Shown here piece after piece: positions 1-64,000 of a DNA stretch of 64,000 nt. The position numbers and the translations under genes were made by a program. This DNA is from a virus. The notes below the pieces were generated by a model, which worked only from the letters and a program-made list of their open reading frames with translations, was not told where the DNA came from and ran no database searches. The DNA lies in the IMG/VR virus record IMGVR_UViG_3300043427_003273, positions 36,902 through 100,901 of that record; one strand, written 5' to 3'. Every line of letters begins with the position of its first letter. Position 1 is the first letter of the stretch.

Positions 1-199
1 GAACATGTCTTCTTTTGTTGTTTTTATCCATGGTTCAACTTTATATCCAGTCATTCCATTTCTAGATTTTACTTCGGTAAGAGTAATTGGATTTGTAATT
101 AATAAATTAATACTGCCATTTTCTTCACATGGCATTACTCTTGCGAATATTTCTTCCCCACTAATTAATTTTATTGAAGCATAAAAATCATCTTCCATG
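1..199 (-). CDS. Conserved T4-like cyanophage protein downstream of uvsW (partial, runs off window)
   Basis: Read manually: ATG at 199, MEDDFYASIKLISGEEIFARV...; IKLISGEEI motif is typical of the gene following uvsW. Confidence 0.75.
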
Positions 200-1666
200 C
201 TAACTTCCTCCGATATTAATTGGTATTATTTCATAGTTAAAATCTTCTTCGACGTAAATTTTAATTCTTTCTATAAAATGATTTAATGTATAATTTTTTC
301 TTGAATTGTATGTAGTGTCATCTGCAATATCATACAGGGTTGCTTTATCTTTATTTTTACCCTTTCTTAAAACCCTTCCAATGCTTTGAAGATTTCTTAT
401 TCTAGATTTACTAGGTGATGCAAAGATTATATTATGGAGTCTTTTTATAGAAATTCCAGTACTAAAAACTCCATAAGAAGCAACAATTATTGCATTATCT
501 TCTTTTTCGGTAATTTGCCGTATTGCTTCTCTTTCTTCAGCATCAACTCCACCATGAACAAAGAAGACTTTTCTATTATCTTCTTTACGACTATTTATTA
601 AATCAAATAATATCTGCCCATGAGTTTCTACTCTAGAAAATAATACAAGAGTATTTCCTTTTAAACTCAATGCAAGATTTCTTATAAATTTATTTCTTTT
701 ATCATTTGTGATAAGAAATTGAATTTCATCTTCATAAGTATCAAATTTTTGAGGTTTATGTTTAAGAAGTAAGCAATTAATGTCCAACTGAGATGCTCTT
801 CCCTTTTCAATCATCTCAGATGTTCCAATAGTTTTATATTGTGGACCAAATAATCCACAAACAACCCATTCATGAGTATTACTTCCAGATAAAGTTCCAG
901 TAAATCCAAATCTATATTTTGCATTATGGCACTTTTTCATAATATCAATTAAAGATTTAGATTTAGCAGTATGAGCTTCATCTACAATCACACAGTCATA
1001 ATTTTCAAAGAAACTCTTCGGTAAAGTATATAAAGATTGCCATGTAGAAAGAGTAACGGGCATATCTGTATGCTTTTCTCTGCCAGAATAAATTAAATGG
1101 CAATTATTTTCAGCATCCCATCCATAGTCACTGAAGTCATTAAACATTTGACGAACAAGTGATGTAGTTGGAAAAACAATAAGAATCTTTTTTCCCTTTG
1201 CGACATAATATCTTATGATTGAATAAATCATAAGAGATTTGCCCGATGCAGTTGGACTTAATATGAGTTTTCTATTGTATCTCAGGCACTCATAGACACC
1301 GTTTATTTGATAGTCATATGGATCATGACTACAAATAGATTTCATGTACTCTGTAACCCCTTCTGGGCATATCTCCTCATTTACTTCAAAGGGAAGTCCA
1401 TAATACTTGTTTTCCTTAAAAGTATAATCATAATTATACGTTTTTAGTTTAGCAACAACTTTATCCAGAAGACCAGCATACACTTCTCCAGTATGCGTAC
1501 TTAATAATCTAATTTTTCCATCCCAATGTTTATTTCTCATATGTGGCATAAACTTTGCCCCTTCTACATCAAATGTAAAATGAGGTTCAAGTTCATACAA
1601 AACATGAGGTTCACATTCTAATTTAATGTAAACCTCATTCTTTTTAGTGATTGCCACATCAGTCAT
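200..1666 (-). CDS. uvsW: UvsW SF2 DNA/RNA-DNA helicase
   Basis: SPTASGKS Walker A, DEAH, TGT and QSIGRVLR motifs; follows uvsY. Confidence 0.97.
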   Translation of the reverse strand: MTDVAITKKNEVYIKLECEPHVLYELEPHFTFDVEGAKFMPHMRNKHWDGKIRLLSTHTGEVYAGLLDKVVAKLKTYNYDYTFKENKYYGLPFEVNEEICPEGVTEYMKSICSHDPYDYQINGVYECLRYNRKLILSPTASGKSLMIYSIIRYYVAKGKKILIVFPTTSLVRQMFNDFSDYGWDAENNCHLIYSGREKHTDMPVTLSTWQSLYTLPKSFFENYDCVIVDEAHTAKSKSLIDIMKKCHNAKYRFGFTGTLSGSNTHEWVVCGLFGPQYKTIGTSEMIEKGRASQLDINCLLLKHKPQKFDTYEDEIQFLITNDKRNKFIRNLALSLKGNTLVLFSRVETHGQILFDLINSRKEDNRKVFFVHGGVDAEEREAIRQITEKEDNAIIVASYGVFSTGISIKRLHNIIFASPSKSRIRNLQSIGRVLRKGKNKDKATLYDIADDTTYNSRKNYTLNHFIERIKIYVEEDFNYEIIPINIGGS

Positions 1667-1699
1667 AAAGTATTGCTATAACTGATATATTTAGTTTTA

Positions 1700-2137
1700 T
1701 TACCCCAACCCACTCATAAATTTTTGATACTCGATTGCATTTTTAATTTGATAAGTGCGATTGTGAATTGTCTTAATTATGTCTTCAAGATAACGAAGCA
1801 TAATATCATAGTATTCTACTTTGAGTGAAACTTGAGCAAGTGTTTCATCCGCATCCAAATATTGCCGTAGAGTATCTTTGTCACGGATTTTTTTAGGGAA
1901 TGGATTCTCCACATACTCATCAGGATCTGCTTTTCCAGAATAATACTCATGGCGGTCTTTTCTCACACTTCTTTTTTTATTTTCTGCGTTTGTTCTGAGA
2001 ATTGTTACTTTATTGTATAAATCAAAATATTTTGCATGTAACACTGGAATATTTAAAGATTCCGTGTGAAGATTATCTATATCTATTTTTGAATCTTTTT
2101 CCCACATCGATTGTATAATATCTAAGTCAATTGCCAC
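1700..2137 (-). CDS. uvsY: UvsY recombination mediator
   Basis: 145 aa, YYSGKADP and RTYQIKNAIEYQKF; g3-uvsY-uvsW synteny. Confidence 0.93.
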   Translation of the reverse strand: MAIDLDIIQSMWEKDSKIDIDNLHTESLNIPVLHAKYFDLYNKVTILRTNAENKKRSVRKDRHEYYSGKADPDEYVENPFPKKIRDKDTLRQYLDADETLAQVSLKVEYYDIMLRYLEDIIKTIHNRTYQIKNAIEYQKFMSGLG

Positions 2138-2143
2138 AATAAT

Positions 2144-2716
2144 TTAACTCCATCTTTTTGGTAAATGATTTCCTTTATCATCAGTAATATTATACATCAT
2201 ATACTTAAAACTTACTGTAGATGTAAAATATTCCTCACTAGTATTTGTAGCATCAAATTGAAGTTCTGATAATCTATATGGAAACATTCTTCTAAAAATA
2301 ACTTGATAGTTTACATTCAAATTGCTGTTCAATATAAACAATGTTCCATCAGAATATAGATTCATTTCACCACCACTATTCACAGAATAATTATTAGGAT
2401 CTGTTTGATAGTCATATATTTGAGCTAAAGACTCTGGAAATCCAAGACCCCTCATCCAGTTTTGTATTTCCATATAGTTTTGAAGATCTTCATCTACAAT
2501 AAAATCCAACTCAAAATCTTCAAAAACCATATTGTCTCCAGGGACTGGAATTGGATTTGTCAGATATTGGGAATGATTTGCAACTCCTAAAGTTATTCCT
2601 GGAATTACTGCCTTATTTGCTAAAAATGATGTCTTGGGGGCACGACTTAAACTAAATCTAAAGCCAGTACTTGAAAGATAATTTCTATTTTCTAGTTGCC
2701 CTCTTCTAGTTGCCAT
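2144..2716 (-). CDS. g3: Tail tube terminator / tail completion protein gp3
   Basis: NRNYLSSTGFRF...IPGITLG...PVPGD...FIVDEDLQNY; position after g23. Confidence 0.88.
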   Translation of the reverse strand: MATRRGQLENRNYLSSTGFRFSLSRAPKTSFLANKAVIPGITLGVANHSQYLTNPIPVPGDNMVFEDFELDFIVDEDLQNYMEIQNWMRGLGFPESLAQIYDYQTDPNNYSVNSGGEMNLYSDGTLFILNSNLNVNYQVIFRRMFPYRLSELQFDATNTSEEYFTSTVSFKYMMYNITDDKGNHLPKRWS

Positions 2717-2750
2717 TGATAATTTTTTTCTTTCTTATCAGACTATTTAT

Positions 2751-2837
2751 TTAAGAATAGGCATTTGCTAGTCCCCAATAAACAAATAATCCGATAGATG
2801 CAAAAAGAATGATTGCATTAATAAGAACCCTTGTCAT
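2751..2837 (-). CDS. 28-31 aa single-TM micro-protein, NdhQ-like (alternative ATG at 2846)
   Basis: Not in ORF track. MTRVLINAIILFASIGLFVYWGLANAYS*; fills the gap between the g23 terminator and the g3 late promoter. Confidence 0.6.
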   Translation of the reverse strand: MTRVLINAIILFASIGLFVYWGLANAYS

Positions 2838-2874
2838 TATACGCATTTATACTCATTGGTATAATTTTATGTAT

Positions 2875-2903
2875 AAAAAAAGACCCCCCAAATGGGAGGT
2901 CTT
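2875..2903 (-). terminator. Rho-independent terminator after g23
   Basis: AAGACCTCCCATTTGGGGGGTCTTTTTTT: GC stem plus U-tract. Confidence 0.9.
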
Positions 2904-2926
2904 GTATGAGAACCGTGACAATTAAA

Positions 2927-4369
2927 TCACATGAGGTTCTTAACTTGTACTCTTCTGTAGTAACGATTGCTGTTCGTTCTCATACGTCCCAGACCTTGAT
3001 CAGTACCCTCTGCGAATGGGTTTGCAACCATTCCATAACGGGTCTTAAATCCGATTTTTGGCTGGAAGGTATTCTCTCCAACTGCACGTACCATCTGCAG
3101 AGGTACGTATGGGCAATAGAAGAGTCCTGCGTCATAAGGTGAAGAACCCTTATAACCAACAACATAATACTGAGTTGCAGCATTATTTGCGGAATATGGG
3201 TCAATATAAACGCGGAATTTGCCCATCAGAACACCAGCAAAGGTGTTGCCAGTGTCATCAACGTTCAGGTTTGCGTTGAGTGCTGGGGTGTAGTCAAGTA
3301 CTCCTGCCATGGTCAGTGCCGAAGCAACGTCAGCAGAGCACATGATTACATTGCCCTTTCCTCTACGAGTTCTTTGTGCAATCTGGTTCGCATCTCTTTC
3401 GATTTGGAACAGAAGACCCTTGAACTTCTCAACTGACCAACGACCGTTGGAGTCAATATCAAGGTCAAATACACCTTGAGTTGAAACATTGAGAGTTGCG
3501 CCTTGCTCAGCAACCTTATAGATGGTTCTGATTACTTCACGGTTGATTTCAGCAAGAATCTCGGTTGAGAGAATGTTTGCTAATTCCGCTTCAGCATTCA
3601 GACCATGGATTGCCTTCAGGTCTTGTGCAAGCTCAAGGCTGTATTCTGCCTTCAGTGCTCTTGACTTGGCTTCAACAAGAATCTTCTCGATTGAGAATGC
3701 CATCTCGTTGAACTGATTTCCACCAGCAGCACCAAGTGCTTCTGATTCGTCAGTACGCATACCTTGTCCAACTTTGTAATCAAGTTGGCTTGCAGTTGCG
3801 GTTGGGTTCAGCAGACCTGGATTTGCTCCAGTTCCTTGTGCTGTAGTACCCATACCAACCACTGCACCTTCACCCTGAGTTCCAGTGACATCTGCTGCCC
3901 ATGCATTGTCAGAGTTGAATTGATCTCCTTGTCCAGAGAATGCGGTATCTGGCTCGTTGAACAGTGCTTCTGTTCCCGACTGATCGTTGTAACGTGATCT
4001 CATTGCAAAGATCAGTCCAGTAGGGCCGTTCATTGGCTGAACACCAGCAAGATCATAGGCAACCAGATTAGGCATTGAACGTCTAATCAGTGAGATCAGA
4101 ACTGGATCAAAACCTGCAACTGGGCCTGCTGGATTGGTATCTCCAGAGAAACCTGCACCGTATCCACCAGCACCAGTGTTAGTGTTTACAGTTGGGGTTT
4201 CGGTGAGAAGACCACCGTTTTGGAAAGCTGATTGCTCTCTTAAAAATTTTTCTTGATTTTCTAACAGGACTGCGGTTACTGCTCTTCTATGTGAATCCCT
4301 GATTGGATCGCATCCTTCGTGATTCAGAAGAGGTGCCCACTTTTCCTGCAGTGCTTCTGATTGAAACAT
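2927..4369 (-). CDS. g23: Major capsid protein gp23
   Basis: EKWAPLL, FDPVLISLIRRSMPNL, GVQPMNGPTGLIFAMRS, FQPKIGFKTRYG. Confidence 0.99.
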   Translation of the reverse strand: MFQSEALQEKWAPLLNHEGCDPIRDSHRRAVTAVLLENQEKFLREQSAFQNGGLLTETPTVNTNTGAGGYGAGFSGDTNPAGPVAGFDPVLISLIRRSMPNLVAYDLAGVQPMNGPTGLIFAMRSRYNDQSGTEALFNEPDTAFSGQGDQFNSDNAWAADVTGTQGEGAVVGMGTTAQGTGANPGLLNPTATASQLDYKVGQGMRTDESEALGAAGGNQFNEMAFSIEKILVEAKSRALKAEYSLELAQDLKAIHGLNAEAELANILSTEILAEINREVIRTIYKVAEQGATLNVSTQGVFDLDIDSNGRWSVEKFKGLLFQIERDANQIAQRTRRGKGNVIMCSADVASALTMAGVLDYTPALNANLNVDDTGNTFAGVLMGKFRVYIDPYSANNAATQYYVVGYKGSSPYDAGLFYCPYVPLQMVRAVGENTFQPKIGFKTRYGMVANPFAEGTDQGLGRMRTNSNRYYRRVQVKNLM

Positions 4370-4419
4370 TGCTTTTACCTTTTACTAAAGTGCGTTTTTT
4401 TGTTTGATTAATATTAAAT

Positions 4420-5676
4420 TCAGTTTTTTGCAACTGATGAAAGAGTTCTCAGATATGCTTCCATTGTTTGTGAATGGAATTCGGGGGTAGAATCTACTCC
4501 TTCTGAGAGTGTTTCAGATGTTGCTTTTGGAGATGCCGTCTTTGAAGGGAAATATGATTCCTTCAATGTCTCCAGTTTTTCACGATATTGTGATTCACTT
4601 TCAAACTCAACACTCTCGGCAAGTGAAGCGAGCTTTTCTTTCTGAGAAAGTGCAAGACCCTCAGTTACATTGTCAAAGATTCCTCCAGCAACCGACTCTG
4701 CGAGACGCTTGTTAAGGGAAACATTCTTCTCAATTTGCTCGTTGAGTTTTGTCTCCATGTCATCAAGTTTTTCTACCATACTCTCAAGTACATCATATTT
4801 CTCTTCAGGGATTTCTACATAATGTTCTTCAAAAAGACCCTTCATTCCTTGAATAAAGGATTCTGTCATTTCTGTTCTAAGTCCTTGCTCAACTGCAAGG
4901 GCATTTTCTTCTAACCATTCCTGAGCAACATACTCAAGATATGCATCAAGTCTTTCTTCAAGAATAGACTTGATTTCGGTGACTTCTTCTACAAGTCTCT
5001 CTTCGTATTGAGATTCAAGAGATTCACGAACTTCCGAAACTTTTGAACGAAGAGCTGCTTCAAAAATAATTTTTGCTTTCTCTTGGAACTCTTCGGAGAG
5101 TTCTTCACCTTCAAGAAGAGCATTGACATCTTCTTCGATATCAAACTCTTCTTTCTTTACCTCATCCTCATCCTGATCATCTTCGTCATCTTCTTTCTTG
5201 GACTTCTTCTTAGACTCTTTTGAATCTTCTTTTTCGTCCTCTTTTGAATCCTCTTCTTCTTCCTTCTCTGCCTCAACAATTACTTCATCATATTCGTCTT
5301 CCAGATCCTCTTCTTCTTTAACTGGTTTTGCCATTTTCTTCATGGACTCACCAGCACTACGAGAAACTGTAGAACCTCCTGTAGTTGCATAAGCAGGGGC
5401 CTTTTTCATTCCTTCTGCTGCCTTTGATCCTTTATTTACTACATCCTTAACTTGCTTTAAAGGAGCAGCTGCATCTCCAAGCTTTGCAGAATCATCATCT
5501 GATCTATAATTTTCTGGTGTTGGTCCACCAAGATCTGCCCAACTTGTTGTTTGACCATCTGGAATTCCAGTAGTCAATTTATGCATTGGTTCAGCTGCTT
5601 TTGAACCAGCATTGACAGCAGTTTTGGATTGTGTAGTGCCTACTTCCATTTCCTGTAAATTTTTACCACGGGACAT
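4420..5676 (-). CDS. g22: Prohead core scaffold protein gp22
   Basis: Acidic coiled coil, LSEEFQEKAKIIFEAA, YLEYVAQEW; between g21 and g23. Confidence 0.95.
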   Translation of the reverse strand: MSRGKNLQEMEVGTTQSKTAVNAGSKAAEPMHKLTTGIPDGQTTSWADLGGPTPENYRSDDDSAKLGDAAAPLKQVKDVVNKGSKAAEGMKKAPAYATTGGSTVSRSAGESMKKMAKPVKEEEDLEDEYDEVIVEAEKEEEEDSKEDEKEDSKESKKKSKKEDDEDDQDEDEVKKEEFDIEEDVNALLEGEELSEEFQEKAKIIFEAALRSKVSEVRESLESQYEERLVEEVTEIKSILEERLDAYLEYVAQEWLEENALAVEQGLRTEMTESFIQGMKGLFEEHYVEIPEEKYDVLESMVEKLDDMETKLNEQIEKNVSLNKRLAESVAGGIFDNVTEGLALSQKEKLASLAESVEFESESQYREKLETLKESYFPSKTASPKATSETLSEGVDSTPEFHSQTMEAYLRTLSSVAKN

Positions 5677-5716
5677 TTGAACTCTCCGTTAAACTATATT
5701 AGTAAATAACTATATT

Positions 5717-5724
5717 TATTTATA
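5717..5724 (-). promoter_or_regulatory. T4-type late promoter for g22/g23
   Basis: TATAAATA on the minus strand. Similar ATAAATA/CTAAATA boxes at ~1688, 2744, 6673, 6881, 8630, 12086, 15210, 18976, 29218, 50874 and 53209, each just upstream of an ORF start. Confidence 0.85.
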
Positions 5725-5734
5725 AATTAATTAA

Positions 5735-6379
5735 TTACAACGAATTTAAAAACTCGTTGAAAAGATTAAGTTTATGCTCTTCCAGAGCACGTTGTTCTAC
5801 AAATCTTTCGACTCTATTTTTGAGAACATGTACTTTTTGTTCTAGAATTCCATTACTCCAGACCCACTCCACTCCTTCCATAATTCCATTTACAAAAGCA
5901 TCTGGGGCTGAAGGATCTGCAACAATATCTGCTGCAGTTGCTAACATAAAATCGTCATTAACGAGTTTTACGCCATTTTTTTCTATAAGAGAACCAACTC
6001 CCCTTGAAGAAACGCCAAGTTTTACACCTTCTCCAATTAAAGAAGATGCGATTTTTCCCATTGGAGTATCGAGGATTTTTGCTTTTCCTACAAAGTTAGT
6101 TCCATCTTCTTTCAAAGATGTAATCATGTGTGAAACTCTATCCAGGTTTACTGTTGGTCCATCTGGATGTCCAAGTTCTCCCAGAGCACGACCCTTTTGA
6201 ATATAATTTTCATTGTATCTTTGTACTTCTCTTTGCAGAGTTTCCATTGGATACATACGACCATTACGATTTTTTATATTTGCTTGGAGAAAAGTCCCTT
6301 CAATATGAAGAGATTTTTTCCCACCTTTGCTTTCAGTAATAAAATTTACTGATTCTATTTCTTCTGTGATTAGTTTCAT
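5735..6379 (-). CDS. g21: Prohead protease gp21
   Basis: NRNGRMY, ALGELGHP, GVSSRGVGSL, DIVADPSAPDAFV. Confidence 0.98.
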   Translation of the reverse strand: MKLITEEIESVNFITESKGGKKSLHIEGTFLQANIKNRNGRMYPMETLQREVQRYNENYIQKGRALGELGHPDGPTVNLDRVSHMITSLKEDGTNFVGKAKILDTPMGKIASSLIGEGVKLGVSSRGVGSLIEKNGVKLVNDDFMLATAADIVADPSAPDAFVNGIMEGVEWVWSNGILEQKVHVLKNRVERFVEQRALEEHKLNLFNEFLNSL

Positions 6380-6383
6380 GAGA

Positions 6384-6659
6384 TTAGTTAGTAAATCCTA
6401 CTTTTGCTCCCAAGACAGCAGCATTAGCTGCAAGAATGCAATGGGATGATTGTTTTTGTAAATATTCTGTAGTTCCTCTCATAAGAGTGAAAGATCCAAT
6501 TCCTGGACCACTTTGAGATTCAACAACAGTAATAAGATAATCACTAGAGGTAGAAGTGTTGACTAATCTAACGACAGTTGCTTCACTAAAACTGGTTGCT
6601 GTTCCAGTTGTAGTTGGTAAAGCTGCTTCTGAACCAAGAACTTTAACTCTGTAAGCCAT
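6384..6659 (-). CDS. Conserved hypothetical protein of the head module
   Basis: 91 aa ORF with its own TATAAATA at 6673-6680. Confidence 0.75.
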   Translation of the reverse strand: MAYRVKVLGSEAALPTTTGTATSFSEATVVRLVNTSTSSDYLITVVESQSGPGIGSFTLMRGTTEYLQKQSSHCILAANAAVLGAKVGFTN

Positions 6660-6696
6660 TATTATAAGACACTATTTATATTAATATTTATCAAAT

Positions 6697-6858
6697 TTAA
6701 TCTTCATCAACTTGTGGTGGATTGAAAAAAGAATTTGCTATTTGTGGTCTTAAAGAATCAATCTTTTCTGCAGTCTTTGCAAAAAGAGCATCTTTAATTG
6801 CATCACTAATATCTGATGCGGATGAATCATTTGTAATTAAATCAACAATTTGTTCCAT
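6697..6858 (-). CDS. Small prohead-associated protein (position of T4 g67/g68)
   Basis: Not in ORF track. MEQIVDLITNDSSASDISDAIKDALFAKTAEKIDSLRPQIANSFF..., 53 aa; late promoter at 6881. Confidence 0.75.
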   Translation of the reverse strand: MEQIVDLITNDSSASDISDAIKDALFAKTAEKIDSLRPQIANSFFNPPQVDED

Positions 6859-6890
6859 AATAGTTATTGTATACTTTTGATATTTATGTA

Positions 6891-8603
6891 TTATCTTTTA
6901 TTTGGTACGTTTTTTATTGTTGGAGACTTTGGAGGTTCTGCGGCATTTGAATTAAAATCTGGTGATTTCGTATCTAAAGGAACAGAACCAGAAGCACCAT
7001 TTATTGCATCACTTCCTGTTGGAAGTGGAAGTCCAGTTTCTGGATCAATAGGAGCATTTGGATCAGGAATAATCCCCTTTTCTATCTCTTTTTTAATTTT
7101 TTGATCTTCTTCTACTATCTCTTGATCAGTCTGACGAAGAATTTTATTTCTAATATATTCTTGAGAGAAGTATCTTCCAACATATGGCTCTGCAGTTGCT
7201 GCGAGATTTAATCTTTCAGTAAGAAGTTCTGCGTCTTTCAGCTCTGAGAAATGATTATCATACAGGAAATCGTATTGAATATGCTCTGACATTATATCCC
7301 AATCTTCGGGAGTAATGACATTCTTAAGAATTAATTGAGTCTTTAATAAATCATTGAAAAGATTTGCAAATCTTTTTCTTAAACGACCAACAAATTTGGT
7401 AAATTTAAGTTCGTCTCTCAAAATTTCAGAAGATCTTCCAAGATTAAATCCTCCTTCTCCTTCCATTCTTGATGGTGGAACGTTCAGGGATCTATAAAGT
7501 TTAGCCTGGAAATACTTAATATCTGTAATTTCACCAAGATTTTGTCCACCTGGAAGAGTTGAAATCTCTGTTCCTCTTCCACCTTCTCTTCTTGGAAGCC
7601 AAAAATCTTCAAGCATTGCCATGAATTTTTTGTCATCACGTATTTCTCCAGTAGAAGAATCATAAACCATCTTATTACGATAACGCATCATAACGTCACG
7701 AAGATATTGCTCTGCTTTCATTTTTGGCAGATTGCCAACATCAATATAGAAAATTCTACGTTCTGGTGCTCTTGATAATCTGTAAATAACAAGAGAATCC
7801 TCAATCATACGAAGTTGATTAAGAGATTTAATTGCTTTATTGAGATATGAAAGTGTAGTTCCTTTATTCCTATCTACTAAACCAGATGTGCAATATGCTA
7901 TTGCATCTCTTGCAATTTTAATTCCTGCTTTTGCTGTGGACCCAATATTTGCTGGATTTCCTGGTCCTACTGGATAAGTAGATCTTGGACTATAAAGAAA
8001 AAATTCTTCAATTTCTGGAAAATTAAAGTTCATTGGATCTTCTTCAGAAGATTTCCCCATTGGTTGAACTTGTGTTCCGTTATTTTTTTTCTTCTTTTCT
8101 TGCCTAACATAACGGATTTTCATAGAGTCTATGTATCTTAACTCTTGAATTCCATCTTGAGGATTCTTTAAATCTATTACTTTATGATAAAAAATTCTAC
8201 CGTCTATATACCAGTTTCTGTATATTTCGTGGCATTTTTTATCAAAATCTAAAAGTGATAATATGAATTTAAATTCTTCTCTAATTTTTTTCTTAATACC
8301 ATCACTTGCATTAAGATTTGAAAGTTCTATTTGAACAGGACTGTCGTTAGAATCAGATACTATTGCTTCATTTACAATATCTTCGATGGCACTGTCAACC
8401 TCTGGATGCAATGCCATCTCTCGATATTTTTTAATCAATTCAAATTCATTACGATAAACGCCTTCTATATCTACATAAGAACCAAAAAAACCACTAGTTA
8501 AATAATGGTCAACCCCGTCCTCGTGATTAACGGGAACGGGGGACAATGCAGATTTAGGTAATTTATCTTCGTCGTCAATAGAAAAACCGAACAATTTAGA
8601 CAT
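6891..8603 (-). CDS. g20: Portal protein gp20
   Basis: RAPERRIFYIDVGNLPK, EDFWLPRREGGRGTEISTLPGGQNLG. Confidence 0.99.
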   Translation of the reverse strand: MSKLFGFSIDDEDKLPKSALSPVPVNHEDGVDHYLTSGFFGSYVDIEGVYRNEFELIKKYREMALHPEVDSAIEDIVNEAIVSDSNDSPVQIELSNLNASDGIKKKIREEFKFILSLLDFDKKCHEIYRNWYIDGRIFYHKVIDLKNPQDGIQELRYIDSMKIRYVRQEKKKKNNGTQVQPMGKSSEEDPMNFNFPEIEEFFLYSPRSTYPVGPGNPANIGSTAKAGIKIARDAIAYCTSGLVDRNKGTTLSYLNKAIKSLNQLRMIEDSLVIYRLSRAPERRIFYIDVGNLPKMKAEQYLRDVMMRYRNKMVYDSSTGEIRDDKKFMAMLEDFWLPRREGGRGTEISTLPGGQNLGEITDIKYFQAKLYRSLNVPPSRMEGEGGFNLGRSSEILRDELKFTKFVGRLRKRFANLFNDLLKTQLILKNVITPEDWDIMSEHIQYDFLYDNHFSELKDAELLTERLNLAATAEPYVGRYFSQEYIRNKILRQTDQEIVEEDQKIKKEIEKGIIPDPNAPIDPETGLPLPTGSDAINGASGSVPLDTKSPDFNSNAAEPPKSPTIKNVPNKR

Positions 8604-8645
8604 TATTAAAAGTATCTTGGATTTTCTATTATTTATGTAGTTAAA

Positions 8646-9353
8646 TCAGATGACGTTATCGTTAGGAGCTTGAGATCCTGTAACTTCTCCACCTTCTTGG
8701 TCGTCAATTTCAAACCAGTTGACCTGGAATTCTACGGTGAATTCCTCAATCGTATCTCCAGTGTCATAAGAAAGATCAATCTGGGAAACATTAGTTGGGA
8801 AGATATCGTGAAGTTTGTATGCTCTCAAGATTCTGGACTGGAATGTTCCACCATTGTATGGAGGTGCTGCCTGACCAAGATCTGCATTTCCGTCAACAAC
8901 GTTTGTACCATTTCTTTGGTTGGATCTTCCAAGTTGCCATACAATCGCATCAGTCATATAAGACTGAGGATTAACAGCACCTGAAGCATTATCCAATTTG
9001 GAAATGTGGTTCATCCATTGCTCAAATGCATGTCTGAGGTTGAAGTCCTCATCGTTAATGATGGTGACTGTCCAAGTATCAAAGGTGCGGTCTCCAGCAA
9101 CTTTTAAAATACGTCCTCTAAAAGGAACATCAATTGGTGCAACGTTTGATGCTGGCAGAGCTGCTGACTTGCAAAGGAATTTGAAGTCATCTTGATCTGC
9201 ATTTGTCCAATATTGTACAATATTTGTTGGGAAAGCTGGGATTGAGACCTCAAATAAATTGGGTCTCGCACCACCACCACGGAGCTTATTTTTAAAGTCC
9301 GTAATATTCTTTAGTCTTGGTCTGTTGTCGGTTGCATTAAATGCGCTTGCCAT
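8646..9353 (-). CDS. g19: Tail tube protein gp19
   Basis: GGARPNLFEV, FRGRILKVAGDRTFDTWTVTIINDEDF. Confidence 0.97.
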   Translation of the reverse strand: MASAFNATDNRPRLKNITDFKNKLRGGGARPNLFEVSIPAFPTNIVQYWTNADQDDFKFLCKSAALPASNVAPIDVPFRGRILKVAGDRTFDTWTVTIINDEDFNLRHAFEQWMNHISKLDNASGAVNPQSYMTDAIVWQLGRSNQRNGTNVVDGNADLGQAAPPYNGGTFQSRILRAYKLHDIFPTNVSQIDLSYDTGDTIEEFTVEFQVNWFEIDDQEGGEVTGSQAPNDNVI

Positions 9354-9394
9354 TTGTTTTTTCCTCCGTTGGGGTTATTAGTTCAATTTATTCA

Positions 9395-12052
9395 TTAAAC
9401 AGTTCCAGCAACTTCACCGAAACTTACTCCAGTTCTTGTAGCAACGAAGGTCAGTGTCACATAATTAATGGATTTAGTTGGCTTCAAGTAGATATCTGCT
9501 CTAAATTCATTGTTGTCAATGATATCTGGAGTGTTATTTGTCTCATTACATACAATCAGATAACCATAAAGTCCTCTCTTAGCTTGAATTTCGGCAAGGA
9601 AAGGATCGACAACAGCAACAAAGTTTGATCTTGTGATGTCGTCATTCAGTTCAAAGAGTTGTGCGTCTGCAAGTCTTTGCAGTGACTGTTCAATATAAAG
9701 GAACAATCTACGAACATTAATTCTATCAAATGCTGATGCATATCCAAGTGCCGTCTTATCTCCAAACAGAAGTGTTCCAAGTCCATTTTGAGTAATAACT
9801 GGGTTCACTCTTGCAACGTAGAGTCTATCTCTTTGTGCTTTAGTTGGATTATAAGCCAGTTTGACAGCATTATTCAAAATTCCTCTTTGCTGTCCAGCAG
9901 GAGAGAACCAAGGATATGATTCGATTGATGTTCTTACCATCAATCCTGCAATGTCTCCATTACATGGAATATATCTAAATGCATTATTGAATCTATCATA
10001 AGTGTACTTATATCCAGAGTCAAATACTGCATAAGAAGATGATGAAAGTGTGCTAAAGAACTCTACAACGTTGTCAGTAATGTCATCAGTACTGAGGAAT
10101 GAGAGTCCATCTCCAAGAACGTCTGTTCTATGTGGAGAAATGCAAGCAATGCAGTCCTTTCTATCTTCAGCAATCGCAATCAGGTTTTGTGCCTTTGCTT
10201 GCGACTCAAGCTTCTCTTCTAATCCAGGACCCATCAACAGGTAATCAATTGCAATTTCATCTGGATCTGCAAAGAGATCGTATGCGTTGAGAAGTTCGCC
10301 AAGGGTTGCTTTAAGACTTCCAGTGACGGTTGTTTCACTCAGAGTTACGGTTGAAGCATTTGCACTTGCTGTGATTGCTACAGCTTGTTCTGCTGTTGCT
10401 CCAGCGGTTGTTGCAGCAACTACAGGAGTATAGTCCTTACCACCTGAAAGTCTGAATACCTTAGTTCCATAAACAGAGAAGGTTTTTTCTCTTCCAGGTT
10501 GATTCCAGAGTCCATCTGTTAATGAAATTGGAGTTAATCCACCAGCAAATGTTCCATCTACAGATGGATAGAATCCAGATGCAACAACAGTCTCATTGTT
10601 TGAAATATCAGATGGATTATCACCGACAAAGATATATGTTGAATACTGTCCAACAAAATCCTTCCAGAAAATTCTTTGTGGAGGATTAACGGCAGAAATT
10701 GCATCTACTGCCTTTGAGAGGAATGTATGCTTTTCAACAAGATTTCCTTTAATTCCAGTGATTGTTCCGAGGTCATCAAACAATGCGATGTGAATAGCAT
10801 CGTTTCTTCCTTTTCTGTCAGCAACCCATTGGGTTGTTGATGGCTTGGAAGCAATCGATTTCCAAAGAATATTTCCAGTTTCAAGAGTAATTACTTGCTC
10901 ATTATACCAATCTTTAACTTGATTTCCTTGAGTGATATTGCATGTTGCAACACCAACTCCACTATTGTTACTAAAAACAAGTTGTGTATTTGGTTTGAAG
11001 GATGCGTGTCTTGATCTGTTTTTGTACTCAATTCCTTCTTCTACACCAGCAGCAGAAACTTTAGATGTAACTCTTACATCAACTGTACCAAGAGCTGCAT
11101 CAACTCCTGTTACGATTCCCTTAAGATATCCATCTTCGGTGAAGAATCCACCACCCGCATCATTTCTTCCTGTTCTTCTAACAGGTCTTCTTACCTGATC
11201 GAGAGTTACAGTTACAGCATATCCAACTTGAATGTTTCCAGCTGCAGTAGTGCCGACTTCCAGAATTTGGTCAGCCTTATCATCAATGATTGCAATTGCT
11301 AATCCGTTTGACCATGTTCCTGGGTTCTTTCCTGCAAAGATATAAGGAACTACGTCTCCAGAAGTTGAATTGTAATCATCAAAATTTTTAATTTTCAGAG
11401 TATCATCTGCAGTAACGAATGGTTCAGAATCTGCAGTTACAGATCCAACTTGAATAAGAACTGGAGTATCTCCAGCAGGATTTCCAAAAATGATATCATT
11501 AATATAGATTTCTTCAGCAGCTACATACCCACTTCCTGGGTTAACGACTGAAAGTGATGCAACAGATCCTGTGGTTCCGAGACCCACAGTAATAATTAAT
11601 CCACTACCAGCAGCAGAGTTGGTAGTATATCCATATCCAGTTGTGTTTCCGATCGCAATTTCACCTAAAGTGAATGATTGCGAAACAAGTGTTCTTGCAC
11701 TATCATCTGTACCACCAGCAATTGTAAGATCAATTGCTTCGCCAGTTGACTGTGTTCTTGTGCTTGAGTTTACAATGGTATCTCCATCGGTTCTTACAAC
11801 CTTGATGATACCACCATAAGATAAGAAAGAAGATGCAGTCATCCAATACTCATATTGGGCATCTGCACTTGAGGGTTTTCCAAATACTTGGATAAGTTCT
11901 TCTTCTGTTTCAATAGTAACAGGATCTTCTACGGGTCCTTTTACAAATGGACCAGCAATAGCACCGATGTTATCTACGATGTTGTCAACTCTTCCTACCG
12001 TTAAATCAACTTCCCTGATTAATACACCAGGAGATAATTGAGGAGTCGCCAT
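9395..12052 (-). CDS. g18: Tail sheath protein gp18
   Basis: SPGVLIREVDLT, PWFSPAGQQRG, SAFDRINVRRLF. Confidence 0.98.
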   Translation of the reverse strand: MATPQLSPGVLIREVDLTVGRVDNIVDNIGAIAGPFVKGPVEDPVTIETEEELIQVFGKPSSADAQYEYWMTASSFLSYGGIIKVVRTDGDTIVNSSTRTQSTGEAIDLTIAGGTDDSARTLVSQSFTLGEIAIGNTTGYGYTTNSAAGSGLIITVGLGTTGSVASLSVVNPGSGYVAAEEIYINDIIFGNPAGDTPVLIQVGSVTADSEPFVTADDTLKIKNFDDYNSTSGDVVPYIFAGKNPGTWSNGLAIAIIDDKADQILEVGTTAAGNIQVGYAVTVTLDQVRRPVRRTGRNDAGGGFFTEDGYLKGIVTGVDAALGTVDVRVTSKVSAAGVEEGIEYKNRSRHASFKPNTQLVFSNNSGVGVATCNITQGNQVKDWYNEQVITLETGNILWKSIASKPSTTQWVADRKGRNDAIHIALFDDLGTITGIKGNLVEKHTFLSKAVDAISAVNPPQRIFWKDFVGQYSTYIFVGDNPSDISNNETVVASGFYPSVDGTFAGGLTPISLTDGLWNQPGREKTFSVYGTKVFRLSGGKDYTPVVAATTAGATAEQAVAITASANASTVTLSETTVTGSLKATLGELLNAYDLFADPDEIAIDYLLMGPGLEEKLESQAKAQNLIAIAEDRKDCIACISPHRTDVLGDGLSFLSTDDITDNVVEFFSTLSSSSYAVFDSGYKYTYDRFNNAFRYIPCNGDIAGLMVRTSIESYPWFSPAGQQRGILNNAVKLAYNPTKAQRDRLYVARVNPVITQNGLGTLLFGDKTALGYASAFDRINVRRLFLYIEQSLQRLADAQLFELNDDITRSNFVAVVDPFLAEIQAKRGLYGYLIVCNETNNTPDIIDNNEFRADIYLKPTKSINYVTLTFVATRTGVSFGEVAGTV

Positions 12053-12115
12053 TTTTTTCTCCTAAGACTCAGTTTATCTACAAAATATTTATTAAAATTA
12101 CTTTTTTCAGAAGAA

Positions 12116-13771
12116 CTAACTTATATAATCCCACATATATGCCATATCGCCATATTCATCCACATGCCACCTATCTCCTGTATTATCTACAAAAGACCTC
12201 TCATCACTAACTCCATCAGTTATAAAACCAAATGGAGACATATCTTGTTCTATTTGGTTTTTTTGTTCTTCATATAATCTTTTTCTAATGTCTTGATCAG
12301 TTAATTCTTTAAAATAATCTTGTTGTATTAGCCAGGAATAAATTACAAGACACATTACAAGATCATCATTTCTCCCTTCCTCAGCTTCAAATGAATTATT
12401 TTTTTGAATAAATGTTGTCAATTCTGAAATAGTATCAAAATCTGAAATAAAAAGTTTATCTTCTTCAATTAATGCCTTTAAATTTAAACAACCAACTTTT
12501 TTGGTTGCTTTAGACATTTTAACTCCCAATTGACACTTTTTCCCAGAAAAACCTTGACCTAAAACTTGTCCTGCTCTTCCTCTCATTGAAGACATAAGAA
12601 CGTTTTCGTATTCAAGGTCATAATGAAGACCCGCTGCTACTTGATCTCCAACATCGTTTACTTCACATAAAACATATGCTTTATTATAATTTATGGCAAC
12701 TTCCTTTATTGTTTGAGGAAAAACTATTGGCCTAATTTGATTATTTTTATATTTTGCTACTAATCTATGAGGAAATTGAGATATATCAATAACTGTAAAC
12801 GCGGAGTAGTCTTTTTCAACTCCTCTTGCAACGTCAACTGTTATAACATAACTATGATCTTCTTGTGGATATTCATAGACATCCAATCCGTTATGGGATT
12901 TTGATGGAGTATCAAATACAAGTGTATTTAATTTTGCTCCAGATATTAAGGTATCAGTAGATCCAAGAAACTGACATTCAAATTCTTGTCTCCACTGAGA
13001 CTCTGAGGTATTTGCAATTGTAGTTGCTTTAAATTTCTCATCTCTTCCAGGAACATCAGTCCAATGAACTTCTGTGGGAACATAACTATTTTTCTTTTTC
13101 TGAGCATCATCCCAAAGTTTATAAAAATGATTCATTCCAAATGGAGTAGAAACAATTATAACTTTTGATGATTGTCCAGAAGTAATAGTAGGATATACTG
13201 AACTGAAAAAATTATCTGCAACAGTATTTGGAACAAATGCAAATTCGTCCAAAAAGATAATATTGAAAGTGCTTCCTCGTACTGATGATGCTGATGTCGA
13301 AGCAGCAAAAATCCTTGATTTATTTTCTAATTCTAAAGAACCTTTATTCCAAGATAAAACTCCCTGCTGTAACCATTTTGGAAGATTCTCATATCCTGTT
13401 TGCAATCTTTGAAGAAGATCTCTTGCGGTATTTGCTTTGTTTGCAAGAATTGCAATATTCACATTATCATTAAAAATTGCATAATGCAATAAGAATGCAC
13501 AAACTGTAGTGGATTTACCAGACTGACGAGGTAGTTTGCATATATTAAAACGATTGTCATGAAATCGTTTAATCATTTTCTTTTGAAAGGGATACATTTT
13601 AAAAGGTTGCAATCCCTTGTCAATAGTTACAATTTGAACATAATGTTCTGCAAAATAAAGAGGATCATCATAACATTTTATGATCTCATCAATCTGCTCT
13701 TGAGTATATTCAATTGATATATTTGCTTTTTTTAGTAACGGATTACCAAGATAATGTTCGTCATTACTCAT
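12116..13771 (-). CDS. g17: Terminase large subunit gp17
   Basis: YLGNPLLK, PRQSGKST, IFLDEFAF, VDVARG; normal length, no intein. Confidence 0.99.
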   Translation of the reverse strand: MSNDEHYLGNPLLKKANISIEYTQEQIDEIIKCYDDPLYFAEHYVQIVTIDKGLQPFKMYPFQKKMIKRFHDNRFNICKLPRQSGKSTTVCAFLLHYAIFNDNVNIAILANKANTARDLLQRLQTGYENLPKWLQQGVLSWNKGSLELENKSRIFAASTSASSVRGSTFNIIFLDEFAFVPNTVADNFFSSVYPTITSGQSSKVIIVSTPFGMNHFYKLWDDAQKKKNSYVPTEVHWTDVPGRDEKFKATTIANTSESQWRQEFECQFLGSTDTLISGAKLNTLVFDTPSKSHNGLDVYEYPQEDHSYVITVDVARGVEKDYSAFTVIDISQFPHRLVAKYKNNQIRPIVFPQTIKEVAINYNKAYVLCEVNDVGDQVAAGLHYDLEYENVLMSSMRGRAGQVLGQGFSGKKCQLGVKMSKATKKVGCLNLKALIEEDKLFISDFDTISELTTFIQKNNSFEAEEGRNDDLVMCLVIYSWLIQQDYFKELTDQDIRKRLYEEQKNQIEQDMSPFGFITDGVSDERSFVDNTGDRWHVDEYGDMAYMWDYIS

Positions 13772-13779
13772 AGATTAAC

Positions 13780-15183
13780 TCACCATTTTACTTTATCTGC
13801 CCAATAAGCTGCCGACATTTTTCCTTTTGCAATATTTTTTGCATGTCTTGATTTAAATCTTTCACGACGATTTGCATATTCTTCAGACTCTCCTTTTTTC
13901 TTTGGAGATCCTTTTACTCCAAGTTGACCAAATCGAATAAGTTTTTCTTTTCCATTTTCACATGCTTTTACCACATGAGATTTACCTTGCTCACCAGACC
14001 CATGTGATTGAGACTTTGGTTTGTTGCAAGGCATTTCAGACTTTTTTGCTTCATCTATTTCAACCTCTTCACCAATTGACTTGTTATTTAAGAGATAATT
14101 TTTTGATGGACTATTAGAAATTTGAATAAATGGTTCTCCAGGATTTAATTCTGCAATCTTATATGCAACTACTCTTGCATCTGGATATATTTTTTGAACT
14201 TCAAAGGTTACTTCTGCTCTAGATGGAAGTTTTAATTGTGGGAAGAACATTTGAACATAATAATATTTTCCTCTCCATGAAAGAGTTACTGCAACAATAT
14301 TTCCAGATTGAGCTTTTATTCTTGTTGCTTCAGATACATTCTTTTTTGACTCAACTTTTTTCAATTTTGTGTAGTAATCAGGAACCTCATCTAAATGTTG
14401 AAGTGCGGTAATTTTTGCTGAAGTTTTATTTGATGTATGCTCTCCTTCAACTTTAATTCCCATTTCAAGTTGTTTTTTAATTGATTCTAAAGAAACCCCG
14501 TGTTTTTTGGCAATTTCTTCTGGTGATTTATATGACTGGACAGGACCCTTTGGATCCTTTTCTTCACTCATGGGACATGCTTTTTTGCCATGAACTGCAC
14601 ATGATTCTCCTTTTTTTGTGTGACTACATTTTTCCTTTGATTTTGTCCCATCTACATTTTTTCCAATACCAACTTCAGTTGGTTTCTTTGACTGCCCTGG
14701 GACATCAAATCCTTTTGGAAGAGGCTTACATGCTTTATCAGTGTTGCACCAATACATTCCCTTCCCACACTTCTCTTCACCAAGAATTTTTTCCACCAAA
14801 GATACTTCTTCTTTTTTTACTGATGGTAATGATACAGATGCTGCTTTTTTCTTTTGAAGTTCTACTGCCTTTGGTCCAAGTTGTTTTGCTGCATCTGGAG
14901 TTAAAGCTCCAGCTCCAGAAGATTTTTTAATTGCAAAACTTGGATTTTTTGATTCATCCAAACCTTCATCACTTTGAAGATACTCTGCTACGGTATCAAT
15001 AAAATCTGCTGCTCTTGTAATCTTTGATTGAACCCAAGCTGGAAGTTGATGATCTTTTGATTTTATAACTTTACGAAGTTTTTCAATAGATCTTTCAATT
15101 TGATCGAATTCAACATTTGCCATGTATCCTTCGTCATCTTTTCTTTTTCCAGAAGCAATTTCTTTATGATCTTCGTTTAACAT
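13780..15183 (-). CDS. Lys-rich modular hypothetical protein, probable internal head protein (DUF5661-like module)
   Basis: Mosaic of short modules incl. KQLEMGIKVEGEHT...ALQHLDEVPDYYTKL and KLIRFG...RFKSRH...SAAYWADKVKW. Confidence 0.7.
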   Translation of the reverse strand: MLNEDHKEIASGKRKDDEGYMANVEFDQIERSIEKLRKVIKSKDHQLPAWVQSKITRAADFIDTVAEYLQSDEGLDESKNPSFAIKKSSGAGALTPDAAKQLGPKAVELQKKKAASVSLPSVKKEEVSLVEKILGEEKCGKGMYWCNTDKACKPLPKGFDVPGQSKKPTEVGIGKNVDGTKSKEKCSHTKKGESCAVHGKKACPMSEEKDPKGPVQSYKSPEEIAKKHGVSLESIKKQLEMGIKVEGEHTSNKTSAKITALQHLDEVPDYYTKLKKVESKKNVSEATRIKAQSGNIVAVTLSWRGKYYYVQMFFPQLKLPSRAEVTFEVQKIYPDARVVAYKIAELNPGEPFIQISNSPSKNYLLNNKSIGEEVEIDEAKKSEMPCNKPKSQSHGSGEQGKSHVVKACENGKEKLIRFGQLGVKGSPKKKGESEEYANRRERFKSRHAKNIAKGKMSAAYWADKVKW

Positions 15184-15208
15184 GAGTGTTTTGAGAATCT
15201 ATATAATT

Positions 15209-15667
15209 TTATTTATCATCTAGATTATTTTTTTGAGATTTAATAAATTTTGTAAGTTCTGCTGTTGAACCAATAAACAATGAATTGTTTACAGTAGATG
15301 GTCCTTTTATTTCCTTCACTTCTTCTATTTCTTTTAATTTTTTCTGTAAATCTAAAAGTTTTTCGGTTGCATCTGCAACATTTTTGATTAATTGTCCAGT
15401 AACCTCATATGCTCTTGGCGATTCTGTTTCTTGTGCTAACTCTAATGCGCCATTAATTGCTTCTTGACCTTTTTCAATAATTGAGTATATATTGGATCTA
15501 CTATATTTGTAATCTTTTTCTATATCCTTTTTTATATCCAAAATTTCATTATCAAATCTTTGTGTTTTCTCAATATCAACTACATATGAAACTTCTGATT
15601 TAGAAATTTCACTATTTGGCTCTAAATTAAAAATAGAATCTAATTTTTGTTCGTTCATACAATTCAA
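15209..15667 (-). CDS. g16: Terminase small subunit gp16
   Basis: DYKYSRSNIY, ESPRAYEVTGQLIK, NNSLFIGSTAEL. Confidence 0.93.
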   Translation of the reverse strand: MNCMNEQKLDSIFNLEPNSEISKSEVSYVVDIEKTQRFDNEILDIKKDIEKDYKYSRSNIYSIIEKGQEAINGALELAQETESPRAYEVTGQLIKNVADATEKLLDLQKKLKEIEEVKEIKGPSTVNNSLFIGSTAELTKFIKSQKNNLDDK

Positions 15668-16683
15668 GTTAATTTGCCATCAAACCCAAAATCATCTCCA
15701 AGTTCAATTAAGTTATTATCTGCTTCAACAACTTTTTGAACTTCTGTTCCAGAAACGTGAGGTGTAATTTTTGTTTTATAACTACCTCTAACAACAGATA
15801 CGGTTTTCTTTTCAGAATCTATTTTGGAAACTTTCAATGATTCATTATCTATTGTTATTATGGAATTTAATTGTATATTAGACACATCATTTACAAATAA
15901 CATTGTGTCATTTAAAGTAACGTCTTTTACTAAGTAAGCAACTCCAAAATCAGAATAACTTTTTGTGGCAGTTGGGGTTACGGAATAAGTTGCGTCTCTC
16001 AATATAGCATCTGGATTATTTGATGTAGATCCAGCAACAAATCCAATTGTGGATTTTCTAATGACACTATCAGAGACATCCTTAACTGGACCAAATAAGT
16101 AAGTTTTTGCAGTAAATGTTATTGTGTATATTAAAGCCCTTCTTGTGTCATAATTGCCTTCATAATCATCTTGCATAGTTATACTTTCAATTTGAAAAGG
16201 AACATCCTTTTTTTCACCCAAAGTATCTAGTAAATCTATAGTTAATGTATATGCTGGTTGAAAATATGGTAATATTTGTTCTATTATTTGTAAAGAGTCA
16301 TCATTAATCTTTGACAAAATATTTAACTCAAACGACATATTGTAAGGAACAGGCATAAAAGCTTTACGACGACCTTGAGGATTTGCTGGATCTTTTACCG
16401 TAAAGTATTCCGTTGTTGTTATTTTCCTATCCGAATCATAAGTCAATCCATTAAACTCAAAAGACATTCTTGGTAATGTAATTTGAACTGGATTATTGAG
16501 GTCTTTTGGAGCCTCATTAAGTCTAGCTAAGAATTTTTGTCTTGGCCCATAAGCAATTGGAACTTTTACCGAAGATACAACATTTCCATTAGTATCTGTT
16601 TTTTTGAGGTATATATTATTGAATAGAGTTCCAAATCCAATAACAGTTCTTCTTAAAATTTCGTGGTAAAAGTAATCAAACAT
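15664..16683 (-). CDS. g15: Tail sheath stabiliser/terminator gp15
   Basis: YFYHEILRRTVIGFGTLFNNI, VPIAYGPRQKFLARL, EQILPYFQP. Confidence 0.96.
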   Translation of the reverse strand: MFDYFYHEILRRTVIGFGTLFNNIYLKKTDTNGNVVSSVKVPIAYGPRQKFLARLNEAPKDLNNPVQITLPRMSFEFNGLTYDSDRKITTTEYFTVKDPANPQGRRKAFMPVPYNMSFELNILSKINDDSLQIIEQILPYFQPAYTLTIDLLDTLGEKKDVPFQIESITMQDDYEGNYDTRRALIYTITFTAKTYLFGPVKDVSDSVIRKSTIGFVAGSTSNNPDAILRDATYSVTPTATKSYSDFGVAYLVKDVTLNDTMLFVNDVSNIQLNSIITIDNESLKVSKIDSEKKTVSVVRGSYKTKITPHVSGTEVQKVVEADNNLIELGDDFGFDGKLT

Positions 16684-16694
16684 TTTTTATTTAC

Positions 16695-18134
16695 CTATGG
16701 TGTCCCAAATGGGTTAGTTTCTGAAAAATCTAGTATTTGATTTGCTTCATTTTGAATATCAAAATTGTCTGCATACTTATCTTCTTTATTTTCTTTATCC
16801 TGAGAATCCCCGAGATTATCAGTATTTATAATTCTCACTGGATAACTTGCCCCAGAAGTTTGCCCAACTAAGACATCTCCATCAACAAATTTACCACTAA
16901 GATTACCAACTTCAAGAATGTACGAAAGAATATTCCATCTTTTTACTCTGGCAGTTGTGCTACTTATTGTTCCAACCACCACTTCATTGAATAGATAAGT
17001 TCCTATTCCAGCATTGACTGGATTTCCAAAAACAATTTGAGGTACAGAAACATAATTTTTTCCAGCATCTGTAATATAAATTGCTGATATAGATCCTGTT
17101 GGAGTTAATCTTACCGTTGCTGCAGCTGAAATTGTAGTTCCTCCTCCAACAAAAGTAACAGATGGTCTGATAACATAACCAGATCCAGCATTTGTAAGTG
17201 TGATTACTCCAACTATGCCATTAGCAAGATATGCTTTTGCAGTCGCTCCTTGTCCACCACCTTCCAAAATAGCCACAGATGGAACTTGAGTATATCCATA
17301 TCCAGTATCGATCAAATCAATTTTAGAAACTTTTGAAAGATTTGGATTTGGTTCACAGAAGTCTGGAAGGTTTTTTTGTAATGTTGCTGTTCCAATAGCA
17401 TTTCTTCCTCCTGCAATAAATGTAGGATATCCAGATCCTGCTGGTGCTGAAGAAATGGCAACAATTGGGTTTTCCGTATAACTACGACCCATGTTAGTAA
17501 CTTCTATATACCTGACACCAGAATTTACAATACCAGTAATAGCAGTTGCAGTTATTCCCACTCCCACCATCTGTAGTGTTTGTATATAACCTTCGTCTAT
17601 TAAATTGTCATCAACATATTCATATCCTGTATCGACAACTTCTCCTGCCTCATATCTGTAAAGTTCACACTTTAATTCATAAGTATAATTTCCTTTTAAT
17701 GGATAAAATGGTTGCTCATGCTCAACAAATTTTATTTCAAATAACCTATCTCCCAAAGGAAACCAAATTAAATCTCCTTCCTTTGGCCTATCTGGAAGTT
17801 TTATATCTGGAAGTTTTTCTATTAATGGAGTGATGTAAGTTTCAAATCTTTCTCTTGATATTGTCAAAGAAAGATCATCCATATCTTGGAGACCAAATTT
17901 TGACAAGATTGTTCCTTGTCCACCATACCCCTCATAATCATTAACATAAGCTTCTAGAGGATAGGCATTTCCAAATTCCGAATTTACAACCTCTTTCATG
18001 ATTGTATTTTCTTTTTTGAAAATTCTAGGTATATAATAAACCTCAACACCATACATTCTTAGTTGCTCATTAACTAAGTCTTGTATTAATCCTTGCTCGG
18101 ATTTTGTGCCGTTAAGAAAAAATGGGTTTAACAT
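16695..18134 (-). CDS. g14: Neck protein gp14 with inserted beta-repeat domains
   Basis: LNPFF, YGVEVYYIPR, RPKEGDLIWFP, DFSETNPFG. Confidence 0.95.
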   Translation of the reverse strand: MLNPFFLNGTKSEQGLIQDLVNEQLRMYGVEVYYIPRIFKKENTIMKEVVNSEFGNAYPLEAYVNDYEGYGGQGTILSKFGLQDMDDLSLTISRERFETYITPLIEKLPDIKLPDRPKEGDLIWFPLGDRLFEIKFVEHEQPFYPLKGNYTYELKCELYRYEAGEVVDTGYEYVDDNLIDEGYIQTLQMVGVGITATAITGIVNSGVRYIEVTNMGRSYTENPIVAISSAPAGSGYPTFIAGGRNAIGTATLQKNLPDFCEPNPNLSKVSKIDLIDTGYGYTQVPSVAILEGGGQGATAKAYLANGIVGVITLTNAGSGYVIRPSVTFVGGGTTISAAATVRLTPTGSISAIYITDAGKNYVSVPQIVFGNPVNAGIGTYLFNEVVVGTISSTTARVKRWNILSYILEVGNLSGKFVDGDVLVGQTSGASYPVRIINTDNLGDSQDKENKEDKYADNFDIQNEANQILDFSETNPFGTP

Positions 18135-18135
18135 A

Positions 18136-18954
18136 TTATCCTATCATATCTAATGGTGGAAGTTCGTATGTGGAGGACATTTTTTCCATTAAAGCATCAA
18201 TTTCTCTTTGAGCATCTTCATACAACTGTCTTCCATTAAACTCCAATCCACCTGGAAGTTTAACTCCTTGAAATTTCATTAAGTTTTGTCCCCATTGTCT
18301 TTTTATCAAAGAAGTTGTGTATTGCTTTAAAAAATTATCATTCCAAACTTTTGTATACTCTGAAGGATCCATTAATCTATCGCAATCTATTATTAAATAA
18401 TTATCTGGTTTTAATGATTTCCAATCGACATCCAAATATAATCTTCCTTGTCTTTTATTAAATCGTATTTGTTTTTCTGTTGTCAAAAGCCAATTAATAT
18501 CTTCAAGATATGTTTTTGTCATTGCGTATGTCAAAAGATCCAATGACCCCCAATGATAAACATCATTTAAAAACAATTGATATCTAATACTGAACAAACC
18601 TGCCGATAATGTATTATCACCTTCAAATTTAAATATTTTTCTTACTCCTAAGACATGGGGAGGCAATTGTATATAATTAGCATTTTCATAATAGTTATAA
18701 TTTCCAACACTAATTGTACTTATTCCTGGTCCAGTTGGAGGTTTTGAAGTTCCTCTATCAATATCTGCTTGCGATAATTTGTACTTCAAAAAAGTAGAAT
18801 AAGAACCATCATAACATCTTTCATTAAAAAGTTGTAATGCATCATCTACCAAGTCTTCAATTTGTTCTTCTGCTACGTTAATTTCAAGAACTGGCGCTCC
18901 AAGTTTTCTTAAGCAATAATCAATAAATTCTTGTCTTGTTGAAGGTTGTGCCAT
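18136..18954 (-). CDS. g13: Neck protein gp13
   Basis: YCLRKLGAPVLEINV, IKRQWGQNLMKFQGVKLPGG. Confidence 0.96.
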   Translation of the reverse strand: MAQPSTRQEFIDYCLRKLGAPVLEINVAEEQIEDLVDDALQLFNERCYDGSYSTFLKYKLSQADIDRGTSKPPTGPGISTISVGNYNYYENANYIQLPPHVLGVRKIFKFEGDNTLSAGLFSIRYQLFLNDVYHWGSLDLLTYAMTKTYLEDINWLLTTEKQIRFNKRQGRLYLDVDWKSLKPDNYLIIDCDRLMDPSEYTKVWNDNFLKQYTTSLIKRQWGQNLMKFQGVKLPGGLEFNGRQLYEDAQREIDALMEKMSSTYELPPLDMIG

Positions 18955-18978
18955 GTCTTTGAATTGGATTAAAAATAT

Positions 18979-19218
18979 TTATTTTGATAATAAAGATTTT
19001 AATAAGTCTTTTATTTCGTTTAAATTATCTTTCATTTCAGTTACATCACTTTCTAATTTTTTAATTCTATTGATTTCATTATATTTTCTTTTATAATTTT
19101 CAATATAAGTTCTATATTCAGATTCGTTCACATTTATAATTCCAGTATTTTGACTATCCCTAACCAAATTTGGGTTTCCTTGAACTTCAATAAATTCATG
19201 AGAATCATTATTTTTCAT
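18979..19218 (-). CDS. Small conserved coiled-coil protein between the VrlC-like gene and g13
   Basis: Likely start MKNNDSHE; VQGNPNLVRD...IIN then heptad repeat. Confidence 0.7.
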   Translation of the reverse strand: MKNNDSHEFIEVQGNPNLVRDSQNTGIINVNESEYRTYIENYKRKYNEINRIKKLESDVTEMKDNLNEIKDLLKSLLSK

Positions 19219-19222
19219 ATCA

Positions 19223-22200
19223 TTAAATTGATGGTTTAAGTGTTGCAATTCCTCTCAAATCTTTTATTAAAGGTGGTTGAGCTTGATTCTTGGAGGCCAA
19301 AATAATTTTTATAGCAAATCCAGTGAATTCTGAAAGATTATCTACAGTATATTCATAATCACTGTATTCAAGTCCAACAGAAAATGTATCCTCAGAATCG
19401 GCAGATCCATCATTCTTCGATGCATCTATTACTCTTTTTATTCCAGAAGAATCTACTTCATAATTTGAGAATCCTGGGAATGGTTCAAAATTTGGATTTC
19501 CAAATGGCGCATCTTTCCTGAAAAGTTTATATAAAACTCTAATATCATTATCTTGATTTCTAGATGCTTTTAAGAATACTTTGAGAGAATTTGCAGGAAG
19601 TTTTAAAGTTATTGGCTTTGTAATATAAACTGCTTCATGGAGGTCATCACCACCTCTAATATATTCAACATCACCGAATGTAGAATCTTTTCCAACTCCC
19701 GCAGGTGCATTAATGAGATTTGAGGTTAGTATTACACTAGTTGTAACATCATCAATTACTGGAGATACTCTACTATCTTCTGTTGTTAAAGTAATTTCCA
19801 TAGAAAGACTTCTATTTCCAGGAACATCACTAATATTTCTTTCTTCATTTACAGTAGAAGCAACTAATCTAGGAGTTGGGAAAGATATTGGTTGATCAAG
19901 TGAAATATCAACATATCCTTGATCTTCAAATGAAGATTCATTTCCATCAATACTTGTTGCACTAAATGTACGAACCTTTGCACTTATATTTGTTCTTGCA
20001 AGTTTAATAGTGGCAAAATTTGGTGTCAAAATTTCATATTGAACATTTGTAGAAACAATTGGACCAGAATCTCCAAGTATAGATGTGCTATTAAAAATAA
20101 CATCATTTCCAATATTTGAACCTATTGTTGTATTTGGATCTACATTATTGTCAGTATCACCTGGTGGAATTTTAATATAGAATGAATTTAAAGATATTGG
20201 ATGAGTGTTCGTATCAATTGATGCTAAATTATGTACTTTATTAATTCTTCTTAAAGAGACTCCATTAAATTCATACCTGTAAACTGGAACGCCAACATTA
20301 TACGACTGGGATTCTGTTCCATCAACTTTTCTTATCACAGTTTGAGAACCTCCTCCCAAAGAAGTTCCTGTATAAGTTGTATATCCAACTATTTCATTTC
20401 CAATAATTACATAACCAGGATTTATATTAGTAACTGGAGTGCCTTCAAAGGTTTCAAATCCACTAGTATTCCCAATATTGATTAAAGTAGTCTCAGTAGA
20501 TGATACGGATTCTGCCAATAAACTATTTGGCTCATCTTCTTCTGGTCTAATGTTGCTAATTCTTACATAATTTTGAGTTGAATGCATTCCATGATTTACA
20601 ACATTGAGTAGTAAATGCTGACCATCGTAGATTGGGTTTTGATCTACAATTTCAACGATTGATTCTGATTCCGTTACATAAGTACCGATCCCACTTTGTG
20701 GTATATAGTAAATAGGCAATGAGTTAAACAAGGTTCCACTTAAAGAACCAGGACTTTTAACAATATTATCTAATATTAAAGTGTTTCTAATTGAAATTGA
20801 ATTTACAGTAAATTCCCCACCAAATCCAACATCAGTTCCTATTGATGGAATAGTCAATTGATCTCCAGATTGATATCCATATCCACCACTAGTTATATTT
20901 GCATAAGAAATAACACCATTATTTACAGTAATATCGGCAAAAGCACCTTTTCCAGATCCAGTTACAGATATCAAAGATACATTGTTAAATGTATATGTTC
21001 CAGATGTTGGAGTATATCCTATTCCTGGATTTGAAACAGTAATTCCAATGCCAGATGCTATACTTCCCCCAATTCCAATTAATTTTGAAGTAGATTGTCC
21101 TTGTTGATATATTGTAACTCCTGGTAAGACATCTGGTTTGAAATTTTCAGTACCTTGAACTTTTACTACTGCCCTTTTTGATAAGCATGTTATTTGATTT
21201 TCACCCAAAACAGTAACTTTATTATTTTTCAAAGAAAGTTTAGGATTGTAATATCTAACAACGCCGCTATTAACAAAATCTGCCCTATAAAGTTTATACT
21301 TTAAATCTTCTAATTGAGATGGAGTCCAAGTCGTTCCATTTTGAGATTTAAACAAACTCCCCAGAGTTGGCTGAGATCCTATTTTTATATTGGTTAAAAT
21401 GTCATTTTCACCAAGTCTTGAAATAAACACTCTATAATTGGAACTATTCGACTGCAAAACTACAGAATATTCATTGCTCACTTCACTTGCAATAGGAGCT
21501 CCTCTAACTTCTTGAGCCTGTGGACCAGAAAGATATACTGGAGATGCAAATCTAAATCTTGTTGGTAAAGTCCCATCAATTGATGTATTAATTTCTGAAG
21601 GATCCAGAGTAACTTCTGAGAAAGGTAAAACGGTATTTGTAGGAGTTCCATTTTCCATTGTACGAATCTGTAAAGTTACTGGAATAGACTCGTCAATAGT
21701 TTCAAAATAAACATCAACACCCGTTAAGAATATTCCAGTTTCGTCTTTAACATAAAACGACTGTGCCAATGGATCTCTAACTTCCCATCTAGTTGTCAAT
21801 CTATCTTCTCTTCCCTGAATTCTTGTATTAGTAATTGCAGTTGTATTCGTTGTTGTATTTGTTATAGTTGTTGTGTTGACATTTCTAGATGGTCTAATAA
21901 TTATATTTCTTGTTGTTAAAATATTTCTTTGCGTCACATTCGTAGTAGAAGAAGAAGTAAAATCTTCTTCCGCAGAACTTTCATTTGTAACGTTCTGATC
22001 TCCAGACGAAAGTTCGGAAAGTGATGGAGTATCAATGATTGTAAATGTATTTTCTCCATTAATCCACTGTGGATTTCCAGTAACCTTTGAATCTGGAATA
22101 TACAATGATCCGATTAATCTTCCAGTATTATCAGAAACTAATCTTGAATTTGTAATTCTTGCAACTGCTCCAGAAGTTTTCCCAATGATTCTCATATTAA

Positions 22201-25200
22201 TAGCAATTTCACCATAAAAATCAACTTCGGATGATAATTGCAAAGATCTTGTATCAACATTAATATAATCAGATGCTTCAGTATAATTTTCTGGTGGAGC
22301 ACTTTGTCTATATGGAATTAATTTAAATGTTTCTGTTGGATTTGCAAAGGGACCAGTTTTATGGTTTGGATTACATGCTCTAAATCTAATCTTTTTAGAT
22401 GTGAAGTGAGGATCACTTTCTATTGTTTCTCCAATTTGGAATTTTCCAGAAATCATTTCTATTTCAAGAAGTTTTGGAATAATATACTTATTAACATCAA
22501 TTCCTTCAAAGAATGAATAAAATCTTGTTCTTGGTCGCAATCCTTTAACATCAAATTCAATATTTCTACTTCTTAAAAATCTAGTTGGCTCGGTGAAGTT
22601 TGAAATATTTTCTTCAACAGTTGTTTCTTCTCTAATTTCTGGTGGTATAGTAGTTCTTACAGTGTTACTTTCAGAAACTACCGATGTAGTTATGGATTCA
22701 GTAACTCTCGTAATGTCTGGAGATCCTGGAGCATAGTTGAGGAAAATAGCTTGATTTGGTGTTCTTTGACGAATTTGAGTTATATAAGAATCCGCAACAT
22801 CCCTGGGAAGAATTCTAGAGAGCCAATTTATGTCAGCTTCTGTAATTCCCCACTTATAAGCTCTAAATTGTACAGCTTGCCTACCATTAACATTTACGAC
22901 AGTTGTGGAAAGACCTCTTGTGTTATATCTGAAAGATTCTACCCAATTAGCGTTTCTCCAATTGCGATTTCCTCTGGCCCATCCAGCTCTTCTCCAAAAA
23001 CTCCCATTAGAAGTAATCCATCTTCTTCTCCAAATACCTCTTTGTGTAACAACTTCGTTTCTAAAAACAACCTGATTTCTAATTACATTACGAGTAACTG
23101 ATACATTGATATCTGGTTCTTGGGGTAAATTTGTAGTTCTTGTGTTAAAACTTTGATTTACAATTTCTCTTTCTTCAATCCAAGTATCACTTGGGGGGTT
23201 AAGTTGTATAGAACCAGACCAATACTTGACCAAAAATGGAGTTACACTTTCAGTTCTAGTAGCATAAGGTTGATTGAAATATTCAAGATCTTGATAATTT
23301 AATGTTATTAAATCTCCAGTTTTTCTTATCCCGTCAGATCCAAGATCTGACACATAATCATGATCCTTTGTTGGATCAAATGTTTCTCCAACTCCAGAAA
23401 TAACCTCAGATCCCAACTGCATATCGAGTGAAGTTGTATAATGAGTTGGTCTTAAAACATTTAATTGATCATCGATAGATACTTTATAATCTGGATCTTC
23501 TTCATTATGTAAATTTGTATTTTTGAATGTATCCACAAAAAATCCGCACTTAAACCGCTCCAATCCAGTATCTGCATCTTTTATACTTAAATTTTCGGTT
23601 TTAGTTTCTAATGTTGTTAATATAGTAAATTCTTCTAATCTTTTAATTCTATCTTCAAGAAGAGAAATATCTTGCATGGTATATTTTCTGTGCCTCTCAA
23701 CACTCACTTCAATGTTTTGAACATTAAAAACATATGGAGGAAGATTTACTTTAGCAATTTCTAATGAATTGTCTGGAACATCTGGCTCAATAGGACGTAT
23801 TCCAGGTGTGCCTTGAATAATTGAAAAAGTTCCGTCAGAATTCAGTACAACTTTATCAATTCTTCCAACGTAGTATTTGTAGCAAACTTGAATATTTTCT
23901 CCTGGAGCTAAAATATATTTTGAATATTGTCCATCTGCAGACAACTCTCTAGATGAAAATTCAAATGGTGATTTATGAGATGAAAGATTATATTTAGATA
24001 CTCTTGGTCTTAAATCCAAATAATCACTAACTCTATTATCATTATAAATTGGTATATCATGCTTAAAGTTATTTTCGGAATAACTATTAGCAGTAAAAAT
24101 TTCTCCAGTGTCTGATGAATCTACGGAATAATGTTGGAAAACAACCTTTAATGATTTTTTAGGCTCCTCAACATTTTTCTTTCTAATCAATTTTCCATAA
24201 TTATAATATGATGATGTTTGTCCATTATCAAGATCAAAATTTTGAGTAATATTTCTATCTCCCAAAGATATTGAATTGATATTAGTTCTTAATGAAGATT
24301 CTTTTGCTATTAAAACCTCACCATTTTCAAATGTTTTAGAATTTAAATAAACAAATTCCAAAACATTCGTGTCAACTTTACTGACCAATAAGGCAGCAGC
24401 TCCACTTGTTTCTCCTATGAGATTTTCTCCAACAATATAGCTCTGTGCATTAGATCCAGTAATTTGAAGACTTGGTAAAGTAGCATCATTTTCGTTACTA
24501 GATTCAAATACACCTATTACTCTAACAACATCTGGAATATTCAAACATATTTCTTTATCTTGTATTCTAGTTCCATAAATTAAACTATATGTTAAACCAT
24601 CATTAAATGTTGTTTGACCTATTCCAGCATATGGATATTTTGATCTCTTAATGTTTAAAACTTCTGCTTTATTGAATTTTTTAATTTTTGAATTTAATGT
24701 AGTATTAGTGATAGTGGCAATAACATCAGCAGATCCAATTGTCTGAGATAGATCAACAAATGTTGCTGTTTTACCAGAAGAATCTATGCTAAATTTATCA
24801 AATCTAATTGATTCTTTATTTCCATTTGAATATGTTATAACATACCTATCTTCATCAAATTCAGCAAAGAAAAGATCTTCTTCCGATGGACTAATAGTAA
24901 TTGAAAGTTGATTTCCACTTACTGGAACATTTTTAAATAATCTTCTTTGAGTTATTAAATTGTTTTCAATGTTTATTGACGAAATATTAATGTTACTTAA
25001 TTTTGTTAGTAAAGATTCACTATCTGGAGAACCATAAATTGATGCAGAAACTTTTTGAATATTAGTAACTTGATCATCTGAATTGGTAGTATTAACACCA
25101 CCAGAAATATAATTTGTTACAGTGGCTATTCCAGTTACAGTAAATGATTTTCCTTCTGGATCAATTGTTAAAACTTTATTGTAAGTTGGAATTTGAGTTC

Positions 25201-27625
25201 CATCTAAACCTTCTGGAGCTCTAGTATAATTCCAAAGAATTATATCATTTTCCTTTAGATTTTCAGTTATTCTTCCGAATGATATTGAAGATATTGTTGA
25301 TATTCCATTGTATGCCGCACTTACAGTAAAAAGAGTTCCAGATGGAGCTAAAGATGCTTTTTTATCTAGTATTAAATCTGCATTAAAAGTTGAAATTCCA
25401 GAATTTGAGTAAACAGATTTTACATCATTAAGATCATATTCTATTACATTTTTAATTACTCTTCCTTGTTCTATTCCATTAATTATAACTCTTTCGTTTT
25501 TTAAGAATTTTCCATTAACTTCATATAATCTTATTGTTGAAATTCCAACCAATCCAGAATCCAATTTTGTCCAAACTGCAGATGTTGGTCCAGAATAATA
25601 GTTTTCTGCAGTTACTCCAGATAGAGTAAAAACATTTTGATTTATGATAGTATCAACAGTAAAATTGCCATTGTAATTTGAATTACTTGAATTTTCAATA
25701 TAAATGTCTTCCCCTCCAACTAATCCATGATTAGTTGCATTAATTCTTGCAATTTCAGTACTTTCCGTAAAATTTCCAAATCCAGAAGGATTGTCAAATA
25801 AATCCGATGGCTGATCTCCACCAATCCCTTCATTAATGTCAATTACAATTCCTTGTCCAGCATCTGCTAAAGCTGTAGTTCCCAATCCAACTACTGGAAT
25901 AACTACATTACTTACCGATAAAACCGTAAATTTTCCTGCAGTTTGATAGTCTAGCTGTTCTTCACCAGTTCCATTAATATAAATTTTTTCTCCAGGACTC
26001 AAATTATGATTTGTTGGGGTAGTTATTGTTGCTATTCCAATTGGAGAGAAAAAGGCACTTTCTATTCCAACTGTATTAAATGTTGCCGAAGTTATATCTA
26101 CTAATGGTGAAAAATCTAAAGCATGTGCAGTTGCTCCAGATTTTGCGCCTTGAAAATGTGAGGGTTTAAATACTGGTATAGATTTTTCAAAATTTAGAAC
26201 CGTGTATGTTTGAATATCAAACAATCTAAGATGCATTCTACTTAAATTATCTTTATATTCACTCTCTGGAACATAATCATAAACTCTTGCAACTCCAATT
26301 GTAGTTCCAGAAGCAACTGACCTATTTAAACCAAGTCTATCTGTCATTAAACTTATAACTGCATCTGTTCCCAATCCTACAGATGGAGATCCAAAAGTAT
26401 TATTGAGAACAAATAATGTGCCAGCATTATAAGAAATTACTTCTTTTTTGCAAGTATCTGAAGTTCTTGGTTTTGGAGCATCTAAAAGTCTTGCTGATAT
26501 GGTTTCTACAGTGTATCCACCAATGTATGCTTTTCCTGGTCCAATTTGATAAACTATTTTGTCTTCGGATGGAGTATTTCCAGATACAGTTGTTTGATTG
26601 CTAAAATAAACACCGTTATTCAAAATGCCATCATTAAGACTATCCCTCACATAAACAGTAAATGGCTTTACAAAAAAGTCACCACTTACATCAGCAATAA
26701 CTTTAGCGGATTCAGTCTTTGCCGCAAGAACTGGCTTTATTTCAGAAATATTTGTTCTGGGAAATTGAGGAATTCCATCAACTACTCTCATTATTTCCAC
26801 AAATCCATCAATTTCAATATCATCCAATTCTTTTTTTGCAAGAATTAATTCCAATTTAAGTCGGTCTGCCCCAGGTGCTGTATAATTGGTAAAACTTCTT
26901 GCATTGTCAAATAAAGAATCATCTTCATCTGATGTAACTATTCTTTCTATAATATCAAACCCAATTTTATATGAAGGATTTGTATTATATTGCTCAAGGA
27001 CTAAAGATTGTCCCAATATGTTTGCAAATATGCCCCTAACAAAACATACTCCATCAGAAATAGATACTGAAGATGCCTTTGAATTGCAATTTATTGAAAT
27101 AGTATTACAAATTCCCTGATTTGCTTGAATAGAAAATTTATTATTTTCTCCGTAACTTATAATACTTAAAGAAATTAAAGTTTCTCCATCCTGAAATTTT
27201 TTTACTGTTAAATCTTGCCCACCACTTTCTAAGTATTTTACATATAAAGTAAAATTTCCTCTTTCCGAATTTTTATTTTCAATTAAATCAAATACTTCTG
27301 CTGTTACCCCACTTGACAAACCTTGAATTTTTTTACCAAGCAATGATTTAAAATATAACGAAATTGGAAAACCATTATAACTTGGATCAAGTTCTACAGC
27401 ATATATTGGGTTGTTATAACTAACCGTTCCAGGAATTACTATCTCGCCTTCTTTGAAAAATTTGCTTCCAAATTGCTCAATTTGATTTTGAAGTATAGAC
27501 TGAGATGTTGTTAATTCTCTAGCTTGTACTGGATATCCTGGTTTAAACAAAACCCTATAATAATCTTTATTCTTATCAAAATCATCAAAATATGGGGATA
27601 CGTTAAAATTAGTTTCCTGGGGCAT
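19223..27625 (-). CDS. Giant VrlC/DUF4815-like virion structural protein (2800 aa)
   Basis: NFNVSPYFDDF...VLFKPGYPVQARELT, APGADRLK, RFKCGFFVD, DPLAQSF, SLFKSQNGTTWTPSQLEDLK. Confidence 0.9.
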   Translation of the reverse strand: MPQETNFNVSPYFDDFDKNKDYYRVLFKPGYPVQARELTTSQSILQNQIEQFGSKFFKEGEIVIPGTVSYNNPIYAVELDPSYNGFPISLYFKSLLGKKIQGLSSGVTAEVFDLIENKNSERGNFTLYVKYLESGGQDLTVKKFQDGETLISLSIISYGENNKFSIQANQGICNTISINCNSKASSVSISDGVCFVRGIFANILGQSLVLEQYNTNPSYKIGFDIIERIVTSDEDDSLFDNARSFTNYTAPGADRLKLELILAKKELDDIEIDGFVEIMRVVDGIPQFPRTNISEIKPVLAAKTESAKVIADVSGDFFVKPFTVYVRDSLNDGILNNGVYFSNQTTVSGNTPSEDKIVYQIGPGKAYIGGYTVETISARLLDAPKPRTSDTCKKEVISYNAGTLFVLNNTFGSPSVGLGTDAVISLMTDRLGLNRSVASGTTIGVARVYDYVPESEYKDNLSRMHLRLFDIQTYTVLNFEKSIPVFKPSHFQGAKSGATAHALDFSPLVDITSATFNTVGIESAFFSPIGIATITTPTNHNLSPGEKIYINGTGEEQLDYQTAGKFTVLSVSNVVIPVVGLGTTALADAGQGIVIDINEGIGGDQPSDLFDNPSGFGNFTESTEIARINATNHGLVGGEDIYIENSSNSNYNGNFTVDTIINQNVFTLSGVTAENYYSGPTSAVWTKLDSGLVGISTIRLYEVNGKFLKNERVIINGIEQGRVIKNVIEYDLNDVKSVYSNSGISTFNADLILDKKASLAPSGTLFTVSAAYNGISTISSISFGRITENLKENDIILWNYTRAPEGLDGTQIPTYNKVLTIDPEGKSFTVTGIATVTNYISGGVNTTNSDDQVTNIQKVSASIYGSPDSESLLTKLSNINISSINIENNLITQRRLFKNVPVSGNQLSITISPSEEDLFFAEFDEDRYVITYSNGNKESIRFDKFSIDSSGKTATFVDLSQTIGSADVIATITNTTLNSKIKKFNKAEVLNIKRSKYPYAGIGQTTFNDGLTYSLIYGTRIQDKEICLNIPDVVRVIGVFESSNENDATLPSLQITGSNAQSYIVGENLIGETSGAAALLVSKVDTNVLEFVYLNSKTFENGEVLIAKESSLRTNINSISLGDRNITQNFDLDNGQTSSYYNYGKLIRKKNVEEPKKSLKVVFQHYSVDSSDTGEIFTANSYSENNFKHDIPIYNDNRVSDYLDLRPRVSKYNLSSHKSPFEFSSRELSADGQYSKYILAPGENIQVCYKYYVGRIDKVVLNSDGTFSIIQGTPGIRPIEPDVPDNSLEIAKVNLPPYVFNVQNIEVSVERHRKYTMQDISLLEDRIKRLEEFTILTTLETKTENLSIKDADTGLERFKCGFFVDTFKNTNLHNEEDPDYKVSIDDQLNVLRPTHYTTSLDMQLGSEVISGVGETFDPTKDHDYVSDLGSDGIRKTGDLITLNYQDLEYFNQPYATRTESVTPFLVKYWSGSIQLNPPSDTWIEEREIVNQSFNTRTTNLPQEPDINVSVTRNVIRNQVVFRNEVVTQRGIWRRRWITSNGSFWRRAGWARGNRNWRNANWVESFRYNTRGLSTTVVNVNGRQAVQFRAYKWGITEADINWLSRILPRDVADSYITQIRQRTPNQAIFLNYAPGSPDITRVTESITTSVVSESNTVRTTIPPEIREETTVEENISNFTEPTRFLRSRNIEFDVKGLRPRTRFYSFFEGIDVNKYIIPKLLEIEMISGKFQIGETIESDPHFTSKKIRFRACNPNHKTGPFANPTETFKLIPYRQSAPPENYTEASDYINVDTRSLQLSSEVDFYGEIAINMRIIGKTSGAVARITNSRLVSDNTGRLIGSLYIPDSKVTGNPQWINGENTFTIIDTPSLSELSSGDQNVTNESSAEEDFTSSSTTNVTQRNILTTRNIIIRPSRNVNTTTITNTTTNTTAITNTRIQGREDRLTTRWEVRDPLAQSFYVKDETGIFLTGVDVYFETIDESIPVTLQIRTMENGTPTNTVLPFSEVTLDPSEINTSIDGTLPTRFRFASPVYLSGPQAQEVRGAPIASEVSNEYSVVLQSNSSNYRVFISRLGENDILTNIKIGSQPTLGSLFKSQNGTTWTPSQLEDLKYKLYRADFVNSGVVRYYNPKLSLKNNKVTVLGENQITCLSKRAVVKVQGTENFKPDVLPGVTIYQQGQSTSKLIGIGGSIASGIGITVSNPGIGYTPTSGTYTFNNVSLISVTGSGKGAFADITVNNGVISYANITSGGYGYQSGDQLTIPSIGTDVGFGGEFTVNSISIRNTLILDNIVKSPGSLSGTLFNSLPIYYIPQSGIGTYVTESESIVEIVDQNPIYDGQHLLLNVVNHGMHSTQNYVRISNIRPEEDEPNSLLAESVSSTETTLINIGNTSGFETFEGTPVTNINPGYVIIGNEIVGYTTYTGTSLGGGSQTVIRKVDGTESQSYNVGVPVYRYEFNGVSLRRINKVHNLASIDTNTHPISLNSFYIKIPPGDTDNNVDPNTTIGSNIGNDVIFNSTSILGDSGPIVSTNVQYEILTPNFATIKLARTNISAKVRTFSATSIDGNESSFEDQGYVDISLDQPISFPTPRLVASTVNEERNISDVPGNRSLSMEITLTTEDSRVSPVIDDVTTSVILTSNLINAPAGVGKDSTFGDVEYIRGGDDLHEAVYITKPITLKLPANSLKVFLKASRNQDNDIRVLYKLFRKDAPFGNPNFEPFPGFSNYEVDSSGIKRVIDASKNDGSADSEDTFSVGLEYSDYEYTVDNLSEFTGFAIKIILASKNQAQPPLIKDLRGIATLKPSI

Positions 27626-27631
27626 GACTGT

Positions 27632-29200
27632 TTAGAATTGCAAAATAACTTTAATATCTTCTTTTTGGTTTTGTGACCTTGTTATGGGAGGTCTATTATC
27701 TACGTATATTAAATCTCCAGAATATTTTTGAACTTCTGGATTAGATAATCCTTGAACAAAAGGTTGACCAACATAGTATGTTCTACTATTTATTGTGGTA
27801 CTTATACCAGGATTTATTGATGTTCCAAAATTACTATCTATTGGAATCGTTGAAATTTCACCCACAATATTAATACTTCCTCCTATTTCTGGAGTTGATG
27901 TAAATTTAAATACTTCAAATCCATACTGAGAATTATTTTGATCTCCTTGAAAATCAAATCCATAGTTTGTTTTATCTGTCCAATATTTTAGTATTCCAGT
28001 AACTTTATCATATGATATAACTCTTGCTATTGCAGTTTTTCCAGCTCCAATAGTTTGAGTAATATAACTATCAGGATTAAAAGTTGCATCTTGGTATCCC
28101 ACTCCAAGTTTAATAGCACCAACAGCACTTGCTTTATCTTTACTTAAAATTTCATTTGAATTGTAAGATAATGGATTTGCTATAATTCCTATTTGAGAAA
28201 TTTGGTTTCCGACTATAAAATCTGGATCTTGATCATCATTTTCAAGTCTTGAATAAATTAGAATATTAGTAGCACCTAATTCTCTGTATATATTTGCTCC
28301 GTGTCCATTTTTTGGAGGTATGACAATTTCAAATTCTGGGAGTCTTATAGCTACATCAACAGGAAATCCTCCAGATTCTAAGTCAAGTCTGGCAAAAGTA
28401 TATCCATTTCCCCCATTGGAAATAACAATACTTTCTACTCTTGAATCATTATTAATAATGATTGTTGCTTCTGCTCCTGCTCCATCTCCTTTAATTGGAA
28501 TTCTACTGTAAACTTGATTTGGAATTCCTAAACCTTCACCCCTATCTTTAATTATTATAGTTTTTAATTGCCCACCATCAAATGCATTTTCTCTAATAGT
28601 TGCAACATCATTATTACTCTCCCAATTTTTTGGAACTGGAATATATTGAGTTGCATCAAATCTAATCACATCAGATGGATTGATTGAATACAAATACTTC
28701 CACACATACCCATCTCCACTATTTCCTGCAGACCTAGGTTCAAGATCTGTAAATCTGGGCTCATCTAAACTTGGTTTTCCATTTGGATTTTCTGGATCTT
28801 CCCCGTTCTCTAAACAAATGTAAACTCTAAAATCACTAGTTACTACATAATAATTTGAAGAGTATAAACTTGTTGCACTACTTTGATTGGAAAGATTGTC
28901 CCTATCAACATTATTCCTATATCTGTCGTAAATAACACCAGAAATCCACTCTATTTTTCTGATAACTTGTTTTACGTCTTCACTTCTTATTTTTTTAAGG
29001 GATATCATGTTATCCCAAGCAATATTTTCTTGCTCAAAACTATCTTTAGGTGAAGGTGGGTTTACATCCCAATTTTGATTATAATCAAAAGGATTTGGTA
29101 AACCAACAAAAGTATAATAAGAATTTGACGGGTCGGAAATATCCTTTAAAAAATTCTTAGCATTCAATATTCTTAATTGATCAGTAATAATTGCTGCCAT
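27632..29200 (-). CDS. g8: Baseplate wedge protein gp8
   Basis: MAAIITDQLRILNAKNF, GDGYVWKYLY, IYVDNRPPITRS...KEDIKVILQF. Confidence 0.93.
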   Translation of the reverse strand: MAAIITDQLRILNAKNFLKDISDPSNSYYTFVGLPNPFDYNQNWDVNPPSPKDSFEQENIAWDNMISLKKIRSEDVKQVIRKIEWISGVIYDRYRNNVDRDNLSNQSSATSLYSSNYYVVTSDFRVYICLENGEDPENPNGKPSLDEPRFTDLEPRSAGNSGDGYVWKYLYSINPSDVIRFDATQYIPVPKNWESNNDVATIRENAFDGGQLKTIIIKDRGEGLGIPNQVYSRIPIKGDGAGAEATIIINNDSRVESIVISNGGNGYTFARLDLESGGFPVDVAIRLPEFEIVIPPKNGHGANIYRELGATNILIYSRLENDDQDPDFIVGNQISQIGIIANPLSYNSNEILSKDKASAVGAIKLGVGYQDATFNPDSYITQTIGAGKTAIARVISYDKVTGILKYWTDKTNYGFDFQGDQNNSQYGFEVFKFTSTPEIGGSINIVGEISTIPIDSNFGTSINPGISTTINSRTYYVGQPFVQGLSNPEVQKYSGDLIYVDNRPPITRSQNQKEDIKVILQF

Positions 29201-29240
29201 TTGTTTATTTTTATATGTATTTATTAACTAAATCAGTTAA

Positions 29241-32200
29241 TTAATTATTTGAAGTATAATTTTCATACTTTAATGGATTTATCCTCACAATTGATGGAGA
29301 AGAAGATATTCCAGATTCTCCGTTAATATATGCATCGAATGATATATTTTTAGTCCTTTTCAATTCAGACATTCTTCCCCAAGAGAAATCTCCAAAATAT
29401 TGGCCAAAAGTATATCCAGCTCCAATATTGCCAATAAATCCCCCACTAGGTACATCCAAATTATTATAACTTTCAACTGGGGTTACAACTCTAACAACTT
29501 CAGTCCTTCCAAATCCTACTACCAATCCAGGAACTTCTGTTCTTGCTATTGAAACCGAAGATACTTGGTATACTCCATCAATATATCTATCGCCCTCAAA
29601 TATTCTTATTGTTCCATCGTCTACATTTACAGAATTTATTCCAAAACCAGTCACTGCAGATCCAACATTTGATTTGCTGACTTTAAAATAATATCCAGGT
29701 TGAATTTGAGATTCTGTTATTGGAGATCCTAAAGTTTCATCTCTTAAATATGAATTCTCAGTAATATATAATTCAAATACAAAATTTTTATCAAACCCAT
29801 CTGGTGTTGGATTTTCAAAAATGTGAACTGCGCCAGAAGATGATTCCGAATTTGGATTTTCATCTCTTTCTGCACCAACTAATAAAGTACTGCCAGTTTT
29901 ATCTAAACAAACAAATCTACCAAATCCATCTGCAGCATCATTGGAATATTGTCCCTGCAAAATTGCAATTTCAATAAATGCATTTCCAGATCTATTAAAG
30001 ACATATGATCTACCTGAGGATTCATCTTGATACGCCCCAACTAAAAGAACTCTACCATTTGAACTTATATCAACAGAAGATCCAAAATAATCCCCACCAT
30101 CAATGGAAAGTGATCCTGTTACTTTTGCAGTTAATGAATAGTTTCCATTATTAATATCATAAATATAAACTACTCCAGAAGACAATGGATTTCCCACTTC
30201 TTCACCATTAATAGATCCAACTACGATAGTATTTTTCTCGTTTGCAATTGCAACTGAATTTCCAAAATCACTTCCAGAATCTGTTAGAGTTTCTGGTCTT
30301 AAAATATCAGTTTGCTGATAAGATCCGCCAATAAGTTTAAATACATAGGCTCTTCCGACATTATCAGTTCCAGCTTTTTCAGATCCAACAACTATAATAC
30401 TTCCGTCTGAATTTGTATCGACAGAACTTCCAAAATAATCGAGAGTTTGATCAGAAACACTGCCAAATAAAACTTGAAATTCTACAAATGTATTATCTTC
30501 TTGCTTTTTAAAGACATAAGTAATTCCAGATGCTGCTGGATTTCCTGCCGTTTTGCATCCAGCAACTAAGGTGCTTCCATCCTCACTCATTGCGAGAGAC
30601 CAAGAAACTTGTGCTGTACCAGTAGTCAAACTTCCCAATAAAGTACTAATTCCAATAAATGATAATCCACTACGTTCATAAACATATATTACACCGCCAT
30701 TGTTTACACTGTTAATATCTAATGTTTCATCTTGTCTAGCAGCAACTGCAATAATACCACCGTTCCCACTCATTGCAACAGACCATCCAAAATAGTCATC
30801 TTGATTTGAAGCATAAGTTCCAGTTAAAACTCCAACCTGAGTTATGGTACTTCCAGATTTATCATAAACATAGGCTAAACCGTAATCTATATTTGGATCT
30901 TCATTTTGCAATTCATCCCTATATGAACCAACTACAAATGTAGATCCATCACTTGATACTGCCATTCTACATCCATAAAAATCACTTAAATTTGATGCAT
31001 ATAATCCAGTAACAACTCCAACTGAAGAAATTGGTAACAAAGTTGAAGTAGTTCCAATACCAGTAACCCATCCAAAATCTCCTTCATATAAAACATCTTG
31101 AATTATTTCATACTTAATTGTCGGCGGTCCAATAAAAACAACTGGTTGGGTTCCTGATGTACTGTAACCATATCCAGGATTTGTTAATACTATAGAGTCT
31201 ACAGAACCATTTGAATCTATAGTACAAATAGCTTGAGCCCTTTCATTGGTGGTAGTTCCTATTCCAGTAAAGTTTGGATATGAAATTGAAATATCAGGTG
31301 CTTGGGAATACCCAGACCCTCCAGATTGTAAAGAAATGTTTGAGATTCTTAAATCTGAACCCAAACTAATAGTAGCATTTGCTTGAGTTTCTTGATCATT
31401 TGAAATAATTATAATATCATCCTGAGGATCTTTATTAACCCCAATGTTTTCATATTCATCGTCACTATCAAAAAATGTTTTTAAAGACTCAACGAAAATT
31501 GATTCAGTCGATCCAATCCCAACACTTTTTATAATTTGAGTTTTGGGATATATTTCTGGTTCGTAAGGCACTCTAGATTTTCCAATCACAACGCCATCAA
31601 CAACTTTATCAACCAATTGCTTACACCATTTGACAGATCTTAATAAATTAATATCTCCACTTACTCCAGGAGAAGAATATGAGTTTGTCTCTATAATATC
31701 AGTAGATCTTATATCAGTTACAGTTCTTGAATTTTGTTGCAATGAAAAATCTTGACTATTGAGTGTTACAAGATCGCCAATTTTTATTGTTTCTAAAATA
31801 TCAACTAGTCTAGTATCAACCTCAGTTGTTCCATAATAAAATACAATGACGCATTTATCTCCAGAGTTCGGAGCTTCTGAAAATGTAAATGTACTTCCAC
31901 CACTAAAAGTGTAAGATTGATTTGGAACTTGGTATATGTCATTAATAAAAATGAGCAAATTATATTCCAAGTTTAAAGTTGATCCTGGTCTTGCTCTTAA
32001 TGTAGTTTGAGTTCCTCCCAGTCTAAAAGGAAATTCTTTTCTCTTGCCATTAAATAATCTACTAATATTATCAAATACAACTAAATCACCAAATACATAT
32101 CCAGAAAATTCATCCGTAAAAGTTTGATCAACTATGATTTCAAATTCTTCAAATGTCGATCCTATTGATAAATCATAAACATATGCAACGCCAGATGTTC

Positions 32201-35200
32201 CTATTCCTGTTGTTGTTAATTCATCATATTGAGATCCGACAATAAAACTATTTTTATTTCCAGAAATTGCAACAGAAGTTGCAAAATTGTCATTTAAATT
32301 ATAAGCATAAGTTCCTGTTATAATCCCAACATTAGCATAATCGGATCCTAGATAATTTTTAGTCTTTCTTTCATAGACATAAGCAACTCCAGAAGAACTT
32401 GGTAAATTTATTGATTCATCATTTATGGATCCTATCACAACAACTTCACCATCATCACTAATCGATAGTGATGATCCAAAATCATCTCCAGATTGATTTG
32501 AATAAGTTCCCTGAAGTACTTGGATTAAATAATAAGATCCTAATATTTTTTCAAAAATATAAACCAATCCAGTTATATTTCCTCCAATTATAGAAGTATC
32601 ATCTTTTGCGCCAACCGCAATAATATTTCCATTTTTACTTACGTCTACTGAATAACCAAAATTATCTTGATTTTTTAATTCACTTAATTTTGGTGATGTT
32701 AATATTCCAACTTGATTTATTGACGCTCCAACCTTTTCAAATATATAAACTAATCCAAAATTATCAGATTGAACTCCAGTATCTTCATCTTCAGGAGCAC
32801 CAACTACAATATGACTTCCATCAGGACTAATGGCAACTGAAAAACCAAATCTATCTTCAAGAGAAGCATTTGATCCTTGTAATATTGCTATTTCATTAAA
32901 TGTTGGGCCAGCAACTTTTTCAAACACATATACAGAACCAACCCTTGCCGAAACTAAATTTGGATCTCTTGGCGATCCGACAACTATAAGATTCCCATCT
33001 GATGTAATATCAACATCCCATCCAAAATTGGAAAGTGATAATCCACTTAAACCTCCAGTAGAATTAGATCCTGTTAAAACTCCAACTTGGCTAAAAGTTG
33101 GACCAGAAGACCTTTCAAAAACATAGGCAGTTCCATAATTATTCACTATCCCCACTTTTTCATCTGAAGGAGCACCTACAACAATTAAGTTGCCAGTTCC
33201 GCTCATTGCAACAGAATAACCAAAATTATCATTAAGATCGTATGAATATTCTCCTGTTAAAATTCCAACCTGACTAAAACTATTACCAACTCTATCAAAT
33301 ACATATGCAACTCCAGAAGCAGTTCCAATTCCTAAGGAATTTAAAGCACTTCCTTCTCCAAATGGAGATCCTACAACCATCGTAGATCCATTTGAACTTA
33401 TTCCTACTGAAAAACCAAATCTATCATCATTTGAAGCGATTGATCCAGTAAATATGCCAATTGCTGTACTTATTCCATTAATTTGATTTGTAGAAAATGT
33501 TTGTACTCCTGTAACACCTCCTGTTGGTATCGTTAATATTTCACCTTGACCATAGGAGTATCCAGAAGATAATAATTCAAACTCCTTAATTTTTCCATCA
33601 TTTCCAATTCTAACATTTGCTTTTGCATAACTACCTATTCCTTGAACGGAATTTGAACTATAAACCAAACTTAAATTCTGATATGATAATGGATCATCAA
33701 AATTTAAATCCAAATCATCAAATCGATATATTTTAATCTCAGTCTTTGCTGACTTTAAAGATGGCAAAGGATCATTAATTTTTATTTGGCTTAGTTCTTC
33801 ATCTACAGATATAATTTTACTTAAAATAACATCTTCATCTATTGATACATAATCTTTATAGGTATCAATTCCAGCAACATTTCCCATGTTTAAAATTGTT
33901 GATCCAGATAAAGATCCTCCAGTTAAATTATAAGAAGTAAATAAATTAAATTGAGTAAATCCTATTCCAGTGTTTGTTATTTCAACATTTGTCACATGTC
34001 CATTTCTTATGCTTGAAACACCAATATGAATTGGACCTTTTTTTCTGGTGACATTTTTAACTAATCCACCACCAATGTATAGGTGATTTTGAGGTGCTTC
34101 ACCAACATCAAGAACAAAAGTATCTAATCCTATAGTTTCTAAAACTTCAAATTCATATCCAAATTTCCCAGATGGTAAAAGTATTGTAGCTAGTACAAAA
34201 GAACCAGATGAATTTGTTATTGTATAAGGTGGTGGAGGAATTAGAATTTCATTTACATCTACCTCAAATCCATTTGTAGATACATCAAAAGAAATTGGGG
34301 TATTGATAACAGTAAATCTCTTTTTATCTAATAAAGTTCCAGTATCATTAAATAAAACTAGTTCATTATTAAATAAAGTATTTTCTACATCTCCATCAGT
34401 TGTAAATGTTACAATTCCCGTTGAATATCTAGTTTGATTGATCGAATATTTTATTGGATTTTCTATAGATGGATTTGTACCTTCAAATGTATGTGGATAT
34501 ACATCTCCTGGGTCACTAAATCCAACATAAACTTCTACTGTGGTTGAAGTTACATCTAAAATTTCTAATAATTTATTGTATGCGGGATCTGTTTCTCTTG
34601 GATAATATGTTGTAATTGCTGGATTAAGAGTGCAAGAAAAACCTAATGATTCTGGCTCAATAAAAATATAATCACCAAAAGATACTTTAACTGGATTCGG
34701 TTTATCTGTATTAACACCAACAAAGGTATGCTGAGAAAGATCAGTACTTGTTCCTACGTTAACTTCAATAGTAGTTGATCCAATTGAAGTAATTGTTAAC
34801 AATGAATCACTTGCAGGATCTGTCAATCTTGGATAATACGTTACTGAAGAATTACCATCTAAAGTGCAAGTAAATCCAAGAGATTTTGATGAAAGAAGTA
34901 TTTTTTCTCCGATTTGTAGCGGATGTGTTGTATTTGTAATTGATAATGTAGATATTCCACTTGCAGGATCATAATCTGCATATAAAACATTGTAAGAATC
35001 ACTTGCAGAAAGTGAATGATTTCCTATTGTTAAAGTTGCTATTCCACTCGCAGGATCATAAGTTGCGGAGGTAAAGTTAATTGAATCAGATGTTAAAGTC
35101 GAATCTCCAACTCTTTCAAATGTATGTAAAGATGTATCAGATCCTCCAGATCCTACGTTCACTTCTATTTTAGTTGCAGTTGAAGTAATAACTCCTACTG

Positions 35201-37544
35201 TAAAGTTATAAGCAGGATCTCCAATCCTTGGATAATATGTTGTAGTTGAATTGCCATCAAGAGTGCAACTAAATCCCAAAGATTCTGGTTCTATAAAGAC
35301 CCTATCTCCAGTGGTCAACGAATGAATTCCTATGGTTAATGTTGAAATTCCAGATGTTGGGTCATAAGTTGCATTAGTGACACTAAAAAATTTATTATTA
35401 ACTACTATTGAATTTATTCCGACTCTTTGATTAAATGATCCATACGATTCTCCAAATTTTCCTCCACTGTCACAAGTATACTTAAAATCCCTAAGATCTA
35501 CTAATTCACCTTTAGCAACACTAAATCCTGGAGCAGTAATTGTTACAATACCTGTGGTATTTGTATAATCTGCTTCCGTTGCTGCAAATTGCTTTTCTCC
35601 GTTTAAGTATACATCAACAACACCAACATTTGGCTGAGTTACCGTAATATACGCAATATCTCCTATATTTGTTTGAATAATTCCTGGCGTAAATGTTTTA
35701 ATTGTTACGGCAGTATTATTTACGAATGATCCAGATGTTGGATTATCCAAAACAAGAATTTTATTAACAGCATCGACAGAAATAATCTTTTCATTTGTCG
35801 CCACTGATCCCAAAGTTAAATAAAAATCTTCAGAATTTGTATCAATTCCAACGTTAGTTCTTGGATCTATAATATTGGATACTTTTATTCTATCTGTAGA
35901 TGCCAAAGAAGTTTGGGTTGTATTTGTAGAATATAAGAAATTAAAACTACTGGAATCAAAAACTTCGGACCAAGCATCCAAACCAGATGAAATCTCCACA
36001 TAAGTATTTCCGACAGAAACTATTTCGGTGTATCCGTTATTTTCTATGTAGTTATTTCCTACACTATCTCTGACTGACAATGTGCATTTTGCAGTTGGAG
36101 AACCGTTTAAAAAATATTCTAATTTTTTAAATAATCCATTTTGATTATCAAGGAAAAACCTACCAGAAAATGCCCCAGGAATTCCAGCAGCAGTTGTTGG
36201 TTCATAGGTAGGAGATAAAATTCTTGTTTCTAATGTATAAGTTTCTGGAGATCTATATCCAGAACCAGTATATCCTATAAAAACAGATTCTACTGTTCCA
36301 GAATTGGAAATTTTTGCAGTTCCTCCTGCGGCAACTAATGGCTGATATCCAAATCCCTCATTAGTGCCAACAGATACAATGATTCCACCTCTAGGAATAG
36401 AAGCAGTGTTTATATCTTCTGGACTTGAATTTTTTTCCCCAGTAAAAGAAATAGTAGTAATTCCAGAACTTTCACCCAACCCATAATCAATAAAATCTGG
36501 TGTTTGAAAAACATTATTAATTAATATTAAAGCATTGCCTGTAGAAAATCCAGATACATTTTGCCCCTGTTGCTTTAATACCGCTTGAGTTGATATACCA
36601 AGAAATTGATTTGAAATATCATCTAATAAATAATTTCTATCATAAGGTCCGATATTACTATCTTCAAATCCAGATCTTAAAAATACTCTACCATCAAAAG
36701 TTGAAAATGTCTCAATACCGACATAATCTCTATCTAAAGGATTTTTTCTCTCAAGATCTGTAGTTGGAGATTTGTCAAATGGAGCAACTGGAAAATATAT
36801 TATATTGTCAACTATTTTATAGTTTCCAGTTAATTTTACTACAGCATCGCCAGCAGAATGCGATGCTAACCCAGTACCCAATAAAGGTCTTCTAACAATC
36901 ATTGATGTTGTATTTCCAACACCAAGCAAATTAATCCTCATTATTTCATTATTAACTCTAATAATATCACCATTAAAAAATGAAGTAATTCCTGCTACAA
37001 TTAAAAGATCACTACCAGAAGATAGATCTTCCAATAATTGTGTTTTAATTTCAGTATCAATTGCTGGAGTTTGTATTACGTTATCTATTGTAATTAAACT
37101 CCTTGTATTTTGCTTTTCCCCAATAAATTTATGAAACGTTCCAAACCCAACGGAGGTTAAATCAAAAACTTCTGGTATTCTTTTTAATGCCCTGTCTTTG
37201 GTCGCAGCAAGTTGAATAAATCTATCATTTAATACGACAGCATAAACTGTTTGCGGCAATTTTCTTATTGAATTTCCAACTCCAACAATAGTTGTTGTTG
37301 CTATTCCAATTGCAGCGTCAGAATCGTTAAAAAAATCTTCATATTGATAACTAATTTCTTCTCCTGTTCTGAAAAAGTGATTTGGGATTAATATTGTATC
37401 ATCAATAACATTAACAATATCATAACTATTTCCATCAAAAAACCTTTCAAAAATAGGATCGCCTTTATGCCTCAGTTCAGCACTAAGCTGAACATCAAAT
37501 CTTCTTCCAACGTAAAAACCAGAACCGCTATTGATGATTGGCAT
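29241..37544 (-). CDS. Giant baseplate-associated structural protein (2767 aa) with two FG-GAP-like 7-bladed propellers; probably the C-terminal half of cyanophage gp7-type giants
   Basis: 14 FGxSVxIS..G...VVG repeats; STFDGRVFLRSG, FGYQPLVAAGGTA, C-terminal GDFSWGR; between g7 and g8. Confidence 0.8.
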   Translation of the reverse strand: MPIINSGSGFYVGRRFDVQLSAELRHKGDPIFERFFDGNSYDIVNVIDDTILIPNHFFRTGEEISYQYEDFFNDSDAAIGIATTTIVGVGNSIRKLPQTVYAVVLNDRFIQLAATKDRALKRIPEVFDLTSVGFGTFHKFIGEKQNTRSLITIDNVIQTPAIDTEIKTQLLEDLSSGSDLLIVAGITSFFNGDIIRVNNEIMRINLLGVGNTTSMIVRRPLLGTGLASHSAGDAVVKLTGNYKIVDNIIYFPVAPFDKSPTTDLERKNPLDRDYVGIETFSTFDGRVFLRSGFEDSNIGPYDRNYLLDDISNQFLGISTQAVLKQQGQNVSGFSTGNALILINNVFQTPDFIDYGLGESSGITTISFTGEKNSSPEDINTASIPRGGIIVSVGTNEGFGYQPLVAAGGTAKISNSGTVESVFIGYTGSGYRSPETYTLETRILSPTYEPTTAAGIPGAFSGRFFLDNQNGLFKKLEYFLNGSPTAKCTLSVRDSVGNNYIENNGYTEIVSVGNTYVEISSGLDAWSEVFDSSSFNFLYSTNTTQTSLASTDRIKVSNIIDPRTNVGIDTNSEDFYLTLGSVATNEKIISVDAVNKILVLDNPTSGSFVNNTAVTIKTFTPGIIQTNIGDIAYITVTQPNVGVVDVYLNGEKQFAATEADYTNTTGIVTITAPGFSVAKGELVDLRDFKYTCDSGGKFGESYGSFNQRVGINSIVVNNKFFSVTNATYDPTSGISTLTIGIHSLTTGDRVFIEPESLGFSCTLDGNSTTTYYPRIGDPAYNFTVGVITSTATKIEVNVGSGGSDTSLHTFERVGDSTLTSDSINFTSATYDPASGIATLTIGNHSLSASDSYNVLYADYDPASGISTLSITNTTHPLQIGEKILLSSKSLGFTCTLDGNSSVTYYPRLTDPASDSLLTITSIGSTTIEVNVGTSTDLSQHTFVGVNTDKPNPVKVSFGDYIFIEPESLGFSCTLNPAITTYYPRETDPAYNKLLEILDVTSTTVEVYVGFSDPGDVYPHTFEGTNPSIENPIKYSINQTRYSTGIVTFTTDGDVENTLFNNELVLFNDTGTLLDKKRFTVINTPISFDVSTNGFEVDVNEILIPPPPYTITNSSGSFVLATILLPSGKFGYEFEVLETIGLDTFVLDVGEAPQNHLYIGGGLVKNVTRKKGPIHIGVSSIRNGHVTNVEITNTGIGFTQFNLFTSYNLTGGSLSGSTILNMGNVAGIDTYKDYVSIDEDVILSKIISVDEELSQIKINDPLPSLKSAKTEIKIYRFDDLDLNFDDPLSYQNLSLVYSSNSVQGIGSYAKANVRIGNDGKIKEFELLSSGYSYGQGEILTIPTGGVTGVQTFSTNQINGISTAIGIFTGSIASNDDRFGFSVGISSNGSTMVVGSPFGEGSALNSLGIGTASGVAYVFDRVGNSFSQVGILTGEYSYDLNDNFGYSVAMSGTGNLIVVGAPSDEKVGIVNNYGTAYVFERSSGPTFSQVGVLTGSNSTGGLSGLSLSNFGWDVDITSDGNLIVVGSPRDPNLVSARVGSVYVFEKVAGPTFNEIAILQGSNASLEDRFGFSVAISPDGSHIVVGAPEDEDTGVQSDNFGLVYIFEKVGASINQVGILTSPKLSELKNQDNFGYSVDVSKNGNIIAVGAKDDTSIIGGNITGLVYIFEKILGSYYLIQVLQGTYSNQSGDDFGSSLSISDDGEVVVIGSINDESINLPSSSGVAYVYERKTKNYLGSDYANVGIITGTYAYNLNDNFATSVAISGNKNSFIVGSQYDELTTTGIGTSGVAYVYDLSIGSTFEEFEIIVDQTFTDEFSGYVFGDLVVFDNISRLFNGKRKEFPFRLGGTQTTLRARPGSTLNLEYNLLIFINDIYQVPNQSYTFSGGSTFTFSEAPNSGDKCVIVFYYGTTEVDTRLVDILETIKIGDLVTLNSQDFSLQQNSRTVTDIRSTDIIETNSYSSPGVSGDINLLRSVKWCKQLVDKVVDGVVIGKSRVPYEPEIYPKTQIIKSVGIGSTESIFVESLKTFFDSDDEYENIGVNKDPQDDIIIISNDQETQANATISLGSDLRISNISLQSGGSGYSQAPDISISYPNFTGIGTTTNERAQAICTIDSNGSVDSIVLTNPGYGYSTSGTQPVVFIGPPTIKYEIIQDVLYEGDFGWVTGIGTTSTLLPISSVGVVTGLYASNLSDFYGCRMAVSSDGSTFVVGSYRDELQNEDPNIDYGLAYVYDKSGSTITQVGVLTGTYASNQDDYFGWSVAMSGNGGIIAVAARQDETLDINSVNNGGVIYVYERSGLSFIGISTLLGSLTTGTAQVSWSLAMSEDGSTLVAGCKTAGNPAASGITYVFKKQEDNTFVEFQVLFGSVSDQTLDYFGSSVDTNSDGSIIVVGSEKAGTDNVGRAYVFKLIGGSYQQTDILRPETLTDSGSDFGNSVAIANEKNTIVVGSINGEEVGNPLSSGVVYIYDINNGNYSLTAKVTGSLSIDGGDYFGSSVDISSNGRVLLVGAYQDESSGRSYVFNRSGNAFIEIAILQGQYSNDAADGFGRFVCLDKTGSTLLVGAERDENPNSESSSGAVHIFENPTPDGFDKNFVFELYITENSYLRDETLGSPITESQIQPGYYFKVSKSNVGSAVTGFGINSVNVDDGTIRIFEGDRYIDGVYQVSSVSIARTEVPGLVVGFGRTEVVRVVTPVESYNNLDVPSGGFIGNIGAGYTFGQYFGDFSWGRMSELKRTKNISFDAYINGESGISSSPSIVRINPLKYENYTSNN

Positions 37545-37561
37545 TTTATTTGTTTAATTTA

Positions 37562-40500
37562 TTAGAGACGACCTACATTAACTTGGAATGCATTTATAGT
37601 ATATTCTACCAATGGAGATGGGGTGAACAGTAATTGAGTATTTCCACCGAGCAAACGACTTGAAAATTCTCCGACTCCCACTGTACCAATTCCAGCTGAT
37701 GGGCTAATTTTAACAACCCCATACTCACTAAGATATGAATTTCTAGTATTTGAAGTTAGTTGCATTTCAGATGCTTTATATTCTTTATTTATTGGTCTTG
37801 TTGACCTTGTGCTTGAGAATCCAAGTAAAACTTCCTCATCATTAACTGTGTCATTAATAATGAGAGCAAATGGTTGATTCGATTCAAACTTCCAAATATT
37901 AGATCCAGATCCAAGATCTGCTGCAGTTCCATCCATAAGTGTTCCCCAAATCCCAAATCCAGTAGTTCCATCTCTTTGAGTAATTTTTGGATCATTAAAA
38001 GATCCACCACTTAAATTGTGTGATTCTCCCAATACCCAAGAAGATCCATTCCAATAAGAAACATTAACAAATGTATTTGGATAAGGTGCGGCGATCACAT
38101 AATCAGATAATGTGTTTCCCCAAGAATAAGTATCTGATAGATTATCCAATAAAATTCCCTGTAAAGCATCACTTCCAGCACCGTCACTTTGTCTAATTGC
38201 AATAATAGGAGATGCATCATAAACTCCAGATGTAGTTATTCCAGCAGATGCTCCAGATGGGAAAGTATTATATGCCGTCCTCTGCCTTTCAGTCGATGGA
38301 ACTATTAATGAATTTGGATAATACTTATAATTTATTGTTCCTATTCCAGTTATGCATGGTGATAGAATTGTTTTATCATTTCCAGAAGTTCCACCTGGAC
38401 CCAAAACTGTCATTATAACTGGCAAATCGGAATCGAAAAATACCCAACTACCTAAAGATGATGTTGTAAGAATTCCAGATTGGTATGAATTCAATGTTAT
38501 TGATGTTGATGCAATTCCAGCAATTCCATTTGGAGAATTATCATAAAGCCTAATCTCAGTGCTACCAAAAGGTGCATAAGCAAAGAATGTTGTTATTCCT
38601 GGAGTAAATCCTCTATCCGCTACGAAATGTCCAAAAGTTGTTGATGCATAAGATACTGGAGCAATAGAATGTTGAGATCCTTCATTCATAAAGTGAACTC
38701 CTTTTGATCCAAAGTATCGATATCCAGATGTAATTCCTACGGATCCACTTTCTGGATCAGTAGATGAAGTTGTTAAAATGCTAGTCACATAACCTTCTGG
38801 AGTAATTTCAAAAATTTCAGTTTCTGGGAATATTGCCGAATATGTTACAGACGCATCTTCAAAAGCATACCAATCAGAAATTCCATGATCTCTTGCTCCA
38901 ACATTATATGGAGTTACTAATCCCGTTTGGATACCAACAACGTTTACGAACAAATAAGAACATTTATATTGCTGTGAAAATTGAGTTGCTAAAACTGGTT
39001 GAGGAATTTCTGTGGATATTCCAGAAATTGTAAACGAAGTAACTTGTCCCGTTTCAAAAGATAATGCTCCTGTAGTTGATGATATATCTTCATTTGAAAC
39101 TGAAGTAGTTATTGTTTTTATATCATAGTCCTGAGTTAAATTTTCATATGGAGTCATAATTACATTAAGAGATGATCCATCAGAACTCATCTCACATGTG
39201 TATGAACATATTCCTAATACTGATTCGTTATTTAAATCTGAGGTCGTTAATTCTCCAAATTCAGACAAAACAGTATTGCCAAAATCATCATGCATAACTG
39301 TTATTTCATTAAGTTCAAAATAATCTCTATTTACTGAAGATACTTGTAATAATACTTTACTAGATCTAAAAGTAGATCCTATTCCAACTACTGTAGTTCC
39401 TACTCCTTGGGATGTCCCCGAGGTTAAAATTCCAATTTGATTATAAACATAAGAAATATCACCAAATCCCAATTCTTCAATATCGGTTGGATCATCTGTC
39501 AACTCAAAAACAACAAAATCAATAATAAAATTATTAACTTCATCTTTTGCGGGATAAAACTGCAATACTTGCTGCTCTCCAACAATTATGGATTCAAAAT
39601 ATGCCATATCATAATTTGTCTCAACTCTTCCATATTGGCCAACGTAGACATTTTCATCATCATGAAGAGTTGTAAGTATTTGCATTTGTCTGTCATCAGT
39701 AAATCTCCTATCTTGGATATAGAAGAATGTTTTTTTAGATCTAATTTCTGTCGAATCTGATCTTGCAACTACTGAAAAATTAGTTTCTCTTGGTAAAGCA
39801 TTGAAATTTTTACTAATGTCATCTATAGGAAGAACTCTATTTGATATTGATTCAATATAATCTTGTAAAATTCTTGAATTAAAAATAATTTCATTTGATT
39901 TTAAGGGATTTCCAAAAGTTACTTCCCTAGCCAAGTCAAAATCATAAACACAATTAACACTAACTTCTGATATAATATCACTTATGCCAAACGAAATTGC
40001 TTCTTGAGATGTTGATATTCCAGAATAGGATATTGGAAGTGATTCTAGTTCTAATTCTGAAAATCTCTTGAATCCTGCAGTATGGTTTAAAGAACCAACA
40101 TCATCATTCCATTTATCTATAGAAACCTTACTCTTCAACGCGTATGAGAAGTATTGATAATAGTCATTATCATGTATTCTTTGAAGATCAAAGTTTAACT
40201 TGCCAGTATCTAATCCCCATCCAGTTGTAACTATTGAACTATCTGCAATATTATATCCAGCATCAAAATCTATTTTATTCAGTAAAATTGCTTTTGTTTT
40301 TGAAGTTTGGCCAATAATTGTATCGCCGACATTAAAGACTATAGTTTCTGCAATTTTCAAATAGTCATTAGCACTATCCCATTGCTCAACTATACCTATT
40401 GAAGTTCCATCTTCAGTAATTAATTCTTCATCTTGAATAAAGTTATTTTTTTCAAGCACTGTAGAATATATTGGAAAATATTTTACTGGAACAACTCTAG

Positions 40501-43500
40501 CTGCTTCCGATAATATTTCATCAACTTTATATGAATCACTATTTTCTGGTTCTAAAACATCTTCATCAACATATTCATCAAAATCTAAAGTAATTGAGGC
40601 ACCAGATCCTCCTATGTTTGGATCTATTTTTACAACCTTATAAAATGAATATCCATTTGAATTTGAATTAAATCCTTTACTGGTTCCACCATTTGTCTCT
40701 TCTCTAGTGATTACATCTTCAATAAAAACAAGATCTCCAAGTTCAAAAGGAAAATCCAAAATGGAACTATATTCTGTTTTCAAAAATACTTGTATTGTTG
40801 GTAAATTTGAAATGGGTAAACTCTGAACTCTAGTTGAAGATGATGATAATAAGTTTGAGTATAATGAATCTATATCTGGATCATCAAGATTTAACTGTGA
40901 AAAATCATTCGCCAATTGAACTTCTTCTGGTTCAGAATTTGTGTTTAGGGTTAAAATTATTGGACTTCCCTGATTTAATAAAATTGGAATTCCATTGCTA
41001 TTATCTACTGGAACTAACCTTGGAACAATATTTGATAAGTTCTTTGTATTACGAACTATAGTAACAAAATTATCACCTAAATTATAAGAAAGAATTAAAT
41101 CTGTAATTATTTTTTTTGTTTTTGCGTCTATTACATCAATATTTGGAGCGGTTAGATAGTTTATTCCATTAGATACAATTGTTATTCTAGCAATTGAATA
41201 CAAAGGCTCCACTTTATAGATCGTCGGTAGTTTAGCAATTGCTCTAATACTTAAATCTGAAGGATAATCAAAACCAATATCTTTAATGTTTACAGATTTT
41301 ATTTGACCTATATTTGTACTGTTTGCAGTAATAATAGATCCTGTTCCACTTAAAGATTCTATCGTAGTTTTTATAGGTAGTCTGTAAAAATATCTTCCTT
41401 TATTTTTTACGGATGCTTTTACAATAGATCCTGATGCATTTTTGGAAGACGTATTATACTTTATTAAAGAATTTTCATCATCATAAAATTCTGATTCTGG
41501 ATCTCTTGGTATTTGATACTTAAATTCAGAAAACTCAAATGGAGGTTGAGTGGAGTCTCTCTCTATAGGATCAAAAATTTTATATTTTCCATCATATTTA
41601 CTCAAAGTGATCGTTATCTTATTATTATTTGATTGCTCAGAATCTATAAAAATTCCTATTTTTTCTAAAGGATTTCCATTAATATTAAGAGGAGTTAATT
41701 TATAAAATAAAGTTGAAGGCGCATCATCAGAAATTTTTAACACTAATTTTGCATTAGTTGTTCCTATTGTGCCAATTTTTGACACATCAAATATATTTGT
41801 TTTCCCAGAAGAAATATATTTATGATTGAAATTTGAATCTTGATATAAGTCAAAACTAAAAGATGATATTCTTTGAGTAGATGAACCTTGAGTAAAAGAT
41901 AATGTATTACTAGATATATCAAATATTATAGTCTGTCCCTTTATTACTTGAATTTCTGGATTTATTTGATAAAACTTTCCATCTGTAGATGAATTTAATG
42001 GTAAAAATTTTGGAAACTCTTGTCCAGACTCAAATAAAGAATTACATAGTCCAAAATTATTTCTATCTGTCACAACTACGTAATAAATTTCATTATCCTG
42101 CAAACCACTTATCGGATTATCCGATTTATACAAAACTTTATCTCCAGTTTTGTATTGGTGATTAGTTATCGTAAATAAATTTTCACCTATATTTACATCA
42201 TTATCCTCAAACTCTTTTGGATTTGCTACTAAAATTCTAGCTTGATCATTGTATTCAATTACAACAGTTTTTGTATTTAACGGATTTATATTAATATCAA
42301 TTATATCCCCACTCAATAAACCATGACTTGATGCGGTAGAAACTGTAACTATACTTTGAGATACCTTTGCATTTAAAATATTTTGTTTTAAAGTTGTAAA
42401 TTTAGAATTTCCATTTCCCGCAACAAAACATAATAATGGATCTTGATTTGCTCCAACTGAAAATAACGATCCAGTAGAACCAAACCCAACTCTAGTTGTG
42501 GAAATTCCAATCAAATCATCAGTAATTTTTATAGCATAAACAGTTGAATTTTGAGGTATTATGAATGAATTTATTGTATCGTTTGATTTTGATACAAGCA
42601 AACTACCATTTGTACTAAATTTCAATGGATCATTTGTATTAAATCCATGTTCTTTCAAATAAATTGAACGTGTTGGTATTGATAATGAAGTGATTCCAGA
42701 TTTTGGATAATTAAAATAAATTGAACTCGTTATACCAGTTCCAAATTTTGTTCCGAATCCAACAACTTCAGAAGCATCAAAATAATATTCATAATTGACA
42801 TTGAAATTATAATATGTTTGAATTCCCAAATTTGCGTTGAACTTTCTTGATTTTTCAGTAAGCCTTGTTCCAGATGGATATGTTGTTAGTCCAACGTATC
42901 CATTATTACTTCTAGATACCCTTATTACATTGTTGTCTTTATTGATATTTAATATTTTTATTTCTTCTCTAGAATTAGAAATTGATCCTGGATCAACAAT
43001 ATAGTAAATATCGTTTTCTCTAATTGTTGGGTAGGTCAAATCACCAGAAACTTCAAAGTATGTAACTATTCCTGTTTGCGATTGTGGTTTTACTGTTTTC
43101 GTTAAAAATAAATTATTATTAGAAAAATTTATATCTTTAAAAACAACTCTTTCTATGGGAGTTGATATTGAAACTATATCACCAGTTGTATAACCATGTG
43201 GATTATTAGTAAACCCTATTAATTCAGATCCGTTTCCAAATTTTCCAAATTCAACATTTTCAAACGTCGATCTTGCAACACTAACAGATTTAACATCTAC
43301 TCCCTGTATTTCTGAAACTTCTGCTGTTGCATTTTGTCCAATAATGTCTCCGTTTTCAAACTTAATTTTGTCACCTACTTTATAATTTTGACCACCCACA
43401 ACAATATCAACAAACTCAATTTCACCATAACTTGCATACTTTATTTGACTTATGGGATCTTTAATCTTATTAGGAACTAAAAGATATTGATATCTACTAT

Positions 43501-46500
43501 TTTTTTTAGTATTAAAGTTATATGGATAAGTATTTCTATACCATCCAGTTTTATTAATATCTATTAAATTTTGATTTGATTTTGCATCAAAATTAAATTC
43601 AATAGGTTTAGATTTATACTTATTTCCTATAATATATGGGAACGTTGAGGGGTATCCAAATCCATCCTGGAGTATTTGTGTAGTATCTATTGTGCAAAAA
43701 TATGCATAGGTTCCATTTGGAAATTCTGGTGTTTTGCAATATCTTCCATTCGATTCATCCAAATCGCCATTATTGATGACTTTATATTCATAGTCTTCTA
43801 TAAAAAATCCAATCGGATAAAGAGATGTTGGAGGACCATCAATTCTTTGAAGACCTTCAAATAAACTATATCCAGATTTCAATGCTTTTACTGCACCAGA
43901 CTCTGCATTTTCATAACCATATGGACCATATATTGGATTTCCATCATATGCCCATCCCACAATAGGAGAATGTCTTTTTTCCAAACTCCTATCAGCTTCT
44001 ATATCAACTACGGTTGAACCATTTTCAAAATAATCGTTGTATAGTATTTCTCTAAGTCTATCTGGCAAATAAATATGAGTATATTGAAGCCCAAATTCCG
44101 AATTTAATCCAGAATAAACAAATCCACCATCATTAGTTTCACGATTTGTTAATCTATATCTATTTAAAAGATTTATTCTCCATGATGTTATATTTGTTGA
44201 TATTTTTACTCCTTCCCCCCTATCAATAATGTCAATTGTTGTATTTTCTTGTTTATAATTTAAACCACCATAAATCACCTTTATCTCTACAATTTTTCCA
44301 TTTTTTAAAATTGGAGTTAAAACTGCACCATTTCCATCACCTCTAACAATTACATCTGGAATAGATACATAATCTTTTCCTTGGTTAGTTACCAATACTT
44401 CTACTATTGAACCATCTTTCGATGATATTATTGGCAATAATTGTCCATTTTTTCCCTTTATAACATTTAATGCAGGCTGTTTCGCATAGTTTAAAATATC
44501 TGGAGATCCATATCCAGATCCATTCTTAGAAACAAAAATTCCATCAACCTCACCTCTAAATACTGGTTGTAATTTGGCATTCAAATCTTGCCCAGATGAA
44601 GTAGAGACTCCGATAAATCCCTCAACAGAAACAATAATTGGCTCATAGTTAAAATAGTGGGTTCCTGTACCTACACTAGTTAAATTTAAATATTGCTTTG
44701 TTTGATATAAAAAGTCTTGGGGTGCTTCAAAATATGACTGATCTTTATAAATTTCTGATATCTTAATATTATTATCATCTATTTTAGTTACATAGTATGA
44801 TGTATTTGCTTGAATACCTCCAATAAGATTTCCAGAACTATAATGAACAATTAAATCACCACTAGAGTATCCATGTTTTGGTATTGTTATAACATTTGTT
44901 ACCAAATTTACGTTACTTGGAATAGTGGATGTTTTTCTATTTTTATATCCACTGCCAGGGGATATAACATTAATTGCTCCAACTTTAGATTTATTTTTTG
45001 AAGATTTTAAATAATGTAAACCAGTAGAATATGCTTTAATATCTACTGTTGATATTCCCGCAAATGCATCTTCTTTGGATTTGTATAATTTTACTGTAGT
45101 TCCATCTTCAACATAAACAATATATCTACTTCTATTTTCAAGTCCATAAATTGTTGTAGAAATTCCACTAATATAAATAACTTCCTCATAATTTTCAAAA
45201 TTGTGATATGTAGCAAATCCAATTGTATCATTCGCAATATTCATAGATCCAACTTGTGGATAAAATGGTGCTTGATACTCAAATGATTCCATAATAGGCT
45301 CAACTAGAGCACCATTTCCACCACCACCTTTTATGCTAACTTTTGGTATTCCAATATAATTAAATCCTTGATAAATTATATTTACTTTTTCCAGTTTTCC
45401 ATTTATTGATGGGTAAATTTCACAACCAGAACCTAAAGTACCTAATGTTAGAAAATCTTCAGATATTCTAACATCTATACCATCTTCTCCACCCAATGAT
45501 AATTGTGTTCCACCACTTCCACCAACAGTAACTAATAATCCATTTATTCTTACAGTATTTCCTTCTGTTTGATTAATATAAAGTTTATTTTTTCCCAATA
45601 ACAGATATCTTTCTCCCAATTTGATCTCTTCACCACCAATGCCACCATAAGTAACTACATTTCCACCAATAGATCCAAATTTTATTGGTTGATCATTGTA
45701 AATAAGAGGTATTGAACTTTTTGCATTGTATTTTACAATAGCTCCCCCAGAGTCTTCAATTAAAAACTCTGGGGGACTCATAACATCATAACCAAATCCA
45801 GAAGATACTACATCTACAGATTTTATAGGGCCATAAAATATACTATTTTGAGATTTATAATTTAATATTTCTACTCCATTGAGAAAAATGCCAGTTGCTC
45901 CAGGTAAAGTATCATAAGTAACAGTATCTTGTATGGGGTCGGAAATTTTTCTAATGAGATTTTGTGGCCCGATAAGTTGGGGTTTAAAATTATCGACGGA
46001 TTTAAAATCTATTTTTGAAAACGAATAATATTGAATAGCACAATCTGCTACTGTTATTGTAGGAACTGTTGATGGTGGAGTGATTCTGGGACTAACATAT
46101 TTTTCATTTAGAATATTTGATCTACTACTTGCCAATTTAATCCCATAAGGATCTCCTTCAGATCTAAATTCCTTAATGTAATAAATTCCATCTGGAAATG
46201 GTGAGTTTCTTGGATCTTGGGATCTAAAAACAACCTCGTCTCCAGTAAAGAATCCATGATTTATTATTATTAAATTATTAGTGGCATCTAAAGAATAAGT
46301 TGTAAAATATGCGTAGTCAATTGATCCGTCCGAATATAATTTATCGGATTGTCCATTATTAACAAACTCCTTTCCAAAGAAAAATTTTCCATTTACTGAT
46401 CCATCTCTAATATCCAAAGGAGATGGTCCACCAGAAATATCAGAATATGAAGGTAATGATGGAGAAGAAACATATAAAGATTTTTCTTTATCGAGGTAAA

Positions 46501-48547
46501 CATTTTGAACGTTTGAATTGTAGATATTTAAATCTGGATAATTAATGAATAATCCTTTAGATAAAAGTCTTGTTATAGAATATCTTTCTAATTGAGATAC
46601 TCTTCCAAATTGGTCTGGAGTTCCGATGGGAGCATCAAATCTTGCAACAATACTATTTTTTGAAGGGACAGATTTTACGACCAAAAAATTATCAGGAACC
46701 TGATCTACATAAAACGTATCAGACTTATGAAAATTATGCTCATCCAGAAAAGTCAGTCTGTAAGAATTATCTAAAATATCTTCTACAAAGGCAGTTTCTA
46801 TATCATATGTAACTGGAATATTATAAATCCAATTATTATCTTTTTTTCTATTGGATTCTTCACCTAAAGACCTAACTCTAATTTTATTGCCAGACTCATA
46901 AAGGAATGTTTGCTCATTCTGCTCAAAATTAGATAAAACGCCAGATATTCTAACCTTTATAATTTGATCCCTATTCTCTCCAACAAATCCATATGCATAA
47001 GTATCTGTAAATACTTCACTATTTGGATATATTGTATCTCTAATATTATCAATAATAGAACCTATGGTCTTACATCCCAAAAATTGATTAAGTGTTTTTG
47101 ATTGGTACGATATATTATAAATCAATTCGGTTTGAGTATCTGGATCTGTCGTATGAACAACAAGATTTCCCGAATTGGGGAATGAAACTGTACTATCAAC
47201 TTCTATTGTTGTCGAATTTGGAAAAATAGTTTCGATAGAATAAGTTTTTGGGTGAATAGAAAAACTACTAAAAAGAGTTCCTCTAAAATTAATATCTCTT
47301 TCGTATCCATCATCAATACTAATTACATAATAAGTTCTGCCACTTCTTTCTATTCTTTCTACAGCAGATATAGTTCCTCTTGCATTCCCAATAAATCCAA
47401 CGTTGTCTTGAAATAAAGTTCTATTTAAAAGATCCTCGGGGTTTCCTTCAATTCCTTGGACTACTAAATTCCTTAAAACTTTATACTGAGCATCTGAAGG
47501 TTCAAGTAAAAAATCTCTTGGAGTAATTACTGATACCTTTTCTCCGTACAAAACTGAAAATAAAATTTTAAATGAATTCTCCGTTCCCTTCGACGAATAA
47601 AAATCTTTTGATTGCTTTATAAAAACAGATTCATTTAAATCTGGATTTAAATCTCTATTTTCAAATCCAGGTAGAAATTGATATTTTACTTTCTGTAAGA
47701 ATTTTTTTAAAAAGATCGAATTTAAATTTATTACTTCGGATCTTATAAAATGATCTTCTGCTAAAGTGTCTTCAAAAATTAACTGATCTTCAGTATCTTT
47801 TCCCAATGATCTAGTTCCACTAAACCCTCTAACACAATTTAATAATTTAATTCCAATATATTCTTCACCATCTACATTAATAGTTGAAACATTTTCATCT
47901 ACATCTTTGAATAATATTATTTCGTTATTAATTTGAATCAATCCATATTTTATCGGCAACGATTTTTTATTATTTGCCTTTGAATATAGTACAATTTCAT
48001 TCTGATCAGATTTAATTACACTTTTAATGATTAATGAAATTCCATTAGAGTTAATTAAATTTTTGTCATTTATCCCAAGGGTACTATCATTTAAAAAGAA
48101 TTCATACTCTGGATTGTTAGAATCTAAAGTAATTGAAAATCTTCTTCCATTAAATTCATAAGTTTCAAAATCAATTAAATCACTTAGTTCTGAAGAAAAT
48201 TCTTGATATGGAACAATGTCAACAAAATCACCATTAATTAAATTATGTGGTGTCTTAGTCTTTACTTTTATGACAGATTCATTATTTAATATTGTTGTTT
48301 GATTTTTAATTATTGATTCTACAACATAAGAATCATTATAAAGATAAAAAATATCTGCAATATTACTAAGAGAGTCTAATTTAATATAATCATTTATGTT
48401 GGATATAATATCAGATGGTCCAAAATTAGTTTCCGTATACCTATAATATTCCTTTAAAAACTCAGGCAATAGAGGATATTCTACTCTTACGAATTCGGGA
48501 AGTTGGTACTCTACAATAGAGCTTACTTTTACATTCGTTTTTTTCAT
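37562..48547 (-). CDS. g7: Baseplate wedge initiator gp7-like giant protein (3661 aa)
   Basis: QLPEFV...FLKEYY, KDFYSSKGTENSFKILF, HSPIVGWAYDGNPIYGPYG, RIHDNDYYQYFSY; follows g6. Confidence 0.88.
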   Translation of the reverse strand: MKKTNVKVSSIVEYQLPEFVRVEYPLLPEFLKEYYRYTETNFGPSDIISNINDYIKLDSLSNIADIFYLYNDSYVVESIIKNQTTILNNESVIKVKTKTPHNLINGDFVDIVPYQEFSSELSDLIDFETYEFNGRRFSITLDSNNPEYEFFLNDSTLGINDKNLINSNGISLIIKSVIKSDQNEIVLYSKANNKKSLPIKYGLIQINNEIILFKDVDENVSTINVDGEEYIGIKLLNCVRGFSGTRSLGKDTEDQLIFEDTLAEDHFIRSEVINLNSIFLKKFLQKVKYQFLPGFENRDLNPDLNESVFIKQSKDFYSSKGTENSFKILFSVLYGEKVSVITPRDFLLEPSDAQYKVLRNLVVQGIEGNPEDLLNRTLFQDNVGFIGNARGTISAVERIERSGRTYYVISIDDGYERDINFRGTLFSSFSIHPKTYSIETIFPNSTTIEVDSTVSFPNSGNLVVHTTDPDTQTELIYNISYQSKTLNQFLGCKTIGSIIDNIRDTIYPNSEVFTDTYAYGFVGENRDQIIKVRISGVLSNFEQNEQTFLYESGNKIRVRSLGEESNRKKDNNWIYNIPVTYDIETAFVEDILDNSYRLTFLDEHNFHKSDTFYVDQVPDNFLVVKSVPSKNSIVARFDAPIGTPDQFGRVSQLERYSITRLLSKGLFINYPDLNIYNSNVQNVYLDKEKSLYVSSPSLPSYSDISGGPSPLDIRDGSVNGKFFFGKEFVNNGQSDKLYSDGSIDYAYFTTYSLDATNNLIIINHGFFTGDEVVFRSQDPRNSPFPDGIYYIKEFRSEGDPYGIKLASSRSNILNEKYVSPRITPPSTVPTITVADCAIQYYSFSKIDFKSVDNFKPQLIGPQNLIRKISDPIQDTVTYDTLPGATGIFLNGVEILNYKSQNSIFYGPIKSVDVVSSGFGYDVMSPPEFLIEDSGGAIVKYNAKSSIPLIYNDQPIKFGSIGGNVVTYGGIGGEEIKLGERYLLLGKNKLYINQTEGNTVRINGLLVTVGGSGGTQLSLGGEDGIDVRISEDFLTLGTLGSGCEIYPSINGKLEKVNIIYQGFNYIGIPKVSIKGGGGNGALVEPIMESFEYQAPFYPQVGSMNIANDTIGFATYHNFENYEEVIYISGISTTIYGLENRSRYIVYVEDGTTVKLYKSKEDAFAGISTVDIKAYSTGLHYLKSSKNKSKVGAINVISPGSGYKNRKTSTIPSNVNLVTNVITIPKHGYSSGDLIVHYSSGNLIGGIQANTSYYVTKIDDNNIKISEIYKDQSYFEAPQDFLYQTKQYLNLTSVGTGTHYFNYEPIIVSVEGFIGVSTSSGQDLNAKLQPVFRGEVDGIFVSKNGSGYGSPDILNYAKQPALNVIKGKNGQLLPIISSKDGSIVEVLVTNQGKDYVSIPDVIVRGDGNGAVLTPILKNGKIVEIKVIYGGLNYKQENTTIDIIDRGEGVKISTNITSWRINLLNRYRLTNRETNDGGFVYSGLNSEFGLQYTHIYLPDRLREILYNDYFENGSTVVDIEADRSLEKRHSPIVGWAYDGNPIYGPYGYENAESGAVKALKSGYSLFEGLQRIDGPPTSLYPIGFFIEDYEYKVINNGDLDESNGRYCKTPEFPNGTYAYFCTIDTTQILQDGFGYPSTFPYIIGNKYKSKPIEFNFDAKSNQNLIDINKTGWYRNTYPYNFNTKKNSRYQYLLVPNKIKDPISQIKYASYGEIEFVDIVVGGQNYKVGDKIKFENGDIIGQNATAEVSEIQGVDVKSVSVARSTFENVEFGKFGNGSELIGFTNNPHGYTTGDIVSISTPIERVVFKDINFSNNNLFLTKTVKPQSQTGIVTYFEVSGDLTYPTIRENDIYYIVDPGSISNSREEIKILNINKDNNVIRVSRSNNGYVGLTTYPSGTRLTEKSRKFNANLGIQTYYNFNVNYEYYFDASEVVGFGTKFGTGITSSIYFNYPKSGITSLSIPTRSIYLKEHGFNTNDPLKFSTNGSLLVSKSNDTINSFIIPQNSTVYAIKITDDLIGISTTRVGFGSTGSLFSVGANQDPLLCFVAGNGNSKFTTLKQNILNAKVSQSIVTVSTASSHGLLSGDIIDININPLNTKTVVIEYNDQARILVANPKEFEDNDVNIGENLFTITNHQYKTGDKVLYKSDNPISGLQDNEIYYVVVTDRNNFGLCNSLFESGQEFPKFLPLNSSTDGKFYQINPEIQVIKGQTIIFDISSNTLSFTQGSSTQRISSFSFDLYQDSNFNHKYISSGKTNIFDVSKIGTIGTTNAKLVLKISDDAPSTLFYKLTPLNINGNPLEKIGIFIDSEQSNNNKITITLSKYDGKYKIFDPIERDSTQPPFEFSEFKYQIPRDPESEFYDDENSLIKYNTSSKNASGSIVKASVKNKGRYFYRLPIKTTIESLSGTGSIITANSTNIGQIKSVNIKDIGFDYPSDLSIRAIAKLPTIYKVEPLYSIARITIVSNGINYLTAPNIDVIDAKTKKIITDLILSYNLGDNFVTIVRNTKNLSNIVPRLVPVDNSNGIPILLNQGSPIILTLNTNSEPEEVQLANDFSQLNLDDPDIDSLYSNLLSSSSTRVQSLPISNLPTIQVFLKTEYSSILDFPFELGDLVFIEDVITREETNGGTSKGFNSNSNGYSFYKVVKIDPNIGGSGASITLDFDEYVDEDVLEPENSDSYKVDEILSEAARVVPVKYFPIYSTVLEKNNFIQDEELITEDGTSIGIVEQWDSANDYLKIAETIVFNVGDTIIGQTSKTKAILLNKIDFDAGYNIADSSIVTTGWGLDTGKLNFDLQRIHDNDYYQYFSYALKSKVSIDKWNDDVGSLNHTAGFKRFSELELESLPISYSGISTSQEAISFGISDIISEVSVNCVYDFDLAREVTFGNPLKSNEIIFNSRILQDYIESISNRVLPIDDISKNFNALPRETNFSVVARSDSTEIRSKKTFFYIQDRRFTDDRQMQILTTLHDDENVYVGQYGRVETNYDMAYFESIIVGEQQVLQFYPAKDEVNNFIIDFVVFELTDDPTDIEELGFGDISYVYNQIGILTSGTSQGVGTTVVGIGSTFRSSKVLLQVSSVNRDYFELNEITVMHDDFGNTVLSEFGELTTSDLNNESVLGICSYTCEMSSDGSSLNVIMTPYENLTQDYDIKTITTSVSNEDISSTTGALSFETGQVTSFTISGISTEIPQPVLATQFSQQYKCSYLFVNVVGIQTGLVTPYNVGARDHGISDWYAFEDASVTYSAIFPETEIFEITPEGYVTSILTTSSTDPESGSVGITSGYRYFGSKGVHFMNEGSQHSIAPVSYASTTFGHFVADRGFTPGITTFFAYAPFGSTEIRLYDNSPNGIAGIASTSITLNSYQSGILTTSSLGSWVFFDSDLPVIMTVLGPGGTSGNDKTILSPCITGIGTINYKYYPNSLIVPSTERQRTAYNTFPSGASAGITTSGVYDASPIIAIRQSDGAGSDALQGILLDNLSDTYSWGNTLSDYVIAAPYPNTFVNVSYWNGSSWVLGESHNLSGGSFNDPKITQRDGTTGFGIWGTLMDGTAADLGSGSNIWKFESNQPFALIINDTVNDEEVLLGFSSTRSTRPINKEYKASEMQLTSNTRNSYLSEYGVVKISPSAGIGTVGVGEFSSRLLGGNTQLLFTPSPLVEYTINAFQVNVGRL

Positions 48548-48548
48548 A

Positions 48549-50447
48549 TTAATTTCTTACTATTTGGTTTCTATTGGAATAGCTAGATGAAAACTTAAAT
48601 ATTGAACCAGAGGTATCAGATCCAGAACTAATTGTGTCTGGTATTACATTTATAACTGAAGATGCAATATCCAATTGCAAATAAAGATCTTGTAGTCCAA
48701 TAATATCATTAGATTTTGGTCTTAGTGATAATTCAACAATATTCTCACTTCCAATTTTTTTACTGGTTTGAATAATATTTATTGGATATAAAAGAATCTC
48801 TCCCTTGACATAATCAATTTCACCAATATTTTTTCTAACTACAATTGGTGTTTTTTCTTCGGATAATTTAAATAAAATTAATTTTCCTTTTTTTAGATCA
48901 GAATTTGGAATATCTGTAAGATACACAGATTCAGATACACCAGGAATATTAAACCCAGAAGATCTTAAATTATATCCCTTTTCGCATTCAATGAAAAATT
49001 CATTTCCATAACAAATTTCGTATCCAGCAAATTGATTTAATGCTGCCCTAAGATCTCTGCGAATTGAGACAGTAGTGATATTTGATGTTATTGATTCATT
49101 TGCTCTATCAATAATGCTAATAAATTTACTGTATTTGAATCTAGCGCCATATTGATTAAGATCTTTAGATTTTCCATATCTATCAATATTCTCTCCAATT
49201 AATGTTTGTAAGTCAGAAGGACTTCCAAACCTATTCGTGTCATAATAAACACTTGTATCAAATTCAATATAAAGATATTTAAGATCTAAAACTTCTGGAA
49301 CTATTCCAGCAACCGTATATTTGCGGAGTTCTCTTACTATATTTTGCTTTACAAAGTTTGGTATAAACTGTCCGTTTATTGGTTTAATGGTAATAAAAAC
49401 TTTTCCATACTGAGGTGGACTTAAAACTTCTCCACCAAATACTGATATTGATTCAGTCTCTGGATATATTTGAGGGACAAGAACTTCATAATCATTAGCA
49501 GTTACGGCTCTATACTGTGAAGCATAAATTCTTGGAGCATAATTTCTAATAGAATTTACACTTTCAATTTCTTTTCCATTCCTAGATCTTGCGATAGTTG
49601 ATGTAGCAGAAAAATCACTAGTAACTAATGAACCATTATTTGTAAATGTTCTTCCAGAATATGTAAATACTTCAATTCCATTTGTAACATCACCATTAGA
49701 TACACAATAAGAAACTTCTACTAAACTATTATTTTCAAGTTTAGATCCAAATACTCCGTCCCCAAAAATTAATTCATATCTTTGATCAGAAATCTCTTGA
49801 ATAAAAAATATTTTTGAAGTTGATTTAACATCAAATAAACTATTTGCTAAATTGTATTTCCTCGATAACGACCTATCACTGCCATCTCTTACATTTACTC
49901 TTATTGTAGAGGTATCAACATTTATATTTCCCAATATAATTTTTTGATTTGGATTATTATAGTTAATTTCAAAAACTTCATTTACATAAGTTCCTTCTAT
50001 AAGTTCAAGTTCTTCAAATGTTGAGATATCATTTATAACTGGCTTTGTAATATCATCTAAGACATTAAAAGTATATCCACCTCCAGTAAAAGCCAAACCT
50101 TTTTTTAAAGTCAATGATACTGGTTTGTTCCCAGTTATCGAACTAGTATCCACAAAAAAGGAAATATTTGCTCTTGACGATGTTCTAGATCTTGGAACAT
50201 ATCCAATATTTCTTGCAAGTGCGACAATGTTCTCTCTAAGAGTCGCACTGTCAATAAAGACCTCATTGCTAATCATATTAGCATTGTATGAGGTTATATA
50301 CGTGTTATATGCTAGAACATCAACAACTGTTGACAGTGCCGATCCCTCAAAATCATAATCAGTAAAGTTTGAGTTCGATCTTAGGTATTCTTTGATCGAA
50401 ACTTTTATTTGATCAAAATCTATATTTGAAAAATTTACTAGTGCCAT
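48549..50447 (-). CDS. g6: Baseplate wedge protein gp6
   Basis: DFDQIK, FTDYDFEGS, DSATLRENIV, YELIFGDG, RAVTANDY. Confidence 0.97.
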   Translation of the reverse strand: MALVNFSNIDFDQIKVSIKEYLRSNSNFTDYDFEGSALSTVVDVLAYNTYITSYNANMISNEVFIDSATLRENIVALARNIGYVPRSRTSSRANISFFVDTSSITGNKPVSLTLKKGLAFTGGGYTFNVLDDITKPVINDISTFEELELIEGTYVNEVFEINYNNPNQKIILGNINVDTSTIRVNVRDGSDRSLSRKYNLANSLFDVKSTSKIFFIQEISDQRYELIFGDGVFGSKLENNSLVEVSYCVSNGDVTNGIEVFTYSGRTFTNNGSLVTSDFSATSTIARSRNGKEIESVNSIRNYAPRIYASQYRAVTANDYEVLVPQIYPETESISVFGGEVLSPPQYGKVFITIKPINGQFIPNFVKQNIVRELRKYTVAGIVPEVLDLKYLYIEFDTSVYYDTNRFGSPSDLQTLIGENIDRYGKSKDLNQYGARFKYSKFISIIDRANESITSNITTVSIRRDLRAALNQFAGYEICYGNEFFIECEKGYNLRSSGFNIPGVSESVYLTDIPNSDLKKGKLILFKLSEEKTPIVVRKNIGEIDYVKGEILLYPINIIQTSKKIGSENIVELSLRPKSNDIIGLQDLYLQLDIASSVINVIPDTISSGSDTSGSIFKFSSSYSNRNQIVRN

Positions 50448-50849
50448 TTATCGATTTGGCTGAAGTGCAAATGATATTTCTTGTGGTGCTATATTTAATC
50501 CAATAATATCATATTTAATAGTTACATTAAATTCCAATGCTTCGTAGTCATTTTCTACTTGTACACTATCCACCTTTATTCTTGGTTCATAAAGAGATAG
50601 TGTTGTTTCTATTTGAGATTGGATCTCAGTAGAGGTTAAGACATCAAATTGTTCAAAAACAACTCTATAAATGTCCGATCCAAGGGATTGATTAAAAAAT
50701 CTTTCTCCAGGATAAGTAGCAACCAAATTTCGCACAGAACGCGCAATAGCAGCAGCATCCTTAAGAGTCAAAAGATCTCCGTTTACTGGATTTGACTTGA
50801 AGGTAAGACTAAGATCTTTAAAACTTTTGCTTACGCGTTCTAACGGCAT
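50448..50849 (-). CDS. g25: Baseplate wedge protein gp25
   Basis: FKDLSLTF, SVRNLV...GERFF, YEPRI. Confidence 0.95.
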   Translation of the reverse strand: MPLERVSKSFKDLSLTFKSNPVNGDLLTLKDAAAIARSVRNLVATYPGERFFNQSLGSDIYRVVFEQFDVLTSTEIQSQIETTLSLYEPRIKVDSVQVENDYEALEFNVTIKYDIIGLNIAPQEISFALQPNR

Positions 50850-50897
50850 CTATAAAATACACCAATCTTAGGTTATTTATTCAACTTTTCAAATTAA

Positions 50898-51131
50898 TCA
50901 CCCAAAAATTGGTTCAGTTCCGTATTCCCAATCATCATAGTCATCATCATTACGAATTTTCTCATGAATTTCGTTTTGAACTTTGAATTTATTCAAATTT
51001 TTTCGATTTTTTTCAAAATCTACTTCACGTAAAAGTTGATTTTCTTCTATTTTTTGATAATCGGTCACTAATTTTGTGGTTCCCCACATTTCTCTCATGT
51101 AATTTAAGTCTCGATCTGATTGTTTGCCCAT
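50898..51131 (-). CDS. Conserved cyanophage hypothetical protein
   Basis: 77 aa; AGGAG SD; C-terminal DDYDDWEYGTEP. Confidence 0.75.
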   Translation of the reverse strand: MGKQSDRDLNYMREMWGTTKLVTDYQKIEENQLLREVDFEKNRKNLNKFKVQNEIHEKIRNDDDYDDWEYGTEPIFG

Positions 51132-51163
51132 TTTTGCTCCTGATTGACTAAAATCAGAACTTT

Positions 51164-51628
51164 TTAAGGGGTTTCTATCCCTTGGTTGAGCAAATATATG
51201 TCTTCTTCTAAGATTTCCTTCAAATAATCATTAGACCAATAGTTGTAATAGTTGGTTTTTGTTAAAATTTCACGAAATTTTCTTAATTTTTCTCTTGGTT
51301 GAGCTAAAATAAGGTTATACTTACCATTATTTGATTGAATACCATTAATATAGGTATCATAAGAAGCACAATCTTCAAAAAATTTCCAATCTAGATGCTT
51401 TTTATTATATATTTCCACCCATTCCTGCACTTGTTCAAGTGTTAGGTCATCTTCTACAACATATATGATGACATCAATTCCAATTATTGGTTTAATATCA
51501 CTTGATTTACACTCAATAATATCATATTTTGCATGTTTTGCAAATGGACAAATAGCAAATCCCCCAAGTTCAGGTCTTATCTCAGAAACGTTTTGAATCC
51601 ACTGTAAAATATTTTCTTTTACAGACAT
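51164..51628 (-). CDS. Hypothetical protein (CPFA motif, DUF1415-like)
   Basis: WIQNVS...GGFAICPFAK; fits operon spacing. Confidence 0.65.
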   Translation of the reverse strand: MSVKENILQWIQNVSEIRPELGGFAICPFAKHAKYDIIECKSSDIKPIIGIDVIIYVVEDDLTLEQVQEWVEIYNKKHLDWKFFEDCASYDTYINGIQSNNGKYNLILAQPREKLRKFREILTKTNYYNYWSNDYLKEILEEDIYLLNQGIETP

Positions 51629-51710
51629 AGAGAGATATTCGGGTATAGAGATATTTAACAGAGAGGAACGCGTTGCGGGATTTTTACTTCATAAGAATTC
51701 ATAAAGACAC

Positions 51711-51734
51711 AAAAAAACAGGGGTTGCCCCCTGT
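51711..51734 (-). terminator. Rho-independent terminator
   Basis: ACAGGGGGCAACCCCTGTTTTTTT. Confidence 0.85.
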
Positions 51735-51744
51735 AACTTTGTAA

Positions 51745-51891
51745 TTATTTTCCTTGTCCCCTATATCTTTTCCTTGCCTTGTTTCTACTGGATGCAGCAT
51801 ACTTGGTATGTTTCCCTTCACCCTGTCGGGATTTTTTGGGTGTAGATTCCAGGAATGCTGTACCGATTAGTGATTTTTTAATAGCAGCCAT
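51745..51891 (-). CDS. Small very basic protein (48 aa)
   Basis: Not in ORF track. MAAIKKSLIGTAFLESTPKKSRQGEGKHTKYAASSRNKARKRYRGQGK*; TAATG-coupled to the upstream ORF and followed by a terminator. Confidence 0.8.
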   Translation of the reverse strand: MAAIKKSLIGTAFLESTPKKSRQGEGKHTKYAASSRNKARKRYRGQGK

Positions 51892-52043
51892 TAGTCAATT
51901 GCCTCCAATTCAAGAAATTCTGGATCAAACTCTCCTTCATTATAAAACTTTTCTGCCAGTTCGTCAAGGACTTCTGTAGATTGTTCATAAGAAAGGTCTT
52001 TGTGAATAATTCGACCCTTATACAGAATATTAAACTTTCCCAT
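51891..52043 (-). CDS. Small acidic protein (50 aa)
   Basis: Not in ORF track. MGKFNILYKGRIIHKDLSYEQSTEVLDELAESFYNEGEFDPEFLELEAID*. Confidence 0.75.
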   Translation of the reverse strand: MGKFNILYKGRIIHKDLSYEQSTEVLDELAEKFYNEGEFDPEFLELEAID

Positions 52044-52049
52044 AAGATA

Positions 52050-52931
52050 TCAGATTACTCGGGTCTTTTCGTGTCCAACACGGATACGAGGATCACACCA
52101 GATCTCAAATCCTGCTTCTTTTGCATCGAGACAGAACGAAACGTCTTCTCCGCACATATCTTGTACTGCACCAGACTCAAAGACTTGCATCTTAGGTGCA
52201 AACCAAGGATACTTCATCTCCTCATGCTCAAATACACCATTCTTAATCATGACCCAACCAAATCCAGTGTAATCAACTGTAAATGGTTTCTTACGTTTGC
52301 TGATGCCATCAACCATCTCATGATTCATTACACCACCGTTATTACGGAAGTCATCTTCATCCAACCAGTGAGCAACAGAGGTGGTACGACCATCTTCTGT
52401 GCAATACCATCCAGCAGCAATGGGATGATCTTTTTCTGGATTTGCTTTGAGACTACGAGAAATTACATTTCCATTCTGATCAACTTTCTCTTCAAATGTA
52501 GCTCCTTGATTTCCTTCTTCATCTTCAGTATAAATTACTGCATCTTCGGGGAATGCAAGATCACAGAGTTGCCAGAATTTTTCCGTATTGAATACGATGT
52601 CACTGTCAATCCAGAGTTGGTAATCATAAGGAAGTCGTCCATCCCAGGGAATCTGATCAGGTCCTCGGAGAACATTTGCACCTAAACACTTGCAACGTGC
52701 AAAATTAACCATTGATGAGTAATCTTGAGAAATCTGAATACTCATCTGATTTTGTACAAGATCGAAACAGAGTTGTACAAAAGATTTGAGAAATTGGAAC
52801 GAGCACCCTCTGCCAGGCAAGCAGAAAACAATCGTCTTACCTCTCATGCGCTCTTTGATTTTTGCGTAGTCCCATTCCTCACCCTTTTCAACCTTAGGTG
52901 GGTTTGCTTTTACTGTGAATCCTTTTGCCAT
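52050..52931 (-). CDS. GT-A-fold glycosyltransferase-like protein
   Basis: WIDSDIVF (DxD), TGFGWVMI, GEDVSFC and VGHEK motifs. Confidence 0.75.
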   Translation of the reverse strand: MAKGFTVKANPPKVEKGEEWDYAKIKERMRGKTIVFCLPGRGCSFQFLKSFVQLCFDLVQNQMSIQISQDYSSMVNFARCKCLGANVLRGPDQIPWDGRLPYDYQLWIDSDIVFNTEKFWQLCDLAFPEDAVIYTEDEEGNQGATFEEKVDQNGNVISRSLKANPEKDHPIAAGWYCTEDGRTTSVAHWLDEDDFRNNGGVMNHEMVDGISKRKKPFTVDYTGFGWVMIKNGVFEHEEMKYPWFAPKMQVFESGAVQDMCGEDVSFCLDAKEAGFEIWCDPRIRVGHEKTRVI

Positions 52932-52984
52932 AATAGTATCAATGTTCAGTTAATATTTTAAAGTATTTTAATATAACAGTCAAG

Positions 52985-53203
52985 TCAATGAGAAGATTCT
53001 AATGTTATTTTCTTATTGACTACAAGTTCCTCATAAGATAAATCAGCAGTCTCATAATTACCTCCGAGAAGTTCTGTGAGGTAATTTAATGTATCCCAAT
53101 TTTTTTGAAATTCTTCTTCGGGCAAACTATGATAAACACACTTACCTTTTAAGTAGATATGATAAATCTTCGTTTCACTCATGAATCTTATTCGGTCTCT
53201 CAC
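52985..53203 (-). CDS. Conserved hypothetical protein
   Basis: KIYHIYLKGKCVYHSLPEEEF; late promoter box at 53209. Confidence 0.7.
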   Translation of the reverse strand: MRDRIRFMSETKIYHIYLKGKCVYHSLPEEEFQKNWDTLNYLTELLGGNYETADLSYEELVVNKKITLESSH

Positions 53204-53207
53204 TGGG

Positions 53208-53438
53208 TTATTTATGTGTATACCTTAGAAGCACTATCATAAGAAACATGAGGATACTTATGAGTTTTATCGAGGGTGGTCCGAAAATTATGAGTCCTAA
53301 TAAGACTGCAGAGATCCTTAGCATTTGTGCTGGATATCTTATTAACCATCCAACTAACACTGCTCGGTAGATATTCCAATAGGGGGTTTTGGGGGAATTT
53401 TTACCACGGGAAAATTTTTGATATCGACCGTAAACCAT
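53208..53438 (-). CDS. Small membrane protein
   Basis: TPYWNIYRAVLVGWLIRYP followed by hydrophobic segments; start uncertain. Confidence 0.6.
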   Translation of the reverse strand: MVYGRYQKFSRGKNSPKTPYWNIYRAVLVGWLIRYPAQMLRISAVLLGLIIFGPPSIKLISILMFLMIVLLRYTHK

Positions 53439-53545
53439 TTTGAAAATAATATAGAGATTGTTATATATCGACCGATTATCAAGATTTGTAGGTTAGAAGG
53501 ACCCATCAATTTTAGCTACGGGCGGGACCGACCGTAATCGGCACA

Positions 53546-53602
53546 CATAAGAACTGCTAATACATCACGAACGACCCATAAGGACTGCTGATGTATCACG
53601 AA
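53546..53602. repeat. 26-bp direct repeat (22/26 identical) at the early/late boundary
   Basis: CATAAGAACTGCTAATACATCACGAA (53546) and CATAAGGACTGCTGATGTATCACGAA (53577). Confidence 0.8.
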
Positions 53603-53631
53603 GGGGGCAATGTGTGCCCCCTAAGTATACC

Positions 53632-53904
53632 TTACTCTGCTGCCTGTTCGATAGCAACGAGGTTGCCATTTGCCCTTGCTTGTGCAATCAAACGACCGAG
53701 GGAGATACCCTTACAATCAGTGTAGGAGATGATCTCAATCAGATCAGCACAGAACTCAGGGTTGCTATTGAAACCGTATGCACGGTTTGTGTTGTTTTGG
53801 AAGATCACTTCGACATAACCTTCCTGCTCAATGTGCAGGTTCTGGATTGCACTCGATTCGGCAACGGTGAAGGTGCGGAAGACAGGTGCGGTTGCGGTGG
53901 TCAT
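53632..53904 (-). CDS. Early protein, KTSC-like
   Basis: ESSAIQNLHI...VEVIFQ...AYGF...SLGRLI resembles KTSC; start reassigned to ATG 53904, downstream of the TACAAT promoter. Confidence 0.6.
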   Translation of the reverse strand: MTTATAPVFRTFTVAESSAIQNLHIEQEGYVEVIFQNNTNRAYGFNSNPEFCADLIEIISYTDCKGISLGRLIAQARANGNLVAIEQAAE

Positions 53905-53974
53905 GGTGTGCGGTGCGTGTTTGCTTGTTAATTGTACCATGGGGAGGGGGGATCTGTGAATCCCCCCGAAGGGG

Positions 53975-54232
53975 TCAGGGCAGGGGGGATGCCATTGCCT
54001 TGAAGGTGCCCCATGCGGTTTTGATCTTGGTTCCGATCCGTTTGCCAGAGGTGCAACCAGAGGACCATCCGAAGTGGGGGTTCCACTGTTGCACGTTGCC
54101 GCACCACTGAACCCAGTTGGTGTTGCCTGCGGGGCACCAGGGGTCGTCAGAGTACAGACGAACGTAACCGCAGACCGAGGAGAGTTCTGCCATGCGGAGT
54201 TCGATGCGTTCTGCGTCGGAGAGGTGGATCAC
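53975..54232 (-). CDS. Early hypothetical protein
   Basis: GTG start after TGcTACACT -10 box (~54260). Confidence 0.6.
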   Translation of the reverse strand: MIHLSDAERIELRMAELSSVCGYVRLYSDDPWCPAGNTNWVQWCGNVQQWNPHFGWSSGCTSGKRIGTKIKTAWGTFKAMASPLP

Positions 54233-54298
54233 GGGGTTTCCCTTGCGGTTGACTCTGACAGTGTAGCACGGGGAGGGGGCATTGCTGCCCCCGTTGCC

Positions 54299-54577
54299 TC
54301 AGAACATGGTGGCAACGATGCGGTCCCGTTTGCGGATGGCATCGGTGCGGATGAACCACAGATCCCGTTTGCCCGTCTTCTCATTGCGGGTGGAACCCAG
54401 GATCTCCTGCCGTTCCATTTGGCAGAGCACTGCGTGGATCGTGCCCTTGTGCTCACGGGGGTTCAGACCCATGGCACGGGTGAGGTCGGAGAGGGTCTTA
54501 GGACCCTGCTGGATCAGGATGCCACGGGTGAAGACACGCACGGGCAGGGTCAGGACGGGGGTGAGGTCGAGGGTCAT
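54299..54577 (-). CDS. Early winged-HTH-like protein
   Basis: GPKTLSDLTRAMG...GTIHAVLCQMERQEIL...TGKRDLWFI pattern. Confidence 0.6.
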   Translation of the reverse strand: MTLDLTPVLTLPVRVFTRGILIQQGPKTLSDLTRAMGLNPREHKGTIHAVLCQMERQEILGSTRNEKTGKRDLWFIRTDAIRKRDRIVATMF

Positions 54578-54659
54578 GGGGTGTTCCCTTGGTTGACTTG
54601 TTCAGTATAAGGGGTGGAGAGGGGGCACTGCTGCCCCCCATGTGCAACTTAACGAACTG

Positions 54660-55385
54660 TCACACCCCCAGTGCTGCCCGCAGTTCTTTCTTGACTGTAC
54701 GGTTTGCCCGTGCATGTTTGCCCCAGTCAGACCCTGCAGGTTGCGTACCATGCACCAGGATGGCATAAGGACCAGGAGTGAAACAATGCCGTTCGTCTAC
54801 ATCAACAGGCAGACCCAGAGCATCAGCAACCTCCACAGATTCGACGACCTTAGCATAACGAGGGAAGTATCCTTCGTCGATCAGGTAGTCAAACTTGCCA
54901 CCATAAGATGCGGTGAGGTAGAAGTTCTCGGGCAGATCCAAACCCATAAAAAGGTTGAGGGATTTGCTGTAGCAGTAGAACTTAATCGTAGGATTTGCCA
55001 TTGCCACCATCACCCATGCTTGGAGATAGTGTGCATTGAAGAAGTCACCCGATTCATGAATGCGAACACGTTTGTGCTTCTTCTTCAGGTTCTTATGCAG
55101 TTCGGTGTTGATAAAGTCGGCAAGGTTGCCATTCTTCATAACATCCAGAACCTGGGCAAAGTTGTCTGCACGGTTGAAGAATACCTGATCGTATTGCACC
55201 TCAGAGGATGCAGCAAAGCAACGGAACTCGGTGTGAGGACCATCTGCGATCTTGCGACCCTCAGGTGTCACAACTGCAAACGATTTGCAGAACATCGCAC
55301 CAGGGCAGGTCTTTCCTGCGGGCAGGTTGAAGATCAGGGTGTTTTTGTTGATCTTTGCGTTGCCAGTGGAGAAGTGCAGTGCCAT
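54660..55385 (-). CDS. GP88-like protein (radical-SAM-related Cys motif)
   Basis: GNAKI...FNLPAGKTCPGAMFC...CFA...RVRIHESGDFF...FYCYSK; start reassigned to ATG 55385. Confidence 0.75.
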   Translation of the reverse strand: MALHFSTGNAKINKNTLIFNLPAGKTCPGAMFCKSFAVVTPEGRKIADGPHTEFRCFAASSEVQYDQVFFNRADNFAQVLDVMKNGNLADFINTELHKNLKKKHKRVRIHESGDFFNAHYLQAWVMVAMANPTIKFYCYSKSLNLFMGLDLPENFYLTASYGGKFDYLIDEGYFPRYAKVVESVEVADALGLPVDVDERHCFTPGPYAILVHGTQPAGSDWGKHARANRTVKKELRAALGV

Positions 55386-55457
55386 TGGTTCAGGTGGTGA
55401 ACTTCGATCAGTGTAGGGCATGGGTGGGGACCGTTGCCGATCCCCTTGTGCAGGTTG

Positions 55458-55619
55458 TCAGGGTGTCACAGTGGGGATGTCATCAACCCACACAATACCC
55501 CACAACTCATCCACTGTAACCTCCAGCATTGCTGCCAGACCCTCATCATCCATCACCGCAGGGGAGATGTCGATCAGGGGGTGCTCGTCGATCTGGATCA
55601 TCGTGCAGAACAGGTCCAT
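55458..55619 (-). CDS. Small acidic early protein (53 aa)
   Basis: Not in ORF track. MDLFCTMIQIDEHPLIDISPAVMDDEGLAAMLEV...; preceded by TAGGAT -10. Confidence 0.65.
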   Translation of the reverse strand: MDLFCTMIQIDEHPLIDISPAVMDDEGLAAMLEVTVDELWGIVWVDDIPTVTP

Positions 55620-55691
55620 GGGTCGTTTGCGGTTGACTGGTTCATCCTACAGCATGAGGGGCACCGTTGGGGGTGCCCAGTTCACAAACCT

Positions 55692-55943
55692 TCACATCAT
55701 GGAAATGACTTGCATGATGCTAGAAACCTGAACAGGAGTTTGCCAGGAAATTACATCCTCCAGCATGTTGTTGTTGGGTCTGATGATAGCAACCTCAAAG
55801 GTATCCTCACCGATGACACCATACAGACCAGAACCTTTCGGACCTGCAACTACACTTACTTTCCATTCATTCGGGAAAGTATGTTGGGCAATCGTGCCAC
55901 CTTTGATGACACCATGATCACGAAAGTTCAGAGTGGAGAACAT
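55692..55943 (-). CDS. Early hypothetical protein
   Basis: MFSTLNFRDH...FPNEWKVSVV...GLYG...TFEVAII; promoter TATAGT at 55968. Confidence 0.75.
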   Translation of the reverse strand: MFSTLNFRDHGVIKGGTIAQHTFPNEWKVSVVAGPKGSGLYGVIGEDTFEVAIIRPNNNMLEDVISWQTPVQVSSIMQVISMM

Positions 55944-56022
55944 TGTCCTGTCCGATTGACTGAAACAACTATAAGGGGTCGGGGGCACCGTTTGGCACCC
56001 CCAGTGGACACCTGGCAAGGTG

Positions 56023-56472
56023 TCACATCTTGCCTTCTTTCACCAAACGATCATAAAGTGCAGAGGCAATCTTACCACATTCGGGACATGCTTTCGCATA
56101 CTTAATGTCCGAACGAAGTGTGGCAACGTTGTTGTTAGTCTTGGGCAGATACTTCACCCGATAAACTGCAGAAACCAGTTTGAGTAGTTGACGTTTCTGC
56201 AGATCACCATGAATGCTCTTCCACTGATAAACAGGGGTGAAATACTGATAGTTGTTGCCTTCGGTGCGGCACTTCTGCAGTGCCTTGATGATGTTGGCAG
56301 AAGTCAGATCACCGAAGTAAGGTGTGAGTTCCTGGTGCATAAACACGTCGAACTCTTCTGCTTCCGTGAGAACTTTGATCTTGTCGGTAAGAGACTCCAT
56401 GGTGCGTTGAATCGCATCCATGTTGCTCTTCAGGTTGAGGACTTCGTTCTGGAGGATAGCAATGGTGGTCAT
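56023..56472 (-). CDS. Early protein with N-terminal coiled coil
   Basis: Start reassigned to MTTIAILQNE, downstream of the palindrome promoter. Confidence 0.7.
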   Translation of the reverse strand: MTTIAILQNEVLNLKSNMDAIQRTMESLTDKIKVLTEAEEFDVFMHQELTPYFGDLTSANIIKALQKCRTEGNNYQYFTPVYQWKSIHGDLQKRQLLKLVSAVYRVKYLPKTNNNVATLRSDIKYAKACPECGKIASALYDRLVKEGKM

Positions 56473-56590
56473 GATGTGTTGCGGAGGTGTGATGGGTGTG
56501 TGTCCCTCCGATGCACATAAGATCCCACAGATCCTGGGGCACCACAAGGGGGTTTGTGCCACCTGTCGAACTGTCCATTCTCATGTTGAC

Positions 56591-56616
56591 AAAAAAAAGA
56601 GGGGTGCTAACCCCTC
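56591..56616 (-). terminator. Rho-independent terminator
   Basis: GAGGGGTTAGCACCCCTCTTTTTTTT. Confidence 0.9.
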
Positions 56617-56622
56617 ATGAGA

Positions 56623-56811
56623 TCAAAACTCGATCTCCCAATCTTTGTCGTGGTGAATGTCAACCCAGAAATGGTTTTTACCATTTGCAGATGTAACAAA
56701 CACCTTATCACCTTTGTTCTGTTCGATGATAACTTCATCAACAGAATCCATCAGATTTGCGAATCGGTTTTTTGCCTTTTTGGATTTGGGAAAGACAAAT
56801 GCTGTTTCCAT
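56623..56811 (-). CDS. Conserved cyanophage early protein
   Basis: PKSKKAKNRFANLM...IEQ...FWVD...DKDW; last gene of its operon. Confidence 0.75.
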   Translation of the reverse strand: METAFVFPKSKKAKNRFANLMDSVDEVIIEQNKGDKVFVTSANGKNHFWVDIHHDKDWEIEF

Positions 56812-56954
56812 TAGAACTCAATCCAATCCGAAGTGGGTTCATTTGCAATCATAGCATCATCCTCCTCCCCCATGGCAATGGTGTCGAGGATCTTAAGAAT
56901 CTCTTCACCAGTGGAACCCTGACGAAGCATGGACAGCATGAGTTGTTTGGTCAT
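56811..56954 (-). CDS. Small early protein (47 aa)
   Basis: Not in ORF track. MTKQLMLSMLRQGSTGEEILKILDTI...; TAATG-coupled to the next ORF. Confidence 0.7.
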   Translation of the reverse strand: MTKQLMLSMLRQGSTGEEILKILDTIAMGEEDDAMIANEPTSDWIEF

Positions 56955-57002
56955 GATAAGAATGTGTGAACGTTTGTAGTTTAGGTGATAACTCGTCGAG
57001 AT

Positions 57003-57236
57003 TTAAGTGTCTTGTGACACTTGTTCTTGTGTCACATCCTCGACCAGTTCTTGCCAGTATTCCTCATCATAAATTGATGTGATGAGGTCTTCCATGTCAT
57101 GTTGATTAGCAGATTGAAAAGAATCTACCAGCATCTCATAGAGCATTTGTTCCATTGATTTCGTGTCCATTTCATCAACGACACGATCACAATATTTCTC
57201 GATGATTTCATCGAGTTGTTGAGGAGTGAGATTCAT
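57003..57236 (-). CDS. Acidic early protein
   Basis: ATGA-coupled; very D/E-rich. Confidence 0.75.
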   Translation of the reverse strand: MNLTPQQLDEIIEKYCDRVVDEMDTKSMEQMLYEMLVDSFQSANQHDMEDLITSIYDEEYWQELVEDVTQEQVSQDT

Positions 57237-57442
57237 TTGATTTCACAATAATCAATGGACTTGATGCACCAACCTGTTTCATTTGTGATCTCATCAACGA
57301 GATCCTCTTCATCCTCAATGTCCCAATCGCAATTCATAACATTGCGAATGATCTCTTCTTGAGGAACAGGATCACCTTCCCATCCTTCATCATAATCATC
57401 ACCGAAATCAAACTCAATGGCAGTAATCTTGAAAGTTTTCAT
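57233..57442 (-). CDS. Acidic early protein
   Basis: ITAIEFDF...DEEDLVDEITNETGWCIKSIDY. Confidence 0.75.
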   Translation of the reverse strand: MKTFKITAIEFDFGDDYDEGWEGDPVPQEEIIRNVMNCDWDIEDEEDLVDEITNETGWCIKSIDYCEIK

Positions 57443-57567
57443 TTTGCAGTAGAAGATGCGAAGGATTGAATACCATCAATGGCACGATTGCCCATGTTGG
57501 CTATACCATTGAAACCAACGGTTGAGAGAATAACTCCAACCACAAGACCAACGAAAAACTTACTCAT
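57439..57567 (-). CDS. Small membrane protein (42 aa)
   Basis: Not in ORF track. MSKFFVGLVVGVILSTVGFNGIA...; ATGA overlaps at both ends. Confidence 0.7.
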   Translation of the reverse strand: MSKFFVGLVVGVILSTVGFNGIANMGNRAIDGIQSFASSTAK

Positions 57568-57698
57568 TGAGGCACCTCTTGAATCACCTCTTCAATGGAA
57601 ATGATTTGTTTGTCTTCATTGATGTAATCAGTGCGAACAAGATTCGGTCCAACTTGTGTTTGACCGATGATGTAAGCAGCAGCAAGAAGTTCAATCAT
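57564..57698 (-). CDS. Small early protein (44 aa)
   Basis: Not in ORF track. MIELLAAAYIIGQTQVGPNLVRTDYINE... Confidence 0.65.
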   Translation of the reverse strand: MIELLAAAYIIGQTQVGPNLVRTDYINEDKQIISIEEVIQEVPQ

Positions 57699-57798
57699 CT
57701 TGTGTTTGGTAGTATTCAATGAGTGTATTCTCGTCGAGATTTTCTAACTCTTCGTCAGAAATCTGATTGAGAATTGAAAAGATGTCGTCAAAAGTCAT
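57691..57798 (-). CDS. Acidic micro-protein (35 aa)
   Basis: Not in ORF track. MTFDDIFSILNQISDEELENLDENTLIEYYQTQDD*. Confidence 0.55.
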   Translation of the reverse strand: MTFDDIFSILNQISDEELENLDENTLIEYYQTQDD

Positions 57799-57913
57799 TG
57801 TTCGACTCCAACGCAACACCAAATGCGTAGTCATCGTATTCAATGTCATCGAAATCTTCAGATTCGATGAGATCCAGAAGTGGATCAGTGTTCAGAAGAT
57901 CGTCGTGCTCCAT
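57788..57913 (-). CDS. Extremely acidic micro-protein (41 aa)
   Basis: Not in ORF track. MEHDDLLNTDPLLDLIESEDFDDIEYDDYAFGVALESNNDF*; first ORF after the palindrome promoter at 57970. Confidence 0.65.
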   Translation of the reverse strand: MEHDDLLNTDPLLDLIESEDFDDIEYDDYAFGVALESNNDF

Positions 57914-57992
57914 GTGTTTGTTTCGACTCTTGTATTATGTAGCAGGACACTGGGGAAATCCAGTGTCCTTGTGCCACTTGTGAGAGTGTCTA

Positions 57993-58373
57993 CTATTCGC
58001 AGAACACCTCACCCTTATGTGTTAACCACACTCTCTTTGCATTGTGTACATCACCATTGCGAGTTTGGAAGAAATCATTATGATAAGGATTGTAATTTAC
58101 CCTTACCATCTTCTCTTCACATCCCAATGTGTTTGCCATGAGTGTACCATACGCAAAGGCATGAACATACTTTTTGTTCTCTTTGCGGACACGATTCTGC
58201 CCTGCTTTGTTCACAACAAAGTGAACATCGTCGAGAACCACATAATCCCAACGCAACCACACTCTCCAACCCTTGGGAGTTTTGCGTTGAATGCTCCAGC
58301 AACCGTCCCGCAGGTTGCGGTAGACACGGACGGTCTCCTTGTGAAGAACGGGTTCGCCTTTGTGGTTTTTCAT
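57993..58373 (-). CDS. Conserved phage early protein
   Basis: VRVYRNL...WSI...FVVNKAGQNRVRKE.KKYVHAF...VNYNPY; start reassigned to ATG 58373. Confidence 0.8.
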   Translation of the reverse strand: MKNHKGEPVLHKETVRVYRNLRDGCWSIQRKTPKGWRVWLRWDYVVLDDVHFVVNKAGQNRVRKENKKYVHAFAYGTLMANTLGCEEKMVRVNYNPYHNDFFQTRNGDVHNAKRVWLTHKGEVFCE

Positions 58374-58451
58374 GAGGTGTCTCAGGAACAAACGTAGTAT
58401 GCCATGAATCAGGGGGGACCGCAATCCCCCCGTGTGCCAGTTGTCAGGGTG

Positions 58452-58616
58452 TCACAGGCACCCGTTGGCATCAAGAAAACCAGCACACCATCCATCCCCA
58501 TAATAGTAACCAATGTAATAGTTACCAAATGAGATACCAAATTGTTCTTCCATGTGATGGGTATTCTTCAGATCCCAACCAATGTAGAAGAATTTGGTGT
58601 TGAATGAGAATTTCAT
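58452..58616 (-). CDS. Small aromatic-rich early protein (54 aa)
   Basis: Start reassigned to ATG 58616; leader identical to that of the 58373 gene. Confidence 0.7.
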   Translation of the reverse strand: MKFSFNTKFFYIGWDLKNTHHMEEQFGISFGNYYIGYYYGDGWCAGFLDANGCL

Positions 58617-58686
58617 GAGGTGTCTCAGGAACAAACGTAGTATGGCAGGGATCTCATGAGAACACAAGACCCCTTGTGCCAGTCTC

Positions 58687-59124
58687 TCAACTGGACATCT
58701 TTACATACTGCTCGATGATGTTTGAGATCTCAGAAGGACCAATCTGTGTACCATCCTTCAGTATAAACGACTGATAAGGATCGACACCTTCCCGAGAATC
58801 AATTGTGGTAGAATTGATGGTCATGAACTTAGAAGTCATGGCATCTTGACGAATTTGATCACTTAACCAATCCCAAAGTTCAGTGTCATGATTATCCTCT
58901 TCGGTGTCACAGTTAATGAGAATCTCATTCCCATTCTGCCACACGTACTTTTCAAACTCAGTGATCACATCATCATACTCCATGTCTGCCAACCAGGAGA
59001 TACTCTCACTGAGATCATCCACATGATTACCAATGAAATCTACAAGAGATTTAAAATACTCTTCCAGGTTAAAATCATCAGCAACCTGACACTTGGAAGT
59101 GCAAACAAATTGAGTGTAGGACAT
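58687..59124 (-). CDS. Acidic early protein (145 aa)
   Basis: Own palindrome promoter; stop codon inside the next palindrome. Confidence 0.75.
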   Translation of the reverse strand: MSYTQFVCTSKCQVADDFNLEEYFKSLVDFIGNHVDDLSESISWLADMEYDDVITEFEKYVWQNGNEILINCDTEEDNHDTELWDWLSDQIRQDAMTSKFMTINSTTIDSREGVDPYQSFILKDGTQIGPSEISNIIEQYVKMSS

Positions 59125-59196
59125 GAGAGTTCTGTGGGGAACAAATGTAATGTAACAGGGATCTTATGAGAACACAAGACCCCTTGTGCCACTTGA

Positions 59197-59421
59197 TCAG
59201 GTGTCTGCTGAGATGAAAGTTTCAAAGAACAAATCCCATGCGGGACTATCAGCAACAAAGGAATGAATTCCTACCTGATCACATACCCATTCGTATGCCA
59301 TATCGCAATCTGCGTTAGTATCTAACACAAATGATTGCAATCCAGAAATTACATCAAGAAACACTGAATCTTCAATCAAAGATTGACGAAACTTCTTGGT
59401 GTGCTGATCTTGGATGATCAT
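59197..59421 (-). CDS. Early hypothetical protein
   Basis: DCDMAYEWVCDQ; own palindrome promoter. Confidence 0.75.
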   Translation of the reverse strand: MIIQDQHTKKFRQSLIEDSVFLDVISGLQSFVLDTNADCDMAYEWVCDQVGIHSFVADSPAWDLFFETFISADT

Positions 59422-59454
59422 GAGATTTGTGTGAACTGTGAATATCTTATGGGA

Positions 59455-59592
59455 TCAAATCCAGAACTGTTGGGACACTTGTGCAGGTTTTGAATCTGGC
59501 ACACCAGTCCTTGACCCATACCATCCCATGATGCTAAAGGCAATTCCCATAAGAACTGCAAAACTTACAAGTTCTGATGATTTAATATTCAC
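59455..59592 (-). CDS. Small membrane protein (45 aa, GTG start)
   Basis: Not in ORF track. (M)NIKSSELVSFAVLMGIAFSIMGWYG...; GTGA-coupled to the upstream ORF. Confidence 0.5.
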   Translation of the reverse strand: MNIKSSELVSFAVLMGIAFSIMGWYGSRTGVPDSKPAQVSQQFWI

Positions 59593-59729
59593 AGAAACTC
59601 CATCATGTAGTAATCAACAGTTACTTCCTGTTCTGCTGCTAATTCTTCCAATGCCATATCAAAGGCATTGTCAATCTCATTCTTTTGATCCTCATGATCA
59701 CAGAAGAGATCTAATGTTGATTCATTCAT
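59589..59729 (-). CDS. Acidic micro-protein (46 aa)
   Basis: MNESTLDLF...EVTVDYYMMEFL; downstream of TTGACA-18-TATACT (59800-59829). Confidence 0.7.
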   Translation of the reverse strand: MNESTLDLFCDHEDQKNEIDNAFDMALEELAAEQEVTVDYYMMEFL

Positions 59730-59799
59730 GGTGGTGAGTGTTTTAGAGGTCTCTGAGATCTTATAAGAGTTAATAACCCTTATCAACCTCGACAAGGCA

Positions 59800-59829
59800 A
59801 GTATAGCATCAATCAGCATACCCTGTCAA
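59800..59829 (-). promoter_or_regulatory. Sigma70-type early promoter
   Basis: TTGACA-18 bp-TGcTATACT. Confidence 0.8.
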
Positions 59830-59955
59830 GCCCCCTCGGTGTGTTGGACGAAACCAACATAAGACCCTTATGGGGGATCTGATGCCAACCCTGTGCCACT
59901 TGCAGAAGTGTCCACAATGCGGGTTTTGCGGGGTGTTCAATGCTTATAATACGGA

Positions 59956-60067
59956 GACAATCAAATGAGAGGTGGGGTAACCTTGTTGATTAAATGTTCG
60001 ACACTGAACCTGCAATAAAATAATTATCATAAGATACTAAAAAGGATCCCTGATATCAGGAATCCTT
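59956..60067 (+). ncRNA. Candidate ~110-nt RNA or 17-aa peptide mRNA
   Basis: TATAAT at 59945, 29 bp from palindrome 59892; ends at hairpin 60039-60067; only ORF is 59965-60018. Confidence 0.4.
60039..60067 (-). terminator. Terminator hairpin, possibly bidirectional
   Basis: AAGGATTCCTGATATCAGGGATCCTTTTT on the minus strand. Confidence 0.75.
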
Positions 60068-60102
60068 ATGTGTGTATTCTCGTCGAGATTTTTATGATAT
60101 AT

Positions 60103-60273
60103 TCACCACCTATCAGGGCATGAGAGATCTTCCACATAACTGGAAACTTTCTCATTTGCTTGAAGATCCAGAACTTTATTCCAATCAATTTGATGTGGAT
60201 CAAAGTCATCGAGTGCTTCAATTTCCAATGTGACTCTATACTTTTGTTTTTGCATTGCACGATAGACAGACAT
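60103..60273 (-). CDS. Conserved cyanophage small protein (56 aa)
   Basis: MSVY...KYRVTLEIEALDDFDPHQIDWNKVLDLQ; promoter TTGACA-17-TAAACT at 60302-60330. Confidence 0.75.
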   Translation of the reverse strand: MSVYRAMQKQKYRVTLEIEALDDFDPHQIDWNKVLDLQANEKVSSYVEDLSCPDRW

Positions 60274-60393
60274 AAGAACCTCGGGGAATTGGAACATATT
60301 CAGTTTATCATGATGTGGGTGGGGTGTCAACTGTTCTTATGTATATCTCGTCGAGATTATTTGAGATCTTATGTGAGCATAAGATAACATAAG

Positions 60394-60455
60394 AAAAAAG
60401 ATGATCTCGATGGTATTTGTTGAGCATCATCGAGATTCACCTTGGTTAACCCACC
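60394..60455 (-). ncRNA. Candidate ~60-nt small RNA
   Basis: TTGACA-17-TATGAT (60462-60490), then ATCTCGATG/CATCGAGAT stem and a U6 tract; no ORF. Confidence 0.5.
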
Positions 60456-60609
60456 GAAGACATCATAAGACATCTATGGGAATCTGTCAACCCCTGTTCT
60501 TATGAGATGTGTGAGAATCTCGACATGCCTGGGTGATTAGGAGATCTTATGTGATAAGGAGTTCTTATGTGAAAAAATGTCTCGGGGTCCAGAAAAAAAA
60601 TCGTCCCCC

Positions 60610-60638
60610 TTGACAAAAAAACCATCGTGTGTTATAAT
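60610..60638 (+). promoter_or_regulatory. Perfect-consensus sigma70 promoter with extended -10
   Basis: TTGACA-17 bp-TATAAT with TGn. Confidence 0.9.
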
Positions 60639-60658
60639 AGGCGGTCTAAGATCACAAG

Positions 60659-60777
60659 ATCCCGACGCATTTATAATGATATAATGTGAATCTCGACGCA
60701 TTTATAAGATATAAAAGAACACATAAGAACACATATGATATGATGTGAATCTAGTAGAGATATGATGTGAATCTAGT
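60659..60777. repeat. AT-rich tandem repeat cluster
   Basis: CGACGCATTTATAA x2, AAGAACACATA x2, GATATGATGTGAATCTAGT x2 (60737 and 60759). Confidence 0.85.
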
Positions 60778-60833
60778 TGAGAACCTTTTATTTATACCAT
60801 AAAATTGTGAGCAAAACATAACACAAACCATAT

Positions 60834-60865
60834 TTTTCCACAAAGTTTTCCACAGGTTTTCCACA
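60834..60865 (+). promoter_or_regulatory. Three tandem DnaA-box-like 9-mers (TTTTCCACA)
   Basis: Copies at 60834, 60846 and 60857 (11-12 bp period); two more at 61017 and 61029 (one mismatch). Confidence 0.65.
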
Positions 60866-60938
60866 ATGACATACATCCTGATCCCATCTATGTGCATGTC
60901 ATACCATACATAATCTAGTACACTTGAGAACACTGACT

Positions 60939-61511
60939 ATGACTAAGAAATGGTTAAATGAACTCAAAGGAATGCAATGCTATGAAGGATACTATATTAC
61001 ACCAGAAGGTCTGATCTTTTCCACAAAGTATTCCACAGATAGACAACTTAAATTTAATGATGTGAAAGAGTATAAGACCATACGATTGAGCAATGGTAAG
61101 GGTGAGAATCGTACCTTCTATGTTCATCGTCTTATTGCATTATCCTTTCTTCCGAATCCATCATGTGCAGTGAAGATCAGACATAAGAACGGAAACACAC
61201 ATGATAATCATGTGACTAACTTAGAATGGATTGTGAAGAAAAAGATCATTCGTAAGTATGATCCTATTAAGAGTAGAGAACGATATGAGAAGAATAAAAG
61301 CAAGAAAGAATATTTGGATCCATCTTGTCTAATTGTGAATAAGGACATGAGTGATAGAATACGTTTGATTCATTATGCCACAATACAAAAAGGACTCTCA
61401 ACACCTGTAGAAGATTATGACTTCTTCTATAAGATCTTACATGAGAGTTTGAATGAATATATTAACCGTTATGGTTTGAGACGTATTATGTTTCAACTTG
61501 GGAATAATTGA
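60939..61511 (+). CDS. HNH homing endonuclease (NUMOD4/I-HmuI-like)
   Basis: YYITPEGLIFS; VHRLIALSFLPNP...RHKNGNTHDNHVTNLEW; the only credible plus-strand gene. Confidence 0.85.
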   Translation: MTKKWLNELKGMQCYEGYYITPEGLIFSTKYSTDRQLKFNDVKEYKTIRLSNGKGENRTFYVHRLIALSFLPNPSCAVKIRHKNGNTHDNHVTNLEWIVKKKIIRKYDPIKSRERYEKNKSKKEYLDPSCLIVNKDMSDRIRLIHYATIQKGLSTPVEDYDFFYKILHESLNEYINRYGLRRIMFQLGNN

Positions 61512-61894
61512 GAAATGACGATTTCACCTTTGAAATGATTTTGTAGTTTTTTGATTTTTTCCTTGAATTTGTTTGGTGGGCAGGTTTGTCGTCCTAGGTT
61601 CATCAGACGTAACGTAATCACGACATTTCCAGGAATATATCCTTTCGACTCATCTAATCGGTCTAATGATGGTGCAAATGGATTTTGAGATTCATACACA
61701 CCATAAGGATCAATAGGATAATCAGACCAATAACATTTACCATCTTGACTCTTATATTGTTGTGCAATATATTGTTCGGTGATTGTCACATCCAATGGTT
61801 CAGTTCTTTTGATTCCATTCTTTTTCTCTTGCCCTGGTTTTGCGGCGGACTTTGCTTTGGCAAGAAGTGTTTTCCATGGATTACGTTGTTTCAT
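61493..61894 (-). CDS. His-Me-finger/HNH-like endonuclease
   Basis: QDGKCYWS...PSLDRLDESKGYIPGNVV...MN. Confidence 0.7.
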   Translation of the reverse strand: MKQRNPWKTLLAKAKSAAKPGQEKKNGIKRTEPLDVTITEQYIAQQYKSQDGKCYWSDYPIDPYGVYESQNPFAPSLDRLDESKGYIPGNVVITLRLMNLGRQTCPPNKFKEKIKKLQNHFKGEIVISQLFPS

Positions 61895-62054
61895 GTCGTT
61901 TTTTACATACAGATCGTGCCCAGGCAGAAGCGAATGATTGAATCACAGAGCATGATTTCCCCACTTTACCACAATAGGGGCATGGTGTTGAATCAATGAT
62001 CTTTGGTTTTCTCTTTTTTGCGTTTTCTGCTTGTTTTCGTTTGTGGTGATTCAT
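61881..62054 (-). CDS. Small basic Cys-containing protein
   Basis: MNHHKRKQ...CPYC...C...C; ATGA-coupled. Confidence 0.6.
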   Translation of the reverse strand: MNHHKRKQAENAKKRKPKIIDSTPCPYCGKVGKSCSVIQSFASAWARSVCKKRHETT

Positions 62055-62359
62055 TCTTTGTTCAGGAACCACCAACCCAGACCAATCAGAATGGCAATCG
62101 GGAGAATAATATACCAATATGCCACAACTGCACCGATGGCAAATAGAATACCGATAATTGCCCATCCACCACTGCCCAGTTCGATGCCACCACCACCTCC
62201 GCCACCAGAACCACGGACTTCTCGCAAATTGATGATTTGCTCTGCACCGTAGATGTTTTTCAGTTGCTCATGTGCTCCATTGATCGTGTTGGCAGATACT
62301 TCGATGTCTTGATAACCCGAAGCACTACCCAACCAGCATTTCGCAGTCCATCGTGCCAT
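62051..62359 (-). CDS. Early membrane-anchored protein with poly-Gly linker
   Basis: AGGAG SD; MARWTAKCW...GSGGGGGGGIE followed by two hydrophobic segments. Confidence 0.75.
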   Translation of the reverse strand: MARWTAKCWLGSASGYQDIEVSANTINGAHEQLKNIYGAEQIINLREVRGSGGGGGGGIELGSGGWAIIGILFAIGAVVAYWYIILPIAILIGLGWWFLNKE

Positions 62360-62385
62360 AATGAGATTTCTCCTTGTGATGTGTG

Positions 62386-62422
62386 TATGATAGCATGAAA
62401 AAGGGGGATTTGACAATCCCCC
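62386..62422 (-). terminator. Terminator hairpin overlapping the next promoter
   Basis: GGGGGATTGTCAAATCCCCCTTTTT contains TTGTCA (-35); TGcTATCAT follows. Confidence 0.75.
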
Positions 62423-62429
62423 GTGTGAT

Positions 62430-62915
62430 TCACTTCATGTAAAGATAAGAACCTGCCCAATCAGCACGACGGTAACATTCCTCACGGGATTGCTTGTCCA
62501 TGAGATTGTAACGCACATGCTTGGCAGGCGATTTCCATGTTGCAGGTTTATACACTTCACCAGTGAATTTGTTCACAAAAGCATGAATGCTCTTTTGCTT
62601 CACACTGCCATCATGATTGACATTAGTTTCCGTTTCAATGCGAAGATACTTGCGACCTTCGACAATGTAGAAACTCATGCCATAATCATAAGTGCCATTG
62701 CGAATCTGCTCCAGGCACTTCTCATGATAACCCACATAAGACCCATCCACAATACCATTGTTGGCAATGGCATGTTGATGAGATTTCGTGGTGTAAAGAC
62801 GGAAGTTCTCATCCAGGGCATTGACCAGGGATTCAGTGTAACGAAGAACATCGTTCACTTGTGCTTCCACCACTGGACGGGTGGCAACGAAGTCAGAGAA
62901 GGTGCTGGTGGTCAT
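62430..62915 (-). CDS. Conserved cyanophage early protein
   Basis: GRKYLRI...SIHAFVNKFTGEVYKPATWKSPAKHVRYNL...ADWAGSYLY. Confidence 0.85.
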   Translation of the reverse strand: MTTSTFSDFVATRPVVEAQVNDVLRYTESLVNALDENFRLYTTKSHQHAIANNGIVDGSYVGYHEKCLEQIRNGTYDYGMSFYIVEGRKYLRIETETNVNHDGSVKQKSIHAFVNKFTGEVYKPATWKSPAKHVRYNLMDKQSREECYRRADWAGSYLYMK

Positions 62916-62999
62916 GGAAGGGGTGCCTCCTTGTGTATGAATGTATTGTAGGGCATCCTGGGTGCCAGTCGATGCCCTGTGTGCCAGTTTGCAAACCGT

Positions 63000-63170
63000 C
63001 TACTCTACGTTGCAGTCGGGATGCCAGTGTGCTTGTTGCTGACAATACCTTTCCTTGGGTGAATACCCATTTGCCTTGAACAGTGCATCATCACGTTGAA
63101 TCAGAAATGCGTTCCATCCAACAATCGCAGCAAAAGCAGCAATTCCAAAACCAATGTACTTAAGTTTCAT
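63000..63170 (-). CDS. Small membrane-anchored protein (56 aa)
   Basis: Not in ORF track. MKLKYIGFGIAAFAAIVGWNAFLIQRD...WHPDCNVE*. Confidence 0.7.
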   Translation of the reverse strand: MKLKYIGFGIAAFAAIVGWNAFLIQRDDALFKANGYSPKERYCQQQAHWHPDCNVE

Positions 63171-63177
63171 TTGTCAA

Positions 63178-63648
63178 TCACCAGGATGCACGATATTCAA
63201 ACTCCCAAGATTCGGGAGCATTCTTCAGAATCTTTTGAAGCATAAGAATCGTATTCTCCAAATCATCATAATAATACTGATCAAGTTCAGTGCCACCGAA
63301 GAAGAAACCAGATTGAGGAGGCAACAGTTCTCCTGCTCGACTCCTATCTTTCAACACAGTTTCACACCTCCACAGAAGCTCTACAAGAGCATCTTGAGAC
63401 ACATAGATGTCTTGACATTCATCTTTACCATTACCACACCTATCCACAAAATACTTGTGAATTTGATTTGCTTTCCTCCAATATGCAATTTGCAGTTTCA
63501 CTTCAGCAAATTGCAGATCATCAGAATCCAGGAACTTGGTTCCTTTCATCAGACGAGCAATGGATTTCACTTTCTTGCAATCATCTTCCTTGCTCCAAGA
63601 AGACGAAGAAACGAATTGCTTCGCATAGAGATACATGTCAAGTCCCAT
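63178..63648 (-). CDS. Conserved phage protein (MGLDMYL...YWRKANQIH...GFFFG...YRASW family)
   Basis: Start reassigned to ATG 63648 after AGGAG. Confidence 0.85.
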   Translation of the reverse strand: MGLDMYLYAKQFVSSSSWSKEDDCKKVKSIARLMKGTKFLDSDDLQFAEVKLQIAYWRKANQIHKYFVDRCGNGKDECQDIYVSQDALVELLWRCETVLKDRSRAGELLPPQSGFFFGGTELDQYYYDDLENTILMLQKILKNAPESWEFEYRASW

Positions 63649-63673
63649 GATAATGCTCCTGTGTGTAAGTGAA

Positions 63674-63835
63674 TCAGTTTTCAGGATAGAGTTTCCAACC
63701 ATCAGGTTGAATACCCATTTCTTCACAACGCACTTCATAAACAATGCGTTTCAGAAGACGCAGGGGCATTTCCTGCTCGATTGTTTTCTGAATGATGCGA
63801 CGGAGTTGTGCGTCTGTGGTAGTGTCAGTGACCAT
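63674..63835 (-). CDS. Small early protein (53 aa)
   Basis: Not in ORF track. MVTDTTTDAQLRRIIQKTIEQEMPL...; follows palindrome promoter 63897. Confidence 0.7.
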   Translation of the reverse strand: MVTDTTTDAQLRRIIQKTIEQEMPLRLLKRIVYEVRCEEMGIQPDGWKLYPEN

Positions 63836-63907
63836 TGGAGTGTCCGTTGATTACCTTGTTAGTATAAGGGCACCCTGCGTGGTGCTGGATGCCCTGTGTG
63901 CCAGTTC

Positions 63908-64000
63908 TTATGCTGTCACATAGTTGGGAATGTCAACACGTTCTGCGATGCCAAACATACCAGTTTTGTATGCTTTCCAGTTGTCATTCAGATCGAACAG
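63908..64000 (-). CDS. Partial early ORF (3' end only)
   Basis: ...DLNDNWKAYKTGMFGIAERVDIPNYVTA*; stop lies inside palindrome 63897. Confidence 0.55.
   Translation of the reverse strand: MFDLNDNWKAYKTGMFGIAERVDIPNYVTA

What the first reader, a model, noticed from the sequence alone, without database searches (positions are those of the whole stretch)
53525..64000. Early region is purged of VGCB: nearly every GpC is TGC or GCA
Seen, reading line by line: from ~53,525 to 57,498 (well over 100 GpC steps, the most GC-rich part of the window) I found no AGCC, AGCG, AGCT, GGCC, GGCG, GGCT, CGCC, CGCT or CGCG. From there to 64,000 I found only about 9 (near 57499, 58355, 59829, 60640, 61844, 61929, 62200, 62527, 63377). 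By composition roughly half of GpC steps should be VGCB. The rule holds in all frames and in intergenic hairpins (GGGGGCAGCAATGCCCCC), so it is not codon bias. Such sites occur regularly in late genes (several in g23, though perhaps partly depleted) up to 53514/53521. Knowledge: RGCY/RGCB is CviJI-type specificity, and first-entering DNA of T7/T5 is depleted of restriction sites, but T4-like genomes are usually circularly permuted. Inference, three options: (a) the phage marks VGCB sites with a modification or bound protein that blocks unmodified host RNA polymerase, so immediate-early genes form a mark-free zone; (b) a phage-encoded VGCB-directed host-shutoff factor spares these genes; (c) this region enters first and evades a degenerate GC-specific host defence. 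Any of these would be an undescribed, regionally encoded self/non-self system.
Basis: partly seen in the sequence, partly recalled or inferred. Interest (0 to 1): 0.9.

Follow-up and report, generated by a model that had tools for sequence, protein, structure and literature searches.

The report
VGCB-free early genes in cyanophage
In this uncultured T4-like cyanophage the block of small early genes has been rewritten so that the four-letter DNA word VGCB (GC not preceded by T and not followed by A) is absent. Model cyanophages such as Syn9 show the same early-block purge for a sister word (RGCY), which points to an unidentified GC-cutting or GC-binding enzyme whose pressure falls hardest on the genes the phage needs first.

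Summary
Window 53525-57498 has 190 GpC and no VGCB. The stretch 57499-64000 has 9 VGCB in 201 GpC. Synonymous-codon shuffles predict 55.5±4.4 and 53.7±4.5 sites for the two halves of the coding sequence; 0 and 6 are found. The rule holds in all codon phases and in 726 nt of spacers. GpC itself is not depleted; TGCC/GGCA is the most over-represented tetramer. This is selection on context, not codon bias or methyl-C decay.

Depletion is graded: early small genes about 0.05 of expectation, replication genes about 0.28, structural genes about 0.65.

The pattern is general. Related uncultured phages share the purge. Syn9 and S-RIM8 show the same gradient for RGCY. Another lineage avoids YGCR genome-wide. 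One relative's early block lacks nearly all 4-bp palindromes.

All three motifs are two-fold symmetric. I therefore read this as restriction-type avoidance on double-stranded DNA, strongest in DNA that must work first. The enzyme and the cause of the regional pattern are not identified. No cytosine methylase was found. I found no report of this pattern.

The parts
53525..57498 (.). Core VGCB-free zone: 190 GpC, 0 VGCB, GC about 50%. Holds eleven small minus-strand genes and their GC-rich hairpin spacers.
57499..64000 (.). Continuation of the small-gene block to the contig end: 201 GpC, 9 VGCB (6 in coding sequence against 53.7 expected).
53603..53621 (-). Hairpin GGGGGCA-ATGTG-TGCCCCC downstream of the last gene of the block (53632-53940). 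The purge ends about 80 nt beyond it, at 53521/53514.
   Evidence: Read; site list.
53546..53602 (.). Two 26-nt direct repeats (CATAAGRACTGCTRAT..ATCACGAA) in the spacer at the boundary of the purged block. Possible regulatory element; function not tested.
   Evidence: Read.
54660..55421 (-). Largest gene of the core zone (253 aa, Pfam GP88 PF17338): 48 GpC, 0 VGCB, 14 expected. Its ortholog in G001/G002 has 13 VGCB in 54 GpC.
57003..57442 (-). Two very acidic small proteins (77 and 69 aa, net charge -18 and -17), typical of early host-takeover or DNA-mimic proteins. Function unknown.
58687..59124 (-). Acidic 145-aa early protein (net charge -22). Confident fold (pLDDT 91.6) with no match in the PDB. 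One homolog was binned in a Vulcanococcus MAG.
59800..60638 (.). Sigma-70-type promoter matches in the block: minus strand 60490-60462 (11/12) and 59829-59800 (11/12, with TG); plus strand 60610-60638 (12/12).
2927..50447 (-). Late structural genes: major head protein, scaffold, portal, tube, sheath, TerL, giant baseplate/fibre proteins. They keep VGCB at about 0.65 of the codon-shuffle expectation.
1..64000 (.). CCGG is absent from the whole window and from the whole 100.9-kb contig (about 95 sites expected). This is a separate, genome-wide purge.

Best explanation
VGCB is the target of a two-fold-symmetric enzyme that reads double-stranded DNA, with a GC core and thymine excluded 5' of the G on each strand. 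The enzyme is of restriction type and belongs to the same specificity class as CviJI (RGCY) and the GCB/GCY-reading phage methylases. Each site is costly to the phage and has been removed by choice of synonymous codons and codon neighbours.

The cost is far higher in the small-gene early block. These genes must be read from the single, unreplicated infecting genome in the first minutes, before the phage has taken over the host and multiplied its DNA. Genes needed later, for replication and then for the virion, are under progressively weaker pressure.

Shown: the purge, its symmetry, its independence of codon usage, the gradient, and its recurrence with other GC-core motifs in other cyanomyoviruses. 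Inferred: that the agent is a nuclease, who encodes it, and why early DNA is more exposed. Candidate reasons for the exposure are ordered or delayed entry, survival of an intact transcribable fragment, or later rescue by copy number and recombination.
For: 1. The purge is extreme and not due to codon usage: 0 against 55.5±4.4 and 6 against 53.7±4.5. It holds in spacers and in all codon phases.

2. GpC is kept (157 against 169.6). TGCB, VGCA and TGCA are all enriched 1.35-1.76-fold, and TGCC/GGCA is the top tetramer. Context is selected; GC is not decaying.

3. The three motif sets avoided in different Kyanoviridae lineages are each their own reverse complement, as expected for dimeric recognition of duplex DNA. 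VGCB is avoided here. RGCY is avoided in Syn9, S-RIM8, S-SRM01, Sf-FR1, L018 and L028. YGCR is avoided across the 190-kb G005.

4. There is a gradient here: early 0.05, replication genes 33/118 = 0.28, structural genes 180/279 = 0.65. The same order appears in Syn9 for RGCY: small-gene block 0.058, replication 0.29, head/tail 0.45. In S-RIM8 it is 0.022 against 0.21.

5. In relative G001 the 36-56 kb small-gene block has lost nearly all 4-bp palindromes: GATC 0.08, CATG 0.06, TCGA 0.07. Six-bp palindromes are at 0.24-0.37, against 0.6-0.9 elsewhere. That is the signature of type II restriction avoidance focused on early DNA.

6. CCGG is 0 in this contig but 61 (ratio 1.05) in the syntenic relative G003. 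A purge can therefore go to completion within this divergence, so the partial VGCB purge of late genes reflects weaker selection rather than lack of time.

7. There is precedent: only sites in the early-injected region decide R-M sensitivity in Autographiviridae (PMC12455610), and T5/BF23 have first-step-transfer DNA (PMC10644984).
Against: - No enzyme with VGCB specificity is known to me, and none was found.
- R-M systems are reported to be uncommon in marine picocyanobacteria (PMC6708340), yet marine phages show the RGCY and CCGG purges.
- A classical restriction cut anywhere in a single genome should be lethal, which predicts uniform depletion, not a gradient.
- T4-like genomes are thought to be circularly permuted, so 'enters first' is doubtful.
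- Some genes with a late-promoter motif are strongly depleted (785-aa virion protein 0.17, 445-aa 0.24), so timing is not the only variable.
- Unpurged GC-rich islands lie inside purged blocks of relatives: G001 33-34 kb has 51 VGCB in 92 GpC, and G003 4-8 kb has 85 in 263. They would be hard to tolerate if every early site were lethal.
Confidence: 0.5

Rival explanations
1. The phage encodes a VGCB/RGCY-directed weapon: a nuclease that degrades the GC-rich host chromosome or rival phages, or an Alc-like blocker of host RNA polymerase. It spares itself by having few sites, and none in genes read by unmodified host polymerase.
For: Cyanomyoviruses degrade host DNA although their own DNA is not known to be modified (86% of host gDNA degraded in P-HM2 infection, PMC5082946). 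R-M is uncommon in marine hosts (PMC6708340). The early<middle<late order matches dependence on unmodified host polymerase. The likely host is GC-rich (homolog in a Vulcanococcus MAG), so VGCB would be far denser in host DNA.
Against: A self-encoded nuclease should force a complete genome-wide purge, as seen for CCGG, yet about 340 VGCB remain in 90 kb. One factor cannot explain the pan-palindrome purge of G001's early block. No candidate gene was identified. A 4-bp degenerate site is weak for a roadblock.
Confidence: 0.17
2. The phage modifies its own DNA at GCB (a cytosine methylase, with or without TET and glycosylation). VGCB is then modified on both strands, and doubly modified sites hinder host polymerase on parental DNA, so early genes are kept mark-free.
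For: Phage clade-I C5-methylases methylate GC[C/T/G] but not GCA, and clade II methylates GC[C/T] (PMC8256090). The both-strand closures of these specificities are exactly VGCB and RGCY. Parental DNA would be fully modified and replicated DNA less so, which gives an early>late gradient.
Against: PF00145, PF01555 and Tet_JBP were not found in G000-G004, nor PF00145/PF01555 in the complete S-RIM8, S-SRM01 and Sf-FR1 genomes; only a D12 adenine methylase was found. Sites that would be modified on one strand are enriched. This reading does not explain G001's pan-palindrome purge. Fully hypermodified T4 DNA is transcribed by host polymerase (textbook knowledge).
Confidence: 0.1
3. Mosaic ancestry. 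The early cassettes circulate in a gene pool of phages that are purged genome-wide, and were joined by recombination to a less purged structural module. The regional pattern would then be history, not regional selection.
For: Purged and unpurged cassettes are interleaved in relatives. The gp88-like gene is purged here but not in G001/G002. Early and late parts differ in other words too: CATG 2.0 against 0.42, TCGA 1.1 against 0.34. Per-gene ratios correlate only weakly between G000 and G003 (rho 0.36, p = 0.075).
Against: The same early-stronger pattern recurs in distant lineages and for different motifs (Syn9, S-RIM8, G001, G000). Relatives at 55-90% amino-acid identity keep it, although CCGG shows that composition can turn over completely in that time. 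No genome-wide VGCB-free donor was seen.
Confidence: 0.12
4. RNA-level selection. An endoribonuclease active early in infection cleaves VGCB in transcripts, so early mRNAs are kept free of it.
For: The gradient follows expression time. The spacers and hairpins are transcribed. Unpurged islands would harm only their own mRNA.
Against: VGCB, RGCY and YGCR are all self-complementary sets, which is unexpected for recognition of single-stranded RNA. The pan-palindrome purge in G001 points to duplex DNA.
Confidence: 0.05
5. Mutational bias, for example deamination of methylated GpC.
For: GGTG/CACC are over-represented in the block.
Against: GpC is not depleted (157 against 169.6). TGCC/GGCA is enriched 2.2-fold. 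GC content is the highest in the contig. Zero sites of 190 is beyond what mutation pressure gives.
Confidence: 0.02

Closest known systems
Restriction-site avoidance confined to early-entering DNA: T5/BF23 first-step-transfer region, T7 class I region, Autographiviridae (PMC12455610, PMC10644984)
   Same: A contiguous block of early genes is far more strongly purged of nuclease target words than the rest of the genome. In relative G001 this extends to nearly all 4-bp palindromes.
   Different: The host phage is a T4-like myovirus with no known ordered or two-step entry and no mapped termini. The motif is a degenerate 4-mer with no known cognate enzyme. Depletion is graded (early, middle, late) rather than stepwise.
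CviJI system of chlorovirus IL-3A (R.CviJI cuts RG^CY; M.CviJI methylates RGCB), as I recall it
   Same: GC core with degenerate flanks that exclude A at the 3' side. RGCY itself is the word purged in Syn9, S-RIM8, S-SRM01 and Sf-FR1.
   Different: VGCB also includes CGCB. No CviJI-like gene or cytosine methylase was found. The relaxed CviJI* pattern (cuts RGCN and YGCY) does not match, because AGCA, GGCA, TGCC and TGCT are abundant here.
Phage C5-methylase/TET systems with GCB or GCY specificity (Burke et al. 2021, PMC8256090)
   Same: VGCB and RGCY are exactly the sites at which a GCB-reading or GCY-reading enzyme acts on both strands.
   Different: Those are modification enzymes found on other viral contigs. 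None is encoded in the sequences examined here.
Genome-wide palindrome avoidance in dsDNA phages (Rusinov et al. 2018, PMC6286503; cited from an earlier scan note, not read here)
   Same: Symmetric short words are removed by synonymous choices. CCGG here and YGCR in G005 are uniform cases.
   Different: For VGCB the purge is strongly regional.

Membership tests
Type II restriction-site avoidance | The avoided word is two-fold symmetric (its own reverse complement) | tested here: met
   VGCB, RGCY and YGCR are each self-complementary sets. All nine VGCB tetramers are at or below 0.10, and all seven other NGCN tetramers are at or above 1.19.
Type II restriction-site avoidance | Depletion beyond codon usage, in all frames and in non-coding DNA | tested here: met
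   Synonymous-codon shuffle gives 55.5±4.4 against 0 observed. Codon phases are 74/46/37. Spacers hold 33 GpC and 0 VGCB.
Type II restriction-site avoidance | A cognate endonuclease exists in the host or the phage | not testable with these tools
   The host is unknown (hint: Vulcanococcus). No family model exists for a VGCB enzyme, and none was found.
Type II restriction-site avoidance | Uniform depletion over the genome | tested here: not met
   0.03 in the early block against 0.24 and 0.35 elsewhere.
Leading / first-step-transfer region (T5, T7 type) | The purge is confined to one contiguous early block | tested here: met
   The same holds in G001, Syn9 and S-RIM8.
Leading / first-step-transfer region (T5, T7 type) | The block lies at a fixed genome end and enters the cell first | not testable with these tools
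   The contigs are linear fragments without terminal repeats, and their ends fall at different places.
Leading / first-step-transfer region (T5, T7 type) | The block encodes anti-restriction or takeover functions | tested here: inconclusive
   Only families of unknown function were hit. Several very acidic small proteins are present. One folds well but has no PDB match.
Self-modification at GCB (C5-MT with or without TET) | The phage encodes a cytosine methylase or Tet/JBP | tested here: not met
   Caveat: this contig is about 52% of a genome.
Self-modification at GCB (C5-MT with or without TET) | Virion DNA carries modified cytosine at these sites | not testable with these tools
   Needs LC-MS or long-read kinetics.

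The most novel reading that the evidence does not exclude
Picocyanobacteria or their T4-like phages carry an unrecognised family of frequent-cutting enzymes with a GC core and variable flanks (RGCY, VGCB, YGCR). Cyanomyoviruses answer with a site-free early block that stays intact and transcribable while the rest of the genome is still at risk. That would imply either ordered DNA entry in a T4-like phage or an 'express first, repair later' strategy that has not been described.
Probability: 0.3. Interest if true: 0.85.

Novelty: new variant of a known kind. Interest (0 to 1): 0.68.

Why it matters
Marine and freshwater picocyanobacteria are said to have few restriction systems, yet their dominant phages carry one of the strongest short-word purges I have seen, and it is graded by time of gene expression. 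If the reading is right:
- it reveals a major, unidentified DNA-targeting force in the most abundant phototroph-phage system on Earth;
- it gives a sequence-only way to mark early genes in uncultured cyanophage contigs;
- it can be tested directly in cultured phages (Syn9, S-RIM8), where the same pattern exists for RGCY;
- it raises the question of how a T4-like phage can make only part of its genome critical for surviving nucleases.

Tried and rejected
- Codon bias: rejected by the synonymous shuffle.
- Methyl-C decay: rejected because GpC is retained and TGCC/GGCA is enriched.
- Sequencing or assembly artefact: rejected. The purge recurs in contigs from at least eight independent metagenomes, with intact homologous ORFs.
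- CviJI* relaxed specificity: does not fit.
- General palindrome purge of this window's early block: not found. Non-GC-core 4-bp palindromes are at 0.97 there.
- Site-by-site comparison with L004: most of L004's VGCB lie in non-homologous inserted cassettes. The few aligned sites show both flank and core changes, which is not informative.
- Unpurged islands of relatives: Pfam gave only DUF6011.
- Search for cytosine methylases and Tet/JBP: negative.
- Acidic 145-aa early protein as a DNA mimic: confident model but no PDB fold match.
- Host retrieval through genome contigs: returned only a mis-binned 1.3-kb lake contig.
- Literature: no paper linking RGCY or CviJI with cyanophages.
Doron et al. 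2016 (Syn9 transcriptome) is not held. The assignment of the small-gene block as 'early' therefore rests on promoter matches, on the three-cluster description in PMC6708340, and on my memory of that paper.

Full report
**What the window is.** The window is the last 64 kb of a 100.9-kb IMG/VR contig. CheckV puts it at about 52% of a genome. It is a T4-like cyanomyovirus. PHROG hits identify the major head protein, scaffold, portal, tail tube, sheath, TerL, DNA polymerase, gp41, gp44, UvsX, UvsW, primase, gp46 and NrdA/B. The closest cultured relatives are only about 74% identical in DNA polymerase. Nearly all genes lie on the minus strand.

From 53.6 kb to the contig end lies a block of about 30 small genes separated by GC-rich hairpins. 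It carries sigma-70-type promoter matches. This is the hyperplastic small-gene block that in cyanomyoviruses holds the early host-takeover genes. The three temporal clusters are described in PMC6708340. The position of the early cluster in Syn9 I recall from Doron et al. 2016, which I could not open.

**The observation.** It is exact.
- Window 53525-57498 holds 190 GpC steps, and every one is TGC or GCA. There are 0 VGCB.
- Shuffling synonymous codons among the genes predicts 55.5±4.4 VGCB in the first half of the block and 53.7±4.5 in the second. Observed are 0 and 6.
- GpC falls in all three codon phases. The 726 nt of spacers have 33 GpC and no VGCB.
- Ala GCC/GCG/GCT codons are used, but only after a codon ending in T. 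GGC, CGC and AGC are used only before a codon starting with A.

**Not a decay process.** The number of GpC is as expected (157 against 169.6). The block is the most GC-rich part of the contig. TGCB, VGCA and TGCA are all enriched 1.35-1.76-fold, and TGCC/GGCA is the most over-represented tetramer. Methyl-cytosine deamination would remove GpC, not re-dress it. This is selection on the flanks of GC.

**A gradient, not a step.** Observed/expected values against within-gene codon shuffles are as follows:

| Gene class | Observed/expected | Examples |
|---|---|---|
| Early small genes | about 0.05 | |
| Replication and nucleotide metabolism | 33/118 = 0.28 | nrdB 0.00, UvsW 0.14, gp44 0.15, polymerase 0.21, nrdA 0.28 |
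| Structural | 180/279 = 0.65 | major head protein 0.63, portal 0.65, TerL 0.74, giant baseplate/fibre proteins 0.64-0.77 |

The order is not perfect. A 785-aa and a 445-aa virion protein, the first with a TATAAATA motif upstream, score 0.17 and 0.24.

**Relatives.**
- IMG/VR relatives of the gp88-like and DUF7717 genes show the same purge: L005 2/125, L007 2/120, and L029 2/61 over its first 1 kb.
- In the 122-kb contig G001, about 100 consecutive small genes (39-58 kb) hold 3 VGCB in about 400 GpC.
- Purged blocks contain unpurged GC-rich islands: G001 33-34 kb with 51/92, G001 60.8-61.6 kb with 36/68, and G003 4-8 kb with 85/263. Some orthologs differ: the gp88-like gene is 0/48 here and 13/54 in G001.

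**The wider pattern.** Tabulating all NGCN tetramers shows that different cyanomyovirus lineages avoid different degenerate GC-core words.
- RGCY is at 0.01-0.2 of expectation in Syn9, S-RIM8, S-SRM01, Sf-FR1, L018 and L028, with AGCG/GGCG-type words much less depleted or near normal.
- YGCR (plus GGCC) is at 0.00-0.17 uniformly along the 190-kb G005.
- VGCB is avoided in this phage.
- Each set is its own reverse complement, which is what a dimeric enzyme reading duplex DNA produces and is not expected for RNA recognition.

The early-block excess is general too:

| Phage | Region | RGCY observed/expected |
|---|---|---|
| Syn9 | Small-gene block 36-54 kb | 5/86.6 = 0.058 |
| Syn9 | Replication genes | 30/103 = 0.29 |
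| Syn9 | Head/tail genes | 48/106 = 0.45 |
| S-RIM8 | Small-gene block | 2/91 = 0.022 |
| S-RIM8 | Structural genes | 0.21 |

In G001 the 36-56 kb part of the small-gene block has lost almost all 4-bp palindromes: GATC 0.08 against 1.3 elsewhere, CATG 0.06, TCGA 0.07, GTAC 0.12. Six-bp palindromes are at 0.24-0.37 against 0.6-0.9 elsewhere. In this window's block, by contrast, only VGCB (and CCGG) are missing; other 4-bp palindromes are at 0.97.

**What this means.** Taken together, the symmetry of the words, the pan-palindrome block in G001 and the complete CCGG purge point to restriction-type pressure on duplex DNA. CCGG is 0 in 100.9 kb here but 61, ratio 1.05, in the syntenic G003. VGCB equals 'GCB on both strands' and RGCY equals 'GCY on both strands'. 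GCB and GCY are the two main specificities found for phage C5-methylases (PMC8256090). M.CviJI/R.CviJI read RGCB/RGCY (my recollection). The unknown enzyme therefore plausibly belongs to that recognition class.

Because CCGG was purged completely within the G000/G003 divergence, the partial VGCB purge in late genes indicates weaker selection there, not too little time.

**Why early DNA?** This is the unresolved part. Known precedents are DNA that enters first: T5/BF23 (PMC10644984), and Autographiviridae, where only sites in the early-injected region matter (PMC12455610). For a T4-like phage, ordered entry is doubtful and I could not test it.

Two alternatives remain, both inference:
- The early block must remain an intact transcribable fragment until takeover or anti-defence proteins are made.
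- Cuts in later-needed genes are rescued by copy number and by recombination-dependent replication.

The unpurged islands suggest that a site harms mainly the expression unit it lies in, rather than killing the genome.

**Rivals.**
- *Self-modification* is disfavoured. No C5 or N4/N6 methylase or Tet/JBP was found in five contigs of the lineage, nor a C5 or N4/N6 methylase in three complete genomes with the RGCY gradient. Only a D12 adenine methylase is present. One-strand sites are enriched.
- *A phage-encoded GC-directed weapon* remains possible. Host DNA is degraded during cyanomyovirus infection (PMC5082946), and R-M is rare in marine hosts (PMC6708340). It does not explain the roughly 340 remaining sites or G001's pan-palindrome block.
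- *Mosaic ancestry* contributes to the patchiness. It does not explain recurrence across lineages and motifs.
- *RNA-level selection and mutation bias* are unlikely, for the reasons given above.

**Habitat and host.** A homolog of an early protein was binned in a Vulcanococcus MAG, and another lies in a lake Nanopelagicaceae MAG. The best DNA match of the block is the freshwater phage S-SRM01. This is probably a freshwater phage of GC-rich picocyanobacteria, which would also explain the GC-rich early genes.

**Earlier scan notes.** Earlier notes of this scan describe RGCY purges in giant viruses, and a restriction-site-free early segment in other marine phages. I treated these as leads only.

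**Verdict.** I class this as a new variant of a known kind: restriction-type site avoidance concentrated in early DNA, here with a degenerate GC-core word and in T4-like cyanophages.

Noticed in passing
window 1-64000 and whole contig G000: CCGG is completely absent from 100.9 kb (about 95 expected). It is also near zero in Syn9 (0.01), S-RIM8 and Sf-FR1, but at normal frequency (61 sites, ratio 1.05) in the syntenic relative G003.
   Followed up: partly
G005 (L057-L066), 190 kb: This complete-looking cyanomyovirus avoids YGCR (TGCA, TGCG/CGCA, CGCG) uniformly genome-wide (0.00-0.17). GGCC is also low (0.10 in the 20.7-kb L012 part). RGCY is near normal. I know of no enzyme with YGCR specificity.
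   Followed up: partly
G001 (L037-L043) 36-56 kb: A 20-kb run of about 100 tiny genes lacks almost every 4-bp palindrome (GATC 0.08, CATG 0.06, TCGA 0.07), and 6-bp palindromes are at about 0.3. The flanking DNA is normal.
   Followed up: partly
G001 33.0-34.0 kb and 60.8-61.6 kb; G003 (L004) 5.3-6.8 kb: GC-rich (52-63%) cassettes with normal VGCB density sit inside purged blocks. They look like recent imports. Only DUF6011 was recognised in them.
   Followed up: partly
window 53546-53602: Two 26-nt direct repeats 31 nt apart, in the spacer between the early block's last hairpin and the next gene. Possible operator or promoter element.
   Followed up: no
window 53603-56616 (e.g. 53603-53621, 54276-54293, 54621-54640): Gene cassettes are separated by hairpins of the form GGGGGCA...TGCCCCC. 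They resemble the promoter-early stem-loop cassettes of T4-type phages, and their stems are written to obey the VGCB rule.
   Followed up: no
contig G000 28912-29796 (L055), minus strand: A D12-class (Dam-type) adenine methylase lies beside the clamp-loader gene, and GATC is over-represented 1.4-2.0-fold throughout the contig. Syn9 has a gene at the same position annotated 'cytosine specific ... Dam'.
   Followed up: partly
window 55458-55619, 57003-57442, 57691-57849, 58687-59124, 59197-59819: Seven small proteins with pI about 4.1 and net charge -9 to -22 cluster in the early block.
   Followed up: partly
window 53525-64000 against 2900-50400: CATG and TCGA run the opposite way to VGCB. They are at or above expectation in the early block (2.0, 1.1) and depleted in late genes (0.42, 0.34).
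   Followed up: no
It follows a perfect sigma-70 promoter match at 60610-60638.
   Followed up: no

Follow-up and report, generated by a model that had tools for sequence, protein, structure and literature searches.

Does a strong promoter that reads into gene-free, repeat-containing DNA and on to a cluster of DnaA boxes mark a start site of viral DNA replication, or does it serve transcription control, a small RNA or something else? The question is posed by one locus within the window (the whole stretch of 64,000 nt analyzed here, part of a 100.9-kb viral contig), for which the original prediction had proposed a hybrid origin composed of a T4-style promoter, an unwinding element and host-type DnaA boxes. 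As judged by sequence comparison, the gene-free stretch of the window, which belongs to a T4-like cyanophage from freshwater, is one copy of a control module common to many T4-like cyanophages (Kyanoviridae), and the module occurs as a single copy in the contig. We regard it as a good but unproven candidate for a start site of viral DNA replication, and we tentatively favor its interpretation as an early-transcribed, origin-like unit whose boxes would bind host DnaA. The features on which the argument is built are as follows.

60103 to 60276 (stop codon included), minus strand: conserved 57-aa gene, phrog_12516 (PHROG E 5e-23).
60462 to 60490, minus strand: leftward promoter P_L, TTGACA-17-TATGAT, 11/12 match.
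60533 to 60572, plus strand: 18-nt tandem repeat, 2.2 copies of a AGGAGnTCTTATGTGA-like unit, just upstream of P_R.
60610 to 60638, plus strand: rightward promoter P_R, TTGACA-17-TATAAT (-35 at 60610-60615, -10 at 60633-60638), 12/12 match, with TG before the -10.
60648 to 60658, plus strand: conserved and putatively first transcribed bases, AAGATCACAAG, at the predicted start site; present once in the 100.9-kb contig.
60659 to 60833, plus strand: private repeat region, 70% AT, with two CGACGCATTTATAA units and 10-nt and 22-nt repeats.
60834 to 60842, 60846 to 60854 and 60857 to 60865, plus strand: three perfect TTTTCCACA boxes on the transcript strand, separated by gaps of 3 nt and 2 nt.
60939 to 61511, plus strand: gene for an HNH homing endonuclease of 190 aa, in the same orientation as P_R (phrog_959, E 4e-22).
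61017 to 61038, plus strand: 21/22-nt copy of the first two boxes within the HNH gene, encoding FSTKYST.
61493 to 61894, minus strand: second nuclease gene, 133 aa, phrog_3322 "endonuclease", converging on the HNH gene.

The perfect sigma70 promoter of the original prediction is indeed present. P_R is the sole 12/12 site in 59800-62000 and one of two in the 100.9-kb contig, and its surroundings (60606-60673) are approximately 80% identical to four other family loci (L008, L009, L010, and L015). The promoter is thus perfect and conserved, and is probably active before late transcription, with a predicted transcription start some 7 nt past the -10, at AAGATCAC. The term "T4-style" does not suit it, as P_R is of the sigma70 early type and is not a MotA middle promoter; cyanomyoviruses are described, in the accessible part of PMC2984593, as having sigma70-like early promoters and neither motA nor asiA. 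On the other side, P_L (118 nt from the rightward -35) lies ahead of the 57-aa gene, which encodes an acidic product and is the first of a leftward block of small ORFs running toward gp25/gp6.

The transcribed strand is ORF-free, as had been claimed, with no ORF of at least 30 aa between the start site and 60924; the minus strand holds ORFs of 54 and 60 aa, and neither these nor a 35-aa ORF on the plus strand gave a PHROG match. A promoter firing into gene-free DNA only, however, is not what the window contains, since P_R also reads into the HNH gene. Expression of this gene would be the ordinary job of P_R in the window, an observation that counts against the origin interpretation. The AT-rich tandem repeats fared unevenly: 60646-60833 is indeed 70% AT (the whole window has 65%, its last 12 kb 56%), but its least stable 50-mer (60700-60749) reaches only the 95th percentile of window instability, and the repeats are short, with two copies each. 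Besides the CGACGCATTTATAA copies at 60663 and 60694, there are 2.1 copies of a 10-nt unit (60715-60735) and 2.1 copies of a 22-nt unit (60737-60782), the latter having a further, 77% copy at 60678-60699. In relatives, this position is occupied by 1-4 units of the form ATCACAAG-N10-CATTTAnA, whose sequences differ from one relative to another. An enrichment of GATC (Dam) sites was also considered and rejected, the five sites in 60331-60730 corresponding to only the 90th percentile of 400-nt windows.

The three boxes start at 60834, 60846 and 60857, i.e., 12 and 11 nt apart or about one helical turn, as predicted; this spacing would place them on one helix face and could support a short DnaA oligomer. 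A fourth perfect TTTTCCACA box is found at 61017-61025, also on the plus strand, and none on the minus strand of the window. A count of TTTTCCACA, which the original prediction had suggested as a check, is by itself unremarkable in the window (4 vs. 1.64 expected, with 6 of 100 shuffles reaching 4), whereas the clustering is exceptional: three starts fell within 24 nt in 2 of 2,000,000 random placements of four sites, and all four boxes fell within 184 nt in none of 2,000,000. The expected recurrence of the box dyad in the HNH gene was also observed, 60834-60855 and 61017-61038 being identical at 21 of 22 positions (4e-5 such pairs expected in the 1.7-kb region). This internal copy consists of one perfect box and one ATTCCACAG half-box, and its 20-mer TTCCACAAAGTATTCCACAG is found too in the gene-free array of locus L166. 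The exact 32-nt box array was detected in no IMG/VR contig; its compact layout, CCACAGGTTTTCCACA, is common to L240, S-BM3, and S-SCSM1. The sites match the general DnaA consensus TTWTNCACA, and a visual inspection beside the boxes revealed no DnaA-trio pattern. As stated in the accessible portions of the sources, TTTTCCACA is, in agreement with the original prediction, the cyanobacterial DnaA-box consensus (PMC4674748, PMC2275245), bound by cyanobacterial DnaA at oriC (PMC4674748).

A comparison with relatives places this arrangement in a wider family. The pattern CTTGACA-N26-36-AAGATCACAAG, which served as the family search pattern, matches at least 119 IMG/VR stretches; the promoter with its AAGATCACAAG first transcribed bases was found again in at least 119 IMG/VR contigs and in 10 cultured cyanomyoviruses. 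The core layout consists of two back-to-back sigma70-type promoters, of which P_L faces the conserved 57-aa gene and a block of small genes toward the baseplate genes, and P_R points against the general gene direction. Behind P_R follow the conserved first-transcribed sequence, lineage-private repeats and then, in about one-fourth to one-third of the members, a DnaA-box array on the same strand; in most members there is no gene behind P_R. A homologue of the 57-aa gene lies upstream on the opposite strand in 63 of 70 family loci (vs. 0 of 11 chance-like loci), and an opposite-strand promoter (at least 10/12) is located no more than 250 nt away in 57 of 66, usually 72-74 nt from the rightward -35. 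Typical members have the boxes first, then an A/T-tract block and then a terminator hairpin, with an A5-8/T5-8 palindrome downstream in 23 of 56 and never upstream; both the A/T-tract block and the hairpin are absent from the window copy. In S-SM2, L196, and L207, the hairpin lies approximately 190 nt downstream of the promoter with its T-run on the other strand, so that it would terminate the converging genes and not the P_R RNA. The position of the module at a transcription boundary, adjoining the terminator of converging genes, counts for the origin-like interpretation. A direct comparison of the window region with the phage collection (megablast and blastn) gave no match, as the element evolves too fast; the cultured phages were found only when the core of a typical member was used as a query. 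In their GenBank records, the module region is unannotated or carries only tiny, doubtful ORF calls.

The original prediction had listed a lack of box conservation among the observations that would refute it, and the boxes are conserved. Within 300 nt downstream of the promoter, the 75 non-redundant related loci contain 35 same-strand boxes (in 20 loci) and 8 reverse-strand boxes (in 6 loci); the 300 nt upstream contain no same-strand box in any of the 75, and flanks totaling 251 kb hold only 2 boxes. The boxes are, thus, a conserved but optional part of the module. Indeed, 55 of the 75 loci carry no same-strand boxes, and as so many relatives do without, the core function of the module cannot require them. 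Among eight cultured phages examined, S-SM2, S-BM3, S-8S53, and S-SCSM1 have boxes; they are absent from Bellamy, SynMITS9220M01, S-SCSM2R, Sf-FS3 and the contig behind L009/L236, and L008 has just one relaxed box; the closest relatives are likewise without boxes. The variants TTATCCACA and TTATACACA fit TTWTNCACA. Box spacing in the family is 20-22 nt in nine cases, 41-42 nt in three and 11-12 nt in three; in 80 bacterial loci, 49 of 98 TTTTCCACA pairs are separated by 12 nt, the commonest gap, which corresponds to 21 nt from one start to the next. Counted over entire records, the module holds 2 of the 3 boxes of S-SM2, all 4 boxes of the L179 contig, and 4 of 6 boxes each in the L240 contig and in the contig of the window. 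Two broader propositions were rejected: compact viral TTTTCCACA pairs do not mostly represent this module (the 57-aa gene is nearby in 8 of 80 loci and absent from 72), and TTTTCCACA pairs are not specific to cyanobacteria, as the 80 bacterial loci come from a wide range of phyla.

The gene behind the array has the traits of a putative free-standing HNH homing endonuclease, namely an HNH domain and a sporadic presence at a conserved site. Its product scores 24.6 bits with Pfam HNH_3 (0.2 below the 24.8 cut-off; same-site homologues score 26-45 bits) and is 34-47% identical to the products of same-site HNH genes in L240, L236, and L221, with S28, K30, and Y31 invariant in an alignment of the four proteins. 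A search of IMG/VR with peptide patterns detected no close relative of the protein, the single match being 27% identical. Among 70 family loci, HNH_3 genes lie behind the promoter in the window, L221, L236, and L240, and GIY-YIG genes in L179 and L181; all six are co-oriented with the promoter, as expected if P_R is active. Homing-endonuclease genes of either type have landed repeatedly just behind the array. In this they resemble the seg/mob genes of T4-like phages, with sporadic insertions of HNH and GIY-YIG genes that share a single conserved intergenic site and the orientation of the promoter resident there; the likeness concerns the HNH gene and not the module. Nuclease genes are described as sitting at genetic-exchange boundaries in the accessible part of PMC10055350. 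The second nuclease gene overlaps the HNH gene by 19 nt at their 3' ends, and tblastn placed it at differing genome locations in Syn1, S-RIM44, S-RIM12, and S-RIM32. A scan of 16 neighboring ORFs detected no Rep family, and there is no dnaN or dnaA near the module.

In the origin-like interpretation that we favor, host RNA polymerase would fire from P_R on DNA entry and host DnaA would bind the three boxes. Transcription and DnaA would open the nearby easily melted DNA, where the first round of phage replication would start either via an R-loop primer, as in T4 oriF/oriG, or via primosome loading, with recombination-dependent replication taking over afterwards; in the window copy, the P_R transcript would also express the endonuclease. 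Since many relatives do without boxes, these would be only accessory, tuning the module or coupling it to the host replication state. A more speculative extension, possible in our estimate but rather doubtful, is that T4-like cyanophages begin their first replication round at one transcription-activated origin and that many lineages have recruited host DnaA by an oriC-style array. Several observations count against an origin. Boxes are missing from 55 of the 75 loci, and compact TTTTCCACA pairs are common in viral contigs unrelated to the module. The moderately unstable repeat region of the window lies upstream of the boxes, whereas the block of typical members, absent from the window, lies downstream. 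In addition, the suggested GC-skew check of three complete relatives (S-SM2, Bellamy, and SynMITS9220M01) revealed no inflection where the module lies: the cumulative skew rises monotonically through it, and the detrended extremes are found at distances of 11 kb, 18 kb, and over 60 kb; as skew tracks the one-strand gene orientation of these genomes, this result says little either way.

Among known systems, the closest in layout are T4 oriF (uvsY) and oriG, described in the accessible part of a review as a promoter with a downstream unwinding element and R-loop priming (Kreuzer and Brister 2010, PMC3016281). The predicted T4-type layout stands as far as a strong promoter reading into gene-free, fairly easily melted DNA near a transcription change in a T4-like phage is concerned, where in principle no phage initiator protein would be needed; as an unwinding element, the window has a candidate in its 70% AT leader, but not the A/T-tract palindrome present in 23 of 56 relatives. 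Unlike the module with its sigma70-consensus P_R, oriF and oriG use MotA-dependent middle promoters, T4 origins have no common sequence motif and no DnaA boxes, and their origin activity is proven, whereas the module is a candidate by sequence. T4 iterons, whose own role is unsettled according to the review, are likewise direct repeats that adjoin promoters in a T4-type genome, and relatives keep a similar arrangement; the module repeats differ in being lineage-private and 10-36 nt long, and no counterpart of RepEA/RepEB was identified. Cyanobacterial oriC, located beside dnaN, shares with the module the same 9-mer and the same permitted variants, as far as the accessible texts describe it (PMC4674748, PMC2275245). 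As in bacterial oriC, two-turn spacing is dominant and, in typical members, same-orientation boxes are followed by an AT-rich block; unlike bacterial oriC, the module has only 1-4 boxes, these lie downstream of a strong promoter, and many relatives can dispense with them. For phage lambda, Szalewska-Palasz and Wegrzyn reportedly described DnaA boxes behind pR, the early promoter whose transcription activates the nearby ori-lambda, so that both systems would have host DnaA sites behind a strong early promoter. Lambda is also said to have its own initiator O with iterons inside the O gene, whereas the module has no known initiator gene and belongs to a phage with a full T4-type replisome. Theta origins of plasmids and phage-plasmids (P1 oriR, RK2 oriV) combine iterons with DnaA boxes, and the module resembles them in its direct repeats, DnaA boxes, and adjoining AT-rich DNA; it differs in having no linked Rep gene, in its non-conserved repeats and in its lytic T4-like genome. 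An iteron-type theta origin was rejected, as the repeats differ between close relatives and the 16 neighboring ORFs include no Rep family.

The leading alternative to an origin, although we consider it fairly unlikely, is that of transcription control only. Here, the module would combine a promoter with an insulator where transcription units meet and would not act as an origin. DnaA would block or regulate, in a manner dependent on box orientation, an early leader or antisense transcript (in the window, the HNH mRNA). Such a role would suit boxes that are always downstream of the promoter and strand-biased (35 forward vs. 8 reverse), a promoter facing converging genes and a hairpin that terminates well only in the opposite direction, six of six inserted endonuclease genes exploiting the promoter orientation, and the absent GC-skew signal. 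Schaefer and Messer (1988-89) reportedly found that DnaA on a dnaA box blocks RNA polymerase in an orientation-dependent manner. What transcription control leaves unexplained is the very strong promoter, kept across genera with neither a gene nor a structured RNA behind it in most members; with no useful transcript, it needs another reason, and the conserved downstream A/T-tract block (23 of 56) is given no role.

Alternatively, the module may be a small non-coding RNA gene acting as RNA (in S-SM2 as a transcript of approximately 190 nt, in the window as the 5' leader of the HNH mRNA), an option to which we assign a low probability. Its repeated UUUUCCACA and AUCACAAG...CAUUUA motifs would be recognized by an RNA-binding protein of the host or the phage, or would base-pair with a target RNA. 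The strong conserved promoter, the invariant first-transcribed sequence, motifs that stay on the transcribed strand, the hairpin approximately 190 nt downstream in S-SM2, L196, and L207 and a region left unannotated or with tiny ORF calls in cultured phages are consistent with it. Yet consensus folding of 60 sequences gave 0 predicted pairs and no covariation, the window leader folds no better than shuffles (z 0.10), and the module has no Rfam match at the gathering score, so that its conservation looks like that of DNA motifs rather than RNA. The small RNA is further opposed by the hairpin serving the converging genes, by box variants that follow the degeneracy of the DNA consensus TTWTNCACA and by weak inverted partners such as TTTTCAACA, which are not compensatory.

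Equally improbable, in our view, is that the boxes have no DnaA function and match its consensus incidentally, being phage-protein sites, a homing-endonuclease recognition sequence, or slippage or gene-conversion repeats in a recombination hot spot. The insertion of two endonuclease families right behind the array, the 21/22-nt box copy within the HNH gene, the fast turnover of repeats and the frequent breaks of metagenome contigs in the region would all agree with this; against it, the 9-mer matches the host consensus exactly, its variants are those permitted in DnaA boxes, its commonest spacing is that of bacterial box pairs, and many members carry boxes but no endonuclease gene. Least probable is a DnaA sponge, in which boxes on replicating phage genomes would titrate host DnaA datA-style and stop new rounds of host replication: the boxes are perfect, tightly clustered and of a presumably high-affinity type, and some relatives have them while others do not, as is often the case for accessory functions in host takeover, but there are only 1-4 per genome, titration needs no fixed place, strand, and spacing behind one promoter beside an A/T block, and T4-like phages shut host replication by other means.

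The more speculative extension, if true, would provide the first DnaA-assisted origin in a T4-type phage, a T4-type replisome borrowing the host initiator (if DnaA is used), a tie between phage replication and a host replication state that may be light-dependent, and a case of homing endonucleases that home into a replication origin. T4-like cyanophages rank with the most abundant viruses that infect aquatic primary producers, and the module offers a concrete candidate for their replication start; for Syn9, the accessible part of PMC2984593 gives no more than a single theta origin predicted from skew. A search of the literature, subscription papers excepted, found no description of the module or of cyanophage DnaA boxes, and the region matters for annotation. 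Natural box-plus (S-SM2, S-BM3, S-8S53, and S-SCSM1) and box-minus (Bellamy, SynMITS9220M01, S-SCSM2R, and Sf-FS3) cultured phages are available.

Metagenome contigs often break in the module region. In public data, contigs from three of four runs start or break at 60545-60572, and four listed contig joints all lie within 59156-59957. No joined form without the HNH gene was seen among the public-run contigs, which by their nature cannot show absence. Contigs from the four public freshwater runs (four studies, one of them perhaps the window's own sample) nevertheless span the promoter, the boxes and the HNH gene, and the arrangement is, therefore, not an assembly artifact. Among the matches listed, which included no RNA run, the window region was present in 20 DNA sequencing runs from 12 freshwater studies.

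Arrays of TTTTCCACA are a real, host-type and recurrent component of the promoter module studied here; PMC4674748 and PMC2275245 describe this sequence as the cyanobacterial oriC DnaA box, and in vitro DnaA binding is reported for Cyanothece. The consensus assignment in the original prediction of a hybrid origin at 60610..61040 thus agrees with these sources, and its description of the locus (promoter, gene-free repeats, box array and internal box copy) was confirmed as a whole: the perfect sigma70 promoter is present at 60610-60638, the transcribed strand carries no ORF of at least 30 aa ahead of the HNH gene, and the three-box array and the copy within that gene all lie on the + strand. Small ORFs overlapping the gene-free region match nothing. 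The features of the window are as follows.

Left of the module, - strand: conserved 57-aa gene (phrog_12516), heading a small-gene block that reaches gp25 and gp6
60490 to 60462, - strand: second promoter, TTGACA-17-TATGAT (11/12), facing the 57-aa gene block
60610-60615 and 60633-60638, + strand: rightward promoter, TTGACA, 17-nt spacer, TATAAT, with TG preceding the -10
60663 and 60694, downstream of the promoter: two copies of the repeat CGACGCATTTATAA
Downstream of the promoter: other short two-copy repeats (10-nt unit x2.1; 22-nt unit x2.1)
60834, 60846 and 60857 (starts), + strand: three perfect TTTTCCACA boxes
61017 (start), + strand: fourth TTTTCCACA box, inside the HNH gene (60939-61511)
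61493-61894, - strand: second nuclease gene (phrog_3322), converging tail to tail on the HNH gene with a 19-nt overlap

The parent sequence is a 100.9-kb IMG/VR virus contig with a completeness rating of 52%, of which the window covers bases 36902-100901; the window encodes T4-type baseplate gp6 and gp25 plus giant structural genes and therefore belongs to a T4-like cyanomyovirus. Among the matches listed, 20 public runs from 12 freshwater studies contain DNA near-identical to the window, and contigs from four runs of four studies bridge promoter, boxes and HNH gene. The HNH gene is the sole + strand gene nearby, every other neighbor being on the - strand, and the order from the 57-aa gene through small genes to gp25 and gp6 is the same in phage S-SM2. 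Within 52000-64000, GC climbs from ~30% in structural genes to 41-54% in a small-ORF block with families named for mycobacteriophage proteins (Phage_L5_gp82, 57996-58424; GP88, 54663-55421), which may be a foreign island or hypervariable region.

The number of boxes in the window is ordinary (4 per 64 kb vs. 1.64 expected, with four or more in 6 of 100 shuffles), but their clustering is unusual. The 22 nt at 60834-60855 recur at 61017-61038 with one change, against a chance expectation of 4e-5 in the region. Within the HNH gene this copy encodes FSTKYST, at a motif with invariant S, K and Y, and the 20-mer TTCCACAAAGTATTCCACAG is also found in the gene-free array of a related locus, L166; the simplest account would be gene conversion over a short patch, linking the array and the gene.

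The pattern CTTGACA-N26-36-AAGATCACAAG matches at least 119 IMG/VR stretches, with a gap of exactly 30 nt in 54 of the 80 examined. Eleven loci were set aside by eye as chance hits, leaving a family of 70 that includes the window; independently of, and in agreement with, this exclusion, the 57-aa gene lies upstream on the opposite strand in 63/70 family loci vs. 0/11 chance hits, and four of the seven family loci without it have <100 nt of upstream DNA. An opposed promoter (at least 10/12) is present in 57/66 loci, mostly 72-74 nt from the rightward -35. In four loci located via the 57-aa gene (L008, L009, L010 and L015) the promoter is ~80% identical to that of the window and the first transcribed bases are common too, the tandem repeats after them being very different in sequence. 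The core of a typical member matches 14 phage records, representing 10 cultured cyanomyoviruses, in all of which this stretch is unannotated; in S-SM2 (NC_015279.1, 57841-58355) very small ORFs, annotated as SSM2_085 to SSM2_087, overlap the module and terminator region and are probably not genes.

Conservation of the boxes, named beforehand as a point on which the prediction could fail, was borne out. In the family and the chance hits together (81 loci, reduced to 75 clusters by grouping at 95% identity), the 300 nt downstream of the promoter hold 35 promoter-strand TTTTCCACA boxes in 20 loci and eight other-strand boxes in six, as compared with none and two, respectively, in the 300 nt upstream, and two and one in the remaining 251 kb of flanks. 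Successive boxes are spaced 20-22 nt (n=9), 41-42 nt (n=3) or 11-12 nt (n=3) apart, sites such as TTATCCACA and TTATACACA are permitted DnaA-box variants, and the last box is often trailed by a weak inverted site. The module holds 2/3 of all boxes of the record in S-SM2, 4/4 in the L179 contig, and 4/6 in both the L240 and window contigs. Half of the eight cultured phages examined have boxes (S-SM2, S-BM3, S-8S53 and S-SCSM1) and half have modules without them (Bellamy, with none in its whole record; SynMITS9220M01, with none in its module; S-SCSM2R; and Sf-FS3). TTTTCCACA is likewise missing from the closest relatives (no site in the L009/L236 contig; a single relaxed site, TTATACACA, in L008), so that the array, although a conserved feature, is optional. 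In S-BM3 a compact five-site array comprises weak TTTTCAACA and ATTCCACA, one TTATCCACA and inverted TTTTCCACA; in L163 (2537-2640) a perfect 10-nt inverted repeat, GTTTCAACAT / ATGTTGAAAC, flanks the second box.

In typical members (e.g., S-SM2, L163, L196, L207, L170, L211) the promoter is followed by one to four units of ATCACAAG-N10-CATTTAnA, two boxes 12 nt apart, a weak inverted box, an AT-rich block that contains an A-tract/T-tract palindrome, and a GC hairpin with a T-run that serves the converging genes. Of the 56 members whose sequence extends far enough, 23 have the palindrome downstream and none has it upstream. Boxes of typical members point toward the A/T block, as E. coli R1 points toward its unwinding element; in E. 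coli oriC, arrayed sites 2 bp apart guide DnaA oligomers. The window copy has no such palindrome, and its proposed unwinding element appears weak: the region is AT-rich, but moderately so (70% vs. 65% for the window), and its least stable 50-mer reaches only the 95th percentile.

A scan of bacterial genomes for TTTTCCACA pairs 10-14 nt apart returned at least 121 stretches; in the 80 examined, spanning many phyla, a 12-nt gap dominates (49/98 pairs), which is also the commonest spacing in the cyanophage family. Cyanobacteria thus use a high-affinity DnaA box of general occurrence, TTTTCCACA, which is not private to them. Many unrelated viral contigs carry compact pairs too: of 80 loci with such a pair, 72 have no 57-aa gene nearby. 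The proposed T4-style layout does resemble oriF and oriG, as described in PMC3016281; the module promoter, in contrast, is sigma70-type because cyanomyoviruses lack motA, according to PMC2984593. Counting against an origin are these unrelated compact pairs, the dispensability of the boxes, a cumulative GC skew that climbs steadily across the module in each of three complete relatives with genes almost all on one strand, and the ordinary job that the window promoter would have in expressing the HNH gene. The original interpretation is supported in part, and a DnaA-assisted, origin-like module is a candidate to which we give somewhat less than an even chance, the remaining weight being shared by transcription control, a non-coding RNA, a DnaA sponge and non-DnaA roles. 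As to RNA, an alignment of sixty leaders yields no consensus structure, the 293-nt leader of the window folds no better than shuffles (z 0.10), and Rfam gives nothing near gathering score. What is conserved are linear motifs, with box variants tracking the DNA consensus, which favors a DNA-level role; an unstructured RNA is compatible with the same data.

An HNH gene comes straight after the compact array CCACAGGTTTTCCACA in the window and L240. Elsewhere in the family (69 loci), seven co-oriented ORFs lie behind the promoter (at least 100 aa, starting within 700 nt): three HNH_3, two GIY-YIG and two without match, so two endonuclease families homed into one site. Further GIY-YIG-like starts follow compact arrays in L069 and L097, by reading only. 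These insertions always share the orientation of the promoter. The phrog_3322 endonuclease looks mobile too, because it occupies differing, unrelated genome places in Syn1, S-RIM44, S-RIM12 and S-RIM32.

An 18-nt unit stands twice in tandem at 60536-60571, immediately upstream of the rightward promoter, and each copy can be parsed as a start-stop mini-ORF, ATG-TGA, placed 6 nt after a Shine-Dalgarno-like AGGAG; contigs from three public runs start or break at 60545-60572. Many IMG/VR contigs among L161-L240 stop within ~200 nt downstream of the promoter (e.g., L167, L175, L186, L187, L198, L199, L202, L214, L215, L217, L222, L231, L235, L239), probably by assembly breakage at repeats or strain-variable sequence. 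Four of the seven ATCTCG copies in the window fall at 60345-60690 and six of its 18 CTTATG copies at 60065-60564, and the corresponding intergenic region of L008, L009 and L010 is dense in (G)ATCTCGA/ATCTAGT motifs; such motifs around 60331-60700 may be bound by some protein. The only other perfect TTGACA-16-18-TATAAT in the contig lies near base 36640 on the + strand, ~262 nt before the window start.
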